A stretch of DNA of 63,631 bases, counting the filler, from Intoshia linei (lineage: Eukaryota > Animalia > Orthonectida): NCBI GenBank assembly GCA_001642005.1. It is 4 parts of 4 records of this genome, joined end to end, with 100 filler letters (N's around TTAATTAATTAA, not from the genome) between each part and the next. Parts side by side here need not be neighbours in the genome. Positions count along the whole stretch, not along the records: positions 29,363 to 58,466 come from LWCA01000393.1; 3 more parts are not named here. The stretch is one strand, 5' to 3'. The position numbers were made by a program, and so were the translations under genes. Positions 1 through 63,631 of this stretch are shown in pieces (the stretch's first letter is position 1; each line of letters starts with the position of its first letter). The notes beneath the pieces are model-generated. The model saw only the letters and a list, made by a program, of their open reading frames with translations, searched no databases and was not told where the DNA came from.

Positions 1-199
1 TTTCGTTCAGTGAAAATACGCTCAGAGCTTGACATTTGAAGAGTAAATTTAAGAGTTATTATTATTGCAACATATAATTTAATAGTTACAGCGTCTATAG
101 TTATAATGTTAACGTCTAAATTAATAGAAGTAGCATTTATTTTATTTAAACAGTTTTTTATAAAACTAACTTTTAATTTATTGACAAATATCTATTAAC

Positions 200-537
200 T
201 GAATTTTTATTGTAAATGATGTTAACTTGACCGAGGACCATGTGAGTTAATATGTGGATTCAATAAATCAAAGCAGTTTTGAAAATTTTTTCAATATGAG
301 AAAATGTTTAAATTCTGTTTGGAAAATATCGCTGGATCGTGAAAATTAGAAGTTTTCGAAGTGTACGTGCCCCTTTTGGGGTAAAAATTACATGTGTAAA
401 CATTCTATTGGTATAGCAATACGATTAAGAATTGATGGATATATTGTACCTCGAGAGTCGAAAGCTCTCTCATTGAATGTCAAAAGAAAGAGGGGATAAC
501 CAGCTCAGGGTAATCAAGCTTTGCTGACGCAGTGATA
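200..537 (+). mobile_element. Degenerate MULE/Mutator-like transposase C-terminus (SWIM zinc finger + AT-hook)
   Basis: Manual translation from ~356: SKCTCPFWGKNYMCKHSIGIAIRL...KRKRG*PAQGNQALLTQ*. This shows a CxCx(n)CxH SWIM motif and a KRKRGRP-type tail with an internal stop. The 5' boundary is approximate. Confidence 0.7.
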
Positions 538-1345
538 AATTAAAAGTTCATTCACAAAATTAAAAATAACAATATAAATGTTTTTAGTTATTTTATTTTT
601 AATTTTATTTAATTAATTAATATTAATAATTATGCTAATTATAATTATATAAGCGGGATTAATTAGACATTGTAACTATTAACATTAAATGTAAATCAAA
701 TTTTGCAATAATAATAACTCCAAAATTTACTTGAAAATGTTAATGCATAAAAAAACGGCTTATGAGAAATGTTGATTTGTGGTGATCCACAGAAATTTAT
801 AAATTGATTCAAACGTTTCGAATATTAAGTTAGATGGTACAATAATTATATTACACGCTTAAGCATTAAATTAGACGACCACAGTACTTTTTAAATAATG
901 TTAAATTAATTAAATTATGCGTTATAAATATTAAATTAGACGCTGAAACTATTAAATTAGTCGAAGCATTAAATAGTATCCTAAATTTAATGTGTTTTTT
1001 AAGTAAATGTAAATTTTTACACTCACTTTTTGAATGTTCTAAGAAAGACCATGCAAATACATTGAGAGAAGATGTAAAGTGTCTTGAATTACAAAAAATT
1101 GGCTATGGGAAATATGTATATTCTAAATTTTAAAACTAAATAACAGCATTATAGGATGCATGCCTGGACCATCAAAAATTTGAGATTCTTCTTAAATATG
1201 AGATTTTAGGAAGTAAGAGAAAAATTGGTTAACTCTGCAGAGTGTAATTCAGTAGTAGACAATGAATAAGTTCCAAATTCATTACCAAAGTAAAATAAAT
1301 TGTATGACTTGTTATATTTTTCTGAAACACTCCTTCACCGTAGAG

Positions 1346-3560
1346 CAGTGGCTACCAAACTATTTTGTCATGGGGGATCGGGTAAACTAAAAAAAAATTT
1401 GCGGGCCAGATAGAAAAGATATATGACGGTATTTTAAGTTAAGTAAAAGTACAATAAGTTAATGAATTAATAAATTTCTCATAATCTAGAAATTACACAT
1501 TGATAGTATATAATTAAAATCTAAGTCGATGATAAATGATAATTTGTAAGATAAAAATGATATAATAGCAGTATTTATACTTTTAATTTAGATTAATGAG
1601 AATAATTTAATTTAAATTTTGATTTCAATATATTTTCATAATTTGGTTTAATGTTGGTAGTACCAATAGTTAATAAGACCTGTAAATGTTTATCAGTTAA
1701 GTTCGATCTGTGTGAGGATTAATATATTTCATTTTAGAGAATGTCTGTTCACACAAGTAAGTTGTTCCAAATATTGATAACATGCCTCTTGAAAATTTTT
1801 TAATACATAGATTATCTTTAGGTAAAAGATATTTGTTAAGTATATTAATGATTTTTGTTTGTATATCTCAACCAAACAAGCATTGTTTTGTAAATTTATT
1901 AATTCCATCTGATAGTCAACCGCAACTACTTGTACATTAGTCATAAATGGGGTCTGCAAAAGACTAATGTCACTATTCATGTTGTCTATAAATACAAATC
2001 TATAGAAAAATTGACGTTTCAAACAGATAACTATTTCGTTTGCAAAACTTTGGTTTACTACTAACCCTTAGTCTTCAATGTATTTTTGTAGAATAGGAAA
2101 ATGAGCAAAATTAGAATGTCACTATTCATGTTGTCAATGTTTACAAATCTATCGAAAAATTGACGTTTCAAACAGATAATTATTTCGTTTGCTACGTCGT
2201 TAATTTGAATTTTATATAACTCCTGTTTTCTCCTAAATCTATTGATATTGTCATAAAGATGATGAATAAGATTTTGATTTCCTTGAAATTTTAAATGCAG
2301 TATGTTGATGTGATTAAGGATATAAACTAAAATTGCTAACTTCAGGAGCCATTTAGTATCTAATAATAGTGCATCACATATTCCTTTTTTGTTCAAAAAT
2401 TAATAAATTTCACACCTAAGTTCAAAAAAGCGGCTAAAAACTTTACCACAGCTTAACCAACGTATTGCCGTTTAGTATTGCAAACTAGCATACTCTGCAC
2501 CGATTTATTGTAGAAATATTTTAAATTCATGATTTAATCAAATTAAATATTTAAATGACCGGTTTGAATATTTCACATACAGTAATCTCTACACAACTCG
2601 CCAACTCTGTATCTCGCCATACGATTATTACTGTAATATAGAAATATTAACATTTTATTCTATAACTCGCCATTGATTTAAAATATAAAACTAAAATTTT
2701 TAAAACCATTTTTCAGAATTAGTTACGATTTTATGTACTGATGTTTTAAATCGCGTTGAAATTTAAAATGCTTCTAAATCGCAAAAGAGAAGGTTTAATG
2801 ATGCAGATGAATAATAATTTTATTTAAAAAGGGGAATCTGTATAGTACACTTACAAAAAATTGTATTTATATTATATTCTATTTACTGATTTAATATTTA
2901 GTAAACCTAATTTTAATTAAAATGTAATTTTTAGAAATTATTTAATTAAAAAAATAATTAATTAATTTCAGCTGCAAAAATGTATTTTTTGATACGATAG
3001 ATTTTAATTATTTTGTATTAAATTTTACAATTTGTGTTACAATTTACGATTTTATTGCAATTTAACGTTTCATTTAAAGGTTTTATGTGTTGTTTCTATT
3101 GTTTTAAATCCTTTATCTCGCCAAAGTTTTCGAAGTCCCAAGAATGGCTAGTTATAGAGAAAATACTGTTTATCTAAATATTTGTTTTGGTATAACCGTT
3201 ATACCGTTATAATAACCCAATGTATGAAATAGGATTTTTCCAACCGTTAGAATCAAATATAGTTGATATTTGTCCTATAAGGCCTATGTGTATACCAGAA
3301 ATGTTACGTCCTCCATCAATGGTAGCACATCGAAGATTATAACATTTTAAAGTATTTTCAACTTCAATAAATATGTCTGATCTGCGAGTGGCTCCATACA
3401 TACTGCAAACTGATGCTAACTATTGTGTAATATTAAATTTACAATCAATACCACATAAAAATATTACAAGTTGCGAAATACTTGTAATGTCAACAGATTC
3501 ATCAATTACAAGTGAATATGAATAAAAATTAGCACAGAGTTCAATAATTTGTACAGTTTC
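1346..3560 (-). mobile_element. Degenerate hAT (Buster/SPIN, GTF2IRD2-like) transposase remnant
   Basis: Fragments include ATIDGGRNISG, WLSCGKVF.RFFELR, KWLLKLAILVYILNHINILHLKFQG and FG(T)TY.CEQ. A hAT-like end CAGTGGCTACCAAACT sits at 1346. There are many stops and frameshifts. Confidence 0.8.
2580..3168. mobile_element. Tc1/mariner (Tigger/pogo-type) MITE nested in the hAT remnant
   Basis: Imperfect TIRs CAGTAATCTCTACACAACTCGCCA ... TGGCTAGTTATAGAGAAAATACTG, preceded by TA. Confidence 0.65.
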
Positions 3561-3570
3561 GGACAGTTAA

Positions 3571-3980
3571 TTATTTCAAATTTTTTGTTTTAATAAAATA
3601 TTTCGGAAAAAAATATATGAATACTAAAATGCTTTTTTGACTGTGAAGGCGTACTTATTCAGATGGAAATATTTTGTGTGTATTCACAGGATACAACTGT
3701 ACCACCGGTAATTTTTTTAAATTATACGGCTGTTATCAAAAAAAAAAGGGTAATTTGTGGTTTTGGTTCTGAAGATATAATTTTTTTGAATTTAAATTTT
3801 TGATTTCAAAATCCGTATTAGCATATATATTTGTATAAATTCTCCAACTCGTTTGATTTTCAAAAATAAGGACAATTGGGGTTTTTGATCCGTAAGATGC
3901 GAGTTAGGGAAGTTGAACTTTATCTTATTATTACCCCAAAAAAAACTATAATTGAAATATGGACTTTGATGTTTATAAAA
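3571..3980 (-). repeat. Partial inverted copy of the Helitron-like repeat family
   Basis: Its reverse complement matches 37700-38070 and 41740-42060 (e.g. CTTCACAGTCAAAAAAGCATTTTAGTATT, TCAAACGAGTTGGAGAATTT). Confidence 0.65.
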
Positions 3981-4063
3981 TAAAATAAATATGATATAAG
4001 TAAGGACAATACACTTTATAGAATACAGTGAAGGTTATAGTTCAAAGCAGGAAGCCAATAATG

Positions 4064-4812
4064 CAGTGGCGTAGTGTCATAGTGTGCAAGGTGTTTGCCG
4101 AACACCCTAAACAATTTAAAATTTAAAAAAATTATATTTACATATGATTGTTATATTATATTTATGTTAATAAGTAACATAATTTTTATAATTTAAGTTC
4201 GATATCATATCATAGTTTCTATTCAATATTCATATAAAAACTCAATAATAAATTATCTGTTAAAATCGATCTTAAAAAAACTACAGTACAAAATGTTAAA
4301 CTCATAATAAATTTGTACATCGTAAAAATTGGATAAATATATTCTATAGGATTTAAATTCTAAAATTATAACTATAATTAGTTAACTTAAGGTGTCTTGA
4401 AAATTTAGCGAACACAATTTCATAGTATCTAACGATAAATTTATCCTAACATTTATAATATGAAAGTATTTTCTATAGAGATTTACATTGCCAAATTTTA
4501 CTTAAGGTGTGTTGAAAATAAAATGAACAACTTACGCTTAGATATAGATTTAGACATTAATTTAAATACAGTATTCTATTTCTAATTCGTCAAAAATTTT
4601 TATTTACAAGAATGAAACAAATTAAATTCATATCAAATACAAGTTATCTTTCAAGCATACTTTATAGAAGTGGTTTTCAAATTTTCTGTGTTTGCGCCCC
4701 CTTATGAACATTTCTATATATTTCGGTATTAATTTTAACTTTATTTAAAAATATTATGTTACCAAGGAACCAGTACCGCACACCTTGTGAGAAAAGTCAC
4801 GCTACGCCACTG
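4064..4812. mobile_element. hAT-type MITE with perfect 8-bp TSD
   Basis: TIRs CAGTGGCGTAG...CTACGCCACTG, flanked on both sides by CAATAATG (4056-4063 and 4813-4820). Confidence 0.9.
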
Positions 4813-5670
4813 CAATAATGACGATAATTTTGTTCAATAAACAACCAAAACAAAAATTGAATTTAGGTGTAACCGTATAAACTAATTAAAAAATATAGAA
4901 ATAAATAAATAGATAATATGATGATAACGCCGAATATCGATTGATAAACACAAAATTTGAACAATAAATACACAAAAAATAAGAATATTGTCTGAGAAAT
5001 GAAAATATGGCACGACTATTGTGATTATAATTATAATTATCAATGAACCGAGTTGTGCACTAATTTACAAAGTCTAGCAATTAAATGTTGATCTTAAAAC
5101 ATCAATTGAGATGACAATCCTACTAAAACTAGTCACACACTACACTAGCCAAAATAGTTCTAGCCTCAAAATTACAATTTTGATTTTTGAATGAACCATA
5201 TTATCAATCATAATTTACTTTGATGTGGCGATAAATATAAACTAATTCAATTACCAAGATGAATAAATATAAATCAAATTTTATAAAAATAATAACTTTA
5301 TGACGATTAAATATTTATTTGATACAACAGTTTATTTAAGGTATATTTATTTTACATGTAGACTATTTTTTATTTGAAGAATTTGTCACATTTTGAACAG
5401 ATTTTTACATTTTTTAAATCGTCTCGTGTAGACAGCTATTTCAAAAATGTTAATTGTCTACCCAATATAGTGTACATTTAAAATATACTTTTTAATTTTT
5501 CATAATGTGTAGATAATTTTAAATATTTACAAGATATTTGAAGTATAGTGAGGTTAAAACGTTTACATTTTATATTTAAATTGATAAATCGTGATTATTT
5601 ATACATTTTTCATTAAATTTGACCACTTTTAAATTTAATTTTAGAAAATGAAATTTTAATTATATTTATT

Positions 5671-6315
5671 ATGCCGACAACACGTGATAACCTGTTTCAA
5701 ATTCAAAAAAAAATTAAAAAAAAGTATCAAATTCAAAATAAACATGAAATACTACAAATTAATCCTACTCGAACTAAAAATCATTATGTCGATTTTACCT
5801 GCGATAATTTAAATTATAATCAAAATTTACATACAAATGCCGACCTTTCTTTATCAAGAGATGCTGCAGATATTAAAATTGATTCTACCCATCTCAAGAA
5901 TGAAAATATTTACAAATCTACACGTACAAATTTATTAAACCACCAAACACAATTTCTAGAAAAATTCAAATTTGAATATGTTTATTTAACTCCAGGTGTA
6001 AATTTGAATGATATTCTTAAAAAACGAAAAAAGAGACTTAAATTTAAATACCTTGATTCTGTTATTAAAACAAAGACAAAAAATGTGTCAAAATCAAAAA
6101 CCAATGTATACTTTTCTAATGTGGTCGATACGACGCGGGAATCTTCTTTAAAATGTAATCCTTGTAATTTTGAAACTACTGAATCCATTAAAATTCACCC
6201 CACCTCAAGAAAACCGTATAAAACAATATACGAGTATATTCAAAATTTCCTTGTGCATATTTTTCATTTCATTTCCAGATTCAGGTACAAAGATACTAAA
6301 TCTAGTATAAATTAA
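5671..6315 (+). CDS. Hypothetical basic protein (214 aa ORF; possibly a terminal exon)
   Basis: A 645-nt open frame is unusual at this AT content, but no recognisable domain is present. Confidence 0.4.
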   Translation: MPTTRDNLFQIQKKIKKKYQIQNKHEILQINPTRTKNHYVDFTCDNLNYNQNLHTNADLSLSRDAADIKIDSTHLKNENIYKSTRTNLLNHQTQFLEKFKFEYVYLTPGVNLNDILKKRKKRLKFKYLDSVIKTKTKNVSKSKTNVYFSNVVDTTRESSLKCNPCNFETTESIKIHPTSRKPYKTIYEYIQNFLVHIFHFISRFRYKDTKSSIN

Positions 6316-7597
6316 ATATTTTGTTCATATGTGTATATAAAATAAAATTTTTAAGTTGTCTAGATTTGGTTACAGGTTGGAATTACTTAGGTCAGGACCG
6401 GATAGAGGTGTAAGGGCTTGTTATGGAGCTTACTACATGTGAAGTGATAGAATGACAAAATTTTTTATTGTTAAAATTGGATCACGGGTAAAAAGCCTGA
6501 TATAGAAAGTAAAGAAATTTGGCATACAAATCAAATTTAACTCATTTAAAGCAAATTTCAATGAAACAACCCAACAAACGTTAATTTATTTTGAATTGAT
6601 AAATTTGTAAATATTTTCCATTAACCAAAATATTAACTCAATTGACATTTCTGATAGAATTAATAATCGCATTCATTGAATTTATGAAGTAATGGGAACC
6701 ATATGGCAAACAATACTTTTAAGAAACATATTTTAGAATGTCAAATATATTATTGAAATAATAATTTAAGCCTCACGCTTTACCTATTTTCGCTAAAGCA
6801 TATTATGCTTTTTATGTTAACATGATATAGACAACCATATGTGTTTAGTTGTCTTATGAGAACAGGTTTATAGCTTGACATGTGATACATTGCACACGGC
6901 ATTATGAATGTCACGCCATTTTGTTTATTATAATACCAAAATCATGGTCCATGGTTTTATCCAGTGGTTATCAACCTTTCTTAGAATTACCTTACTCTAA
7001 ATTCAAGTTTATCAATTTTTTAAACAAATAAATTCGATAGTCGCAAAGTGCCTTTGCTACGCCTTGGTTTTGAATCTTTTTAGGTTTGGATACTTTTATT
7101 TACCTTATTAAGTTAATTTAATTTTTATTCTATGTCTGTCTGTTATCTTTTAAATAAATAGTGCTAGAATTTAAAAACCCAATTTATCATAGTTTTTTTT
7201 CAGTGATGTTTTATCGCAAATGTCATTTTCAGAAATTGAGTCCTTCATGGCCAAAACCCACAGGTTAATTTTTTTTAAAAAATGAAAAGTTTTTATTTTT
7301 AATAAGAATTTATAAAAAATCACACCTAATACAGTTATTTCAAGTTATCATACACAAAAAATTTCAATCGCTTAAAATGACGCCTTCACGGCAAAAAGAC
7401 CACTCTAGTACTCATTTTACGTCTAATTATAATCATATTTGATTACAATTAAATATAGGATCGTTAGTTTTGTAGTTAAATTTAAATTCGAAAGAATAAA
7501 AATTAAATTTTCCAAGGACCATATTGACGATCACAGTCTTAACAAATCATTTTTTCGGTTAAATTTCATCAATGATATTTGTACAATGTACATTTAT

Positions 7598-12909
<5,312 letters not shown>

Positions 12910-13097
12910 TTTATTTCCTTGCTTTATTTATAAATATTCTAATGGTTACTTGGTTTATATAATTAACATAAAATATACAATTAAATTATTACATTAAAAT
13001 CTAATACAAAATGTATTAAATAAATTATTTTCGCAATTTAATAAAAATTTAAGATTAAGTTTAATTTGCAAGGAACACAATTGTCAAATTTACATAA

Positions 13098-16000
13098 TTA
13101 ATAATTTATTATATTTACAGATTCGTAATTTATGTACATTTGTGAATCCTGAATATTTTTAGGTATAAGACTGTATAAATATTTAATTCTTTCATAATGC
13201 TAAATAAAAAAATTTAAATTATTGAAATCATATTAATTACAGTGTACTGGACTGAATCTCTATCACATTTTTTAAGGTATTCAAGTTCAAAAGTTTTGAC
13301 AATTTTTTTTATGGTTTTGATGGGATAATCAGTCAACTTGTTTAAATAATTAAAGTCTTTAAATGAATCTTCCAACTAAAATTATATGATAAAATGAATT
13401 GATAGTTGCAAATACCCGTAGTTGTTCTTTTAGCATAAATTCTACAATAATTACTCCAAAATTCAGTGCTAGTTCCATTTTTTCAATTGAAGTCAAAATA
13501 ATCAGACATCTTTCAGGACTTAAACTCTAATAATAAATAATATTTAAATATATATCTGGGAACGTCCGATTTCTATGTAGCTAGCTGTGACTGTTGTTAT
13601 TACGAAATCAGGATGGTATTTAACCAAAAAAATAAAAATATTAATTAATTTACCTTGTTAATTAATAATATTTAAGAATAAATGATACAGTATAACCATT
13701 ATTTGTGCACTTTTTCGAAACCATGATAATTTCATAATATATTTGTATTTTGTTAAAAGTACGTCAAATAAACCTCAACAGTGAAACAAATCTTAATACA
13801 ATGAAAAAATTAATTTCGCAATTAGTAGTTACTGACGTATTCATGTATAAATAATATAATAATTTACCAGTAATTGATACCAAATTTCTTTTTTAATTTC
13901 CATTTTATATTTAACACAATATTCGGCAACATATTCATAATAATATGATTTTATATCGTCCCTTAAATTGTCTAAATATGTTTCAAGCGTAGTCCATAAT
14001 TTATTGTATTTTTTTAGGTTTAATTCAGCTAATCTATTAATATATTAATTATAAATTGAAAAACGACTTATCGAAAAAACTGAGGGAAAAACAATTACAA
14101 AGTTTTAAACAATTCTAAATATAAATTCCTAACGATTTTGATTAATCTTAAATTTTACTTGATTTTCATTAAATGTATGTTCATGAAGAAAAATCAATAT
14201 CAGACAGTTCCAACATGGTTGTCAAATTGTCACAAAAAAAACAATAATCCATCTACAACAGGTGTTTTCGATTCAAATAGTGTACGGACCCTATTTCAAA
14301 ATATTTATTTTTTGGACCCAAAAGAAACATTAACTATACAACATTTAAGAAAAAATAAAAGGTTTTTTCTTATAAGATTTGGTAAAATAGTGTTTTTCAA
14401 AAAATTATTGGATAAAGCTGATTTTTGCCTTAATTTAGGTTTTATTAAATGTAATTAACGGTGGGATAAAAGTAGGTCTTTTGATATAATAATGTAGTGG
14501 TCATCTAGACCACCCATTCTCAACGGGGTCCACAGCACTTTTTTTGGGGTCCTTGAAAATTATATACATTTATTACATATTATAGACATTTTCAGTAACA
14601 TAAAGTCGTTTTTAAAATATAAAGGGTCAGAAATACTAATATATAACGTGAAAATCATGTAAACGTAAATTCTTTGGTATAAAATTAAATTACTCACAAG
14701 TGTAAAAACTTATTGGGAAACCTTCATTGTTCTATTTTAAAAGCAGCGGTTTTATTTCATTATTTTATTAAAATTTATGACCGAGGCAAGTTTCTAGTCA
14801 TAAAAAAAGCTTTAAATTTCAAATTGAAAATGGGACAAAAAATCAGTCAATATTCATAATTCTATGAAACATCAACCAAGGGATATAAAATATTAATTCT
14901 TCACAGGAAAGATAGATAATATAGAATTTTTATTGATCTGATAAAATATGTAGTAAACAATACCTAAAAAACATGTTCCATTTTGGGAACATTGACGAGT
15001 TAAAAGTTAATATTAATAGTTCATCAAGTTTATCAACTGGCAAAAATAGAGTACTCCATGTCTTTTGACCATCATTCGTTTCACTCAAATGTAATGATTC
15101 ATTAAAAATTGTCATTATTATTAATTTTTTTGGGGGTCCACAGGTTTTATGTAATATCATCTTAGGAGTCCAAAGACTCAATCAGGAACCACTGAATTGT
15201 ATTGTTTAAAAATAGTAATAGTGGCAAAAGTAAAAGGTTCAGTATGAGTGATTTAATGTATATTATTTATATCAACGTTGATATTAAAAATTACTTAATA
15301 TTGGATTCTTGAGTAGACTTGTCGTATAAATTCCAATGAACAGCCAATCTAAACATACAATAAAAAATTAATATAATCAATAACAAAACAAAAAAAAATA
15401 CGATTTAGCATAATCTTTAAAGAAGCAGTCCATTTTTAAATTTGGATTGTAAACATACAAGGTGAACGCGTAATCGTATCGGTTCACTTTACATAAACAA
15501 TTTAGAATTGTTTGTAAAGATCCCTTTTGACCAAATAAATCTAAATTAAATTAAAAAATATATACAAAATTCCATCATTATAAATATACAACGAATCGCA
15601 ATAATTCCCTTATTTTGCATACATAATGAGCAATATAGTACACACAAAGTAGTAAAGTACCTGCACACGGTTTTATTCAGATTGACAATAAAAAATTTAG
15701 TAAATTTATAGTTAATTACCGGAATATTTAAAATTGTATGTGTTGATCAACAAAATTTTAGCATTTAGTGCCGAATGCTCATATTTCAAGTCATCAAGAT
15801 TCATATACAAAGGTTCGTATCCTATTTGAAAGATTAAATCAAAAAATTTGAACATACCATATAACTTGATTGCAAATAGTTTAGAATTTTTGTTCCACTA
15901 AACATTACAATAACAAAAAGTTAATTTAATACAAGAAATATATTTTAGTATAATTATAAAATACGGTCAAATAGATATAGTTTAGATAAAAAATATTAAT

Positions 16001-19000
16001 CAATTATTACTATATAATATACAGTGTTTCCTAATTGTAGAGTCTGGGAACCTTCACAAATTTATGAAGAGTTTAGATAAGGTGGGAAAATGCATCTTTC
16101 TGAATAATTTGAATTATTTTCCATTTAAAATATTAATTTTTATTAAAATAGGATTTTCAGAAAAATATTGGGAAAATCTATTTTTTTTTCTTAAGGGTTG
16201 CTAACATTAGGTTTTTTTTGAGATCAGATAGAGGAATTTTTGATCTAAAAGTTTGGTAAAATTGGATTTTTTCCCTAAGGTTGGGTTTTTCTCATAATAT
16301 TTTACTAAATTGAACAAAATATGCTAAAAATTTATGATTCACCACCAATCATCAAAAATTGTTCGCCCCTTGGAGTGACCAGTAACCCCATAAGAAGCAC
16401 TGCTGTATTTGATTAAATTTATTTAGAAGGGTGCGGCCTTATTAAATTTTTTGAGACGTTAGTGCGGCCTTTGAAAAGTAAATTCTTCCCCACCTCTGGC
16501 ATACATTAATGTAATGTTCATTTTGTACCAACAGTAGTTAACTCTGCTGAGAGTCGACTTTTAAATTTATTGTAAGTTTTTGAGGTTTCAATTTATGAAA
16601 ATGCTCATAATTTTAAAAATTATCCAGAATGTTTTATACAATTCTGTGACTTTTTTATTTTGAAAAAAAAAGTAAATTTGTAGGTTTGACCATGAAACTG
16701 TAAGTTTTTGTGATTGAAATTTACGACAATACTGTTAAAACACGTCCCAAAATTTAAGTTCTTTAAAATTTTAAGACTGATTTTATTATTTATTAAACCA
16801 AAAACGGTAATTTAAATTTTTAATATTAAAGGATCAATTTTTGACAATGAAATTTTCGATAAAACATCACTATCGAAAAACTGTATTAGAAATTTGGTTT
16901 TTTTAATTCTAAGACTTTTAATTTTAAAATAACACTACACATTCAATTTTATATAAGTAAAGGTAGATGAGATATGTGTCATACATAATGTTAAGAAAAC
17001 TTGTAAGAATTGCCAAGCTTTAGTGGTATCACCAGTTATATAAAATAAATATCATTACATCGAATTTCGACAATAGAAGCTTTAAATTTGTAATTTATTC
17101 TTTTGATTAAACTGTTATATCAATACACTCAAAAATTGACCGTTAGGTCATTTCATGAAGTGAGACCTGGAATTTTTTAAGATTGAAAGTGAAATGTCAT
17201 AAAAAGGGTTTGGAAACACTGTTGTATAGTCAATTTTGTCAACTTGACTAGTTATTTTTTTCAAAAACATTACCCTTTTTTTAAAAACCACAATAGAATC
17301 ATCACTAGCTTCAATCAGGGCTGAAAGAACCATAGAAAGCCATATTAATGGCCCATAAACGATATCCTTCACCATTGCATTAGCATTTTTAACAATACCA
17401 TAATTATCATGAATATAAGAGTAAACACAGTCCATAAACAAAGTATATTCATCATATAATAATTGGCAAGCTAAATATGGTCACGAAATAATTTCACAGG
17501 ATATACCTTCTGTGAACCTGGAAGATTCTTTTAATAATATATACAAAACATCTACATATTTTCCACGGTTTAATTTATTCAAATCACTCAAAATTTCTTC
17601 CAATATTGTAATAAACTAAATAAAACACAAAATAATATATTGGATTTAGGTTTTTACTAAAAAAGTAGTTTATCGCATAAAATCTATTATGTAATACTTG
17701 TATAACAATGACCTATACAAATTAATTATTATAAACGGGAATGTAACCACCGTACTATTTTGGGATACGTTAAAACTTGAGAACCACTTATAAATAATAT
17801 AATTTGTTTTAAAATACCTTGTAAGTTATTTCATCCGTTAAATTAAGCATTAACACCATACTTAATTTATTTAATGAATCAAAATGACCAATTATATCTT
17901 TTAAACATTCATTTTTACTAAAATATAATTAAAAAATAAGATCTAAGTTTTATTATGATAATTGTAATTGTATTCGTTGTAAAATGTTCAACCGGAACAG
18001 ACTTTAAAGATAAGCATTTTAAAAAGATTTTTTCTAAAAACCAAAAAAATAGTAAAAATTAGTAGTCTGGTTGATAAAATTGTGGTTGAATCGGATAATA
18101 AAAAAATTGGTGTTTCATATTAATAAATGCATCATAGTGTAAGATACAAAAAACTACAGGAACCACGGAGATAATGTACCATCACTATTTTTATACGTAG
18201 AACTTTAGTTTAAAATGAAATATTAATCGAAGTGTATTCTATATTGAATATCTAACAATATATAAGATTGTATACCCTAAAATAAGAATTTAATATAGCA
18301 TAGTTTCTTTATTTCCATATTAACCCATATACTCCCAGTGTGACCATATGGTCACACAACATTACATTTATAAAAACACGTATCAAATTGAAACAAAGTT
18401 AATTAAATATAAAAAATTAAATTAATTAGTATATTATATAACATTCGAGTATATTAGTTATAAGTTTTCACCGATTAGCCTCCTGTGTCACTGACAGTGG
18501 GCCAAAATGATTTTTCAAAGCAAAAAAAAAATTCACTGAAAAAATTTTTTTTATTTTTTTGTTAAAGTTGTGATAACTGAATTTAATGAATATCATATGA
18601 TGAATTCATGTATTGGCTACAATTTGATGAAATAATTAGGTATATTGACATGCGGTTTTATATATACACGCTTTTATTTGCCTTATTCTCCCAATGTGAA
18701 CATATGAAATGTGAACATATGGAATGTGAAATAACTCCATAACTACAATTGGTAATTACCTAAAATTATATATGGTGAAAAATAGACAAGTATGTAATAA
18801 CTTAAAACACGAAATATTTAAATTTTGTAAACACAATCTGAAGTTAATTCAGATTCTCAACACGACTAAAAATTCCTTTTGAATGTGATGGTATATATTC
18901 AGTATCTGCTTTCGATATGTAAAAAATACTTTGTATCAAAATGCAAAAAAATTTTGGTGGTAATTTTTCATTTTCGGTGGCCTCAATATTGGTAGGTTCA

Positions 19001-22000
19001 AAGGTCTAGTGGTTAATAAAAAAATTTTTATAAAAATCAAAGCCAAAAAATTGAAAAAATTTGTCTGGGAGTATATGGGTTAATTATAGAAATCTAAATA
19101 TACTATGCAAATAAATAAATGAACATAAAAATATTGGTAGAATTAAAATAGTGCTTGCAGATGATAACTGTACATTAAAACAGAAAAATGTTTTACGGTA
19201 ACTTTTTTTGAATATTTTATCAAAAATAAAAATGAAATGCTAATACAATTTTTAAATATGTGTGCAGTATCGCAAATTTGATATATAATATAAAAAAAGT
19301 TGGTGACTGCGAGAATGTAAATTTTAAAAGATTGTGGAAAATGGTGCACATGCTACTGAAAAGGTTAGGAACTCCGGTATATAGTAAAATAATAAAATGT
19401 AATGTGTTCTATAATAACTATCTAACAATTTATATTATTGCAGACCCTGTAATAAGAATGTCATATAGCATAGATTCTTTATTTCTATTTAACAACAGAA
19501 ATCTAAATATATTATGCAATTTTATTAATTTATAAAATCACTTCTCCAAACTGTAAATGAAAACACGATATAAATCAGATACTCAGGGAATCGAAAATTA
19601 TCTGGGTTGTATGAGAAATTATTTTAAAAATATAAATGTCTATCACAAGATATAATATTTTCTCATCAACTATCAAACAATACATATTATTGCAGACCCT
19701 TAAATAAGAAAATAATATAGCATAATTTATATTAATTTCATTATCAACAAAAGAAATGTAAACATATGCAGATGAAGTTTTGGTATGAGTACTGAAATCT
19801 ATTCAATTAAACTCAAATGTGTGGTGAAAACATTAATCACCTCAAAAATGTGTTCTGTATTGAATATCTAACAATATAACATTGCAGACCCTAAAATAAG
19901 AAGTTGTTCAGTATAGCATAGTTGATTTGTTATAATTACAGTATGAAATATAAACATTAAAAAATACTATGCAAATAATCAAATAGAATTTATAGCAATT
20001 GCATTGAAATGTTAAAATAAACATAAACAAACCTATTTTCACTAGGCATCGATTCAATACATTCTAAGCATTTATCATACATATACAATTTAATTAAACA
20101 TTCAAATCTCGTTTTCCACAAAAAGGTCTAAAATTTTAATAATTATTTTATCATTAAATTTACCAATTCATCATCAGAGAATTCACTCTCATGTTCCAAA
20201 GTTTTATCAGTTATACTCAATTGCAAAGAGTATTGTTTGTAATTATTTATTACTTTGATTAGCTAAAATATATTATAAAATAACCATAACAGATAAAACT
20301 ACAGTATATCAAAGATAGTCAAGTGACCCAAAAATTTAGAAAACACAAAATTTTTTATGTTCATTAAGGGAATTTTCACAAATTAAAAATATACGATTTT
20401 ATCCCACTCAAGATCAATAATCATCATTCCCAGGAAATTTTCCTTAAACTATGAGTCTTAGATCTTACCGTTCATATTTATCACTAAAAATAAAAGTATT
20501 TAATTATTTTTGACAAGAAATGTAAAAATTAAAAATAATGGATATAAAATACTAAAAATTACTTTAATGTTAAATTCAACTGGCGAGTCAATTTCCGTGG
20601 TTTTTTTCAATATATAATTGAGACAACTGCAATTCAAGTCACCTTTACTTATAGATGCCAAATAATCTTCGCATATCTCACTAAATTTGTTTTAAAATAA
20701 ATAAAATCATGGTTCCAAATTGTCATAATGACACTTGATAAAGTTAAACCCATTTCATCAAATTATTCACCTAAAAACATCCATAATATTTATAATAAAA
20801 AGAGTCGTTCTAGTAATTACAATATTTTGGGTTTTAAGTCAACTTAATCAACAATTATATATTCGTGAGCCCTAGTTTTCTAAAATATTCATTTTTCTTA
20901 ATTTTTGTAATTCCATTGAGGTTTATTAAATAAAATTATTATGTTTATTAAATCTTGAGTCAGAATTCCTGATAATATATAAAACATTTACAACAATACC
21001 ATAAATTACTTTCTGATACGAAGATAGTACACAGTAGGCCCGTTAATATTATTGGCAGGTAGAATTCAAGAGGTTAGTGAAAAAGTTAAAAATAATGAAT
21101 ATCATGGATGCTATCAACGACTATAATTTTTAAATTCTCACAATTTCTAATTCTAAACTAATAGCATATAATAAACATTAATTGATAGTTGTATAGTGAT
21201 TCCTAACACTAACTATCACGTAAATAATTCTCGTTCATAGGTTCCAATTGTGTGAACGATTCAAAAAGCCACAAAAAAACAAATTAGCAACTCATTAATA
21301 AAAAATTACCCTTCCACCATAAGAGATAATCCATAAAAAAGTATACAAGGTAGACTTAAATTAATCAAAAAATTTTTTAAAATTTTAGTTAACTTGATGA
21401 TACATTTCGTTTGTTTGAGCATGTATAAAGTTAAGTATAAAACTGTCATGGCTGTATCTCTAAAAGATCTAAAATTAATATATTTTAAATGAAAATTTTC
21501 GAAAATTACACGAATTTGAACATTCCAAAAATGGCAATACGATTATAATCCTTGAATGTGGGCCACTTTTCAAGGAATATATAGATATTGTTAAAACATA
21601 ACATTTGTAACATTGACATTTTTTCATCTAACAAATAAATATACAAATTGAGAAAATTTACCTGGGATGACTCGTCCGTATTTGATAAACTTTTCAGTTT
21701 TTAATAAAGGTTCCAAACAATTAAAATGTTGATTACTAGAAAATTATATGAATTTAAATGTATATTCTCACCCCTTAAGCTAGATTGTAATGTAAACCAG
21801 CGCTCTCAAAAAGTCATCGGAAATATAGGCGTTCGTAAATATTTGATTATAAAGTAGAGATTCTGATTAATGTAGAATCTACATTGTAGATGTTAAACAA
21901 TTTAAACTTATCGAGCCTTTTACAGAGTATATAGATCAGTGATTCCCAACCTTTTTTAATACATTACCCATATTATAGTACTTATTTCGATATTACCCAC

Positions 22001-25000
22001 TATATTTTTTTAACTGCATATTGGATGGTTTGGTTTTTAAAATAAAAGCCATATAGATTTTGTAATAATTTAATTAAAATTTTAAAACAACTAATTTTAC
22101 AAAATAGTAAAATAATTCCGTATTTTTTTGAAATTGTAAGAAGAATATTTAAATTTTTATTTTTAAAAAACAGGAGTAAATTTTGTTTTTGTCAATAAAG
22201 ATGCAAATTTCTTAACGTGAAATATATCTTACTCGCTGTACCAGAAATAAACTTGAATTTGTGTTTTTAACTTTCTGAGCCTGACGCGACATGTTAGCTT
22301 AAGATAAAATAAAAAACATTTTTAATTTTTTTCACATATAATAAAATGTTACTTTTTTGATAATAATAAAATAGTTTACTACTAAAAAAAAGTCGGTAAA
22401 TACCCACAGGTTGGGAATCACTGATATAGATGGTACGAGTTGTTATCAAATGACAAAATACATAATACTCGGAAATTCCGAGTCGGAATTATATAGGGTA
22501 AGAAATATATCAAAAAATTACACTTGATATTTGTTAAAAGTTTTCACATTTTCCATAGACAAAAATATAATTATTGCATATCTATAAATCAGAGAAACAA
22601 TTTTCTTTTGAAATTCCAAAATGTCTTCATATTTTAATTCGGCCTAGATTATTAAATAAATTACATCAGTGGCTCTCAAGTTGAGAGTCTCAACCTATTA
22701 GCCCTAGCCAATACTTTTTCTATGTTTAATGCAAATTTAAATTAGATATTCACAAATTTCGAAGTTTATCTGATTGTTTTTAATCCTTTTAAATTAGTGT
22801 ACCTCCTTTTTGGTAATTTAATAACTTAATAATTGCAGTATAACACGGATTTTGGCACCATTTTTGAACAGTGCCCCAAAAACTGAGAATAATGATAAAA
22901 TTCTGTTATCTATTAAATTAATTAAACAATAATAGATCAAATTAAGAAAGTTGATAATCATTCGTTGATGACGTACATCAAAAAAAATAATGCATTTATT
23001 TTAAAAATAAACTTTTATAGTATTGATAAATGTATAAATAAAATTGAACATTTGAGAAAGGCAAGAATATTCAAACAAGACAATAAAATCTTAGTACGGC
23101 CTAAGTCCTTATTAACGAAATTTTTGTTAGCGGAAAAATTTATACGGAATTTTGAATTATTTATTTTTTTTAACAAATTTGTATGTACTTAATATGGAGT
23201 CCTAATTATTCAAAAATTTAAAAAACTAATTATCAAATAATTCTAAAAAAAAGTGTATTGAACGTCTACACATTTCCAATATAGAAATATGGGTGAAAAA
23301 AGCTATATAATTCATTCCTTCGCAATTTTTAAATTCTCATTTTCAAAAAATTGTGAATAAAATTTAAATAAAAACTACAACGAAACACTAAAAGTAATAA
23401 AACTTTTATCATTTTTATATTTATTACAATCCTTTGCAATATTGGTAAAATTCGACTAAAATATGTTTATAAAGTGAAGATTCGGTTAATTATTAATACA
23501 TAATTGGTATTTTTAAGTATTTATGAAATTGGTACTGAATATATATCATCAGTGATGATTCATCACATTGAAAATGACAAAATAGGTTTTTATAATTTTA
23601 TTTTTTCTGAAATTTATGCATTTATGACAATTATTAGGATTGGACTGTTTCTACTATATTTTTAATATTATACACACATTCTGTCTAATAAATTAAAAAA
23701 ATAGGATAACAAGTTTTTAAAATTATTTAGGCAAATGTTAACAAACAAAAAATTAAGACTGAATAATTCACTTTAAAGTAAAAAGTAATGATATATAACT
23801 TCAATAATATATTTGTGAAATTTTTGAAAATCCGATTATTGTAAGCGATTAACCTGGTTTTCGATTTATCGGATATCATTCCCTAGTCCTTAAGCTCGCA
23901 TTGGCGTATTTTATTCAATTTATTCCACTATTTACAGTTTTTATTGTTCAAATATACATAATTTCGATTTACACATAGTTTTCCGCTTATTTAATTATTA
24001 TTTAAAATTATATTTATTAATTATCATTTAAGCCTCAATGCCTAATGAATATCCACATCTAACTTTTTTAACACTTAAAATTTAGTATAGTGACATATAT
24101 TGTCATTTCAGTAGCAAATTTTAAAAAACATCGGATTAAATCAATTATAATGATAGTTGGGAACTAATGGGTTAATGAAAGGAGTCCTAGACATTATATC
24201 TCATACATAATGTATATTAAACCTAGATTTAAAATTTTGAATTAAAGTGAAATATATCATCATCTGGGTGACAAAACTTAATACTAAAATGGGTAGCACT
24301 AGACTAGCTAAGAATCCTGATGTAAAATAAAATTATTACATTAAAAAGTAAATTCAAATATTACTTCAACTTGTATAGAAGATTTGACCAAAACTGCCAA
24401 ATAACAACCAATAGAACACGCTTTTTTATAAAAATCGTAAGCAATGTCAATAATTGAAGAACAAACATAATTCGACCATATGCGAGAAGGATAATTTTTA
24501 CTTACAGCTTGCTTTATTTGATTTGAAGGTTTCACTAAAATAAAATTATTGTTAAATTTACAAATAACCTAGTGTTACGCAAGAAGGTATATATTTTTAT
24601 GGTTAATAATAACAAAAATAAAATTAAAAATAATTGTAAACAAGAGTGGAAAAGAATTAAAGCAGGGCTTCTCAACGGTGGAAAAATCAACTCTTGGAAA
24701 CAATTCTCACCATAGTAAATTTTATCAATCTAAACCTATAAGTGATTTTGATTTTTAATTATGAAAGTGGCGATTCTAAAAAATATGTGTGAATTATGGT
24801 GTTAGGGGGCAAAACAAAAAAAATTGAGAACCCCTGAGTTAAAGTATATCGGGTAATTCCGAAATTTTTTTAATTTGTAACAAATCAAGAATGGGTTAAA
24901 TTTAAAATTACATGTATTTTCCAAAAAACTAACATCAATCGAATCAATAACATTACTGATAACTTTTTTGTAATTATCAACATTAGGAAAACATGAAACA

Positions 25001-26787
25001 ATATTAGTAACATTTATAGCTGGTACGCTATTTTCAAGAATATCATTTAAAATATCATCAAAAGAATCATTCCCATTTAACAATTTAATTAAAATTGAAT
25101 GAGCGTCAAATATTCCATCTATTCTTTGAAAAAAGAAATTTAAAAATTTAGCAACATTGAGATCATTTAAAATTTCAAAATCATGGATAATTGAAATATT
25201 GGGTCTTAAAAAGCTAATAGTAGTCTGTCGAATTATGACTCCCAAATTAATACCATGAAAACTACTAAAAGAAATTGGTGTTCTGCTTCTATTTTCATAT
25301 CTCAGACAGTCATTGTACATTTTTTGGTAATAAACCATTTCATTGTCAATATGGGAAATATCTGATTCATATTCAGCATAAACACTAGATTCTACATTCC
25401 GATTAATGTCTTTTCTAATAGATTCATCAACACAATGTCGTATTTGATTAGTACTCTGATTCATATCCAATTCTTCGGTATCCAAATTCAAATATGCCTT
25501 TTTGATAGAATTATTATTAAACATAAAGACATTGAATATACACTGATAGAAATCATTTGAATCTGAAACTGACTTGATGTGTACATTGTTTTTTAAACAA
25601 ATTTTGGACCAAACATTGGTCATTGAATTGCGTTCGATATAAATCAAATTTGGTGTCAATTCAATCGACGTACACAGTACCCAAATAAATTTTTCATCAA
25701 TATCACATTTTAAAATGCTAGCAATGTTTGGAATGCTATTTTCATAAATTAATTTTATATCAACTTTATAATCCAACCCCTGCATTTGAAAATATTCAAA
25801 ATATACAATGTAAATGAGTGACAATTTTTCATTATACGTATAAATAATAAAATGGTCTTTAAAAGACGAATCAGTGGATGAAAATAACTGAAATTTCAAT
25901 GGCGAATCAATGGTATCCACCGACTGTCCAATCAAGTCATAAAAATCAACCTTTTTAGCAATCAAATTATTTTTTAAATCCCACACGACAATGGACCCTT
26001 TAATCAAAATGATGATGAAATTATTATTTTCAAAATTTAACAATTCTATTTTTACATCATCTTTTGGTTCGACACAACTTGGAAATAATTTAAAAAAACT
26101 CCACAAATTTTGCGTATTTTCTTGGATAATAATCTTTCTAAAAGGTTGAATATTGTCGTGATAAATTTTTGAAACCAAAATTTGACCAAAATTATTGACT
26201 AAACCAACAATTACACTTTCATAGCTTTCACTGGGCTTACTCACAATACTTTTAATGTCATTACGAAAAACCACATCATGACTTTCGTAGTATGTAGTTT
26301 TGGTTAATTTTGAATTATTTTGAATGTCGTTATCAATTCCAATTAAAATTGATTCTACCGTTTCATTTTTTGAATTGAATAGTATTCTAAATACATGAAC
26401 AGCTCGAGTAGATATGACGACCAAATACACACAATTCTTAAATTCAAAAATATTGACATGAGTGATATTGACAGTGTTGGTAAACTCAATACTCAGAGAA
26501 TTGTCAGTCAAAATTCTGTTAAATGCAGTTTCCCAGATATTTAATACATTTCCATCAGTTCTCCAAATTATAAATCGTGTAAAGGCGTTGTGGTTGTATT
26601 GTTGAAAATTTTTGTAAAAAAATACGCTTCCCAGAATCATATTTTCAACATTTTTTTCGTTTATAATGTCTGTTTTAAATTAAAATTAAAACCTTGAAAT
26701 TTATATACCTAATGAAATTGTTACATTTCTTTCGGTTTCACAAAAATGGTTGCCAATTAAAATGTCTTTGTAAAAAATTTGGTCCAT
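13098..26787 (-). CDS. NUP160: Nuclear pore complex protein Nup160, multi-exon
   Basis: The N-terminus GSVFFY...TRFIIWRTDGNVLNIWETAFNRILTDNSLSIEF...VVISTRAVH matches the Nup160 beta-propeller start. Exon 1 ATG is at 26787 and the large exon ends at a donor at ~24912. Many small helical-region exons run down to ~13098. Assigning the 3' exons to the same gene and placing the 3' end are inferences. Confidence 0.75.
18245..19960 (+). repeat. Degenerate direct-repeat array (4 units), first unit interrupted by the piggyBac MITE
   Basis: The unit core CTAACAATxTATAxxATTGCAGACCCTAAAATAAGAA..ATAGCATAG recurs at ~18252, ~19422, ~19675 and ~19868. Confidence 0.6.
18324..19079. mobile_element. piggyBac-type MITE in a NUP160 intron
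   Basis: TTAA|CCCATATACTCCCAG ... CTGGGAGTATATGGG|TTAA: perfect 15-bp TIRs with TTAA TSD. Confidence 0.9.
21937..22423. mobile_element. hAT-type MITE with perfect 8-bp TSD
   Basis: TIRs CAGTGATTCCCAACCT...AGGTTGGGAATCACTG; TSD ATATAGAT on both sides. Confidence 0.9.
23260..23790 (+). repeat. Helitron-like repeat family copy (3' truncated)
   Basis: Closely similar to 51748-52325 (ACGTCTACACATTTCCA...AATAATTCACTTTAAAGTAAAAAGTAATG). Confidence 0.65.
24663..24836. mobile_element. Short hAT-type MITE
   Basis: TIRs CAGGGCTTCTCAA...TTGAGAACCCCTG; TSD AATTAAAG/AGTTAAAG (7/8). Confidence 0.75.
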
Positions 26788-27237
26788 TATCAAATTTTAT
26801 TTCAACGATAATATAATATATTATTTTTTAGAAATTTTGAATTTAAGTTTTAGTTTGTGAAATAAAATTATTTTCTCTTTGGTGAAATTTTAACATTTTC
26901 AAAGCTGTACTATAGTTTTTGTTGAAGTAGATAAATTTAACAAATAATGAAAACTTTCTGAATGCTTTATGTAATATTTTTTTATATATGCAAATTTTCA
27001 AGTTACTACTCAATGCAATTAAAATATCTGTAAATGACCACTTTATCATTTTTTAGTCGTCGGTGGCAAGATTTTAACGGATTTGTGGTATAGTATAATG
27101 ATGTATTAATAGAAGAATATGACCTATATTTCAGATTTTTTTTTTTAGATAAATTAAATTTCGGTTATAGTTTTATTCATTCATGCCTAATTTTTTTAAA
27201 TAATAATAAATCGGGCCTTTCGTAGTTTAGCACCACC

Positions 27238-27496
27238 CAGAGCAGAACCTACTCAACTCGATCCCACCGAAAATGAAAAATAGACCCTAAACGTTTTTTC
27301 ACAAAATAAGCAGTTTTATATAGCCCCTAACGACCTGTCTAAGGCTTTTTACTTATATTATAAATTCAACACACAAAATAGTTGATATTCAAGAATATAA
27401 TTTTTTTAATAATTAATTTGGAAAAATGATGCCCCATTTCACAAAAATTTCGTCGAGGCCCCAAATAGGAGTATCGATACGGAAAGTTCAGTACTG
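27238..27496. mobile_element. hAT-type MITE related to 57231-57499
   Basis: Imperfect TIRs CAGAGCAGAAC/GTTCAGTACTG and TSD GCACCACC/ACACCACC. Internal similarity to 57231-57499 (CCGAAAATGAAAA, AAAATAGTT.ATATTCAAGAATATA). Confidence 0.65.
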
Positions 27497-29069
27497 ACAC
27501 CACCTTCACATTTTCTTGTAATATTGACTCATCATGAGGCTCTCAAGACAAAAATTCTTTTAGTAAACCTGTAAATAAATATTTTATTTACCATATCAAC
27601 CATAGATAATGGATATACCTCTATTGCAACCTTATCGATTTAATGGTGAATTTTTCACGTTTAAAAACTATTTTTTTGAACATAAAAATAATATCAAATT
27701 CTATTTTTAAGTATGGGACTGTGATAAAATCCAAGAATTATGTATTGAAAATGGACTAATGACAACTTTAGTGAGATTTTAAGAAACTGGGCAATTTATG
27801 AGACTACACAACACGGGTAGCTATGCTGATTGCAAGATTTATGTGTTTTAACCCCTGTCACCAGAGAAGGTTTATAAGGTCAATATTTTTTTCACCGTTA
27901 TTTGAAAATGGGTTGATTGACACATATGCATAGACTAAAATCATGCATTAAAATAGATATGTAACATAGTTTTTAGGACGAAGGACGGTTTGAATGTTCC
28001 ATATATGAATAAAGAGCCGAAAATTATAAATATACCTAAGAGATTTTTTTCGAGGTCCCGCGTTCGCCTCTATAAATAAATTAGATACAGATAGAACAGT
28101 TTTTATTAACATCAGTATCATTGAAGTGACCAGAATTACGTTTTTAAGGCAACACCGAAATTATTAATTTAATTATTTGTTATTTTCGGATTCATATTTG
28201 ATTGAAAAAAATGTTGGGAAAGTGGATTTTTGAGTAACAATGCATTAGACCTTAGAGCAGGCATTACCAATGTGAGGCCTACAAAAAATTTGAAATAATA
28301 GATTGGATTAAAAATACATAAACATTTATTTATTATGTAGTAATTACATGTGCTCCCAAGCTTTAGACAAAAATTTAGCATAATTGAAGTTGATATTTTC
28401 TTTTTCAATTTATAAACGTGTTCGTGGGTTAATATTTACTATGCCTGGTTAAAATGGTGGTTTATATATTTGACTACAACTCACCGAAAAGAATTTTTGG
28501 TATGTGGTGGTAAACTACGAACAGCTTTTTACTTTTTATATAAATTGACTCATCATAACCAAAGGTGTTACCAGAAGTCGGGGATCATTAATTATTAGAG
28601 GGTCAAACGCATATAATCTATTTAAATTGGAATTTTTATATTATGTTTATTAGATATTTATATTTTTTTTCTAGTTTTCATTTGACAAAATTTTTCAATG
28701 TTGAACATTCAACTGTTGAGTTGTTTAACTGCATCAAAATCGACATTTTCAATAAGTGATAAAATGTTATATTAAGTTATATGATGAAATATATACGCTA
28801 TTGTAGACTGGTTAAAATTCTTACAGATGTGTATAAATTAATGAAACCAAAATTTTTTCAAAATGGTCCTATTACATTGTCTGACATTGAAAAATTGATC
28901 TCAGATAAAATTATATATTAATAATCCTTATTTTTTCACGGTTACTATGATATGCTTCGTATTAAATATACCGCTCGCAATCGGGAATAATTCCATTATT
29001 CCTTTTTACATAATATGATTATGTTGCCTATATTTACTAAATATACTTTTATTTATTTATTGTTTATTT

Positions 29070-29262
29070 TTGATAAAAATGAATTGTAATTATTTTAAAA
29101 AAAACACATTTTATCACATATGTGGTGTTTATTTAAAGTTAAAAAATAAAAAATACGAATTTTCTGAAAATTTGATGAACTTATACTATTCAAAATATGA
29201 ATGCATTATGGAATTAAATGATTGGACACCTTGCTTTATGTGTTCAAGCTGTCATGCGTCTT
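29070..29262 (+). mobile_element. Cys-rich N-terminal fragment of a DNA-transposon-associated protein, truncated by an assembly gap
   Basis: C....NTFYHICGVY...YYSKY...DWTPCFMCSSC resembles the C-x-FCYICG...W.PH..C..C N-terminus of widespread invertebrate transposon ORFs. The superfamily was not determined. Confidence 0.45.
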
Positions 29263-29362
29263 NNNNNNNNNNNNNNNNNNNNNNNNNNNNNNNNNNNNNN
29301 NNNNNNTTAATTAATTAANNNNNNNNNNNNNNNNNNNNNNNNNNNNNNNNNNNNNNNNNNNN
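29263..29362. other. Assembly gap spacer (N44-TTAATTAATTAA-N44)
   Basis: An identical 100-nt construct occurs at 58467-58566 and 62239-62338. The linker places stops in all six frames. Confidence 0.97.
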
Positions 29363-29710
29363 AATAGTTGAAATGATTTCTTTAATCGACCGAAGAACCT
29401 TTCAACGCAGCCACGCATTTGTCCCAACTGTTTTTGTTCATCTTTTTCAATGTTATTTACCAAAGATGTAGGACGTTTATTTCCATTTTGCGTATCCCCG
29501 ATGTGTCGCTTTCTGGTCCCAAATACCTAGCGTCCATCAACAACGCCCATCTATTGTCATTATCATCGGGCATTCTTTCAACATCTGTTTTTTTTAAATA
29601 ATCCAGGTATGTCAACACCCCAAATATCTTTTTCTTTAGTGCGTTTATATGGTTTTTACCGTCCCATAGACGTTTGGAATGTATTTCTATTCCACTTGGA
29701 CGATAGACCT
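29363..29710 (-). mobile_element. PIF/Harbinger (DDE_Tnp_4-type) transposase fragment
   Basis: Manual translation: VYRPSG...KRLWDGKNHINALKK, WALLMDARYLGP (D.GY.G motif) and, after a frameshift, RGCVERFFGRLKKSF. Confidence 0.8.
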
Positions 29711-29789
29711 ATATCTAATTAAATAAATATTAGGTCAATGAAAACCATCAATTAAGTCGAACAACTTGATGATAGAAAATGAGTTAAAA

Positions 29790-30170
29790 AAATAGTTTTT
29801 ACATATATTTAGATTTAAAAAATTGATTCTATCATGAATTTTTTCAATTTAGGGAAATATTTGTAATCTTTATTTTCTATATCACGATAGAATATTGATA
29901 GTTTACAGTCAAATGCCTTAATAATACTAAACATTACATTAAGTTTTCCTGTACCCTTGAAATTTACGATTAAGTTCATTTAAATGTAAGGAAAGGTAAG
30001 TAAAAAACATAAGACTGACAATCCAATCCTTATTATATAATTCAGAGTTATCTTTATATCTTAAAAATGTTTTAATTTCTGCAGCATTTTAAGCTTTTTA
30101 AGCATTCCACAAAACGCTTAAGAACTTTACCTCTACTGAGCCTTTGATATTGCTGTATATAATCAGTCTA
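29790..30170 (-). mobile_element. hAT (Buster/SPIN-like) transposase fragment
   Basis: Translation gives LSRGKVLKRFVECL and DWIVSLMFFTYLSLHLNELNRKFQG. Confidence 0.8.
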
Positions 30171-30174
30171 TTAC

Positions 30175-31199
30175 AACTGGATTCTACTTCCTTTAACATT
30201 AAAGTGATAACTACCGTCTACGGTACATTTAACAGCCTTTTTCAAAGCTAGTTCGTAATTATTATTGTGTTTATCGTCGATTTCAGATTTGAATATTTTC
30301 TTTAATCTTGACCCGTCCAACTTCTTTAACCATAGATATATACTTGTCTTTGATGGCATGATTGGTTTGAATTGGAATTCCATTGACGTTTGCCGATGTT
30401 CTGTATTTGCGTATTTTTCAAAAAATGCTTTGACGTATGAGTTCGTGAATATACGTGCAGGCCACTCATTTTACAATCTTGGTACGTTAAAGTTTCGTTT
30501 TTCTACCGCTTCCAGTAACATCTTTGTTGTACCCATCCTATTAGAGTATGCACCCGTACGCAAGATTGAATTAACGAAGGTCTCAACTGGTATTTTGCTG
30601 TGGATCAGTGAGTCAGGATTATATTTCAAGTTATATGCCGTTAATAATTCTACGTCGTTTGAAACTGTCATGTAATCGTTAAATTCATACGAGACGGTCG
30701 AGTCAATCATCACATAATTGTCATATACGCTTTGCAGTAAGCCGAGTCCACTCTGTATCCTCTGGTGTTTGTCTCGAATTCCCTGCGTGTGTAATTGTGA
30801 CCTTAAATAATCGAGTCTCTGGTGTAGTCTATTTCAAAAAACGCTATCTTGACGTCTGTTAGATTGATTTTTTTGGGATTAACAAGTTCGTATTTCGGTG
30901 CTGAAGTAATCAGCTGACCTTCTTCAGGACAATAAAGTGCTTGAGGTTATTTGTCGTCGTTTAATCTGTACCCCACCTCTTTGTTGGTCATATCGATATT
31001 AGTTTCGTCAAAAATGTGCAAACATACAGTTGTATCGCTTTCTTTGATAGTACAGACGGTTACATGAGTTGCATTATTTTTATATTTGAAATGAACATCG
31101 TTCGGGCAAAAATTGTCTGAAATTTTATTGTGTTCGTTAGTATTAAAATTCTGCCTTTGTTTAAAAATTTGCATGGCTTGTGTTAATATCTTTTTGTTA
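30175..31199 (-). pseudogene. Endogenous viral element: virga-like (Martellivirales, alpha-like) RdRp N-terminal fragment
   Basis: LQSVYDNYVMIDSTVSYEFNDYMTVSNDVEL, LRTGAYSNRMGTTKMLLEAVEKRNFNVPRL*, VKAFFEKY, SKTSIYLWLKK and TVDGSYHFNVK are collinear with tobamovirus-type RdRp (MQFYYDKCLPGNST..., LRTA..PR..GLLENLVAMIKRNFNAPEL, VDKFFDSY, VDQYRHMIK). The ORFs at 30471 and 30171 are in the same frame across one stop. 30740-31199 is less certain. Confidence 0.82.
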
Positions 31200-31201
31200 T
31201 A

Positions 31202-32830
31202 CAGTGAAACCTCTTTATAAACAAACGCTTTTGAAATTTGAATTTGTCTATTGAATAGTTTGTTTTATGGAGTATCAAAAAAGCATGATAAGAGTAATAA
31301 AAATTAGATTATTGATGTGTAAAAATGAAATAAACAAATTATTTTAGATTGATATATTTTTAGATGTATTGTTTAAGATACAAAATTTGATTTTTAATTT
31401 TAATTAAAGTTAAAGCTATTCAATTAAATACATCTCTAAACCTTCTATATATTCTTTAACATGACTGGGTAAATTTAATTTTAAAAATAATGAAGTTTTA
31501 AATTGATCCAAATGATTTAACGATACAAATTTATCAAATACTGGGACAGTTTTAGCATCATTATTACTTCCATTAAACTTTCAATGGTATTGTTGACAAT
31601 TTCATCAACTGTTAATGTATGTCGTGTAACAATGTTATAATCCATATTTATATATTCTTCAAAACTAACATCTATCTTAATGAAATGAAATGAGAAAATT
31701 TATTCCATTGTTGTTCATTGGGTATACAACACTTTGTAGTTCAAGAAGTGTTCTGTCCACCTCTTTGAACATGCCAGCTTTAGAAAAACAATTCTTAATT
31801 GTATTAAGGTGTAACTTTCATCCATGCTCTATTTATTAGGTTTACTACAATTAATAAATTAACATCTTGAACATCATTACAATTCAATCGTAAGAAATTT
31901 TGATGACAAGTTCGTAATGATCATTTAAGTTTTCAATAATACCCATATCCATTGGTTCAACAATTTTATCTAATAAACTGTCACATAGTGGCGAAGGAAA
32001 TATACAAAAGCAAACATTAGTAAATGCGATTAAATTAACGGTAGATGAGATGGATGAGTGAAATCCAAATAGAAGTTAAAGAAGAGGAAAAAACATTTAT
32101 TTAAAAGATACAAATTAATTTAATTGTTAAAATCAGCCATAGTATATTTTCTTTACAAAGGTTCTTCAAAAGCAATAGTGTCAATAAAACATGCGGAATC
32201 AGTATCAAGAGATATAAAGCCACTTACAAATGAAAAATCCGTTTGAACACTGGCATCAACAAATTTCTTTTGCTTGTTTTACTATTATTACCGCTGTTAA
32301 ATGATCCCCATCGCAGTTAGAAAGTTAACTTCTTCAGACGCCATACTACTATCCTCATATAGATTGGTTACTTGCTTACACATTCGCTGTGCCATACTTA
32401 CAGTACGACACGTATCGCGAGTCGATATCACTGGTCGTGTCTCGAAGGTACCAAATAGAGTAGATTGGGTTTTATGTGATCTGTAATTATCTATGATAAC
32501 GTATTTTTCCTGCACTTTTTGCCTTAAAATTGGCCTAGAAACGTATATTTTGACTTCTGGCTAGATTAAAAAAGGTTAGTACCAATTGCTCAACTTTATC
32601 CTGTTTTACAGGTCTAATTATAGTAGACTTTAAAGTTATAGGAGTTAAAGAATTAGCCCTAGAAATTATTGCTTCCTTATTTTTTACAATGTATGATATA
32701 CCACTGGGGACTACACCAAATTCTTCAGCATTTTGATATTTTTTTATACCCTAAGAAATTTTTTTAAGTATAGCCATTTTTTTGAAATCCAGACATGCAT
32801 ATTTTTTTTGAGACACAACACTAAAATAAA
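31202..32830 (-). mobile_element. Tigger/pogo (CENP-B-like) transposon remnant with its central part replaced by foreign sequence
   Basis: TA|CAGTGAAACCTCTTTATAA terminus at 31202. CENP-B HTH (AEEFGVVPSGISYIVKNKEAI), Tc5-HTH (ARSQNI..SRPILRQK), DDE_1 (EPMDMGIIENL) and AWMKVT..TIKNCFSKAG are present. Confidence 0.85.
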
Positions 32831-32888
32831 TCATATATAATATTCATTCTATGAAACAATACATTTTAAATGAAAAAATTACGTAATA

Positions 32889-32910
32889 CAGTGGAATCAG
32901 CTTATAAGAG
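32889..32910. mobile_element. Isolated Tigger/pogo-like terminal repeat abutting the viral fragments
   Basis: TA|CAGTGGAATCAGCTTATAAGAG, in the same orientation and style as the terminus at 31202. Confidence 0.5.
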
Positions 32911-32934
32911 TTGTTGATTTGATTGTCTCTTTTT

Positions 32935-33212
32935 TAACCACTGGCTCTATTGGCCATCCCTTCGCCTAAAGCAATCTAGGGATTCATCACGAGGTGAATT
33001 TTGGCTAATGACCGCACAGGGTCTTGTATCGAGTCGAGCGATGTGAGAGAGTCATAAAAATATCTACCACAATAAGGTACCGGCTGTCTCTTAGGGATAT
33101 CGAATAATTTAATCGTCAGACCTAAGCATTCCGAAGTCTGCTTTGCCTAAGATAAAAAATCATCCACTCTCACATCAACTCCACAATAAAGTCCAAGCTT
33201 ATTCTGGGCATT
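32935..33212 (-). pseudogene. Endogenous viral element: nodavirus-like RdRp (protein A) fragment spanning motif C to post-motif E
   Basis: AQNKLGLYCG-VDVRVDDFLS*AKQTSECLGLTIKLFDIPKRQPVPYCGRYFYDSLTSLDSIQDPVRSLAKIHLVMNP*IALGEGMANRASG parallels Flock House virus protein A as I recall it (CGDDG...AAKCFGLELK...FLSRVFVDP...TIQDPLRTLRKLHL...IPLADAACDRVEG). Confidence 0.78.
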
Positions 33213-34975
33213 TGTTTAAGAATATCTATGACATTAGAACATCATTTCTAATGACAATGAATTAAAGAATGACATTCCCAGGTTAACTCCTAAAGCTACT
33301 GACAAAATTTGATGATTAAAATCGTATAAAGATCTTTGAATTAGATAGAACTGTTTCGGAACCCTAATCGGATTTTTGGATGCGTCTACAAATCAATATT
33401 GAGATCGGTACATTTTAGGAAAAGATGGATAAATGTTGTTGCATGTTAATTTGATATCTTCTATGGGTCTGATGCACTTATGACATTTTATGTGACTATG
33501 CAATAAATACTCGATATTTTGATTAGTGTTAATCAATTCTATAATTATGCTTTGACAGAACAACATAGAAGCTTGGTACATAAAGTCGAAATTATCTGTT
33601 TCATATTCAGGGAATTTTAAATTATCGCAGGATACGGATATGAGAAGTATAAGAATGTGCAGTAATTATGCGACATAGAACAGAATCCACCGTTACTGTA
33701 TCTGTTCGAATAAAATCTATGGAGTGCGGATCCGGTCCGGAGTGGCGGGTTTTTGTTTAAAGTGGTTATATTTATATTCGTTAATGATTGTATGTTGTTA
33801 ATGAGTGTAGTATGAAGGTTGGTATTAGGATCGATGAACTAGTTTATGCTCTATAACAGTTTAAGACTTTTACTTAGTAAATCATAATCTGATGTTCTCT
33901 CCCATTTTTAGCATATAGGATTGATCAATATCTAACTGTGAGCATTCTTGCAGTGGTGTAAGTAATTAAAACATTTCATATGGATGGGGAACGGTTATAC
34001 CTAATAAAGGTTTTCCCCAGGATTGAGTTCTTAATTGATCTGCGTAAGATGATGAACATTCCCACATGTTGAGAATTTTTCCTTTATCAAATTCAATACT
34101 TTTTATTATAATAGCTTTCTGTCTTTAACAATCTTAGATAAACTGTTGCTGAAAACTTTCTTGAAAAAGCTTATCTAATAGTTTTAGCATTCTGTATCGT
34201 GCTATTATTAAATGGCATCTGTATAGCAATAGAGTGTTGATCCGAAGAAGCTAGAAAGGCTTTATGCTATAAAGATAATTTAAGAACGAATCAACCGATC
34301 TATGTGTCATTTCTATACTGTCTTTAATCAAAATATTTTTAATCGTTGCAGTCCTATTTATAATTTATTTTTACAGACTCTTTAATAATACTAGATACTG
34401 AAGCGGGATTTATTAAATTTAAGGATCCAGGATTTTCTATCAATTTGGCTATATAGGCTGGTTCGAATTCACGAATATTAAAACGTAGAGATTCAAATAC
34501 TAATTTGTTGAAGTAAGGGTTATTTGAATTAATCATAGATTCCTTTCCAGAATGATAAGGATTCTGTAAGTCCGTCAGGAAATTGCCTTATCAAGAATCT
34601 TGTAAGTGTCATACCACCTATCCCTCCGATTCCGGGATCGACAAATACAATTCTCATCCAGAGCTTGTTTTCTTTCATTGATTTTGGATAAGCATTCCAG
34701 TTCTTTAAATGAATTAAGCTTGGTCCCATAAGTGATGGGTTATAAAACATTATCTGTCTTAAGGATGAGCTTACACAAAGCAAATACAAATCGATAGATT
34801 TACTGTAGGAAGATGAATGTTGAGCAATTGTCAAAGCAGTTGCTCCTATAGAGCATAACATAAAGCATAAAGTCAATTAATAATTGAATCCAATCTTGTG
34901 GATCGCAAGTTTATTTTACGTCATCGTAAATTAAGGGTTTCAACTTTGTATTGAATTCCATTGAATATTATATTA
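33213..34975 (-). pseudogene. Endogenous viral element: rhabdovirus-like L protein fragment (RdRp C-terminal part, PRNTase/capping domain, start of connector)
   Basis: Collinear motifs: IIFNGIQYKVET, SIGATALTIAQH, DPGIGGIGGMTLTRFLIRQFPDGLTESLSFWK, KLIENPGSLNL, QNAKTIR, MWECSSSYADQLRTQSWGKPLLGITVPHPYEM, WERTS, RTGSALHRFYSNRYSNGGF (HR motif at 33716-33721), NFDFMYQASMLFCQ and HIKCHKCIRPIEDIKL. Stops, frameshifts and deletions are present. Confidence 0.93.
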
Positions 34976-34998
34976 TGTAGATTAACTTTAAAATCTAG

Positions 34999-35460
34999 GT
35001 TACAGAGAAAGATCGACCGGAAACAACTGAAACAACTGGATCCGAATCAAGTGGTAGTGACTCTGTATGTTTTTGCTAAAAATTTTTTAATCCTTTATTA
35101 TTATTACATAAATGACTCGAATTATTTATTTACTTAGAACGACGACGCTTTAATTGAAGTTCGTAACCCTAATCACACAAAATCGTCATTAGACCAATGT
35201 AAGGACATTGGATTGACTCGTAAAGATCGGTAATATACATGGTTGTTGTTTACAGTGTGAATAATAGAATTAAGCAAGAAAAACGAGAAAATTACATGAA
35301 AAAACACTTAGAAGGAAAAACTCCTGAAGCGCAATCAGATATGGCTCGTCTTGAAAAAATTCGCAGTGAACGTGAAATGGCAGCTAATAAACGAAAGATT
35401 TATGAAGGTACAAAATTTATTTTTCTGTTTATAAATATTTTAGATTCAAAAAAGAAATAA
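34999..35460 (+). CDS. PDAP1: 28 kDa heat- and acid-stable phosphoprotein (PDGFA-associated protein 1); 5' exon not located
   Basis: Exons 34999-35064, 35138-35229, ~35268-35408 and 35443-35460 splice in frame: ...GSESSGSDS NDDALIEVRNPN...LTRKDR...YMKKHLEGKTPEAQSDMARLEKIRSEREMAANKRK. Confidence 0.82.
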
Positions 35461-35478
35461 TTGTAAAATTTAATAAAA

Positions 35479-36483
35479 TTACAGCATTTTGGATAATTCC
35501 GGTATAACTTTAAACAAATCCAGGTTAAGTCCAATATCTGCAATTTGAAAAATTGGTGCATCAGGATCAGTGTTTATGGCCACAATGCATTTACTATCCT
35601 TCATACCGGCTAAATGCTGAATTGCGCCAGAGATTCCTACTGCAATGTATAAATCGGGGGCCACAATTTTTCCAGTCTGACCAATTTGTAAATCATTTGA
35701 CACGTAACCTGCATCAACGGCAGCTCTAGAGGCTCCTACCGCTGCTTTTAATTTATCTGCCAATTCATAAAGTATTTTAAAGTTTTTACCACTCTTTAAT
35801 CCTCGTCCACCCGATATAACTATGCTTGCATTGGATAGTTCTGGTCGATCGGATTTTGTCAAGGTTTTTGATATAAATTCTGACCTCGAATCGTGACATT
35901 TTGTGTCCAATTTAAGGTTGATTGTTTCCATTTCGGCGCAATCTTTTGAACCAATTTTAACTGGATCAAATTTTGTTGAGCGTATACTTATTATGTTGAA
36001 ATCACTGGTTGATTTAACATTTTCTATTGCATTACCAGCGTATATTGGTCTATGGTAAATATTTTTTTCTATTTTTAATACGTCCGTAATGGGTGAAACG
36101 TTGAGTTTGCCTGCTAATCTAGGGATAAAACCTTTTGAAAAACTTGAAGAGGATGCAATAATGTTGTTGTATTTCCCTTTTTTTACTAAATCTACGATTG
36201 CATTGGTAAACACTTCTGCTCTGAATCCATTCAATTCTTTATCATCAATAATATTTAGTTTTTCAATTTCTTTTATTTTTTTCAGTTGATTTGTCACTAA
36301 ATCACATTTAAATCCACCTAAAAAGCATTCTACTCTTCCTAAGGATTTTGCTGCACTAATGGTGTTCAGTGTACATGGCGCTATATTAATATTGTCATGT
36401 TCCGCAATTAGTAGACTAGAGATTGAACGGAGTTTACATACATGTTTAAGTTTCGGTTTCAACTTTAAACAGAGATTTAACAT
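35479..36483 (-). CDS. ETFA: Electron transfer flavoprotein subunit alpha, mitochondrial
   Basis: Intact 334-aa ORF with a basic presequence, RPIYAGNA, DRPELSNASIVISGGRGLKSG, AAVGASRAAVDAG and QIGQTGKIVAPDLYIAVGISGAIQHLAGMKDSK. Confidence 0.97.
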   Translation of the reverse strand: MLNLCLKLKPKLKHVCKLRSISSLLIAEHDNINIAPCTLNTISAAKSLGRVECFLGGFKCDLVTNQLKKIKEIEKLNIIDDKELNGFRAEVFTNAIVDLVKKGKYNNIIASSSSFSKGFIPRLAGKLNVSPITDVLKIEKNIYHRPIYAGNAIENVKSTSDFNIISIRSTKFDPVKIGSKDCAEMETINLKLDTKCHDSRSEFISKTLTKSDRPELSNASIVISGGRGLKSGKNFKILYELADKLKAAVGASRAAVDAGYVSNDLQIGQTGKIVAPDLYIAVGISGAIQHLAGMKDSKCIVAINTDPDAPIFQIADIGLNLDLFKVIPELSKML

Positions 36484-37626
36484 TAATTTTTATTTGTAAA
36501 TAGATTTTTACCATAACATTTGTTGCCATTTCAATTTTAGTTGAAACTGGAATATTATCAATTTTTCTTTATAGTTTTTATTGATATAGTAATGATTAGG
36601 TAATTAATTTTTCCATGTTATCTAGTACAAATTTTTTTAATAACAAATGAGCCAGTTGACTATCATACTACAGTATACGATCTGAAAGTTTAAATTAAGT
36701 TCTGACTGCATTGGTCAATTTTGTAATAATGAATAAAGTATTACCTACACAAATAAAAATACAAATTGTATGTAATATTTTTAATTGAAATGTACAATTT
36801 TACAATCAATTTTTTTCATCTGGTGTCATGTACAATGAAACTCTTGAGATTGCTAAAATATTAAGATTATTTAAAAAAATGCCAATTTTTTATTTTTGAC
36901 AAAATCTCACTATATCCATCCTCGTTAATATTAAAATTTTTTATATTTTTCGATGAATTTAGACAAAATTACGATACCATTACACAATGTAATTTTTTTA
37001 AATTAATTAAAAATTAAATTTTTTATATGTAAATTATGACAGCTAATTCAAAACTTTATCTACCCAACCCTTCCCGTGAGTATAGGAATATTCTCTCTTT
37101 ATACTTGTAAAAATATATATAACGTGTATTATAATATTTCTTTTAATACCGCGTGATTTATTCAAATTTTTAGGATCAAGTATACTATTTTGTCTGACTG
37201 GCTGACTCTAAAATTGAAATAAATATACAAATTTGACATGAAATAATCAACTAAATTACCGTTTTGTTATCGGTAAATTGAATCGGAAATTCATCATTAA
37301 TATTTACACGGGAGCACAAGTTTCTATAATAATTTTAAGTGTTTATTTTATATATGGTAGGACTTACACTGTCGCATAATATTAATTTATTTAAATCTAA
37401 ATTACCCCGCATTGACTAATTTTTTTTTATCTAAATTCATGTAAATTATTATTACATATGCAAAATTATGTTACCTTTATTACTGTCATTGCTCGTTAGA
37501 CTTGTTTTTTTCCTAACTTTAAAATTATCCGTATTTTTCAATATTCCATTTAAAACCAATTCTATAATATTATATTATATTCTAAAATATTCAATTGGTT
37601 GTCATTTGACTTACAAAAAATAAATA

Positions 37627-38350
37627 TCCTTATTTGTATAATATGCTATGTAATAATTGTGTGTTACCATTTATTTCAATAACTACCTTTCTTAGAATTT
37701 TATAAAGTCCACATTTTAATTACAGTTTTTTCCGAGGGTGTTAGCAAAATAAATTTCAACCTCCCAAACTCACATCGTACGGGTCAAAAAGCCCAATTGT
37801 TATTTTTTTGAAGATCAAACGAGTTGGAGAATTTAAAATAGAATATATACTCTGATACAGATTTTAAAATCATAAACATTATCATAAATTTAAATTAAAA
37901 AAAATATATATCTTCAGGGCCAAAACCACAAATTACTCTTTTTTTAATAAAACGAATATGATAATTTAATAACGAAGTGAATAAGTGACACCTTCACTGT
38001 CAAAAAAGCATTTTAGTATTTATTTTTTTTAATTCGAAACTATTTTATTAACAAAAAATTTGAAACTATACACACAGTCTAATCAATTAAAAAAATCGGT
38101 TTTAAAATTCTTTACGCAAATGTTAACAACAAAATTAAGATGGAATAATTCACTTTAAAGTAAAAAGTAATGTGATATGGAGATTCCATCTGAAACAAGT
38201 TTGGAAACCACTCCTTTAAAGAAATGATAATAGTGAATAGTAGGATTTTTAAGTTAGATTTTCAACGTGAATTTATTTTTTGGTAGAATTAAAATGTTTC
38301 CTCGGCAGAGCTAGGTGCTGTTTGTACGTAGTACATAGCAGTTAACCTAG
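37627..38350 (+). mobile_element. Non-autonomous Helitron-like element
   Basis: 5' A|TC start, subterminal hairpin CTGTTTGTAC-GTA-GTACATAGCAG and a CTAG 3' end. No TIR or TSD. Multicopy in this window. Confidence 0.6.
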
Positions 38351-39019
38351 AGAAATATAAAATTGTATGTTACCGTTTAATTCAAAAATTTAGCGTATTA
38401 CTAAATAAAAAACTCAATGTCTAATATAATTTATCGAAGGTGAAGTTTAATCAAACTTCATTCTCAGAAATTGAGACCTTGGTGTCAAAAATTTAAATTA
38501 TCTTTTTTTGACTGAGAGTCTTAAAATTTAATAAACATAAATTCTGAGACAGTCTATATATAATTTTTAATCTGCAAAATTATATGCTTTACAATGAAAA
38601 GTTTACATGTAAATTGTACAATACATTTAATAGTTACAATGAAATTTTTTTCGTAGAAACTTAAATTTCGTCACGAGGATGAGGGCCTGGTATATACGTT
38701 ATATGGGATGTTCAGATAAAATGTGTATACTATACAATCAAGTTTAGTTAAATTTACATTTTTATAGGGGAATATTCAAAATAAAATGTATAAGAAAAAA
38801 TTTTTAAAGGTTATCTTACTAATATTTTTAGGATTAAAGCGATTTTTTTTGAAAAGTGAGTGGTCCATGGTGGAACAAGTTTACGAACCCTTCCCATAAG
38901 ACTTATGGCGTAAGTGATACTATATTTGCAAAAAAATATATTTGGTTTATAATTTGGTCCAAATAAAAAAAAATTGACTGCACTCGTTTTACTTCCTTCA
39001 TACATTAGGTCTAATTATT

Positions 39020-42000
39020 AGCTAAATATTTTCGATATAAACTTACGATTGCAATCCAATTGTGAATTTTTATAAATTGAAGTGACAATGTTCTTGTAAT
39101 AATCGTCTTTAGATATTTGTGGTAGGACTCTTCGACTGATATCTTTGAAATTTATTAAATTGATAATGTTTAAAGTCTGTGGGTTCCGTCAAATGTGAAT
39201 ATTTCATTTTTTTTAATAATACTTTTTTGTCTCACATTTATCCTTACTTATATTATTTATTTAAAGTTATTTTTTTTTAAAAATATGTCTCTGCGTCTAC
39301 CATTTTATTTAGAAAATAGAATCTAATATAATTTTCAACAACAAAATACTAATCCGTTTTAGGGGAATTTCCAACCCTTTTTTATATGTATTATTATATA
39401 TATTACATGACCCCTTTTTTATAAAAAATGAAATGAATCTTTGAATTTTAAAAAAACACATATTCTGATACTGTTTTTAAAATGATGAGCATTATAATAA
39501 ATTTCAATCTCAAAAACATTTTCTATGATAAGAATTAAAATGGAATGCTAGATGAAAATTTTTGAAGGCCGTATTATGTTTACCCTGATCTACAAGCTTT
39601 TACAATGTAATCATTGCAAAGAATAAACAAAAACTAAAATTACCAATAACTTTTGAATGCTTATCATTTTGTTTTGAATTTTTTTCAATTGTTAGAGTGA
39701 TACAACTATTTGACTGTAGATATTTTTCATTTTCTACATTTTTTATACAAATTACATTATTTTGTAATTCAATTTCAGTATTTTTCATTTTTTTTATATT
39801 TAAAATAATAGAACCAATTATAATATTAATAGTTTTATGTTTATATATTTTGATTTTTTACAAACATGAAAAACGCTGATTTTTAATAATTAATAATTAT
39901 GAAAGTTACTGTTCATTGGGGTAAAATTATTTTGTTCATCATTTTGTGACTCGTTATTGAATAATAAAGGCTTAACGGTAGGTGTATCATTTGGCTAATT
40001 AAGTTTTATAAATATAAATAATACAATCATGTATTTAAATGTAATTACCTGTCTTACTAATAGTTTTTTAGGCTTGATTTGGTTAATGTTAAAATTTAAT
40101 ATTAAATGACAATTCTTATTGACTTCCGGTTTATTATGTTGATTAGAGTATATAGTTGGTCTATTTATTACCTCAGTTTCAAATCCATTTTTATCTAATT
40201 ATCAATTAAATATAATAAATGTTATAATTTCTGGTTTGGATAAGTTACTGAAGATTTATAAACATTGTACTACAGATAATCTAAACTCGATAAAATTTGA
40301 TTTTTTTAGATTTATTTACTTGGATTTGGTTTAAATTTTCGAGGTGTACAAGGTTCAAGTTGAGAATATTGTAATACATTTGAATCTAAAATAAGATATC
40401 AAATTAAAAAAACTACTGTGTTTATCAAATTACATATATATGTTAATACATGTATTTATGATAATAAAAAATCAAACATTGCATATTAATTACAATAATT
40501 ATAATCAATAATAACAACGTCGTATTAATTAAGGTTCAATAAAACATGAATGAATCATCAAGTAAATATAAATTATTAAATACTAGTTTGATTATTGTTA
40601 TAAGAATATCGGTATTTCACTGAAACGGATGTACTACGTACATCAGTAGGTATGAGTTCTTCTTTATTTATAATTTTATTATATTCAACGTTTTCATTCA
40701 TTTTATTTTTCTTTTTATTCTATATATAAAATTCAAATAATTATATTACGTTTGAAATGTAAAATTTTTATTTATATTTTAGTTTAATTTTGGGTTTTAG
40801 AAATTTTTTTGAACCAAACTTTTAAAAGAGGGGTTTTTAAGATTTTTTTTGAACCTAAAACTAAGGTGAAGTTTTTAAGATATTTTTAACCAAATTGTAA
40901 AGTTGTCTTTTAGTTTGGTAATATGTGTTTGTATATATATAAATAAAATGTAGTATATTGCAGGTGTTGTCACTGATTATATAATCATTACTCCTAATAC
41001 TATAAAAATTATATTCATGTGTGTGTTACCGTTTATTTAAAAAAATATCAGTCCTAGAATTAAAAAAACCAATGTCTAATATACTTTTTCAACAGTGATA
41101 CTGTATAGCAAATATCATTTTCGGAAATTGAGTCCTTTTGTGTAAATGAACGAATTTTCTCTATTTTTTTGGATAAAATAAGTCCTAAAATTTAAAAAAT
41201 CATAGAGTCTGGAACGCCCTTTAACGCCATTAACATTGTAAATATCAACCAAAGAAACGTAAATCTTCATGTTCAAACCATGCATTAATTCCTTTTTTTA
41301 AATGAAAAAAGTACTAAAATTAAAAACAAAATGACGTCTCATACAAATATATCCAATAAAAAAGTATAAAAAATTGACGTCTGCACGGTCAAGGATTTAG
41401 GATATAATCCTTTATAACGTAAACCAAAAACATAAAATTTTAAATGTACCAATATATATTTTTTTCGTTCATTGTTTTTGGTCAATTTTTTCTATAAAAT
41501 AAAAATAATCAATTTATCAATAAAATTACATCACGTTCCAAATCTTGATTCATGTAAGATTTTTTTAAATTTTTATAAAATGCATTTCTTATTTTGATAG
41601 ATTTTAATTTTTTAGGTTTTTTTGTTTTAATCTAAATTTTAACATAGAAATTGCAATTATCAAATTATATAAGTAAGGTTATTATTATAATATGCTTTAT
41701 ATGTCTGTGTGTGTTATCGTTTATTTTAATAACTAGCAGTCTTGGAATTTTATAAAGTCCACATTTCAATTACAGATTTTCGGGTGTTAGCAAAATAAAT
41801 TTCAACCTCCCAAACTCATATCTTATAGGTCAAAAAGCCCAATTGTCCTTTTTTTTGAAAATCAAACGAATTCGAGAATGAAAAAAATATATACTCTGAT
41901 ACGGATTTTAAAATCATAAACATTATCATAAATTTAAATTTAAAAAAAATATATCTTCAGGGCCAAAATCGCAAATAACCCTTTTTTTAATGAAAACAGC

Positions 42001-45000
42001 CCTAGAATTTAAACAAATTTACAGGTGTTACAGTTGTATCCTGTTAACACACAAAAAATTTCACACATTCTATTTAATAAATCAAAAAAATGGTATAACA
42101 TATGTTTTTAAAATTCTTTACGCAAATTTTAAAAAAAACAATTAAGACGGAATAATTCACTTTAAAGTAAAAAGTAATGTGATATGATGGCTCCATCTAA
42201 AACAAGTTTGGGAACCAAGTATTAATTATAGTGAATAGTAAGATTTTTAAGTTAGATTTTAAACATGACTTTATTTTTTTGGTATAATAAAAATATGCCC
42301 TCCACAGAGCTAGGTGCTGTTTGTACGTAGTACATAACAGCCACCTAGTTGTAATATAATATTTTTGAATATCATACATCTTTAATCAACTCTTTCAAAT
42401 GATTTGGTAAACTTTCGGATTGAACAGAACTGTCTGAGCCAATATCCCTATAATTTATAAATAGCACTTTTAAATATCATAAACAATTACGTTGTTTCAT
42501 AGTCATTGGTATAATTTATTAAATTTATATCTTCTGGGCAAGTTATATTAGAATTTTCATTTTTTATTTTGTTGAAAATGTCCATTTTTAATTTGAGTAT
42601 TAAATCATTAAGTGTATTAATGTACTAATGTATGAAATTATACATTACAATTTATATTATTTTAAAAGCATAAGTTACTTTGGCTGGATTAGGATCACAA
42701 TAATCTAAAATAGCGTCGCCAAAATCTTTACCAATGCGCATATAATCGAATTGACTGAAATGAGTATTCTTTTTATCTCCTATAGTTGACCCACAAAATG
42801 AAGCCTATGATATATGCATATATTCATCATTACATTTGTGATCGTCTTTTCATTACCTCTAATGTATAACTATTCAAAATGCCCATGCGCCAAAAAGTAA
42901 TTCTGCCTGTTCCCTCTTTACTTTTTTGTAATTTATATCTACAACTATCATAATTCCCCTAAAATGCGATATTTACTTATAGAATATAATTCAATTTGTA
43001 CCATGTTCGGTGAAGATGAAACTAAAATCATTGGAAAAATTCTTTGACTTAGTCTCCTTTTTGGATCTTCACCTGTTGAGCAGCCGTACAAAAAATAATT
43101 TTGCTTTCTACTGTGCCCGTGTATATCACAATATAACATTACTGTTCTTTCCCGTATCAATCTATTTTATAAATAATTTATACTTGTAAAGATTCTAATA
43201 ATAATCAAATTAATAAATAAATTTTTCAAATGATGACTGATATTTATAAGATTGTTTATGGTTTAGCATAGGGGTTTATACCGGTAAAGTACAAAATTAG
43301 TTTTGGGGATGGAATCAGATAATTTTAAAAATATGTATAATCAATGAACAATGTAAAGTTAAGTGTAGTTCTACATGATAATAATGAACAAATTATACTT
43401 TTTAGTCATTATTCTGGAATGCCAAATGGGTGCATAAATGTCCTTTAAAATTGTTCGATATTGCCGATTTAAATCTCGCCCGGACAGAGAACATCTATAG
43501 TTTCCAACAATAACGCCATCTAAAACATTAAATGAAATATTATATTCATTAATAAGTTGTTTAGTGATTAAATTACCTGGATTTAACATAGGAATAATTT
43601 TAAATACAAACAAGCCTCGTAGTATCTACGAAAAAAAATCATAATATCAATAATAGTTATAATTCAAATAATTGAACATATTTTAATTTGTAAATATAAG
43701 TACTTTGAGACAAATATTAAAATTCATACCTTGGCTTCTTCAGTATTGCTTAATATGAAATCCAAAAATCCTTCTATTATCCAACTAGAATTTGTTTCAC
43801 CGGGATGGACTCTTGCGCTAAGAACTATCGCTTTACGCTATTTTATAAAAATATAATTATTTGTAAAGATAAAAACTTTAAATTTGTGAATTTAAATTAG
43901 TTAAGAGTCTTCACTGAAGTCTAGTCAATTTCACTGTAAAGCAGCTGTTCTCAAATGGGGGTACTGGTACCCTCTAGGGGTACTAGTTCGTCTCATTCTA
44001 TGAATCACACTTTATAATTCATAAATTATAAAAATTTTTAAAATTTTATAATACTTTAATCTCTAACTACATAAATCTTTTTAATCTTTTTTATATTTAA
44101 CGATTTATGGAATAAATAAACATTTTTAAAATTTTATTAAAATTTTGCAATATCTCTCAAATGTTTCAATTTTTATATATGGACAATGAATGCATTTCTA
44201 CAAATTTTCTGAAATCCTACCTCCTCTTACGCATAAATAATCAATTTTTAATTTTTTAACATTATTCACTATTCTCTCTTCTATCCTCTCTACGTTTTTC
44301 TATTTTTTTCAAAAAAGTTTACCTCCGCCGTGCAAATTAGAATTAATTATTAGTATATGTAATAGATATTATCTGAAACTACATCGCCAGTAATTTACAA
44401 AATTAATACATACACTGTATGCATTATAGTCTTAAACTATTGTTAATTCATAATTGTTTTGTTGAATATTGAATATTGTTTGAAATTTTAATTATTACCT
44501 TACTTGAGTCAATCGAATAGCTATCACGATCACTAGAAGTTATTGTTAAAACGTGTACAAGATTTCCTGCCAATGTTTGACATAGTACCCGTTGTTGACA
44601 TATTTTATAAATTTCTTTATTGTTAAAAACTTTTTTCAGATATTTCTAAAATTTTAATAATACAAATATGAAAAATATCAAATAATGTAATCTAACCTGT
44701 AATCTAGTATAGGTGTAAGGATAACAATGAGCAAAATATACGACATCATCCTTGTAATCAACGGAAAAAGTGAATGTAAGTGAGTAATAGTTTACATTTT
44801 CGTTTGATCTGGTATATCTAAATATATCTAAATATGTGTACATTGTACAATGTACGTCGTACATTACTTACTCAATCCTTAGAAAATGTTAATTTAATTT
44901 TTATTTCAAAAGTTGATTCAAGGTAGTGTGTTAAATTTACCAAAAATTTAAAAACCGGGTTTTTCAAACTTACGGTAAACCGGTTTTATCGTAATGTATA

Positions 45001-48000
45001 ATGTCCATAGTAACCGAATTTACAATTTTTAAATTATCTATGATTTTATCTAATATACAATGTCGACTTAACTTTCAGACAAGTGATGTACAATGTTCAA
45101 TCACAACTAATGCAAAAAATAGAATTTAATTAAACCTCTACATTTAAATGGTAAATCGATAAACTCTCCACTATTGCAAGGCTAATTATGTATTACACAC
45201 TGAACTTTAACTTACAAGTTTAAAAATATACTTTATATTGTTCTTGTAATATTTAATATTGTTTCCTCTTCGAGTCCATGCAATGTTTTTATATTTTGCA
45301 TTCATTTCGGAATAAAACAGTGGTTTCATACCAAAATTGTATAAACTGTTTACCTGTAAAATGTTAATTGAAATTACAAATTTTTATTAAATTTTAAAAT
45401 GTATCCTTAATATTTTACCTTTGTAAAATTTTGAATCGTAATTCGATAAGTGCATCCAATTTTGCATTTTTTTATTTTGAAAAAATACCATTGAGTATGA
45501 CGATTTGTGAACAAATCTTTTTGTAACCAAAGCTCATATTCATTTTCTTTACTACACTTATATTAAAAAGTAAAAAATGTTAGTAAATTTTCACGTTTCA
45601 TCTCAAGATAACCATTAACAATTATATCAACTGATTTTCATTGCATGCACAAAGTTTAATATATTTTTATGAATAATCTAAAACAGGGGTTACCAAAGTG
45701 GCGATTTGGGCGATTTTTTTTCTAGGGGGCGTTGAAAAAATATATTGCTAAAAAGAAGGGCGGTAGACGAAATGAGTTTGAGTACCCCTGGTCTAAAATA
45801 CCCTTCTAGAATGAAACCTGCAGCCTCAGGGTACTTCAGACACAAAATACAATGGTGGATACGATTGGAAGTTGAACTGATGTTCATAAATGGAATTAAA
45901 TTTTAAAAATTATGTGCCATTTTTATCAAAAGAACTAAAAATAAAAATTAATTTCTTAAGAAAAAATATTTCGAGTTCATTATTAGTATTGCGTTCTGTA
46001 TATTACTGTATATTATAATATACTGGTATTATATTATAATTAACGTAATTTCGTTAATTAAATTATGTATAACAATGAATTAAAATTTCCTATATATTTC
46101 TTATCATATATATTGGCGCCATTTTAATTTTTTTTGATACTGGTAATATTTTATAAATTACCAAAACTACTATCAAAATTAATTAAATTTCTTATCAAAT
46201 TTATTGGCGCAATTTCAACTTTTTTTGATATTGGTAATATTTTATAAATTTCCTAAACTCCTATCAAAATTAATTAGAATTTATTATATTATTTATTGAA
46301 TAAATCACTGCGGGATATATAATAATAAGGTACAAAATTGTAACCTGTGTATTTAGTAATATGAATAATACATTATTGTCTAGAAAATTTTATATTATTT
46401 AATTATCGTCATATACATTTGTATATTGCACTTCTATAAAAAAGATAGAAACCAACCTAGTTTAGTCAAGCCTCTCAATACCACCATTTAGGTATTTCAA
46501 TATTTATGGCGGTATTGAGAGTTTGGAGGTATTTGTAACTTTATGGTCATTGTGTATGAATAGGCAGTCACATAGTACAATAATGATAATACAGTGGCGG
46601 TATTGAGAGATCTCAATATATGGTTGATACAAAAATTAATTACATATGATAAGCTTTGGATAAATTTCCACTTTCAAAGCGCGATTCGAATTCTAAAATA
46701 TGCTGACTTTGCATAATTTTTAGATTTAATTTTTTATTTGTTTGAAAATATTCAATCATTGCTTTTCCTCCGACAAATGATTTTGTAAACTAATAATTTT
46801 TATTATATAACGTAGTATTACTAACGCAGATACTATAACAAGGATTTCCAAACTTAACGATTTGACCCTGGGCGTTGCAGTTGAGTAAAATAGTTCTTTA
46901 CGCCACCTAAACTTTTTGTTTATACCGATAGTCCTTAATCCAGAGTCATATTGCATGTATCGCTTATGATTTACCTAAAAACTCAAAACTGAAAAACAAG
47001 TGAAGATGTATTGACTTATTACAGATACAAAAAAGCCAATTTAATTGAGTCGTAAATATTTTAAAAGGTTCCTGTGAAATAATTTTTGAATTAAATTTAA
47101 AGTTCAAACGTTTGGAATTTAATATATAGAAAGATTTTATATTTGTATATTTACGTATTTTCCAACATTTGGTATATAATCGTATACTAAATTAGATTTT
47201 GTATCCAAACTTTTTGACAAGGGTATTTTTACATCTTTATCGACTAAATTTTAATATGTCAACTAAAATTTCATGTAATTTACATTGTTAATAAAATAAT
47301 ATGTTCAATGAACATTGTTCATGTTTATAAGTTGTAATTTATAACTTAAACAGTTAAATCGTTTATATTACCCCTGTATTAAAAAAATACCATCATTATA
47401 AAAATGTTCAACGTTATCGTGAATGTCTTCTAATAAAGACAATTCTTCTACCACTTCACTACCATGCGGCCTAAATTATCTTTATTTAAAATGAAATATT
47501 TATACATATAATGTTGATGATAAATACGGTGAATGCAATGTACGATTTACAATGTACGTATATTAAAATTATTATCAATTACCATCTGGGTGTATAAATT
47601 GATTCATTGCATCCATATAATAATCTTGGCTTTCGTAACTGAATTGTCTAAAAAATTTTTATAATATTCATATATATATGTATTTATGATGTGAGGGTTT
47701 TTACACTTACACTAAAAATTAAGAATTGCTGAATAGCAAATTCATAGGTTAGATTTTACACGATTACACCATATGATATACATCATATTTAAATACGTAT
47801 AAAACCGTTATTCTAATGTAATTACATATTCTGAATAGTTTACTTTTTTACTTGTGTGGATAAATTAATATCTCACCGTATTTTATTAATAAAAAAATTA
47901 TCTAAAAAGGATTCAAAAACAAGTACCATGTCTATGAAATATAAATTATTACACTATTTTTGACGTCATTGTTCATTATAATTTGAGTCGTTTTTAGTAA

Positions 48001-49027
48001 ATTTTCTTGTAATTCCCTATCTAAATGTTAATAATTTAATGTAAATTGTAAATTGAACAAATTATGTCAATTTATGGATTTTATACAATAATTTATAATA
48101 AATGCATGTAAATATATAAATATTCATAATACAGTTAGATTTTTAGAGAAATGTAAGAAAATCAATAGAACCGATTTGGGAGTATTATTTTTGATGTAAT
48201 GCTTGTAATTATTTTCGGACAATATATTATTATAGTATAGTATACTAAACACCATTAATATACTGTTTAGTAAATCAATACTATTAAATGAATAACGTAA
48301 CTGTTTCGCTAACATGTAATAACTATAAAATGTCAACAGGTTTAGCTGACGGCATAAACCATTATGTTTTTAATACAATTTATATTCATGCATATAAAAA
48401 AGTCGTCTAAAATATTCTTCATAGAGAATGTGTAAATTCAATTTTTAAGGGGACCCTTAATAAATAAATCAAGATATTTTTAACTATATTCGTTTTTTAG
48501 TTTTTATGATTAACTACAGCGTAAAGTAGTATGTAATAATCAAAATATGTTATCTACATATATAATTTGTATATAGATGATAACCATTTTTGGATTTCAC
48601 GTGAGAAGCAACAAGTAGAATAGAAATCTTCACATTTCAGCCTTCTCACAATTTAAAAGTAGGTCAATTTTAATCGGGCGTATACATGGATATAAAAATA
48701 GTTTTAGTACAACCCTTACATGTTATATGTAAGCTCGTGGGCGATACGGTCATACTTTTTATTCAATAATATTTTATTACATGTTGATCAATGAAAAGTT
48801 TTAATACATTGTCGTGCATAACTGTTTAATATACTAAAAACCATACTTTGAAAAATATAAAACATATACGTTGTATAAAATATACATGTTGAAATAATTT
48901 TATGATGAATATCAAAAAGATTTAAAAAATTACTCGACAAATTAAAGAAACTAGTTTTTTCTAGAATACACTTCCATTGATTATTCCTGGTTACCCAATC
49001 ACTACTTGTAATAACTTCAGAATTCAT
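39020..49027 (-). CDS. AGBL2: Cytosolic carboxypeptidase (tubulin deglutamylase) CCP2/CCP3-like, multi-exon
   Basis: The core at 42380-46975 gives [100 protein letters not shown] and YTLEASFCGS. The outer exons and both ends are approximate. Confidence 0.85.
41685..42348 (+). mobile_element. Non-autonomous Helitron-like element (intronic)
   Basis: Highly similar to 37627-38350; hairpin GCTGTTTGTAC...GTACATAACAGC followed by CTAG|T. Confidence 0.65.
45684..45790. mobile_element. Very short hAT-type MITE
   Basis: CAGGGGT...ACCCCTG termini; TSD ATCTAAAA/GTCTAAAA (7/8). Confidence 0.65.
46105..46295 (+). repeat. Two tandem ~93-bp units of a minisatellite-like family
   Basis: ATTGGCGC.ATTT.AA.TTTTTTTGATA.TGGTAATATTTTATAAATT..C.AAACT.CTATCAAAATTAATT repeats at ~46112 and ~46203. 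The same family occurs at 49855-50525. Confidence 0.7.
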
Positions 49028-49854
49028 CTATATGAATATTATCCTTTCAAATATTGTAATTAGTTTATTATGTATGAAGCAATAAAAATATATGAAATAT
49101 AAAAATATAAATCATTCTTTGTTTAAACTTAATTAATTTATTGAATTTTCTGTTTTACTCAATTATTTTTCTACAAATTATTGTCTGAATAAATAAATTT
49201 TAAATTGACACAAATAAGTCAAAATTTAAAAAGTTTTATTCAATCATGCAAAGTTGTTATGTTTTATTTAATACATTTGTTATTAACGTTAATTAACAAT
49301 ATAAGATATGTATAGTATGCATTTCCATTATATGAATTATAATATTAATTTACATTATAACAATTGAAATTATTTAAATTTCTAACTCATTGGTTATTCA
49401 TTTATTCCTTCTGTTTATGTATTAATTGTTTTAATCGTATTGTTTCGTATTTAATTTATTTAAAAGAAAATGAATCTATACTATAGATTCTTTATTCATA
49501 TTTTGACTTTCTATTTTGTCAAAAGTTTAAATTTTAATGTTTCTGTGATATATTAGATGTGTTCGATTCCAACAGATTTGTATATGATAATTTTATAAGT
49601 GTTGTATATATATTAAAAATATATTTAAAAGGGCATATTTGTTCCAATAAATATGAAATACCGATTCTCAAACTCAGTAGAATCATCTAAATATGGTATG
49701 TAAAGTTTTAATTTAAGTTTCGTTTAAGTTAAAGATATCGGTTAAAATATTTTTACTCTTAATTTCAAGAGAAAAAAATTTGAAAAACTCTTGTATTACC
49801 GAAAAAGGTCTACCGCTACACCTATGATTATGGGGTAGTACAAGGAATTCTTAT

Positions 49855-50525
49855 TACATATATTGGCGCCATATTAACTTTTTTTTTAATACATGTAATG
49901 TTTTATAATTACCGTAATAATATCAAAATTAATTAGAATTTATTATCAAATTTATTGGGGACATTTTAACCTTTTTGTTGATACAGGTAATGTTTTATAA
50001 ATTGCCGTAACTACTATAATTATTTATAATAATTTCGTATTAAATTTATTGGCGACTTTTAAGTTTTTTTGACACAGGTAATGTTTATAGTTTCCATATC
50101 TACAACAAATACTAATTAAAAATTTTTATTAAATTTATTGGCGTTATATTAACTTTTTATTTATCAATTTATCAATTTTCGACGTTCGTTTAATGAAATA
50201 TTCGTTAAACAAAACATTCGTTAAATTAAAGTGGCCAGAAAAAATACGTACTATCAATTTTAGTTGATTTGGTGATAAATGTAAAGCCAAAACTACTTAT
50301 CTATGATGACGAATAAAAATTTTTGGCTTAAAATTTATTCCAAACAAACTAAAAGTGATAGTACGTATTTTTCTGGCCACTTTATTTAAATGAAATTTTG
50401 ACTGTATAATGTTTATAATTTCCACAACTACAACAAATACTAATTAAAAATTCTTATTACATTTATTGGCGCCGTATTAAATTTTTATTGATAAAAGTAA
50501 TGTTTTATAAAATGTCGTAACTACT
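49855..50525 (+). repeat. Tandem ~90-95-bp repeat array interrupted by a palindromic Tigger-type insert
   Basis: The TATTGGCG...GGTAATGTTTTATAA unit occurs at ~49860, 49952, 50046, 50136 and 50463. An inverted repeat AAAGTGGCCAGAAAAAATACGTACTATCA/TGATAGTACGTATTTTTCTGGCCACTTT spans 50228-50383. Confidence 0.7.
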
Positions 50526-50526
50526 A

Positions 50527-51560
50527 CTGTCAAAATCTCATTTAACGAATATTTCATTTAACGAACGCGTAAATTCAATATTATTTTATTTTTTTAGTAG
50601 TTTTTAGGAGTGTTTATAAATATTGTTTTGGTTTTATGCTTTAAATATCAGGCGAAAAAATAGCTTTTTTAGTAATTGATAAATTTAAATCGCCTCATGG
50701 TTTCAAGAACAATGACATGGAAGCTTTAGGGTTGAAATATACTTACAGTCGAAAATCTTGGATGACGTCTTATATTCCGAAATTAGTTACACAAGATTAA
50801 TGAAAAAATGATTAAAGGAAATTGAAAAATACTGCTTGTGCTAGATAATGCATCCGTGCATTACGTAGATAACAATTATAGTAACATAGAGCTTCATTAT
50901 TTTCCACCAAATTGTACATCAAAAATCCAACCTATAGAACAAGGATTTATTCATTCTTTTAAATCTAATTATAGAAAAAAAATTTTAAGAAATCTGAGTA
51001 TGATGAATGGAAGTGATGAAATATTTTTGATGGATCAAATAAAGAAATTCAAATTGTTAAATGCTCTTTCATTTATAATTGAATCATGGAAGACTATCAG
51101 TTGATTCAATAATCAATTGTTTTAGTTGTGCATATACAAACTGGGAATGTAAAAATATTTGTATGAAATTGTGAAAATGCGAATATATCGATGAAAAATG
51201 TAATTGTAGATAAAAATTTGACTGAAGTCAATGATGATACAGCATTCTATGATATTCTACCTATATGTGATGAAAATTATTGTCAAGATAACATATTTTT
51301 GGAAAATATTTTCATCAACAACGATTCTGATAACATAGAAGAATTGGAAAATGAAACAAATAAAACTGAATTAATTGGTTTTTCGGATACTCTTTACCAT
51401 CTTGAAAAATTAGAACTCTTTTTCCTTCAATCAAATGGTAAAGATGTTGAACAAGTCAGTGCCTTAAGGCAAAATCTATTTGAAATAAACAAGAAGTCAG
51501 TTAAAATAACTGATTATGTCATGAAAAATATTAAAAATTAAAATGTAAATCAATGAATTA
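50527..51560 (+). mobile_element. Tigger/pogo transposase remnant (DDE_1)
   Basis: KSWMTS, LLVLDNASVH, ELHYFPPNCTSKIQPIEQGFIHSFKSNYRKK, IIESWKTI and a C-terminal KITDY. A TIR-like CTGTCAAAATCTCATTTAACGAA sits at 50527. Confidence 0.85.
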
Positions 51561-51744
51561 ACATTATTTGATTTTACCAATAGTTCATATATTATTTAGC
51601 AGAAGAATTATATGCGTCATTATAATTATAATGTTAATAATATTCCAGTGATTCTAAGACTTTTTGAGTAACATTCCATGAAAATAAGGTTTTTAATTCT
51701 CTCAAAAGTTATATCATTTTATTTTTTTGTATTTATATTTGGAT

Positions 51745-52505
51745 TGTACGTCTACACATTTCCAGTCAAGACATATGGGTGAAAATCTATATAATTCATT
51801 CCTTCGGAATTTTTTTTATTGCTACGCAATTTTTAAATTTCAAATTTTTATTTTCCAACTATTTTGAACAACATCTACGGCAACGAATTTATAAAAGTTT
51901 TGATACTAACTTAATTTAACTTAATTTGAAAATGCTAAAAATAAATCTAACATTCAAAAGAAAAAAGGCCAAAAGTATGGACACATTTTTAACATCAATC
52001 ATTTTTATATTACAATCCTTTGCAATAATGGTAAAATTAATTATTGATACACAATTGTTATTTTTAAGTATTTATTAAAGTGGTTCTGAATATATATCAT
52101 CACATTGAAAATTGACAAAATAGGTTTTTATAATTTTATTTTGTTGGAATTTATGCTATTTATGAAAATTTTTAGGATTGGACTGTTTTTACTTTATTTT
52201 TAATATTATACACACATTCTGTCTAATAAATTAAAAAAATAGGATAATTGTTTTTAAAATTCTTTACGCAAATGTTAACAAAAAAAATTAAGATGGAATA
52301 ATTCACTTTAAAGTAAAAAGTAATGTGATATGACGGTTTCATCTAAAACAAGTTTGGGAACTACTCCTTTAAAGTATTAATAATAGTGAATAGTAGGATT
52401 TTTTAAGTTAGATTATCAACGTGAATTATTTATTTTCATTAGAATATAATGTGCGTTCGCCAGAGATAGGAGCTGTTCGTACGTTGTACATAACAGTCAA
52501 CCTAG
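51745..52505 (+). mobile_element. Non-autonomous Helitron-like element, second 5' variant
   Basis: Shares the 3' ~250 bp, hairpin and CTAG end with the 37627 and 41685 copies; its 5' part matches 23260-23720. Confidence 0.6.
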
Positions 52506-53882
52506 ATAATTATAATTATTAAGAATTGAGAGTGACCGATTTAATTTAAAATTTAACAATTCATCTTAGACTAATTTTATTCTAAAGCCAAATCAAAACA
52601 AATTAATTATATTTTTATTTTTGGTGAAGTAATAAAGTTAATTATTTATTTAGTCGTTTTTGTCATTTTTAAAAAAAAAGGGATTTTTTCCTTTATGGTT
52701 GGTAAATTGGTTTTTTATTTTGTTGTACTATTAAGAACTACTACTTCAAAAATTACATTAATCTGCAAAATAATTAAATAAATAATTAATTTGGGTTTTT
52801 CTACTAAAAAAAAGCGGACACCCTATTGCACATTAGTTTGTGTCTGAGTGCACAACACTGTATTAATAAAAATATATTATGATAAATGATATAAACTAAA
52901 TTATTCAAATATTTCCTAAAGGTAAATTAAATCGTTAATAATGTTCAAAAATTGAACATTTAGCGATCATTATTGACAAATTAGGTTGCAATTATAATTT
53001 ATCATATTTAGCCACCCATAACTGTTTGATTGATATAATATCAATCTATAGAAATGTTAACTGTTAAATTTTGATTATACACTTAAGTATTACCAAAATC
53101 AAAATGTATAGTAAACAGATTTTATAAGTTAAACAATTAAGACATAATTCTCAATACTCCAATCGGTATATCCGTTTTTATTGATTAAAACTATCATCTA
53201 TCAATCAATTTACAATGACTGTCATGGCGCATATAAAAGAAAAGAAAGCGTAAATATTACAAAGATTGATATTCTCCAAAATTACCTTTAATTATACTGG
53301 ATTTGACTATATCCTTTAGTTCACTCAATGAGGAATCATTAGCTAATTATAACATTACAATTTAAAGTCACAAAATAAAATAGAACCTTTTTTGTCAACA
53401 GAAAATCCGTTCCAAAATGAGAATATATCTGATGTCGACATGAAAAATGGGATATTATACAGTTAGAATTTTACTAGTCTCTATTATCAAAAAATTATTG
53501 GATACAAAAATATTGAAATTATTTAAAATATGAAAATATGTACGTGGTAACTGTATATATAAATAATAATTAGCAGGTAAACTATAAACAAACTGCATTA
53601 GAAAACTTTTAAGCAATTTGCAAAGTATACATTAAAAATCACTCCAATTTCCAATATATCTCATGTCTACATTAGTTTATATTATTACAATATTAAATCA
53701 CCATTATACAATGTATAATACATATAATGACTAAATTCAGTCATGTAAATGTTAATTTGATCAAGAAAATATAAATCGCAAAACCAAACTAGAGTAGTAA
53801 ATTGGACCTAATTAAGAAATTGAATAATGGTTAAATTCAATTGTCCAAAATTGTATTAAAAATTTATTGAGTAAATAAAAGG

Positions 53883-55671
53883 TTAAACAAATTCGAGTCC
53901 TTCATATTTTCCTTCTCCAATTAAAATGTGATCAGCATAAACATTTCCATTAATATCAAATAGCCATAAATAGCTTTTGTTTTTTAATAAACTATCTTCA
54001 GGTTGTTCGTGGGTTTTAATTGCTACAATGAGTTTATTCTCAGTGTGAGGAACAAATCGGAACGATGAAAACCCTAAAAGTTTTTCGATTTCTCCAATTT
54101 TAATTTGTTTATATCGTGTATTGGCTTCATTTGTACAAATGAATAAATTTGTTCCAGAAACTAAGTCTTCTTCTTCAGTGTAAGAATTATTTGATGCTCG
54201 CCTAGGAAGAAAACACCACTGTTTGTTTATATCGTCCCAAACTACAGCTTCGTGAGATATATAACCTAATATAATTTAACTTATAAATATAATGTTTGTT
54301 AAATCAGGGTATTCAGGCACTGACCAGACTAGTAAAACTAGTCTAACCTCGTCAAAAATGTAGAGGACTAACATGTTATTGAATTTGACATAGAACTGTT
54401 TTACGAGACTAATGGAGGACTACGCCTATGGCCTACGGCAGAAACTGATCAAAAAATTTGGCATACGCTGTGCTCTATCAAAAATATATATTTTGGACTC
54501 ACGGTTCAACGGGAGGTCGGATATATCTACAACTTTTAGAAATAAAGTTTTTTCAATATTTTAAAATATATTAAAAAAATTAAATCATATACTGCGCCAA
54601 AATGAAATTAGAACAATGGAACTCACAAAATATAATATCATTTTAACACTTTTCCCTTTTACAGTAGATCTTGTCAGGCCATTAAACATAATTGAGTGAT
54701 GCTGCATTGGTAGTTATTTTTTTTGCAAAAAACGATACGTTTTTCCTGAATACCTTTGTCTTAATTAATTAACCAAATTTCTAACAATTTGAAAAAGAAT
54801 TTAAATATTATCAAGTTAAAACCTGGGTAAATGTATCCAGTACGCTTTCGTAAGTAATTGTACATTTTATCCCACATAACACTAATCACAACATTCTCTT
54901 TACCAATTATTTTAATCCACACTAAACGTATATTAAATTAGATTTATTTAAAGATAATACTATAGAACAGGTGCTCAAACAATAAAAACTCCGTTTATGC
55001 CATGTTAACAAAAAATTAGCACATACAATAGATCAAAACTAACTAACTGGAAATTAACAATATACTGAGATGATTAAATTCTATTAATTAGAAATTGTTG
55101 CCGAACTTCTGCTAATTATAATTCTTTTAATAAATCTTATATCGCAATACTAATGTAATAGATCTCATAATCATTACTACAAATTAAACTTACAATTATT
55201 TTGGTTTTCTACTTGTCCTTGTGCAATGTATTCTCTACCCATACCACCAATATAAAGTTTTTTGTCTTTTACAGTAGCCCACTCCCCTTTAAACCCTAAA
55301 AATAACCTTATTTTATAAATGAGTGAACCCTACAAATTATTTTTATTTTTTATTAGATGGTTCAATACCAAAATTTAGTTGATAATTGTTACCTTTAGTC
55401 ATATTGCCTGGTCCATCGGATAAAATGTACCGTGGAACAACGGTATCGTAATTTTTAATTTCATAAACTATTCCACTTCTATCATCAATTGTTAACATTC
55501 TTCCATCATAGACAATTAATTCAGACAATTCCATACCACGATGTTGATACGCCAATTTTGATATTAATTTAGTTATTCCGGTATTCACTGATATAGTTGG
55601 GTGCAATAAAGGCTTGGATCGATTTAAGGTTAAAGTGGCATTTTTTAAGTATGATATCCAATAGTCTTTCT
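53883..55671 (-). CDS. CANT1: Soluble calcium-activated nucleotidase 1 (apyrase), multi-exon; 5' exon(s) not located
   Basis: RGMELSELIVYDGRMLTIDDRSGIVYEI, ILSDGPG, GFKGEWATVKDKKLYIGGMGRE, GYISHEAVVWD...WCFLPRRAS, GFSSFRFVP and KYEGLEFV*. Confidence 0.92.
54305..54757. mobile_element. MITE in a CANT1 intron
   Basis: Terminal inverted repeats CAGGGTATTCAGG...CCTGAATACCTTT. Confidence 0.55.
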
Positions 55672-57230
55672 CTAAATGAAAATCTTAAAAATCAATTATT
55701 CAATCACAAATGAAAACCTATAAATAAGAAACTGTTAAAAATGATTGTAAAACGCTTCTCATGTTATTAATTTAAAATAACGTATATCTAATGAAAACAA
55801 AATATAATAAACTCGAATACCATTTTTTATCTTCAATTAGTTCCTTAAAAAAAATACGGGCAGTCAAGAGTATATAAAAAAAACGTTAAAAAAATAAACT
55901 ACACTTAAGTGGCATTATTATACAGTTTGGAAAAGATAATCAACATCTAGAAACTATGTAATATTATCTCCTATAAAAATAAAAAAAGTTGATCAAATTT
56001 TTTTTATCTTAATTAAATCTCACGGACCCCAATATTATAATTTGGACCCTAAATGGCAACCAATTTTTTAATCTATACATAATTTATAAAAAATTCCTCG
56101 CTAACGGAATGAGATTTTTTCAGCACCAATTATTCCGTTAACCAGGAATTAGCCTGTATTTAATATTGTTTCATTTAACTCAAAAAATAAATGACCACAA
56201 GTATTTGGAATAAATTGTGGCAACATAAATTGGTTATAAATTTAAAAAATAAAGTGTTCTGCATTCATTAAATTTATTAATTATTATTATTGACATAAAA
56301 ATTTTTTCTAAATCAAAGAAATACAGCTAGAACAAAATTTAGCTACAAATGGGGATTAACATAAAAGATGTATCAAGAAAATTCAATATAACACTGTTCA
56401 AAATAAATAAAGTTATATTTTAATTTTTCTCACACATTTAATGATGTTCTCAACCCTAATTTTTGAGCGAAGCTCAAAATTTGGCTGAAGCGCAGCGAAA
56501 CGTGCTATTTTTTGGGGTGCTCCTCTTTTACTTTGGGGTCTCTTTTTCAAAAAATAATAACAGTTTACACACAATTTTTATTGCAAATTTCAAAATGTAT
56601 ACTTTAAATTTTTCATAACAAATAGTAAATAGCACATTTAAAATGATTTTGATTGAAATAATTAAATTACCCTGAGACATATCACTTAACCCTAATCCCT
56701 GAGTTGAATTTGACAACCCGAAGTTTCAAGGGGTAAATAATGCAGTTGGCAACCCTACGGAAAAGTATAGTTGCTAATTTTTGATTGTTGTAGTGTTTCT
56801 ATTTAAAAAATGTACACTGTTCGTATTAAACGTCCATCAAATAAGAAGTATGCTATGTATGCAGTAAATTTAGTAAAAAAGTAGACGTAATATTACACGC
56901 TAGCAATCTGGACTATCATTGCTAATAAAAATTTACACATGTTTGATTGAATGACCTATTGTGTAATTAAATACTTGACATAGATTGAAAATTGACTTAA
57001 TTTATAATAATATTTTAACCATTACAACAAATATATTCAAAGTTATAAAAAAGGGTGAGAGCGTTTTTTTCATGAGTGATCGAATAGTTCATTACAATAG
57101 TATGGCGTCATCAGTTAAAATATTAAATTACAGAGATTATTAATGGATATTCATATTAAGGGGTTTATAATGGTGATTTTTAACCAAACTTATATTAAAA
57201 TTAAATTTTAATCGAAAAAAAGGTTATATG

Positions 57231-57499
57231 CAGACCCGAACCTAAAAAGCGCGGGCCATCCGAAAATGAAAAGATTCTGATAAACAGTAAACAAAATTTC
57301 GATAACGATGCGTAGTGTCCTTCAGTCCCTAGCCACCTCATCAAGGGCTTTAATTGAAATTTTAAATTTAACACCAAAAATAGTTATATTCAAGAATATA
57401 TATTTTTAAATGCTCAATTTAGAAAATTTAGGAAATCTTTTCAGAAATTTTTCGTCAAGTTTACCGAAGATGATATTGGGTACGGTAACTTCGGATCTG
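57231..57499. mobile_element. hAT-type MITE
   Basis: TIRs CAGACCCGAA...TTCGGATCTG; TSD GTTATATG/GTTATAGG (7/8). Confidence 0.7.
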
Positions 57500-57514
57500 G
57501 TTATAGGCCGTGGT

Positions 57515-57938
57515 CAGCGGTTCCCAACTTACGTCATAGTTAGTACCCCTAAACTGAAAAAAATAATTTCGTACCCCATAAAAATTTAAATGTAGTGTAA
57601 CTGTGACACCACATGAATTAAAAAAATTGTATTAAAAATTAAAAAGATTTCAAACTATACTTTACCAAAAATGAATGTCTGAAAAATCGTTAACGAGTGA
57701 ACTGACGGAATAGGGACGTACAGATTTTTAATATGCAACCTTAAAATCACAGAGACTATCAAATATACGTAAATACATAAGGAACTAAGTATATTATTAC
57801 AATTTAATTTTTATGTTCAATTATTTTTGGAAATTTAAAAAATATCTATGGTTTATGAGTCATAGTATCAGACGAGCTGGTACCCCAAAATAATTAATGG
57901 GACCCTATGGGTCCCAGTATCTCATTTTTGAACCGCTG
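57515..57938. mobile_element. hAT-type MITE
   Basis: TIRs CAGCGGTTC...GAACCGCTG; degenerate TSD GCCGTGGT/GCCTAGGT. Confidence 0.65.
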
Positions 57939-57940
57939 GC

Positions 57941-58466
57941 CTAGGTATACTCTTCCCCTATATTCTTGTCTAATATCTGTGTTTCTGTGACTGACCTCTC
58001 AATAAAGATTATTGAAAGATTAATTAATCTCTCTTGTCCCATGGTCGATCGCAAGAAGGACTTTATTAAATTCAGTTTAGAAAAGGATCTCTCACATGTG
58101 GCAATAGAAACACACACGGTCAAAAAGATTCTAAGAGCAATTGTTATGTTCGGTGCCATTTCTGTTTAATGGACAGTATAGATCCACTGCAGCAAATCAA
58201 AGACACTCCATTCCTTTAAATCTTTTATTTTTTTCTAAATAATAATTACTATTTATTACGCATATTGTAAATCACGATTTGTGATGTACCTCTTCAATAT
58301 ATGTTTTCATAAAGCCTGTAATTCTCGTTATTTCAACTTTTATTTCCTTTGCGTCTATGTCGTTATAAGCAGAACAGAGAGTATATATTTTTTCATCAAC
58401 ATTCGCCTGTTAAAAAAAAAGAAACGCTGGTTGAAGGAAACTAAATCTTGCTTCTTGAATGCTCAT
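57941..58466 (-). mobile_element. hAT transposase C-terminal dimerization-domain fragment (ZMYM1-like)
   Basis: APNITIALRIFLTVCVSIATCERSFSKLNLIKSFLRSTMGQERLINLSII. Confidence 0.88.
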
Positions 58467-58566
58467 NNNNNNNNNNNNNNNNNNNNNNNNNNNNNNNNNN
58501 NNNNNNNNNNTTAATTAATTAANNNNNNNNNNNNNNNNNNNNNNNNNNNNNNNNNNNNNNNNNNNN
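58467..58566. other. Assembly gap spacer
   Basis: N44-TTAATTAATTAA-N44. Confidence 0.97.
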
Positions 58567-59876
58567 TCAAACGCCAATTTCCGTTAAAATAAAGTTCAGT
58601 TTTAATTTTTTAATATATAGTATATATATAGAAAACTTCACTGTTAGGAGTTGGCCGAAAATATTTTACAATAGTTAATATTTTAGTAATACTATAATTT
58701 TAAGCCTTAAGGATATTTTTTCTAAATACCCATGAGACACTTTACTGTACAGTGTAAAGTAGGGTTGTCCAAAATCAAGAAAACAATAGAAAATTAAAAA
58801 GTACTTTTTACAGTTAGATAAAGTGGTATATGAGGATATAAATTATAGTATCTCTAAAATAATATATTTATTGTACAAACTTTTTTAGCCAGTTCCCAAA
58901 GGTTCAGTTAGTCAATGAAAAAATATTTTATTTCTGAAATAAAGTTTGATTGATACTTCTATGACCCAGAATACTACCATGAACTACACAATAGTGGAAA
59001 TTTTTAAAATGCAACGACAGTATGACCGCTTTGATTTTGTTGTAAAGTCAACATATAATTAACTAACATAATTTTTTAAATGGATGTATGCTGTTGGGGC
59101 TATCAATAGATTTTTAGAAAGAATCCTATATTTTTTTATAGATAATAGTAAATTGGATGCCAATATTTTAATACTGATACTTGGATGAGATTTAAGCTGA
59201 CAGGTTTTCTACATTTCAATATAATATACATTGTATATTATAATACATGTGTGCAACTTGTGGTACTAATTTATACATGGAATTAAAGGTAACTTTGAAT
59301 ACATTAATATTATACCAGTTATGGATATCATTGTCATTTTTTCAAGAATTTTAAAAACAATTTTGTGATCCCATTTTTTTAATTTATTAGAAAGAATAAA
59401 TGCATATTATACACTGTATAATCTTAGTGTGTTTAGTTTCCAATATTTCAGTCGTTATATCAATTAATGTAGTCATTAACATATCAATATTATATTGACT
59501 GCAAAAACACACGTGAAATGATCAATCGTTAACTAAAATTATAAACAATAGTCTTACACAATTTACTTTGTATATATTATTTAGCTACAGTTAATTATAT
59601 GGAAGCATAGTTGCAACAATAATTAATATTCATGTTTTAATTTAAATTGTATCGATAAAATATTAATAATCTCAAAATTCAAATATAATCAAAAATCATG
59701 AATGGTGCTACAAAGTAAATGATAACTATTAAGCAATGTGTATTATTAAGAAAAATTGATTATATAAAAACATATTGATTATTACAATAAAAAACAATTT
59801 ATTTGGATTTTAGGTAAAAAATTATCAATTTCAAAATTGTACAATCACATGTAAATATTCAACATGACTTGATACA

Positions 59877-60246
59877 ATGATTAAAGTAATTATTTTTTCA
59901 TTAATATTTTTCATGTGTAAAATACTGTCCATGACTAAATTTCATGACACAAAAAAAATTGTCCATCTGAAAAGTCCTCATCAATTGTTCAAAAGAAATG
60001 AGTTGAATTTATTCATAACCAACGATTATAATGACTATGATCCCAAATATACTATTGAAAATTACACATTGGTCATCAACATTGGAGTATTATTACCTCA
60101 AGGCACATCTTTTATTTTTCAATCCGATGTCGTCCAAAGAATTATTGAAATTGCTCAAATCAAAATGAAAACAATGCATTTTCCATTCACATTCAATTTT
60201 ACATATGTCGACTCAAAGTGCAATATTGCTGAAGCTTTAAATCAAG
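59877..60246 (+). CDS. Exon 1 of a natriuretic peptide receptor / receptor guanylyl cyclase-like protein (ANF_receptor ligand-binding domain)
   Basis: A hydrophobic signal peptide is followed by INIGVLLPQG...IIEIA...FNFTYVDSKCNIAEALNQ and a GTAATT donor at 60247. Downstream exons were not identified. Confidence 0.65.
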
Positions 60247-62238
60247 TAATTTTACTTTTTTAGAATACAATGTAATTAAATTTTTATCCTGGTAATCCCA
60301 GGCTGGGATTAAAAAATTGACTAATTTATTTCACCTACAATTGTAATATAATCATCAAGTTATGCACAATTTATACTATGCGTTATGTCAATACTTCGCG
60401 TGAAACCGAATCAATGCACAATGAATTGCACATGTGACATGTGTACCTGATCAGTGATCAGTGATCACAAATATTGGAATATTTTACCTTTTTTATGCAT
60501 ATTTTAACTATAAATTTTCAAATGTTTTACGGCTGGAGACACTAATTTGTTTTAAATTTGATTTAATCAATAAATCAATTATTCCAACATTATTATCCAT
60601 TACAAATGATATTCATGTTAAAGGTTTCGTTTTGGATAAGCATTGTTGATTGATTTTCTATAACAGTATATTATTGTTAATTGTTTTCATATTCTTAAGT
60701 ATTGTGTAATAAGAACATTTATTTTTTAATACATGTATTATAATTATATTAATTTCATATAGATGAGAATTTTATAACGTGCAAATATTATTATAGGGTG
60801 GTAGATTAAACTTTTCAGTGTATTTAGAGAGCACAAACAATTTCATGATTTTTGAAATTTTTTTATTGGTTTTTTTTCTATTTGCAATACTTAAAAATAT
60901 TTAAAAATACTCACATCTCAAGGTGAGTTCTTAAGGTGAGATTTCTGGGCCCTTAGCGGGAACAGGAATTTATTTGGCGAAGGAGGTTGCAGAGAAAATT
61001 TGGATAAACAATTTGTAACTGAATTGATTTAGAAAAACAGTGAAATTAATGAAATTATTTGACAAGTTCGTCCTCCACAGATACGGCTAATTCAGTGTTT
61101 TTGAACATTTTTTCCATTGGGTTCACTTGAAAAAAATTAGAAAATTGTAACTCAGAAGTAAATAACAACATTATAAAAATTATACATTTTTTGGGTATTT
61201 ACTGAAAATTTTTATAACATAAGATTTTTAAGGAAAAGCTTAAAATTTAAAGAAAAAAATTGTTTCTTTTCAAAAAAATCTCATCATGCAACTGACCCTC
61301 TGTGAAATAATATATGGCTCGTTTTGAATTTTTCGCTGGGCCATATAAAATGTAATGTATTATATAAAATTATTTCTTATATTCTGTACTATGAATTATT
61401 ATAAATTTTTTACATACTTATTTACTTATTTATTTACTCATTTATGTGTTTATATTAATATATAAAAGATTTATTTCTACATCAATAGAATAATCGCGTA
61501 TTCACTCTAAAATTTTTAATTTAGTTAATCATAATTCATTGTATTGTTTTGTTGTGTAAATAATTGTTTTAAATTAAATAACAATTAATATATTAACATT
61601 TATATAAACAACTCAGGTTTAATTTGATTTGTGGTAACAATAAATAATATATGAAAAGGAGTGAAAAAAATTAATTAAGCAGAAAAGCTTCATAATAAAA
61701 TACGTCAATGGTACAGACTATATCAAAAGTAGACATTATGGTTGGATTTTAATTACATTATGTAAAGTTCACTCGATTTATTTACCACAATTAAATGCTT
61801 TTATTGCTTTTATTGATTTTTTTGTATTCAAATGCAAATAAATTTTGTACCAAATTGCAATTATCTTTTTTATAATTGTATAATTCGTTTGAATTATAAA
61901 AAAAAGATAATTGGAGTTTTCAACCTTGAAGGACTCAATTTCTGAAAATAAAATTTGTCATGAAACATTACCTCGAAACACTGTATTAGAAATGGTTATT
62001 CTGGAATTGAAATTTTGTATTTATATCAACTGGAATAAGCTCTATCAGAATAATCTTTTCTTTTTTTTAATTTTCGGACCGTTAATTATTTCACATTTTT
62101 TAAATTCTAGGGCTGTTTTCATTAAAAAAGAAGGATAATTTGGGGTTTTGGCCCTGAAGATATAATTTTTTTAAATTTTCCAATTCGTTTGATTTTCAAA
62201 AAGAGGGACAATTGGGGTTTTTGACCCGTAAGATGTGA

Positions 62239-62338
62239 NNNNNNNNNNNNNNNNNNNNNNNNNNNNNNNNNNNNNNNNNNNNTTAATTAATTAANNNNNN
62301 NNNNNNNNNNNNNNNNNNNNNNNNNNNNNNNNNNNNNN
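62239..62338. other. Assembly gap spacer
   Basis: N44-TTAATTAATTAA-N44. Confidence 0.97.
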
Positions 62339-63631
62339 AAATGGTTTAAAAAGCATGCTAAACACATCAAAGAAATTACCAACATAATTATTCATAGAAA
62401 CAAACAAAAAAATTGAATATACATAAAATAATGTTATTTTTAAATTTATCCTAACATTTTTATATGAATTTCAATGTTTTTTAATGTAATTTCAATTTCA
62501 ATGAATTTCAATAATTACATTCGAGGGGGTAAATATTAACCTATTTTATTTTTTTTGAGTGATAAATGCTTAAAATCAAAAAAGGCATCCAGATGAAAAA
62601 TGTGTTTTTCTAATAAAAAAAAGTGGACACCCTATTGATCATGTATAATATAAAATGTGTATTACACATTGTGTAGGCATCAAGTACGACAGTTTTTTGT
62701 TGACATATTGACCCATCTAATTACTTTATGTACTTTTCCATTACACACAATTATTTTTAGTTAAATCTGCATTGCGAATGATGCAAAGATAGATCTATAT
62801 TCTGTTATTGGAAATTTAAGAAATTTTTATTTAAAATAAATCATTTAATATACACTGATTTAAACTTTACGCTATTAGTGCGAAAGAAATACACTAATCC
62901 ATTTATATTAATATTTTCTATACAAATGTTTTAAAATATTTATAAATCATAAGTATATTACTATTATTCTAAAATTTTTTCAATTCCTGGCACTGACTAA
63001 TAGTGGAAGCTTTATTGTACTTACTAATTACACAAACCACCATAAAATGTATTGATAATTGACTTACCAGATGGGAACAGTACTAACGTATTGTATATAA
63101 TTTAACCATTAAAAGTTTTATAGACGTGTTACAAAAAATTTAACATTTAAATTTACACAGATAAACAAAGGAAATACTGAAGAATATGAACCACACTCGA
63201 TATATGGAACAAATGGTCTACTTAAATGTAATAAACAGAACAATTTAATTATAATAGAAAGTCTAAATATACATAGCAATTTAAAAATTGCAAAGTACAC
63301 ATGAAACTGGGATGTATGAAAATAAAAAAAGTAAATGTAAAAAGGAAGAAGAAAATGTAAAAATATGTACATTAAATATTTCAAAAAACGTTCTAGAAAA
63401 AGCCAGATTGGCTAAAACTAACTATAAACGAATGATTGGAAATTCCGACAAAATACTCAATGATAAAACGAATGAAAGAGTACAAAGAGCTATATATGTG
63501 TATACTAATCAACCTACAACTCATAAAACAAAATCACCCATAAATAAAAATCCCATAAACAAAGAAGCTGCTAAAACCATCATTAAACAATCAAATGTAT
63601 ATATTGGCAAAAAATTTGTAAAGTCAATGTT

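Follow-up and report, generated by a model that had tools for sequence, protein, structure and literature searches.

The block at positions 29,363–34,975 of the window (the whole 63,631-nt stretch that we analysed) is genuine DNA from the genome of Intoshia linei, an orthonectid: a tiny marine parasite and a non-arthropod, spiralian host. It very likely lies inside one intron, of at least 5.6 kb, of the plus-strand housekeeping gene PDAP1, since spliced contigs link the intron's acceptor to an upstream piece that is absent from the window. All six recognisable pieces of the block, three viral and three likely transposon remnants, are on the minus strand. The explanation that we favour, with about an even chance of being right, is that the block is a passive intronic insertion sink that keeps inserts antisense to PDAP1.

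Composition of the block

The viral content consists of polymerase fragments of an alpha-like (RdRP_2), a nodavirus-like and a rhabdovirus-like virus, three RNA-virus groups within 4.7 kb. The transposon content consists of Harbinger, hAT and Tigger remnants, which have weaker support than the viral pieces (three calls are below curated cut-offs). Every piece in the block is decayed. The features of the block and its right-hand flank are:

29,363–34,998, plus: visible part of the long PDAP1 intron, at least 5636 nt, left end truncated where the contig stops; AG of the acceptor at 34,997–34,998
29,363–29,620, minus: Harbinger/PIF-like transposase remnant of a multicopy family, truncated by the contig end; DDE_Tnp_4, E 0.0019, below cut-off
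29,950–30,170, minus: hAT-like transposase remnant; alignable with a further hAT-like copy near 2.2–2.5 kb of the window
30,174–30,833, minus: RdRp fragment of alpha-supergroup (virga/toga-like) type, covering the N-terminal portion of the domain; RdRP_2, E 1.6e-15, profile 20–151
30,834–31,199, minus: stretch between the alpha-like piece and the Tigger 3′ part; 33% GC
31,200–32,010, minus: Tigger/pogo-like element, 3′ part, with a TA-CAGTG terminal-repeat-like end at 31,200; called from sequence and a weak alignment
32,011–32,510, no strand assigned: insert of ~500 nt replacing the Tigger middle; boundaries by eye; 33% GC
32,511–32,887, minus: Tigger/pogo-like element, 5′ part (CENP-B-type HTH); CENP-B_N, E 0.0017 at 32,667–32,780, below cut-off
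32,883–32,915, no strand assigned: stub of a putative second pogo-like terminal repeat, pointing the same way as the first and truncated by the nodavirus-like piece
32,937–33,194, minus: fragment of a nodavirus-like RdRp from the C-terminal palm region, interrupted by stops; 8fm9_A 687–774, E 2.8e-5
33,408–34,882, minus: rhabdovirus-like L fragment, end of the RdRp domain plus capping domain; PF00946, PF14318; rabies and VSV L
34,999–35,460, plus: PDAP1 (PP28 family) downstream exons 34,999–35,064, 35,138–35,228, 35,267–35,405 and 35,442–stop; GT..AG joints in X2–X6
35,479–36,483, minus: ETF alpha gene, right-hand neighbour, an intronless coding frame convergent with PDAP1; ETF_alpha, E 3.1e-36

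An initial annotation had placed six minus-strand fragments at about these positions, and Pfam, PDB, IMG/VR and alignment against shuffles bear it out. In a Pfam scan of 12 frames the alpha-like and rhabdovirus-like pieces match strongly, and the six plus-strand frames give no match. The alpha-like frame carries one stop in 220 codons. Among 1.84 billion representatives it has two matches; the viral one, Shenzhen toga-like virus, is 27% identical, and outside this genome the virus has no known relative above that value; none was found in IMG/VR. Another I. linei protein is 35% identical to it. The previous label of virga-like RdRp holds as to the polymerase; as to the group, RdRP_2 spans the alpha supergroup and the best viral match is toga-like, so that "alpha-supergroup" is the better name.

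The adjoining stretch 30,834–31,199 has no significant match in Pfam, PDB, P0122 or P0123, the last being a second alpha-like viral relic on another contig of the genome. Judged by its position only, it is possibly an upstream linker of the same alpha-like virus. An apparent likeness to P0123, noticed on inspection, did not survive shuffling (296/1000).

The nodavirus-like piece matches an RNA-directed RNA polymerase, PDB 8fm9, which we take to be flock house virus protein A, and IMG/VR locus L001 shares 39% identity with it across 80 aa (E 3.9e-9 in a search of the window). The rhabdovirus-like piece gives Mononeg_mRNAcap (E 9.4e-21) and Mononeg_RNA_pol (E 1.8e-10) in Pfam, corresponds to rabies L residues 819–929 (E 1.2e-14) and 1087–1341 (E 4.4e-19), and may extend to about 33,240. 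Among solved structures its significant matches are to rabies and VSV L only, which favours a rhabdovirus-like origin. No relative was found in IMG/VR or among proteins of 159–2000 aa (full-length L is longer). Stops and frame changes exclude a live virus.

To our knowledge, alpha-like, noda- and rhabdo-type viruses have no DNA stage. The pieces are homologous to genes of such viruses and are joined to host DNA in short-read contigs of the DNA run X1 (32,692–36,837 and 30,128–31,350), and the noda- and rhabdovirus-like parts recur with no differences in X2 and X3, from a second study. We therefore concur with the earlier view of co-oriented endogenous viral elements in a compact non-arthropod genome; they are of the non-retroviral kind. 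The statement that no further viral sequence was recognised in the window also stands: outside the block, none of 187 scanned frames has a viral Pfam match (279 stop-free frames of at least 45 aa, minus 92 that are compositionally biased).

Among the transposon remnants, the Harbinger/PIF-like family has diverged copies in all four runs. The hAT-like piece, presumably of the Buster/Charlie subfamily, has no Pfam match; its pair alignment scores 67 (0/300 shuffles, with no correction for choosing the best of 36 frame pairs; motif, 4/1000). The Tigger 3′ part is marginal: it aligns weakly to a DDE_1 copy at 50.8–51.2 kb (6/1000 shuffles, best of 6 frames), and has no Pfam match. A first Tigger pair test was not significant. 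The insert at 32,011–32,510 gives nothing significant in Pfam or PDB. Over 25 nt the stub is 76% identical to 31,196–31,220, which suggests a terminal repeat. Searches of other transposon regions against the block (self-tblastn, E 1e-3; blastn, E 1e-4) found no match, Pfam recognised no LTR-element domain in the 12 frames, and an Rfam scan of 27,000–37,000 was empty.

Elsewhere in the window there are three more transposase-type Pfam matches, two plus and one minus. The six frames of 27,400–29,262 hold no meaningful Pfam match; what may be the start of a plus-strand transposase (29,081–29,262) abuts the gap. Repeats make up 41.8% of the I. linei genome and DNA transposons 8.0% (PMC7943196, suppl. 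file 1).

Contiguity

One 4146-nt contig of X1 covers 32,692–36,837 with no differences and contains the Tigger 5′ part, the noda- and rhabdovirus-like pieces and host genes, ETF alpha included. Pieces 31,321–32,721 and 30,128–31,350 overlap it in a chain, so that short-read contigs support the junctions over 30,128–36,837; among the pieces listed none bridges 29,558 to 30,128. It is most improbable that the block is an assembly chimera or a contamination by viral or host-worm sequence. The block does begin at a contig end beside a gap of unspecified size, and the evidence comes from short-read contigs with that one unbridged interval, in a run that is possibly the assembly's own sample. However, a single DNA contig, with a depth matching that of its flanks, links two viral pieces to two host genes, and the second study's run carries the identical sequence. 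In X2–X4 cover of the alpha-like part is next to none (X4 has none over most of the block), and in X5 and X6 cover of 33,000–34,333 is next to none; we draw no conclusion from this thin cover.

The probable PDAP1 intron

X2–X6 were taken as RNA by their GT..AG joints. The downstream exons encode a PP28 domain (E 1.1e-13; P0121, A3Q56_03496). The block ends about 100 nt, and the rhabdovirus-like piece ~115 nt, from the plus-strand splice acceptor. At 34,998, contigs of X2, X3, X4 and X6 (four runs, two studies) share a 5′ loose end of 82–205 nt whose final 30 nt occur nowhere in the window and whose reading frame continues into the next exon. One X2 contig comprises this loose end and all four visible PDAP1 exons. 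As a control, the loose end of a neighbouring gene mapped 30/30 at 39,047. An upstream PDAP1 exon was not located in the window with up to three mismatches or with words down to 9 nt, the longest exact match being 11 nt. Further loose ends without a match in the window occur at 35,448, 36,270, 40,091, 50,384 and 51,520. Neighbouring introns (n = 20) have a median length of about 60 nt, against at least 5.6 kb here.

Searching proteins with the PP28 exon yielded the NCBI model alone. This model (A3Q56_03496) is likely wrong: it draws its first exons from antisense rhabdovirus sequence, an arrangement that finds no support in the spliced contigs, as judged by the joints listed. Rare splicing into the viral pieces may lie beyond those joints.

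The initial annotation postulated a plus-strand transcript antisense to every element. Such a transcript very likely crosses the block, but not as the product of a free-standing, flamenco-type locus: it would be the PDAP1 pre-mRNA, with the block as intron. PDAP1 splicing implies it; the contigs are strandless and, among the pieces listed, none spans the block.

Origin of the one-way array

In the insertion sink that we favour, viral RNAs would likely have been reverse-transcribed by a host retroelement and then patched into DNA breaks. Each new insert would land harmlessly within older junk, a nesting shown by the split Tigger element and the truncated second terminal repeat. The spliceosome would remove the block, and correctly spliced PDAP1 contigs are observed. 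Sense-oriented inserts would be lost more often. RNA antisense to three viruses would be part of each PDAP1 pre-mRNA and would be degraded with the intron. An intron setting can by itself account for inserts that all face one way (PMC3088655, PMC3517506). Selection gives mammalian intronic elements an antisense bias, which for LINEs and LTRs peaks close to exons (PMC3088655) and which is present in seven of eight families (PMC3517506), although it is about 2:1 at most and DNA transposons were excluded by PMC3088655. For three RNA viruses in 4.7 kb against no viral match in 187 other frames, the sink model needs a hot spot or retention and has to assume it. In a crude motif count, poly(A)- and splice-like words show no shortage on the transcribed strand (plus versus minus: AATAAA, 12 versus 10; donor-like, 20 versus 10), which provides no sequence reason for the opposite orientation being worse.

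Six pieces out of six on one named strand have a chance of 1/64 only if the insertions are independent. It is unlikely that they stem from few events, some of them arriving together as either one chimeric cDNA (by template switching between viral mRNAs) or the cargo of a DNA transposon, in which case co-orientation would be mechanical and partly chance; four independent events would bring that chance to 1/16. The noda- and rhabdovirus-like pieces are at most about 210 nt apart with no transposon recognised between them, and the alpha-like piece runs directly into the hAT remnant. Yet decay is uneven, with the single stop of the alpha-like frame against many stops and frame changes in L, which suggests different ages. 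Moreover, no repeats enclose the block, neither a target-site duplication nor a matching terminal pair.

A small-RNA memory is a possibility that deserves weight, although we think it would sooner prove wrong than right. Here the intron of PDAP1, through retention or through delivery to Piwi/Zucchini, would be a putative uni-strand piRNA source, and selection would keep antisense inserts as silencers of invaders. All six pieces (three of them transposon calls below curated cut-offs) are minus against PDAP1 plus, a gene with abundant spliced contigs, and fragments of three virus groups occur at a single site. Co-oriented TE–EVE arrays of Aedes are piRNA sources via host-gene read-through (PMC7161354; 10.1101/2022.08.22.504762). 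I. linei has three PAZ-PIWI proteins, one Dicer and no eukaryotic RdRP (PMC7943196 suppl. file 15). Unspliced X2 contigs with no differences cover most of 32,136–34,949; however, at depth 5–10 they resemble those over other non-exon stretches (39,114–39,673, depth 7.1; 49,545–50,226, depth 8.5) and so do not single out the block. The uni-strand clusters of insects are typically intergenic or read-through, tens to more than 100 kb long and LTR-rich, and those of mosquitoes lie downstream of genes; this block is very likely intronic and has no recognised LTR remnant. The possible plus-strand transposase start beside the gap also counts against this reading. Tudor genes are reduced in Orthonectida (PMC12147562), and the three PAZ-PIWI proteins carry no Ago/Piwi assignment; a literature search on Piwi in orthonectids found no direct statement.

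It is a still bolder and improbable proposition that a radically simplified parasitic spiralian uses the intron of an essential and well-expressed housekeeping gene as a compact, putative antiviral and anti-transposon memory cassette. If this were true, the host promoter would give the precursor, splicing would keep the gene safe, and the pieces captured from three groups of viruses would yield antisense guide RNAs. EVE-based immune memory would then reach beyond arthropods to orthonectids, where its design would be intronic and free of LTR scaffolding.

Comparison with known systems

In this block orthonectids carry a fossil record of RNA viruses. A viral RdRp gene of I. linei has been published, and like the viral-type RdRp genes in that screen (PMC6396948) the block places RNA-virus sequence in this genome, P0123 being a further case. 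The screen needed a near-complete domain in a predicted protein, whereas the pieces described here have decayed, lie clustered and represent three groups of viruses. Our literature search found no paper pairing Intoshia linei with endogenous viruses.

The flamenco-like cluster 38 of Aedes aegypti (PMC7161354) and the read-through core clusters (10.1101/2022.08.22.504762) likewise hold non-retroviral viral and transposon fragments on one strand, there antisense to a long transcript and here to the predicted PDAP1 pre-mRNA; in the latter a host gene supplies transcription, as PDAP1 would here. In contrast to them, the I. linei array very likely lies inside an intron, not in intergenic DNA or downstream of a gene, and is visible over 5.6 kb, where the main Aedes cluster covers 143 kb. 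It contains DNA transposons only and belongs to a spiralian host. The locus, with the promoter, strand and splice site of the putative precursor now specified, bears on whether multi-virus one-way EVE arrays beyond arthropods serve as immune memory or merely result from introns being safe harbours.

Mammalian antisense intronic elements (PMC3088655, PMC3517506) are similar in being decayed inserts in an intron that face against the gene near an exon. They are known mainly among LTR elements and LINEs. In the PDAP1 intron, by contrast, half of the inserts derive from RNA-virus coding sequence and have no evident terminator, and six out of six face against the gene.

Viral and transposon fragments in the block

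We scanned the block (29363-34998) with Pfam in 12 frames and obtained matches on the minus strand only, among them RdRP_2 (E 1.6e-15), Mononeg_mRNAcap (E 9.4e-21) and Mononeg_RNA_pol (E 1.8e-10). The nodavirus-like piece matches the RNA-directed RNA polymerase 8fm9 (E 2.8e-5) and the IMG/VR polymerase contig L001. The alpha-like piece is very divergent: a search of 1.84 billion representatives gave it two matches, one to a further I. linei protein encoded on a different contig (35%) and one to Shenzhen toga-like virus (27%). Support for the transposon pieces is weaker than for the viral ones.

Rhabdovirus-like L and transposon pieces of the block, and Pfam matches outside it
34882-33408, minus: rhabdovirus-like L piece, colinear with rabies L 819-1341
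block, minus: Harbinger-type piece, Pfam match below cut-off
block, minus: hAT piece, identified through its alignment with another copy within the window
block, minus: CENP-B-type piece (Tigger 5' part), Pfam match below cut-off
block, minus: Tigger 3' part, marginal support
350-496, plus: SWIM, outside the block
50645-51101, plus: DDE_1, outside the block
57944-58165, minus: hAT dimerisation, outside the block

The initial annotation of six fragments, all on the minus strand, is borne out. Its statement that no further viral sequence was recognised in the window agrees with a Pfam screen of 187 of the 279 outside frames, which found no viral family but would overlook pieces as decayed as the nodavirus-like fragment. 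The three outside matches place transposons on both strands.

A second Tigger-like transposase (50645-51538, plus strand; DDE_1 E 1.6e-17) is flanked by minus-strand carboxypeptidase-like and apyrase exons. A3Q56_05990, a 307-aa open frame on a separate 14,141-nt I. linei contig, shares 33% identity with the alpha-like fragment over 82 aa; it carries no viral annotation and is a further alpha-like viral relic of this genome, distinct from the one in the block.

Genomic origin

The block is genomic DNA, beginning at base 1 of a 29,104-nt contig (29363-58466). One 4146-nt contig from DNA run X1 spans the Tigger 5' part, the nodavirus- and rhabdovirus-like pieces, PDAP1 and ETF alpha with 0 differences, and two further X1 contigs overlap in a chain reaching 30128. 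X1 is possibly the assembly's own source, and contiguity rests on assembled contigs rather than long reads; an artefact is nevertheless very improbable, since one X1 contig joins the nodavirus- and rhabdovirus-like pieces to both genes and the sequence of these two pieces is unchanged in X2 and X3, from a different study.

For the alpha-like part (30128-31350), the X1 contig shows four differences from the window and a depth of 21.8 versus 13-16 in the adjacent contigs; this stretch may have a second allele or copy. The window has 26% GC and three placeholder gaps of 100 nt, and a very-high-copy, AT-rich interspersed repeat family occurs at 23250-23800, 37660-38360, 41700-42340 and 51740-52500. 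A published table (PMC7943196) gives 41.6 Mb for this orthonectid, with 8.0% DNA transposons, 1.3% LTR elements, 0.02% LINEs and 41.8% total repeats.

A probable PDAP1 intron

The plus-strand gene right of the block is PDAP1 (PP28, E 1.1e-13), spliced in the RNA-like runs X2-X6 with joints at 35064-35138, 35228-35267 and 35405-35442. Among the matches listed, four of these five runs (X2, X3, X4 and X6; two studies) share an identical loose end of 82-205 nt left of 34998, that is, contig sequence continuing past the joint. The break coincides with an AG acceptor, and the loose letters are in frame with the PDAP1 exon and occur nowhere in the window. As a control, a neighbouring gene's loose end mapped 30/30 across that gene's 1.5-kb intron. 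Since the contig is unbroken from 29363 to 34998 and holds no upstream PDAP1 exon, an intron is the simplest reading: the block is very likely a PDAP1 intron of at least 5636 nt, its upstream exon lying in the gap or off the scaffold. Twenty neighbouring introns measure 36-746 nt (median ~60). This very likely setting is new, and it relocates the initial interpretation, which is partly supported.

Five other loose ends in spliced-type runs (35448, 36270, 40091, 50384 and 51520) have no match in the window, so unmapped ends also arise from other causes, possibly paralogues, repeats or other organisms.

The hypothetical protein A3Q56_03496 matches the window letter for letter, and its N-terminal 48 aa are drawn from antisense rhabdovirus L (33668-33751 and 34539-34607, plus strand). 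No joint among those listed supports these first exons and, because the spliced contigs have a different 5' end, the NCBI model is likely wrong.

Left of the block, a cysteine-rich plus-strand frame (29081-29262), truncated by the gap, may be the beginning of a Chapaev-type transposase, although no Pfam match supports this likeness. If within the PDAP1 intron, the frame would be a sense insert.

Right-hand neighbours

PDAP1 and ETF alpha converge with stop codons ~20 nt apart (35460-35479), so their 3' ends must overlap; read-through from ETF alpha would yield RNA of the same sense as the viral fragments. A many-exon minus-strand gene (35442-44645) ends very near the ETF alpha start. Single contigs join the two in X3 and X4, and ETF alpha is separate in X5 and X6, consistent with either tight packing or an operon-like transcript.

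Origin of the block

The six recognisable pieces are oriented against PDAP1, which is spliced correctly, and the inserts are nested and decayed. Our leading reading, held at about even odds, is that the block is an intronic insertion sink: a host reverse transcriptase would have copied viral RNA into cDNA, this cDNA would have been captured at DNA breaks, and the enlarging intron would have become a safe target. The antisense orientation could then be what remains after purging of sense inserts. Such purging is documented in mammalian introns, but the bias there is ~2-fold at most (PMC3088655 and PMC3517506), and this, with a motif count over the block that shows no asymmetry in the direction required, counts against such a filter. 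The 1/64 chance figure for six of six pieces on one strand presumes independent insertions; the adjacent nodavirus- and rhabdovirus-like pieces may be one event, and capture in few events is an unlikely account.

By analogy, the intron might instead feed piRNAs as a memory of invaders, a reading we hold tentatively. In its favour, three virus groups meet at a single site, and the host has three Argonaute-family proteins and one Dicer. The position within an intron speaks against this reading, as intron RNA is usually broken down in the nucleus. Moreover, no LTR scaffold was recognised in the block, the host Piwi is only putative, and the block's unspliced contigs resemble those over other non-exon DNA. 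In Aedes, co-oriented arrays of transposons and endogenous viral elements feed piRNAs (PMC7161354 and bioRxiv 10.1101/2022.08.22.504762).

Comparison with known systems

Viral RdRp genes of I. linei were noted earlier in PMC6396948, none of whose seven supplementary files names the species. The open-access literature searched yielded no description of this viral cluster. Of the proposed uni-strand piRNA-cluster-like locus, the co-orientation stands; the block does not have the position usual for such clusters, and their typical LTR content was not recognised in it. For these reasons, and with small-RNA output only hypothetical, we do not class it as such a cluster; it is very likely a multi-virus fossil bed in an orthonectid PDAP1 intron.
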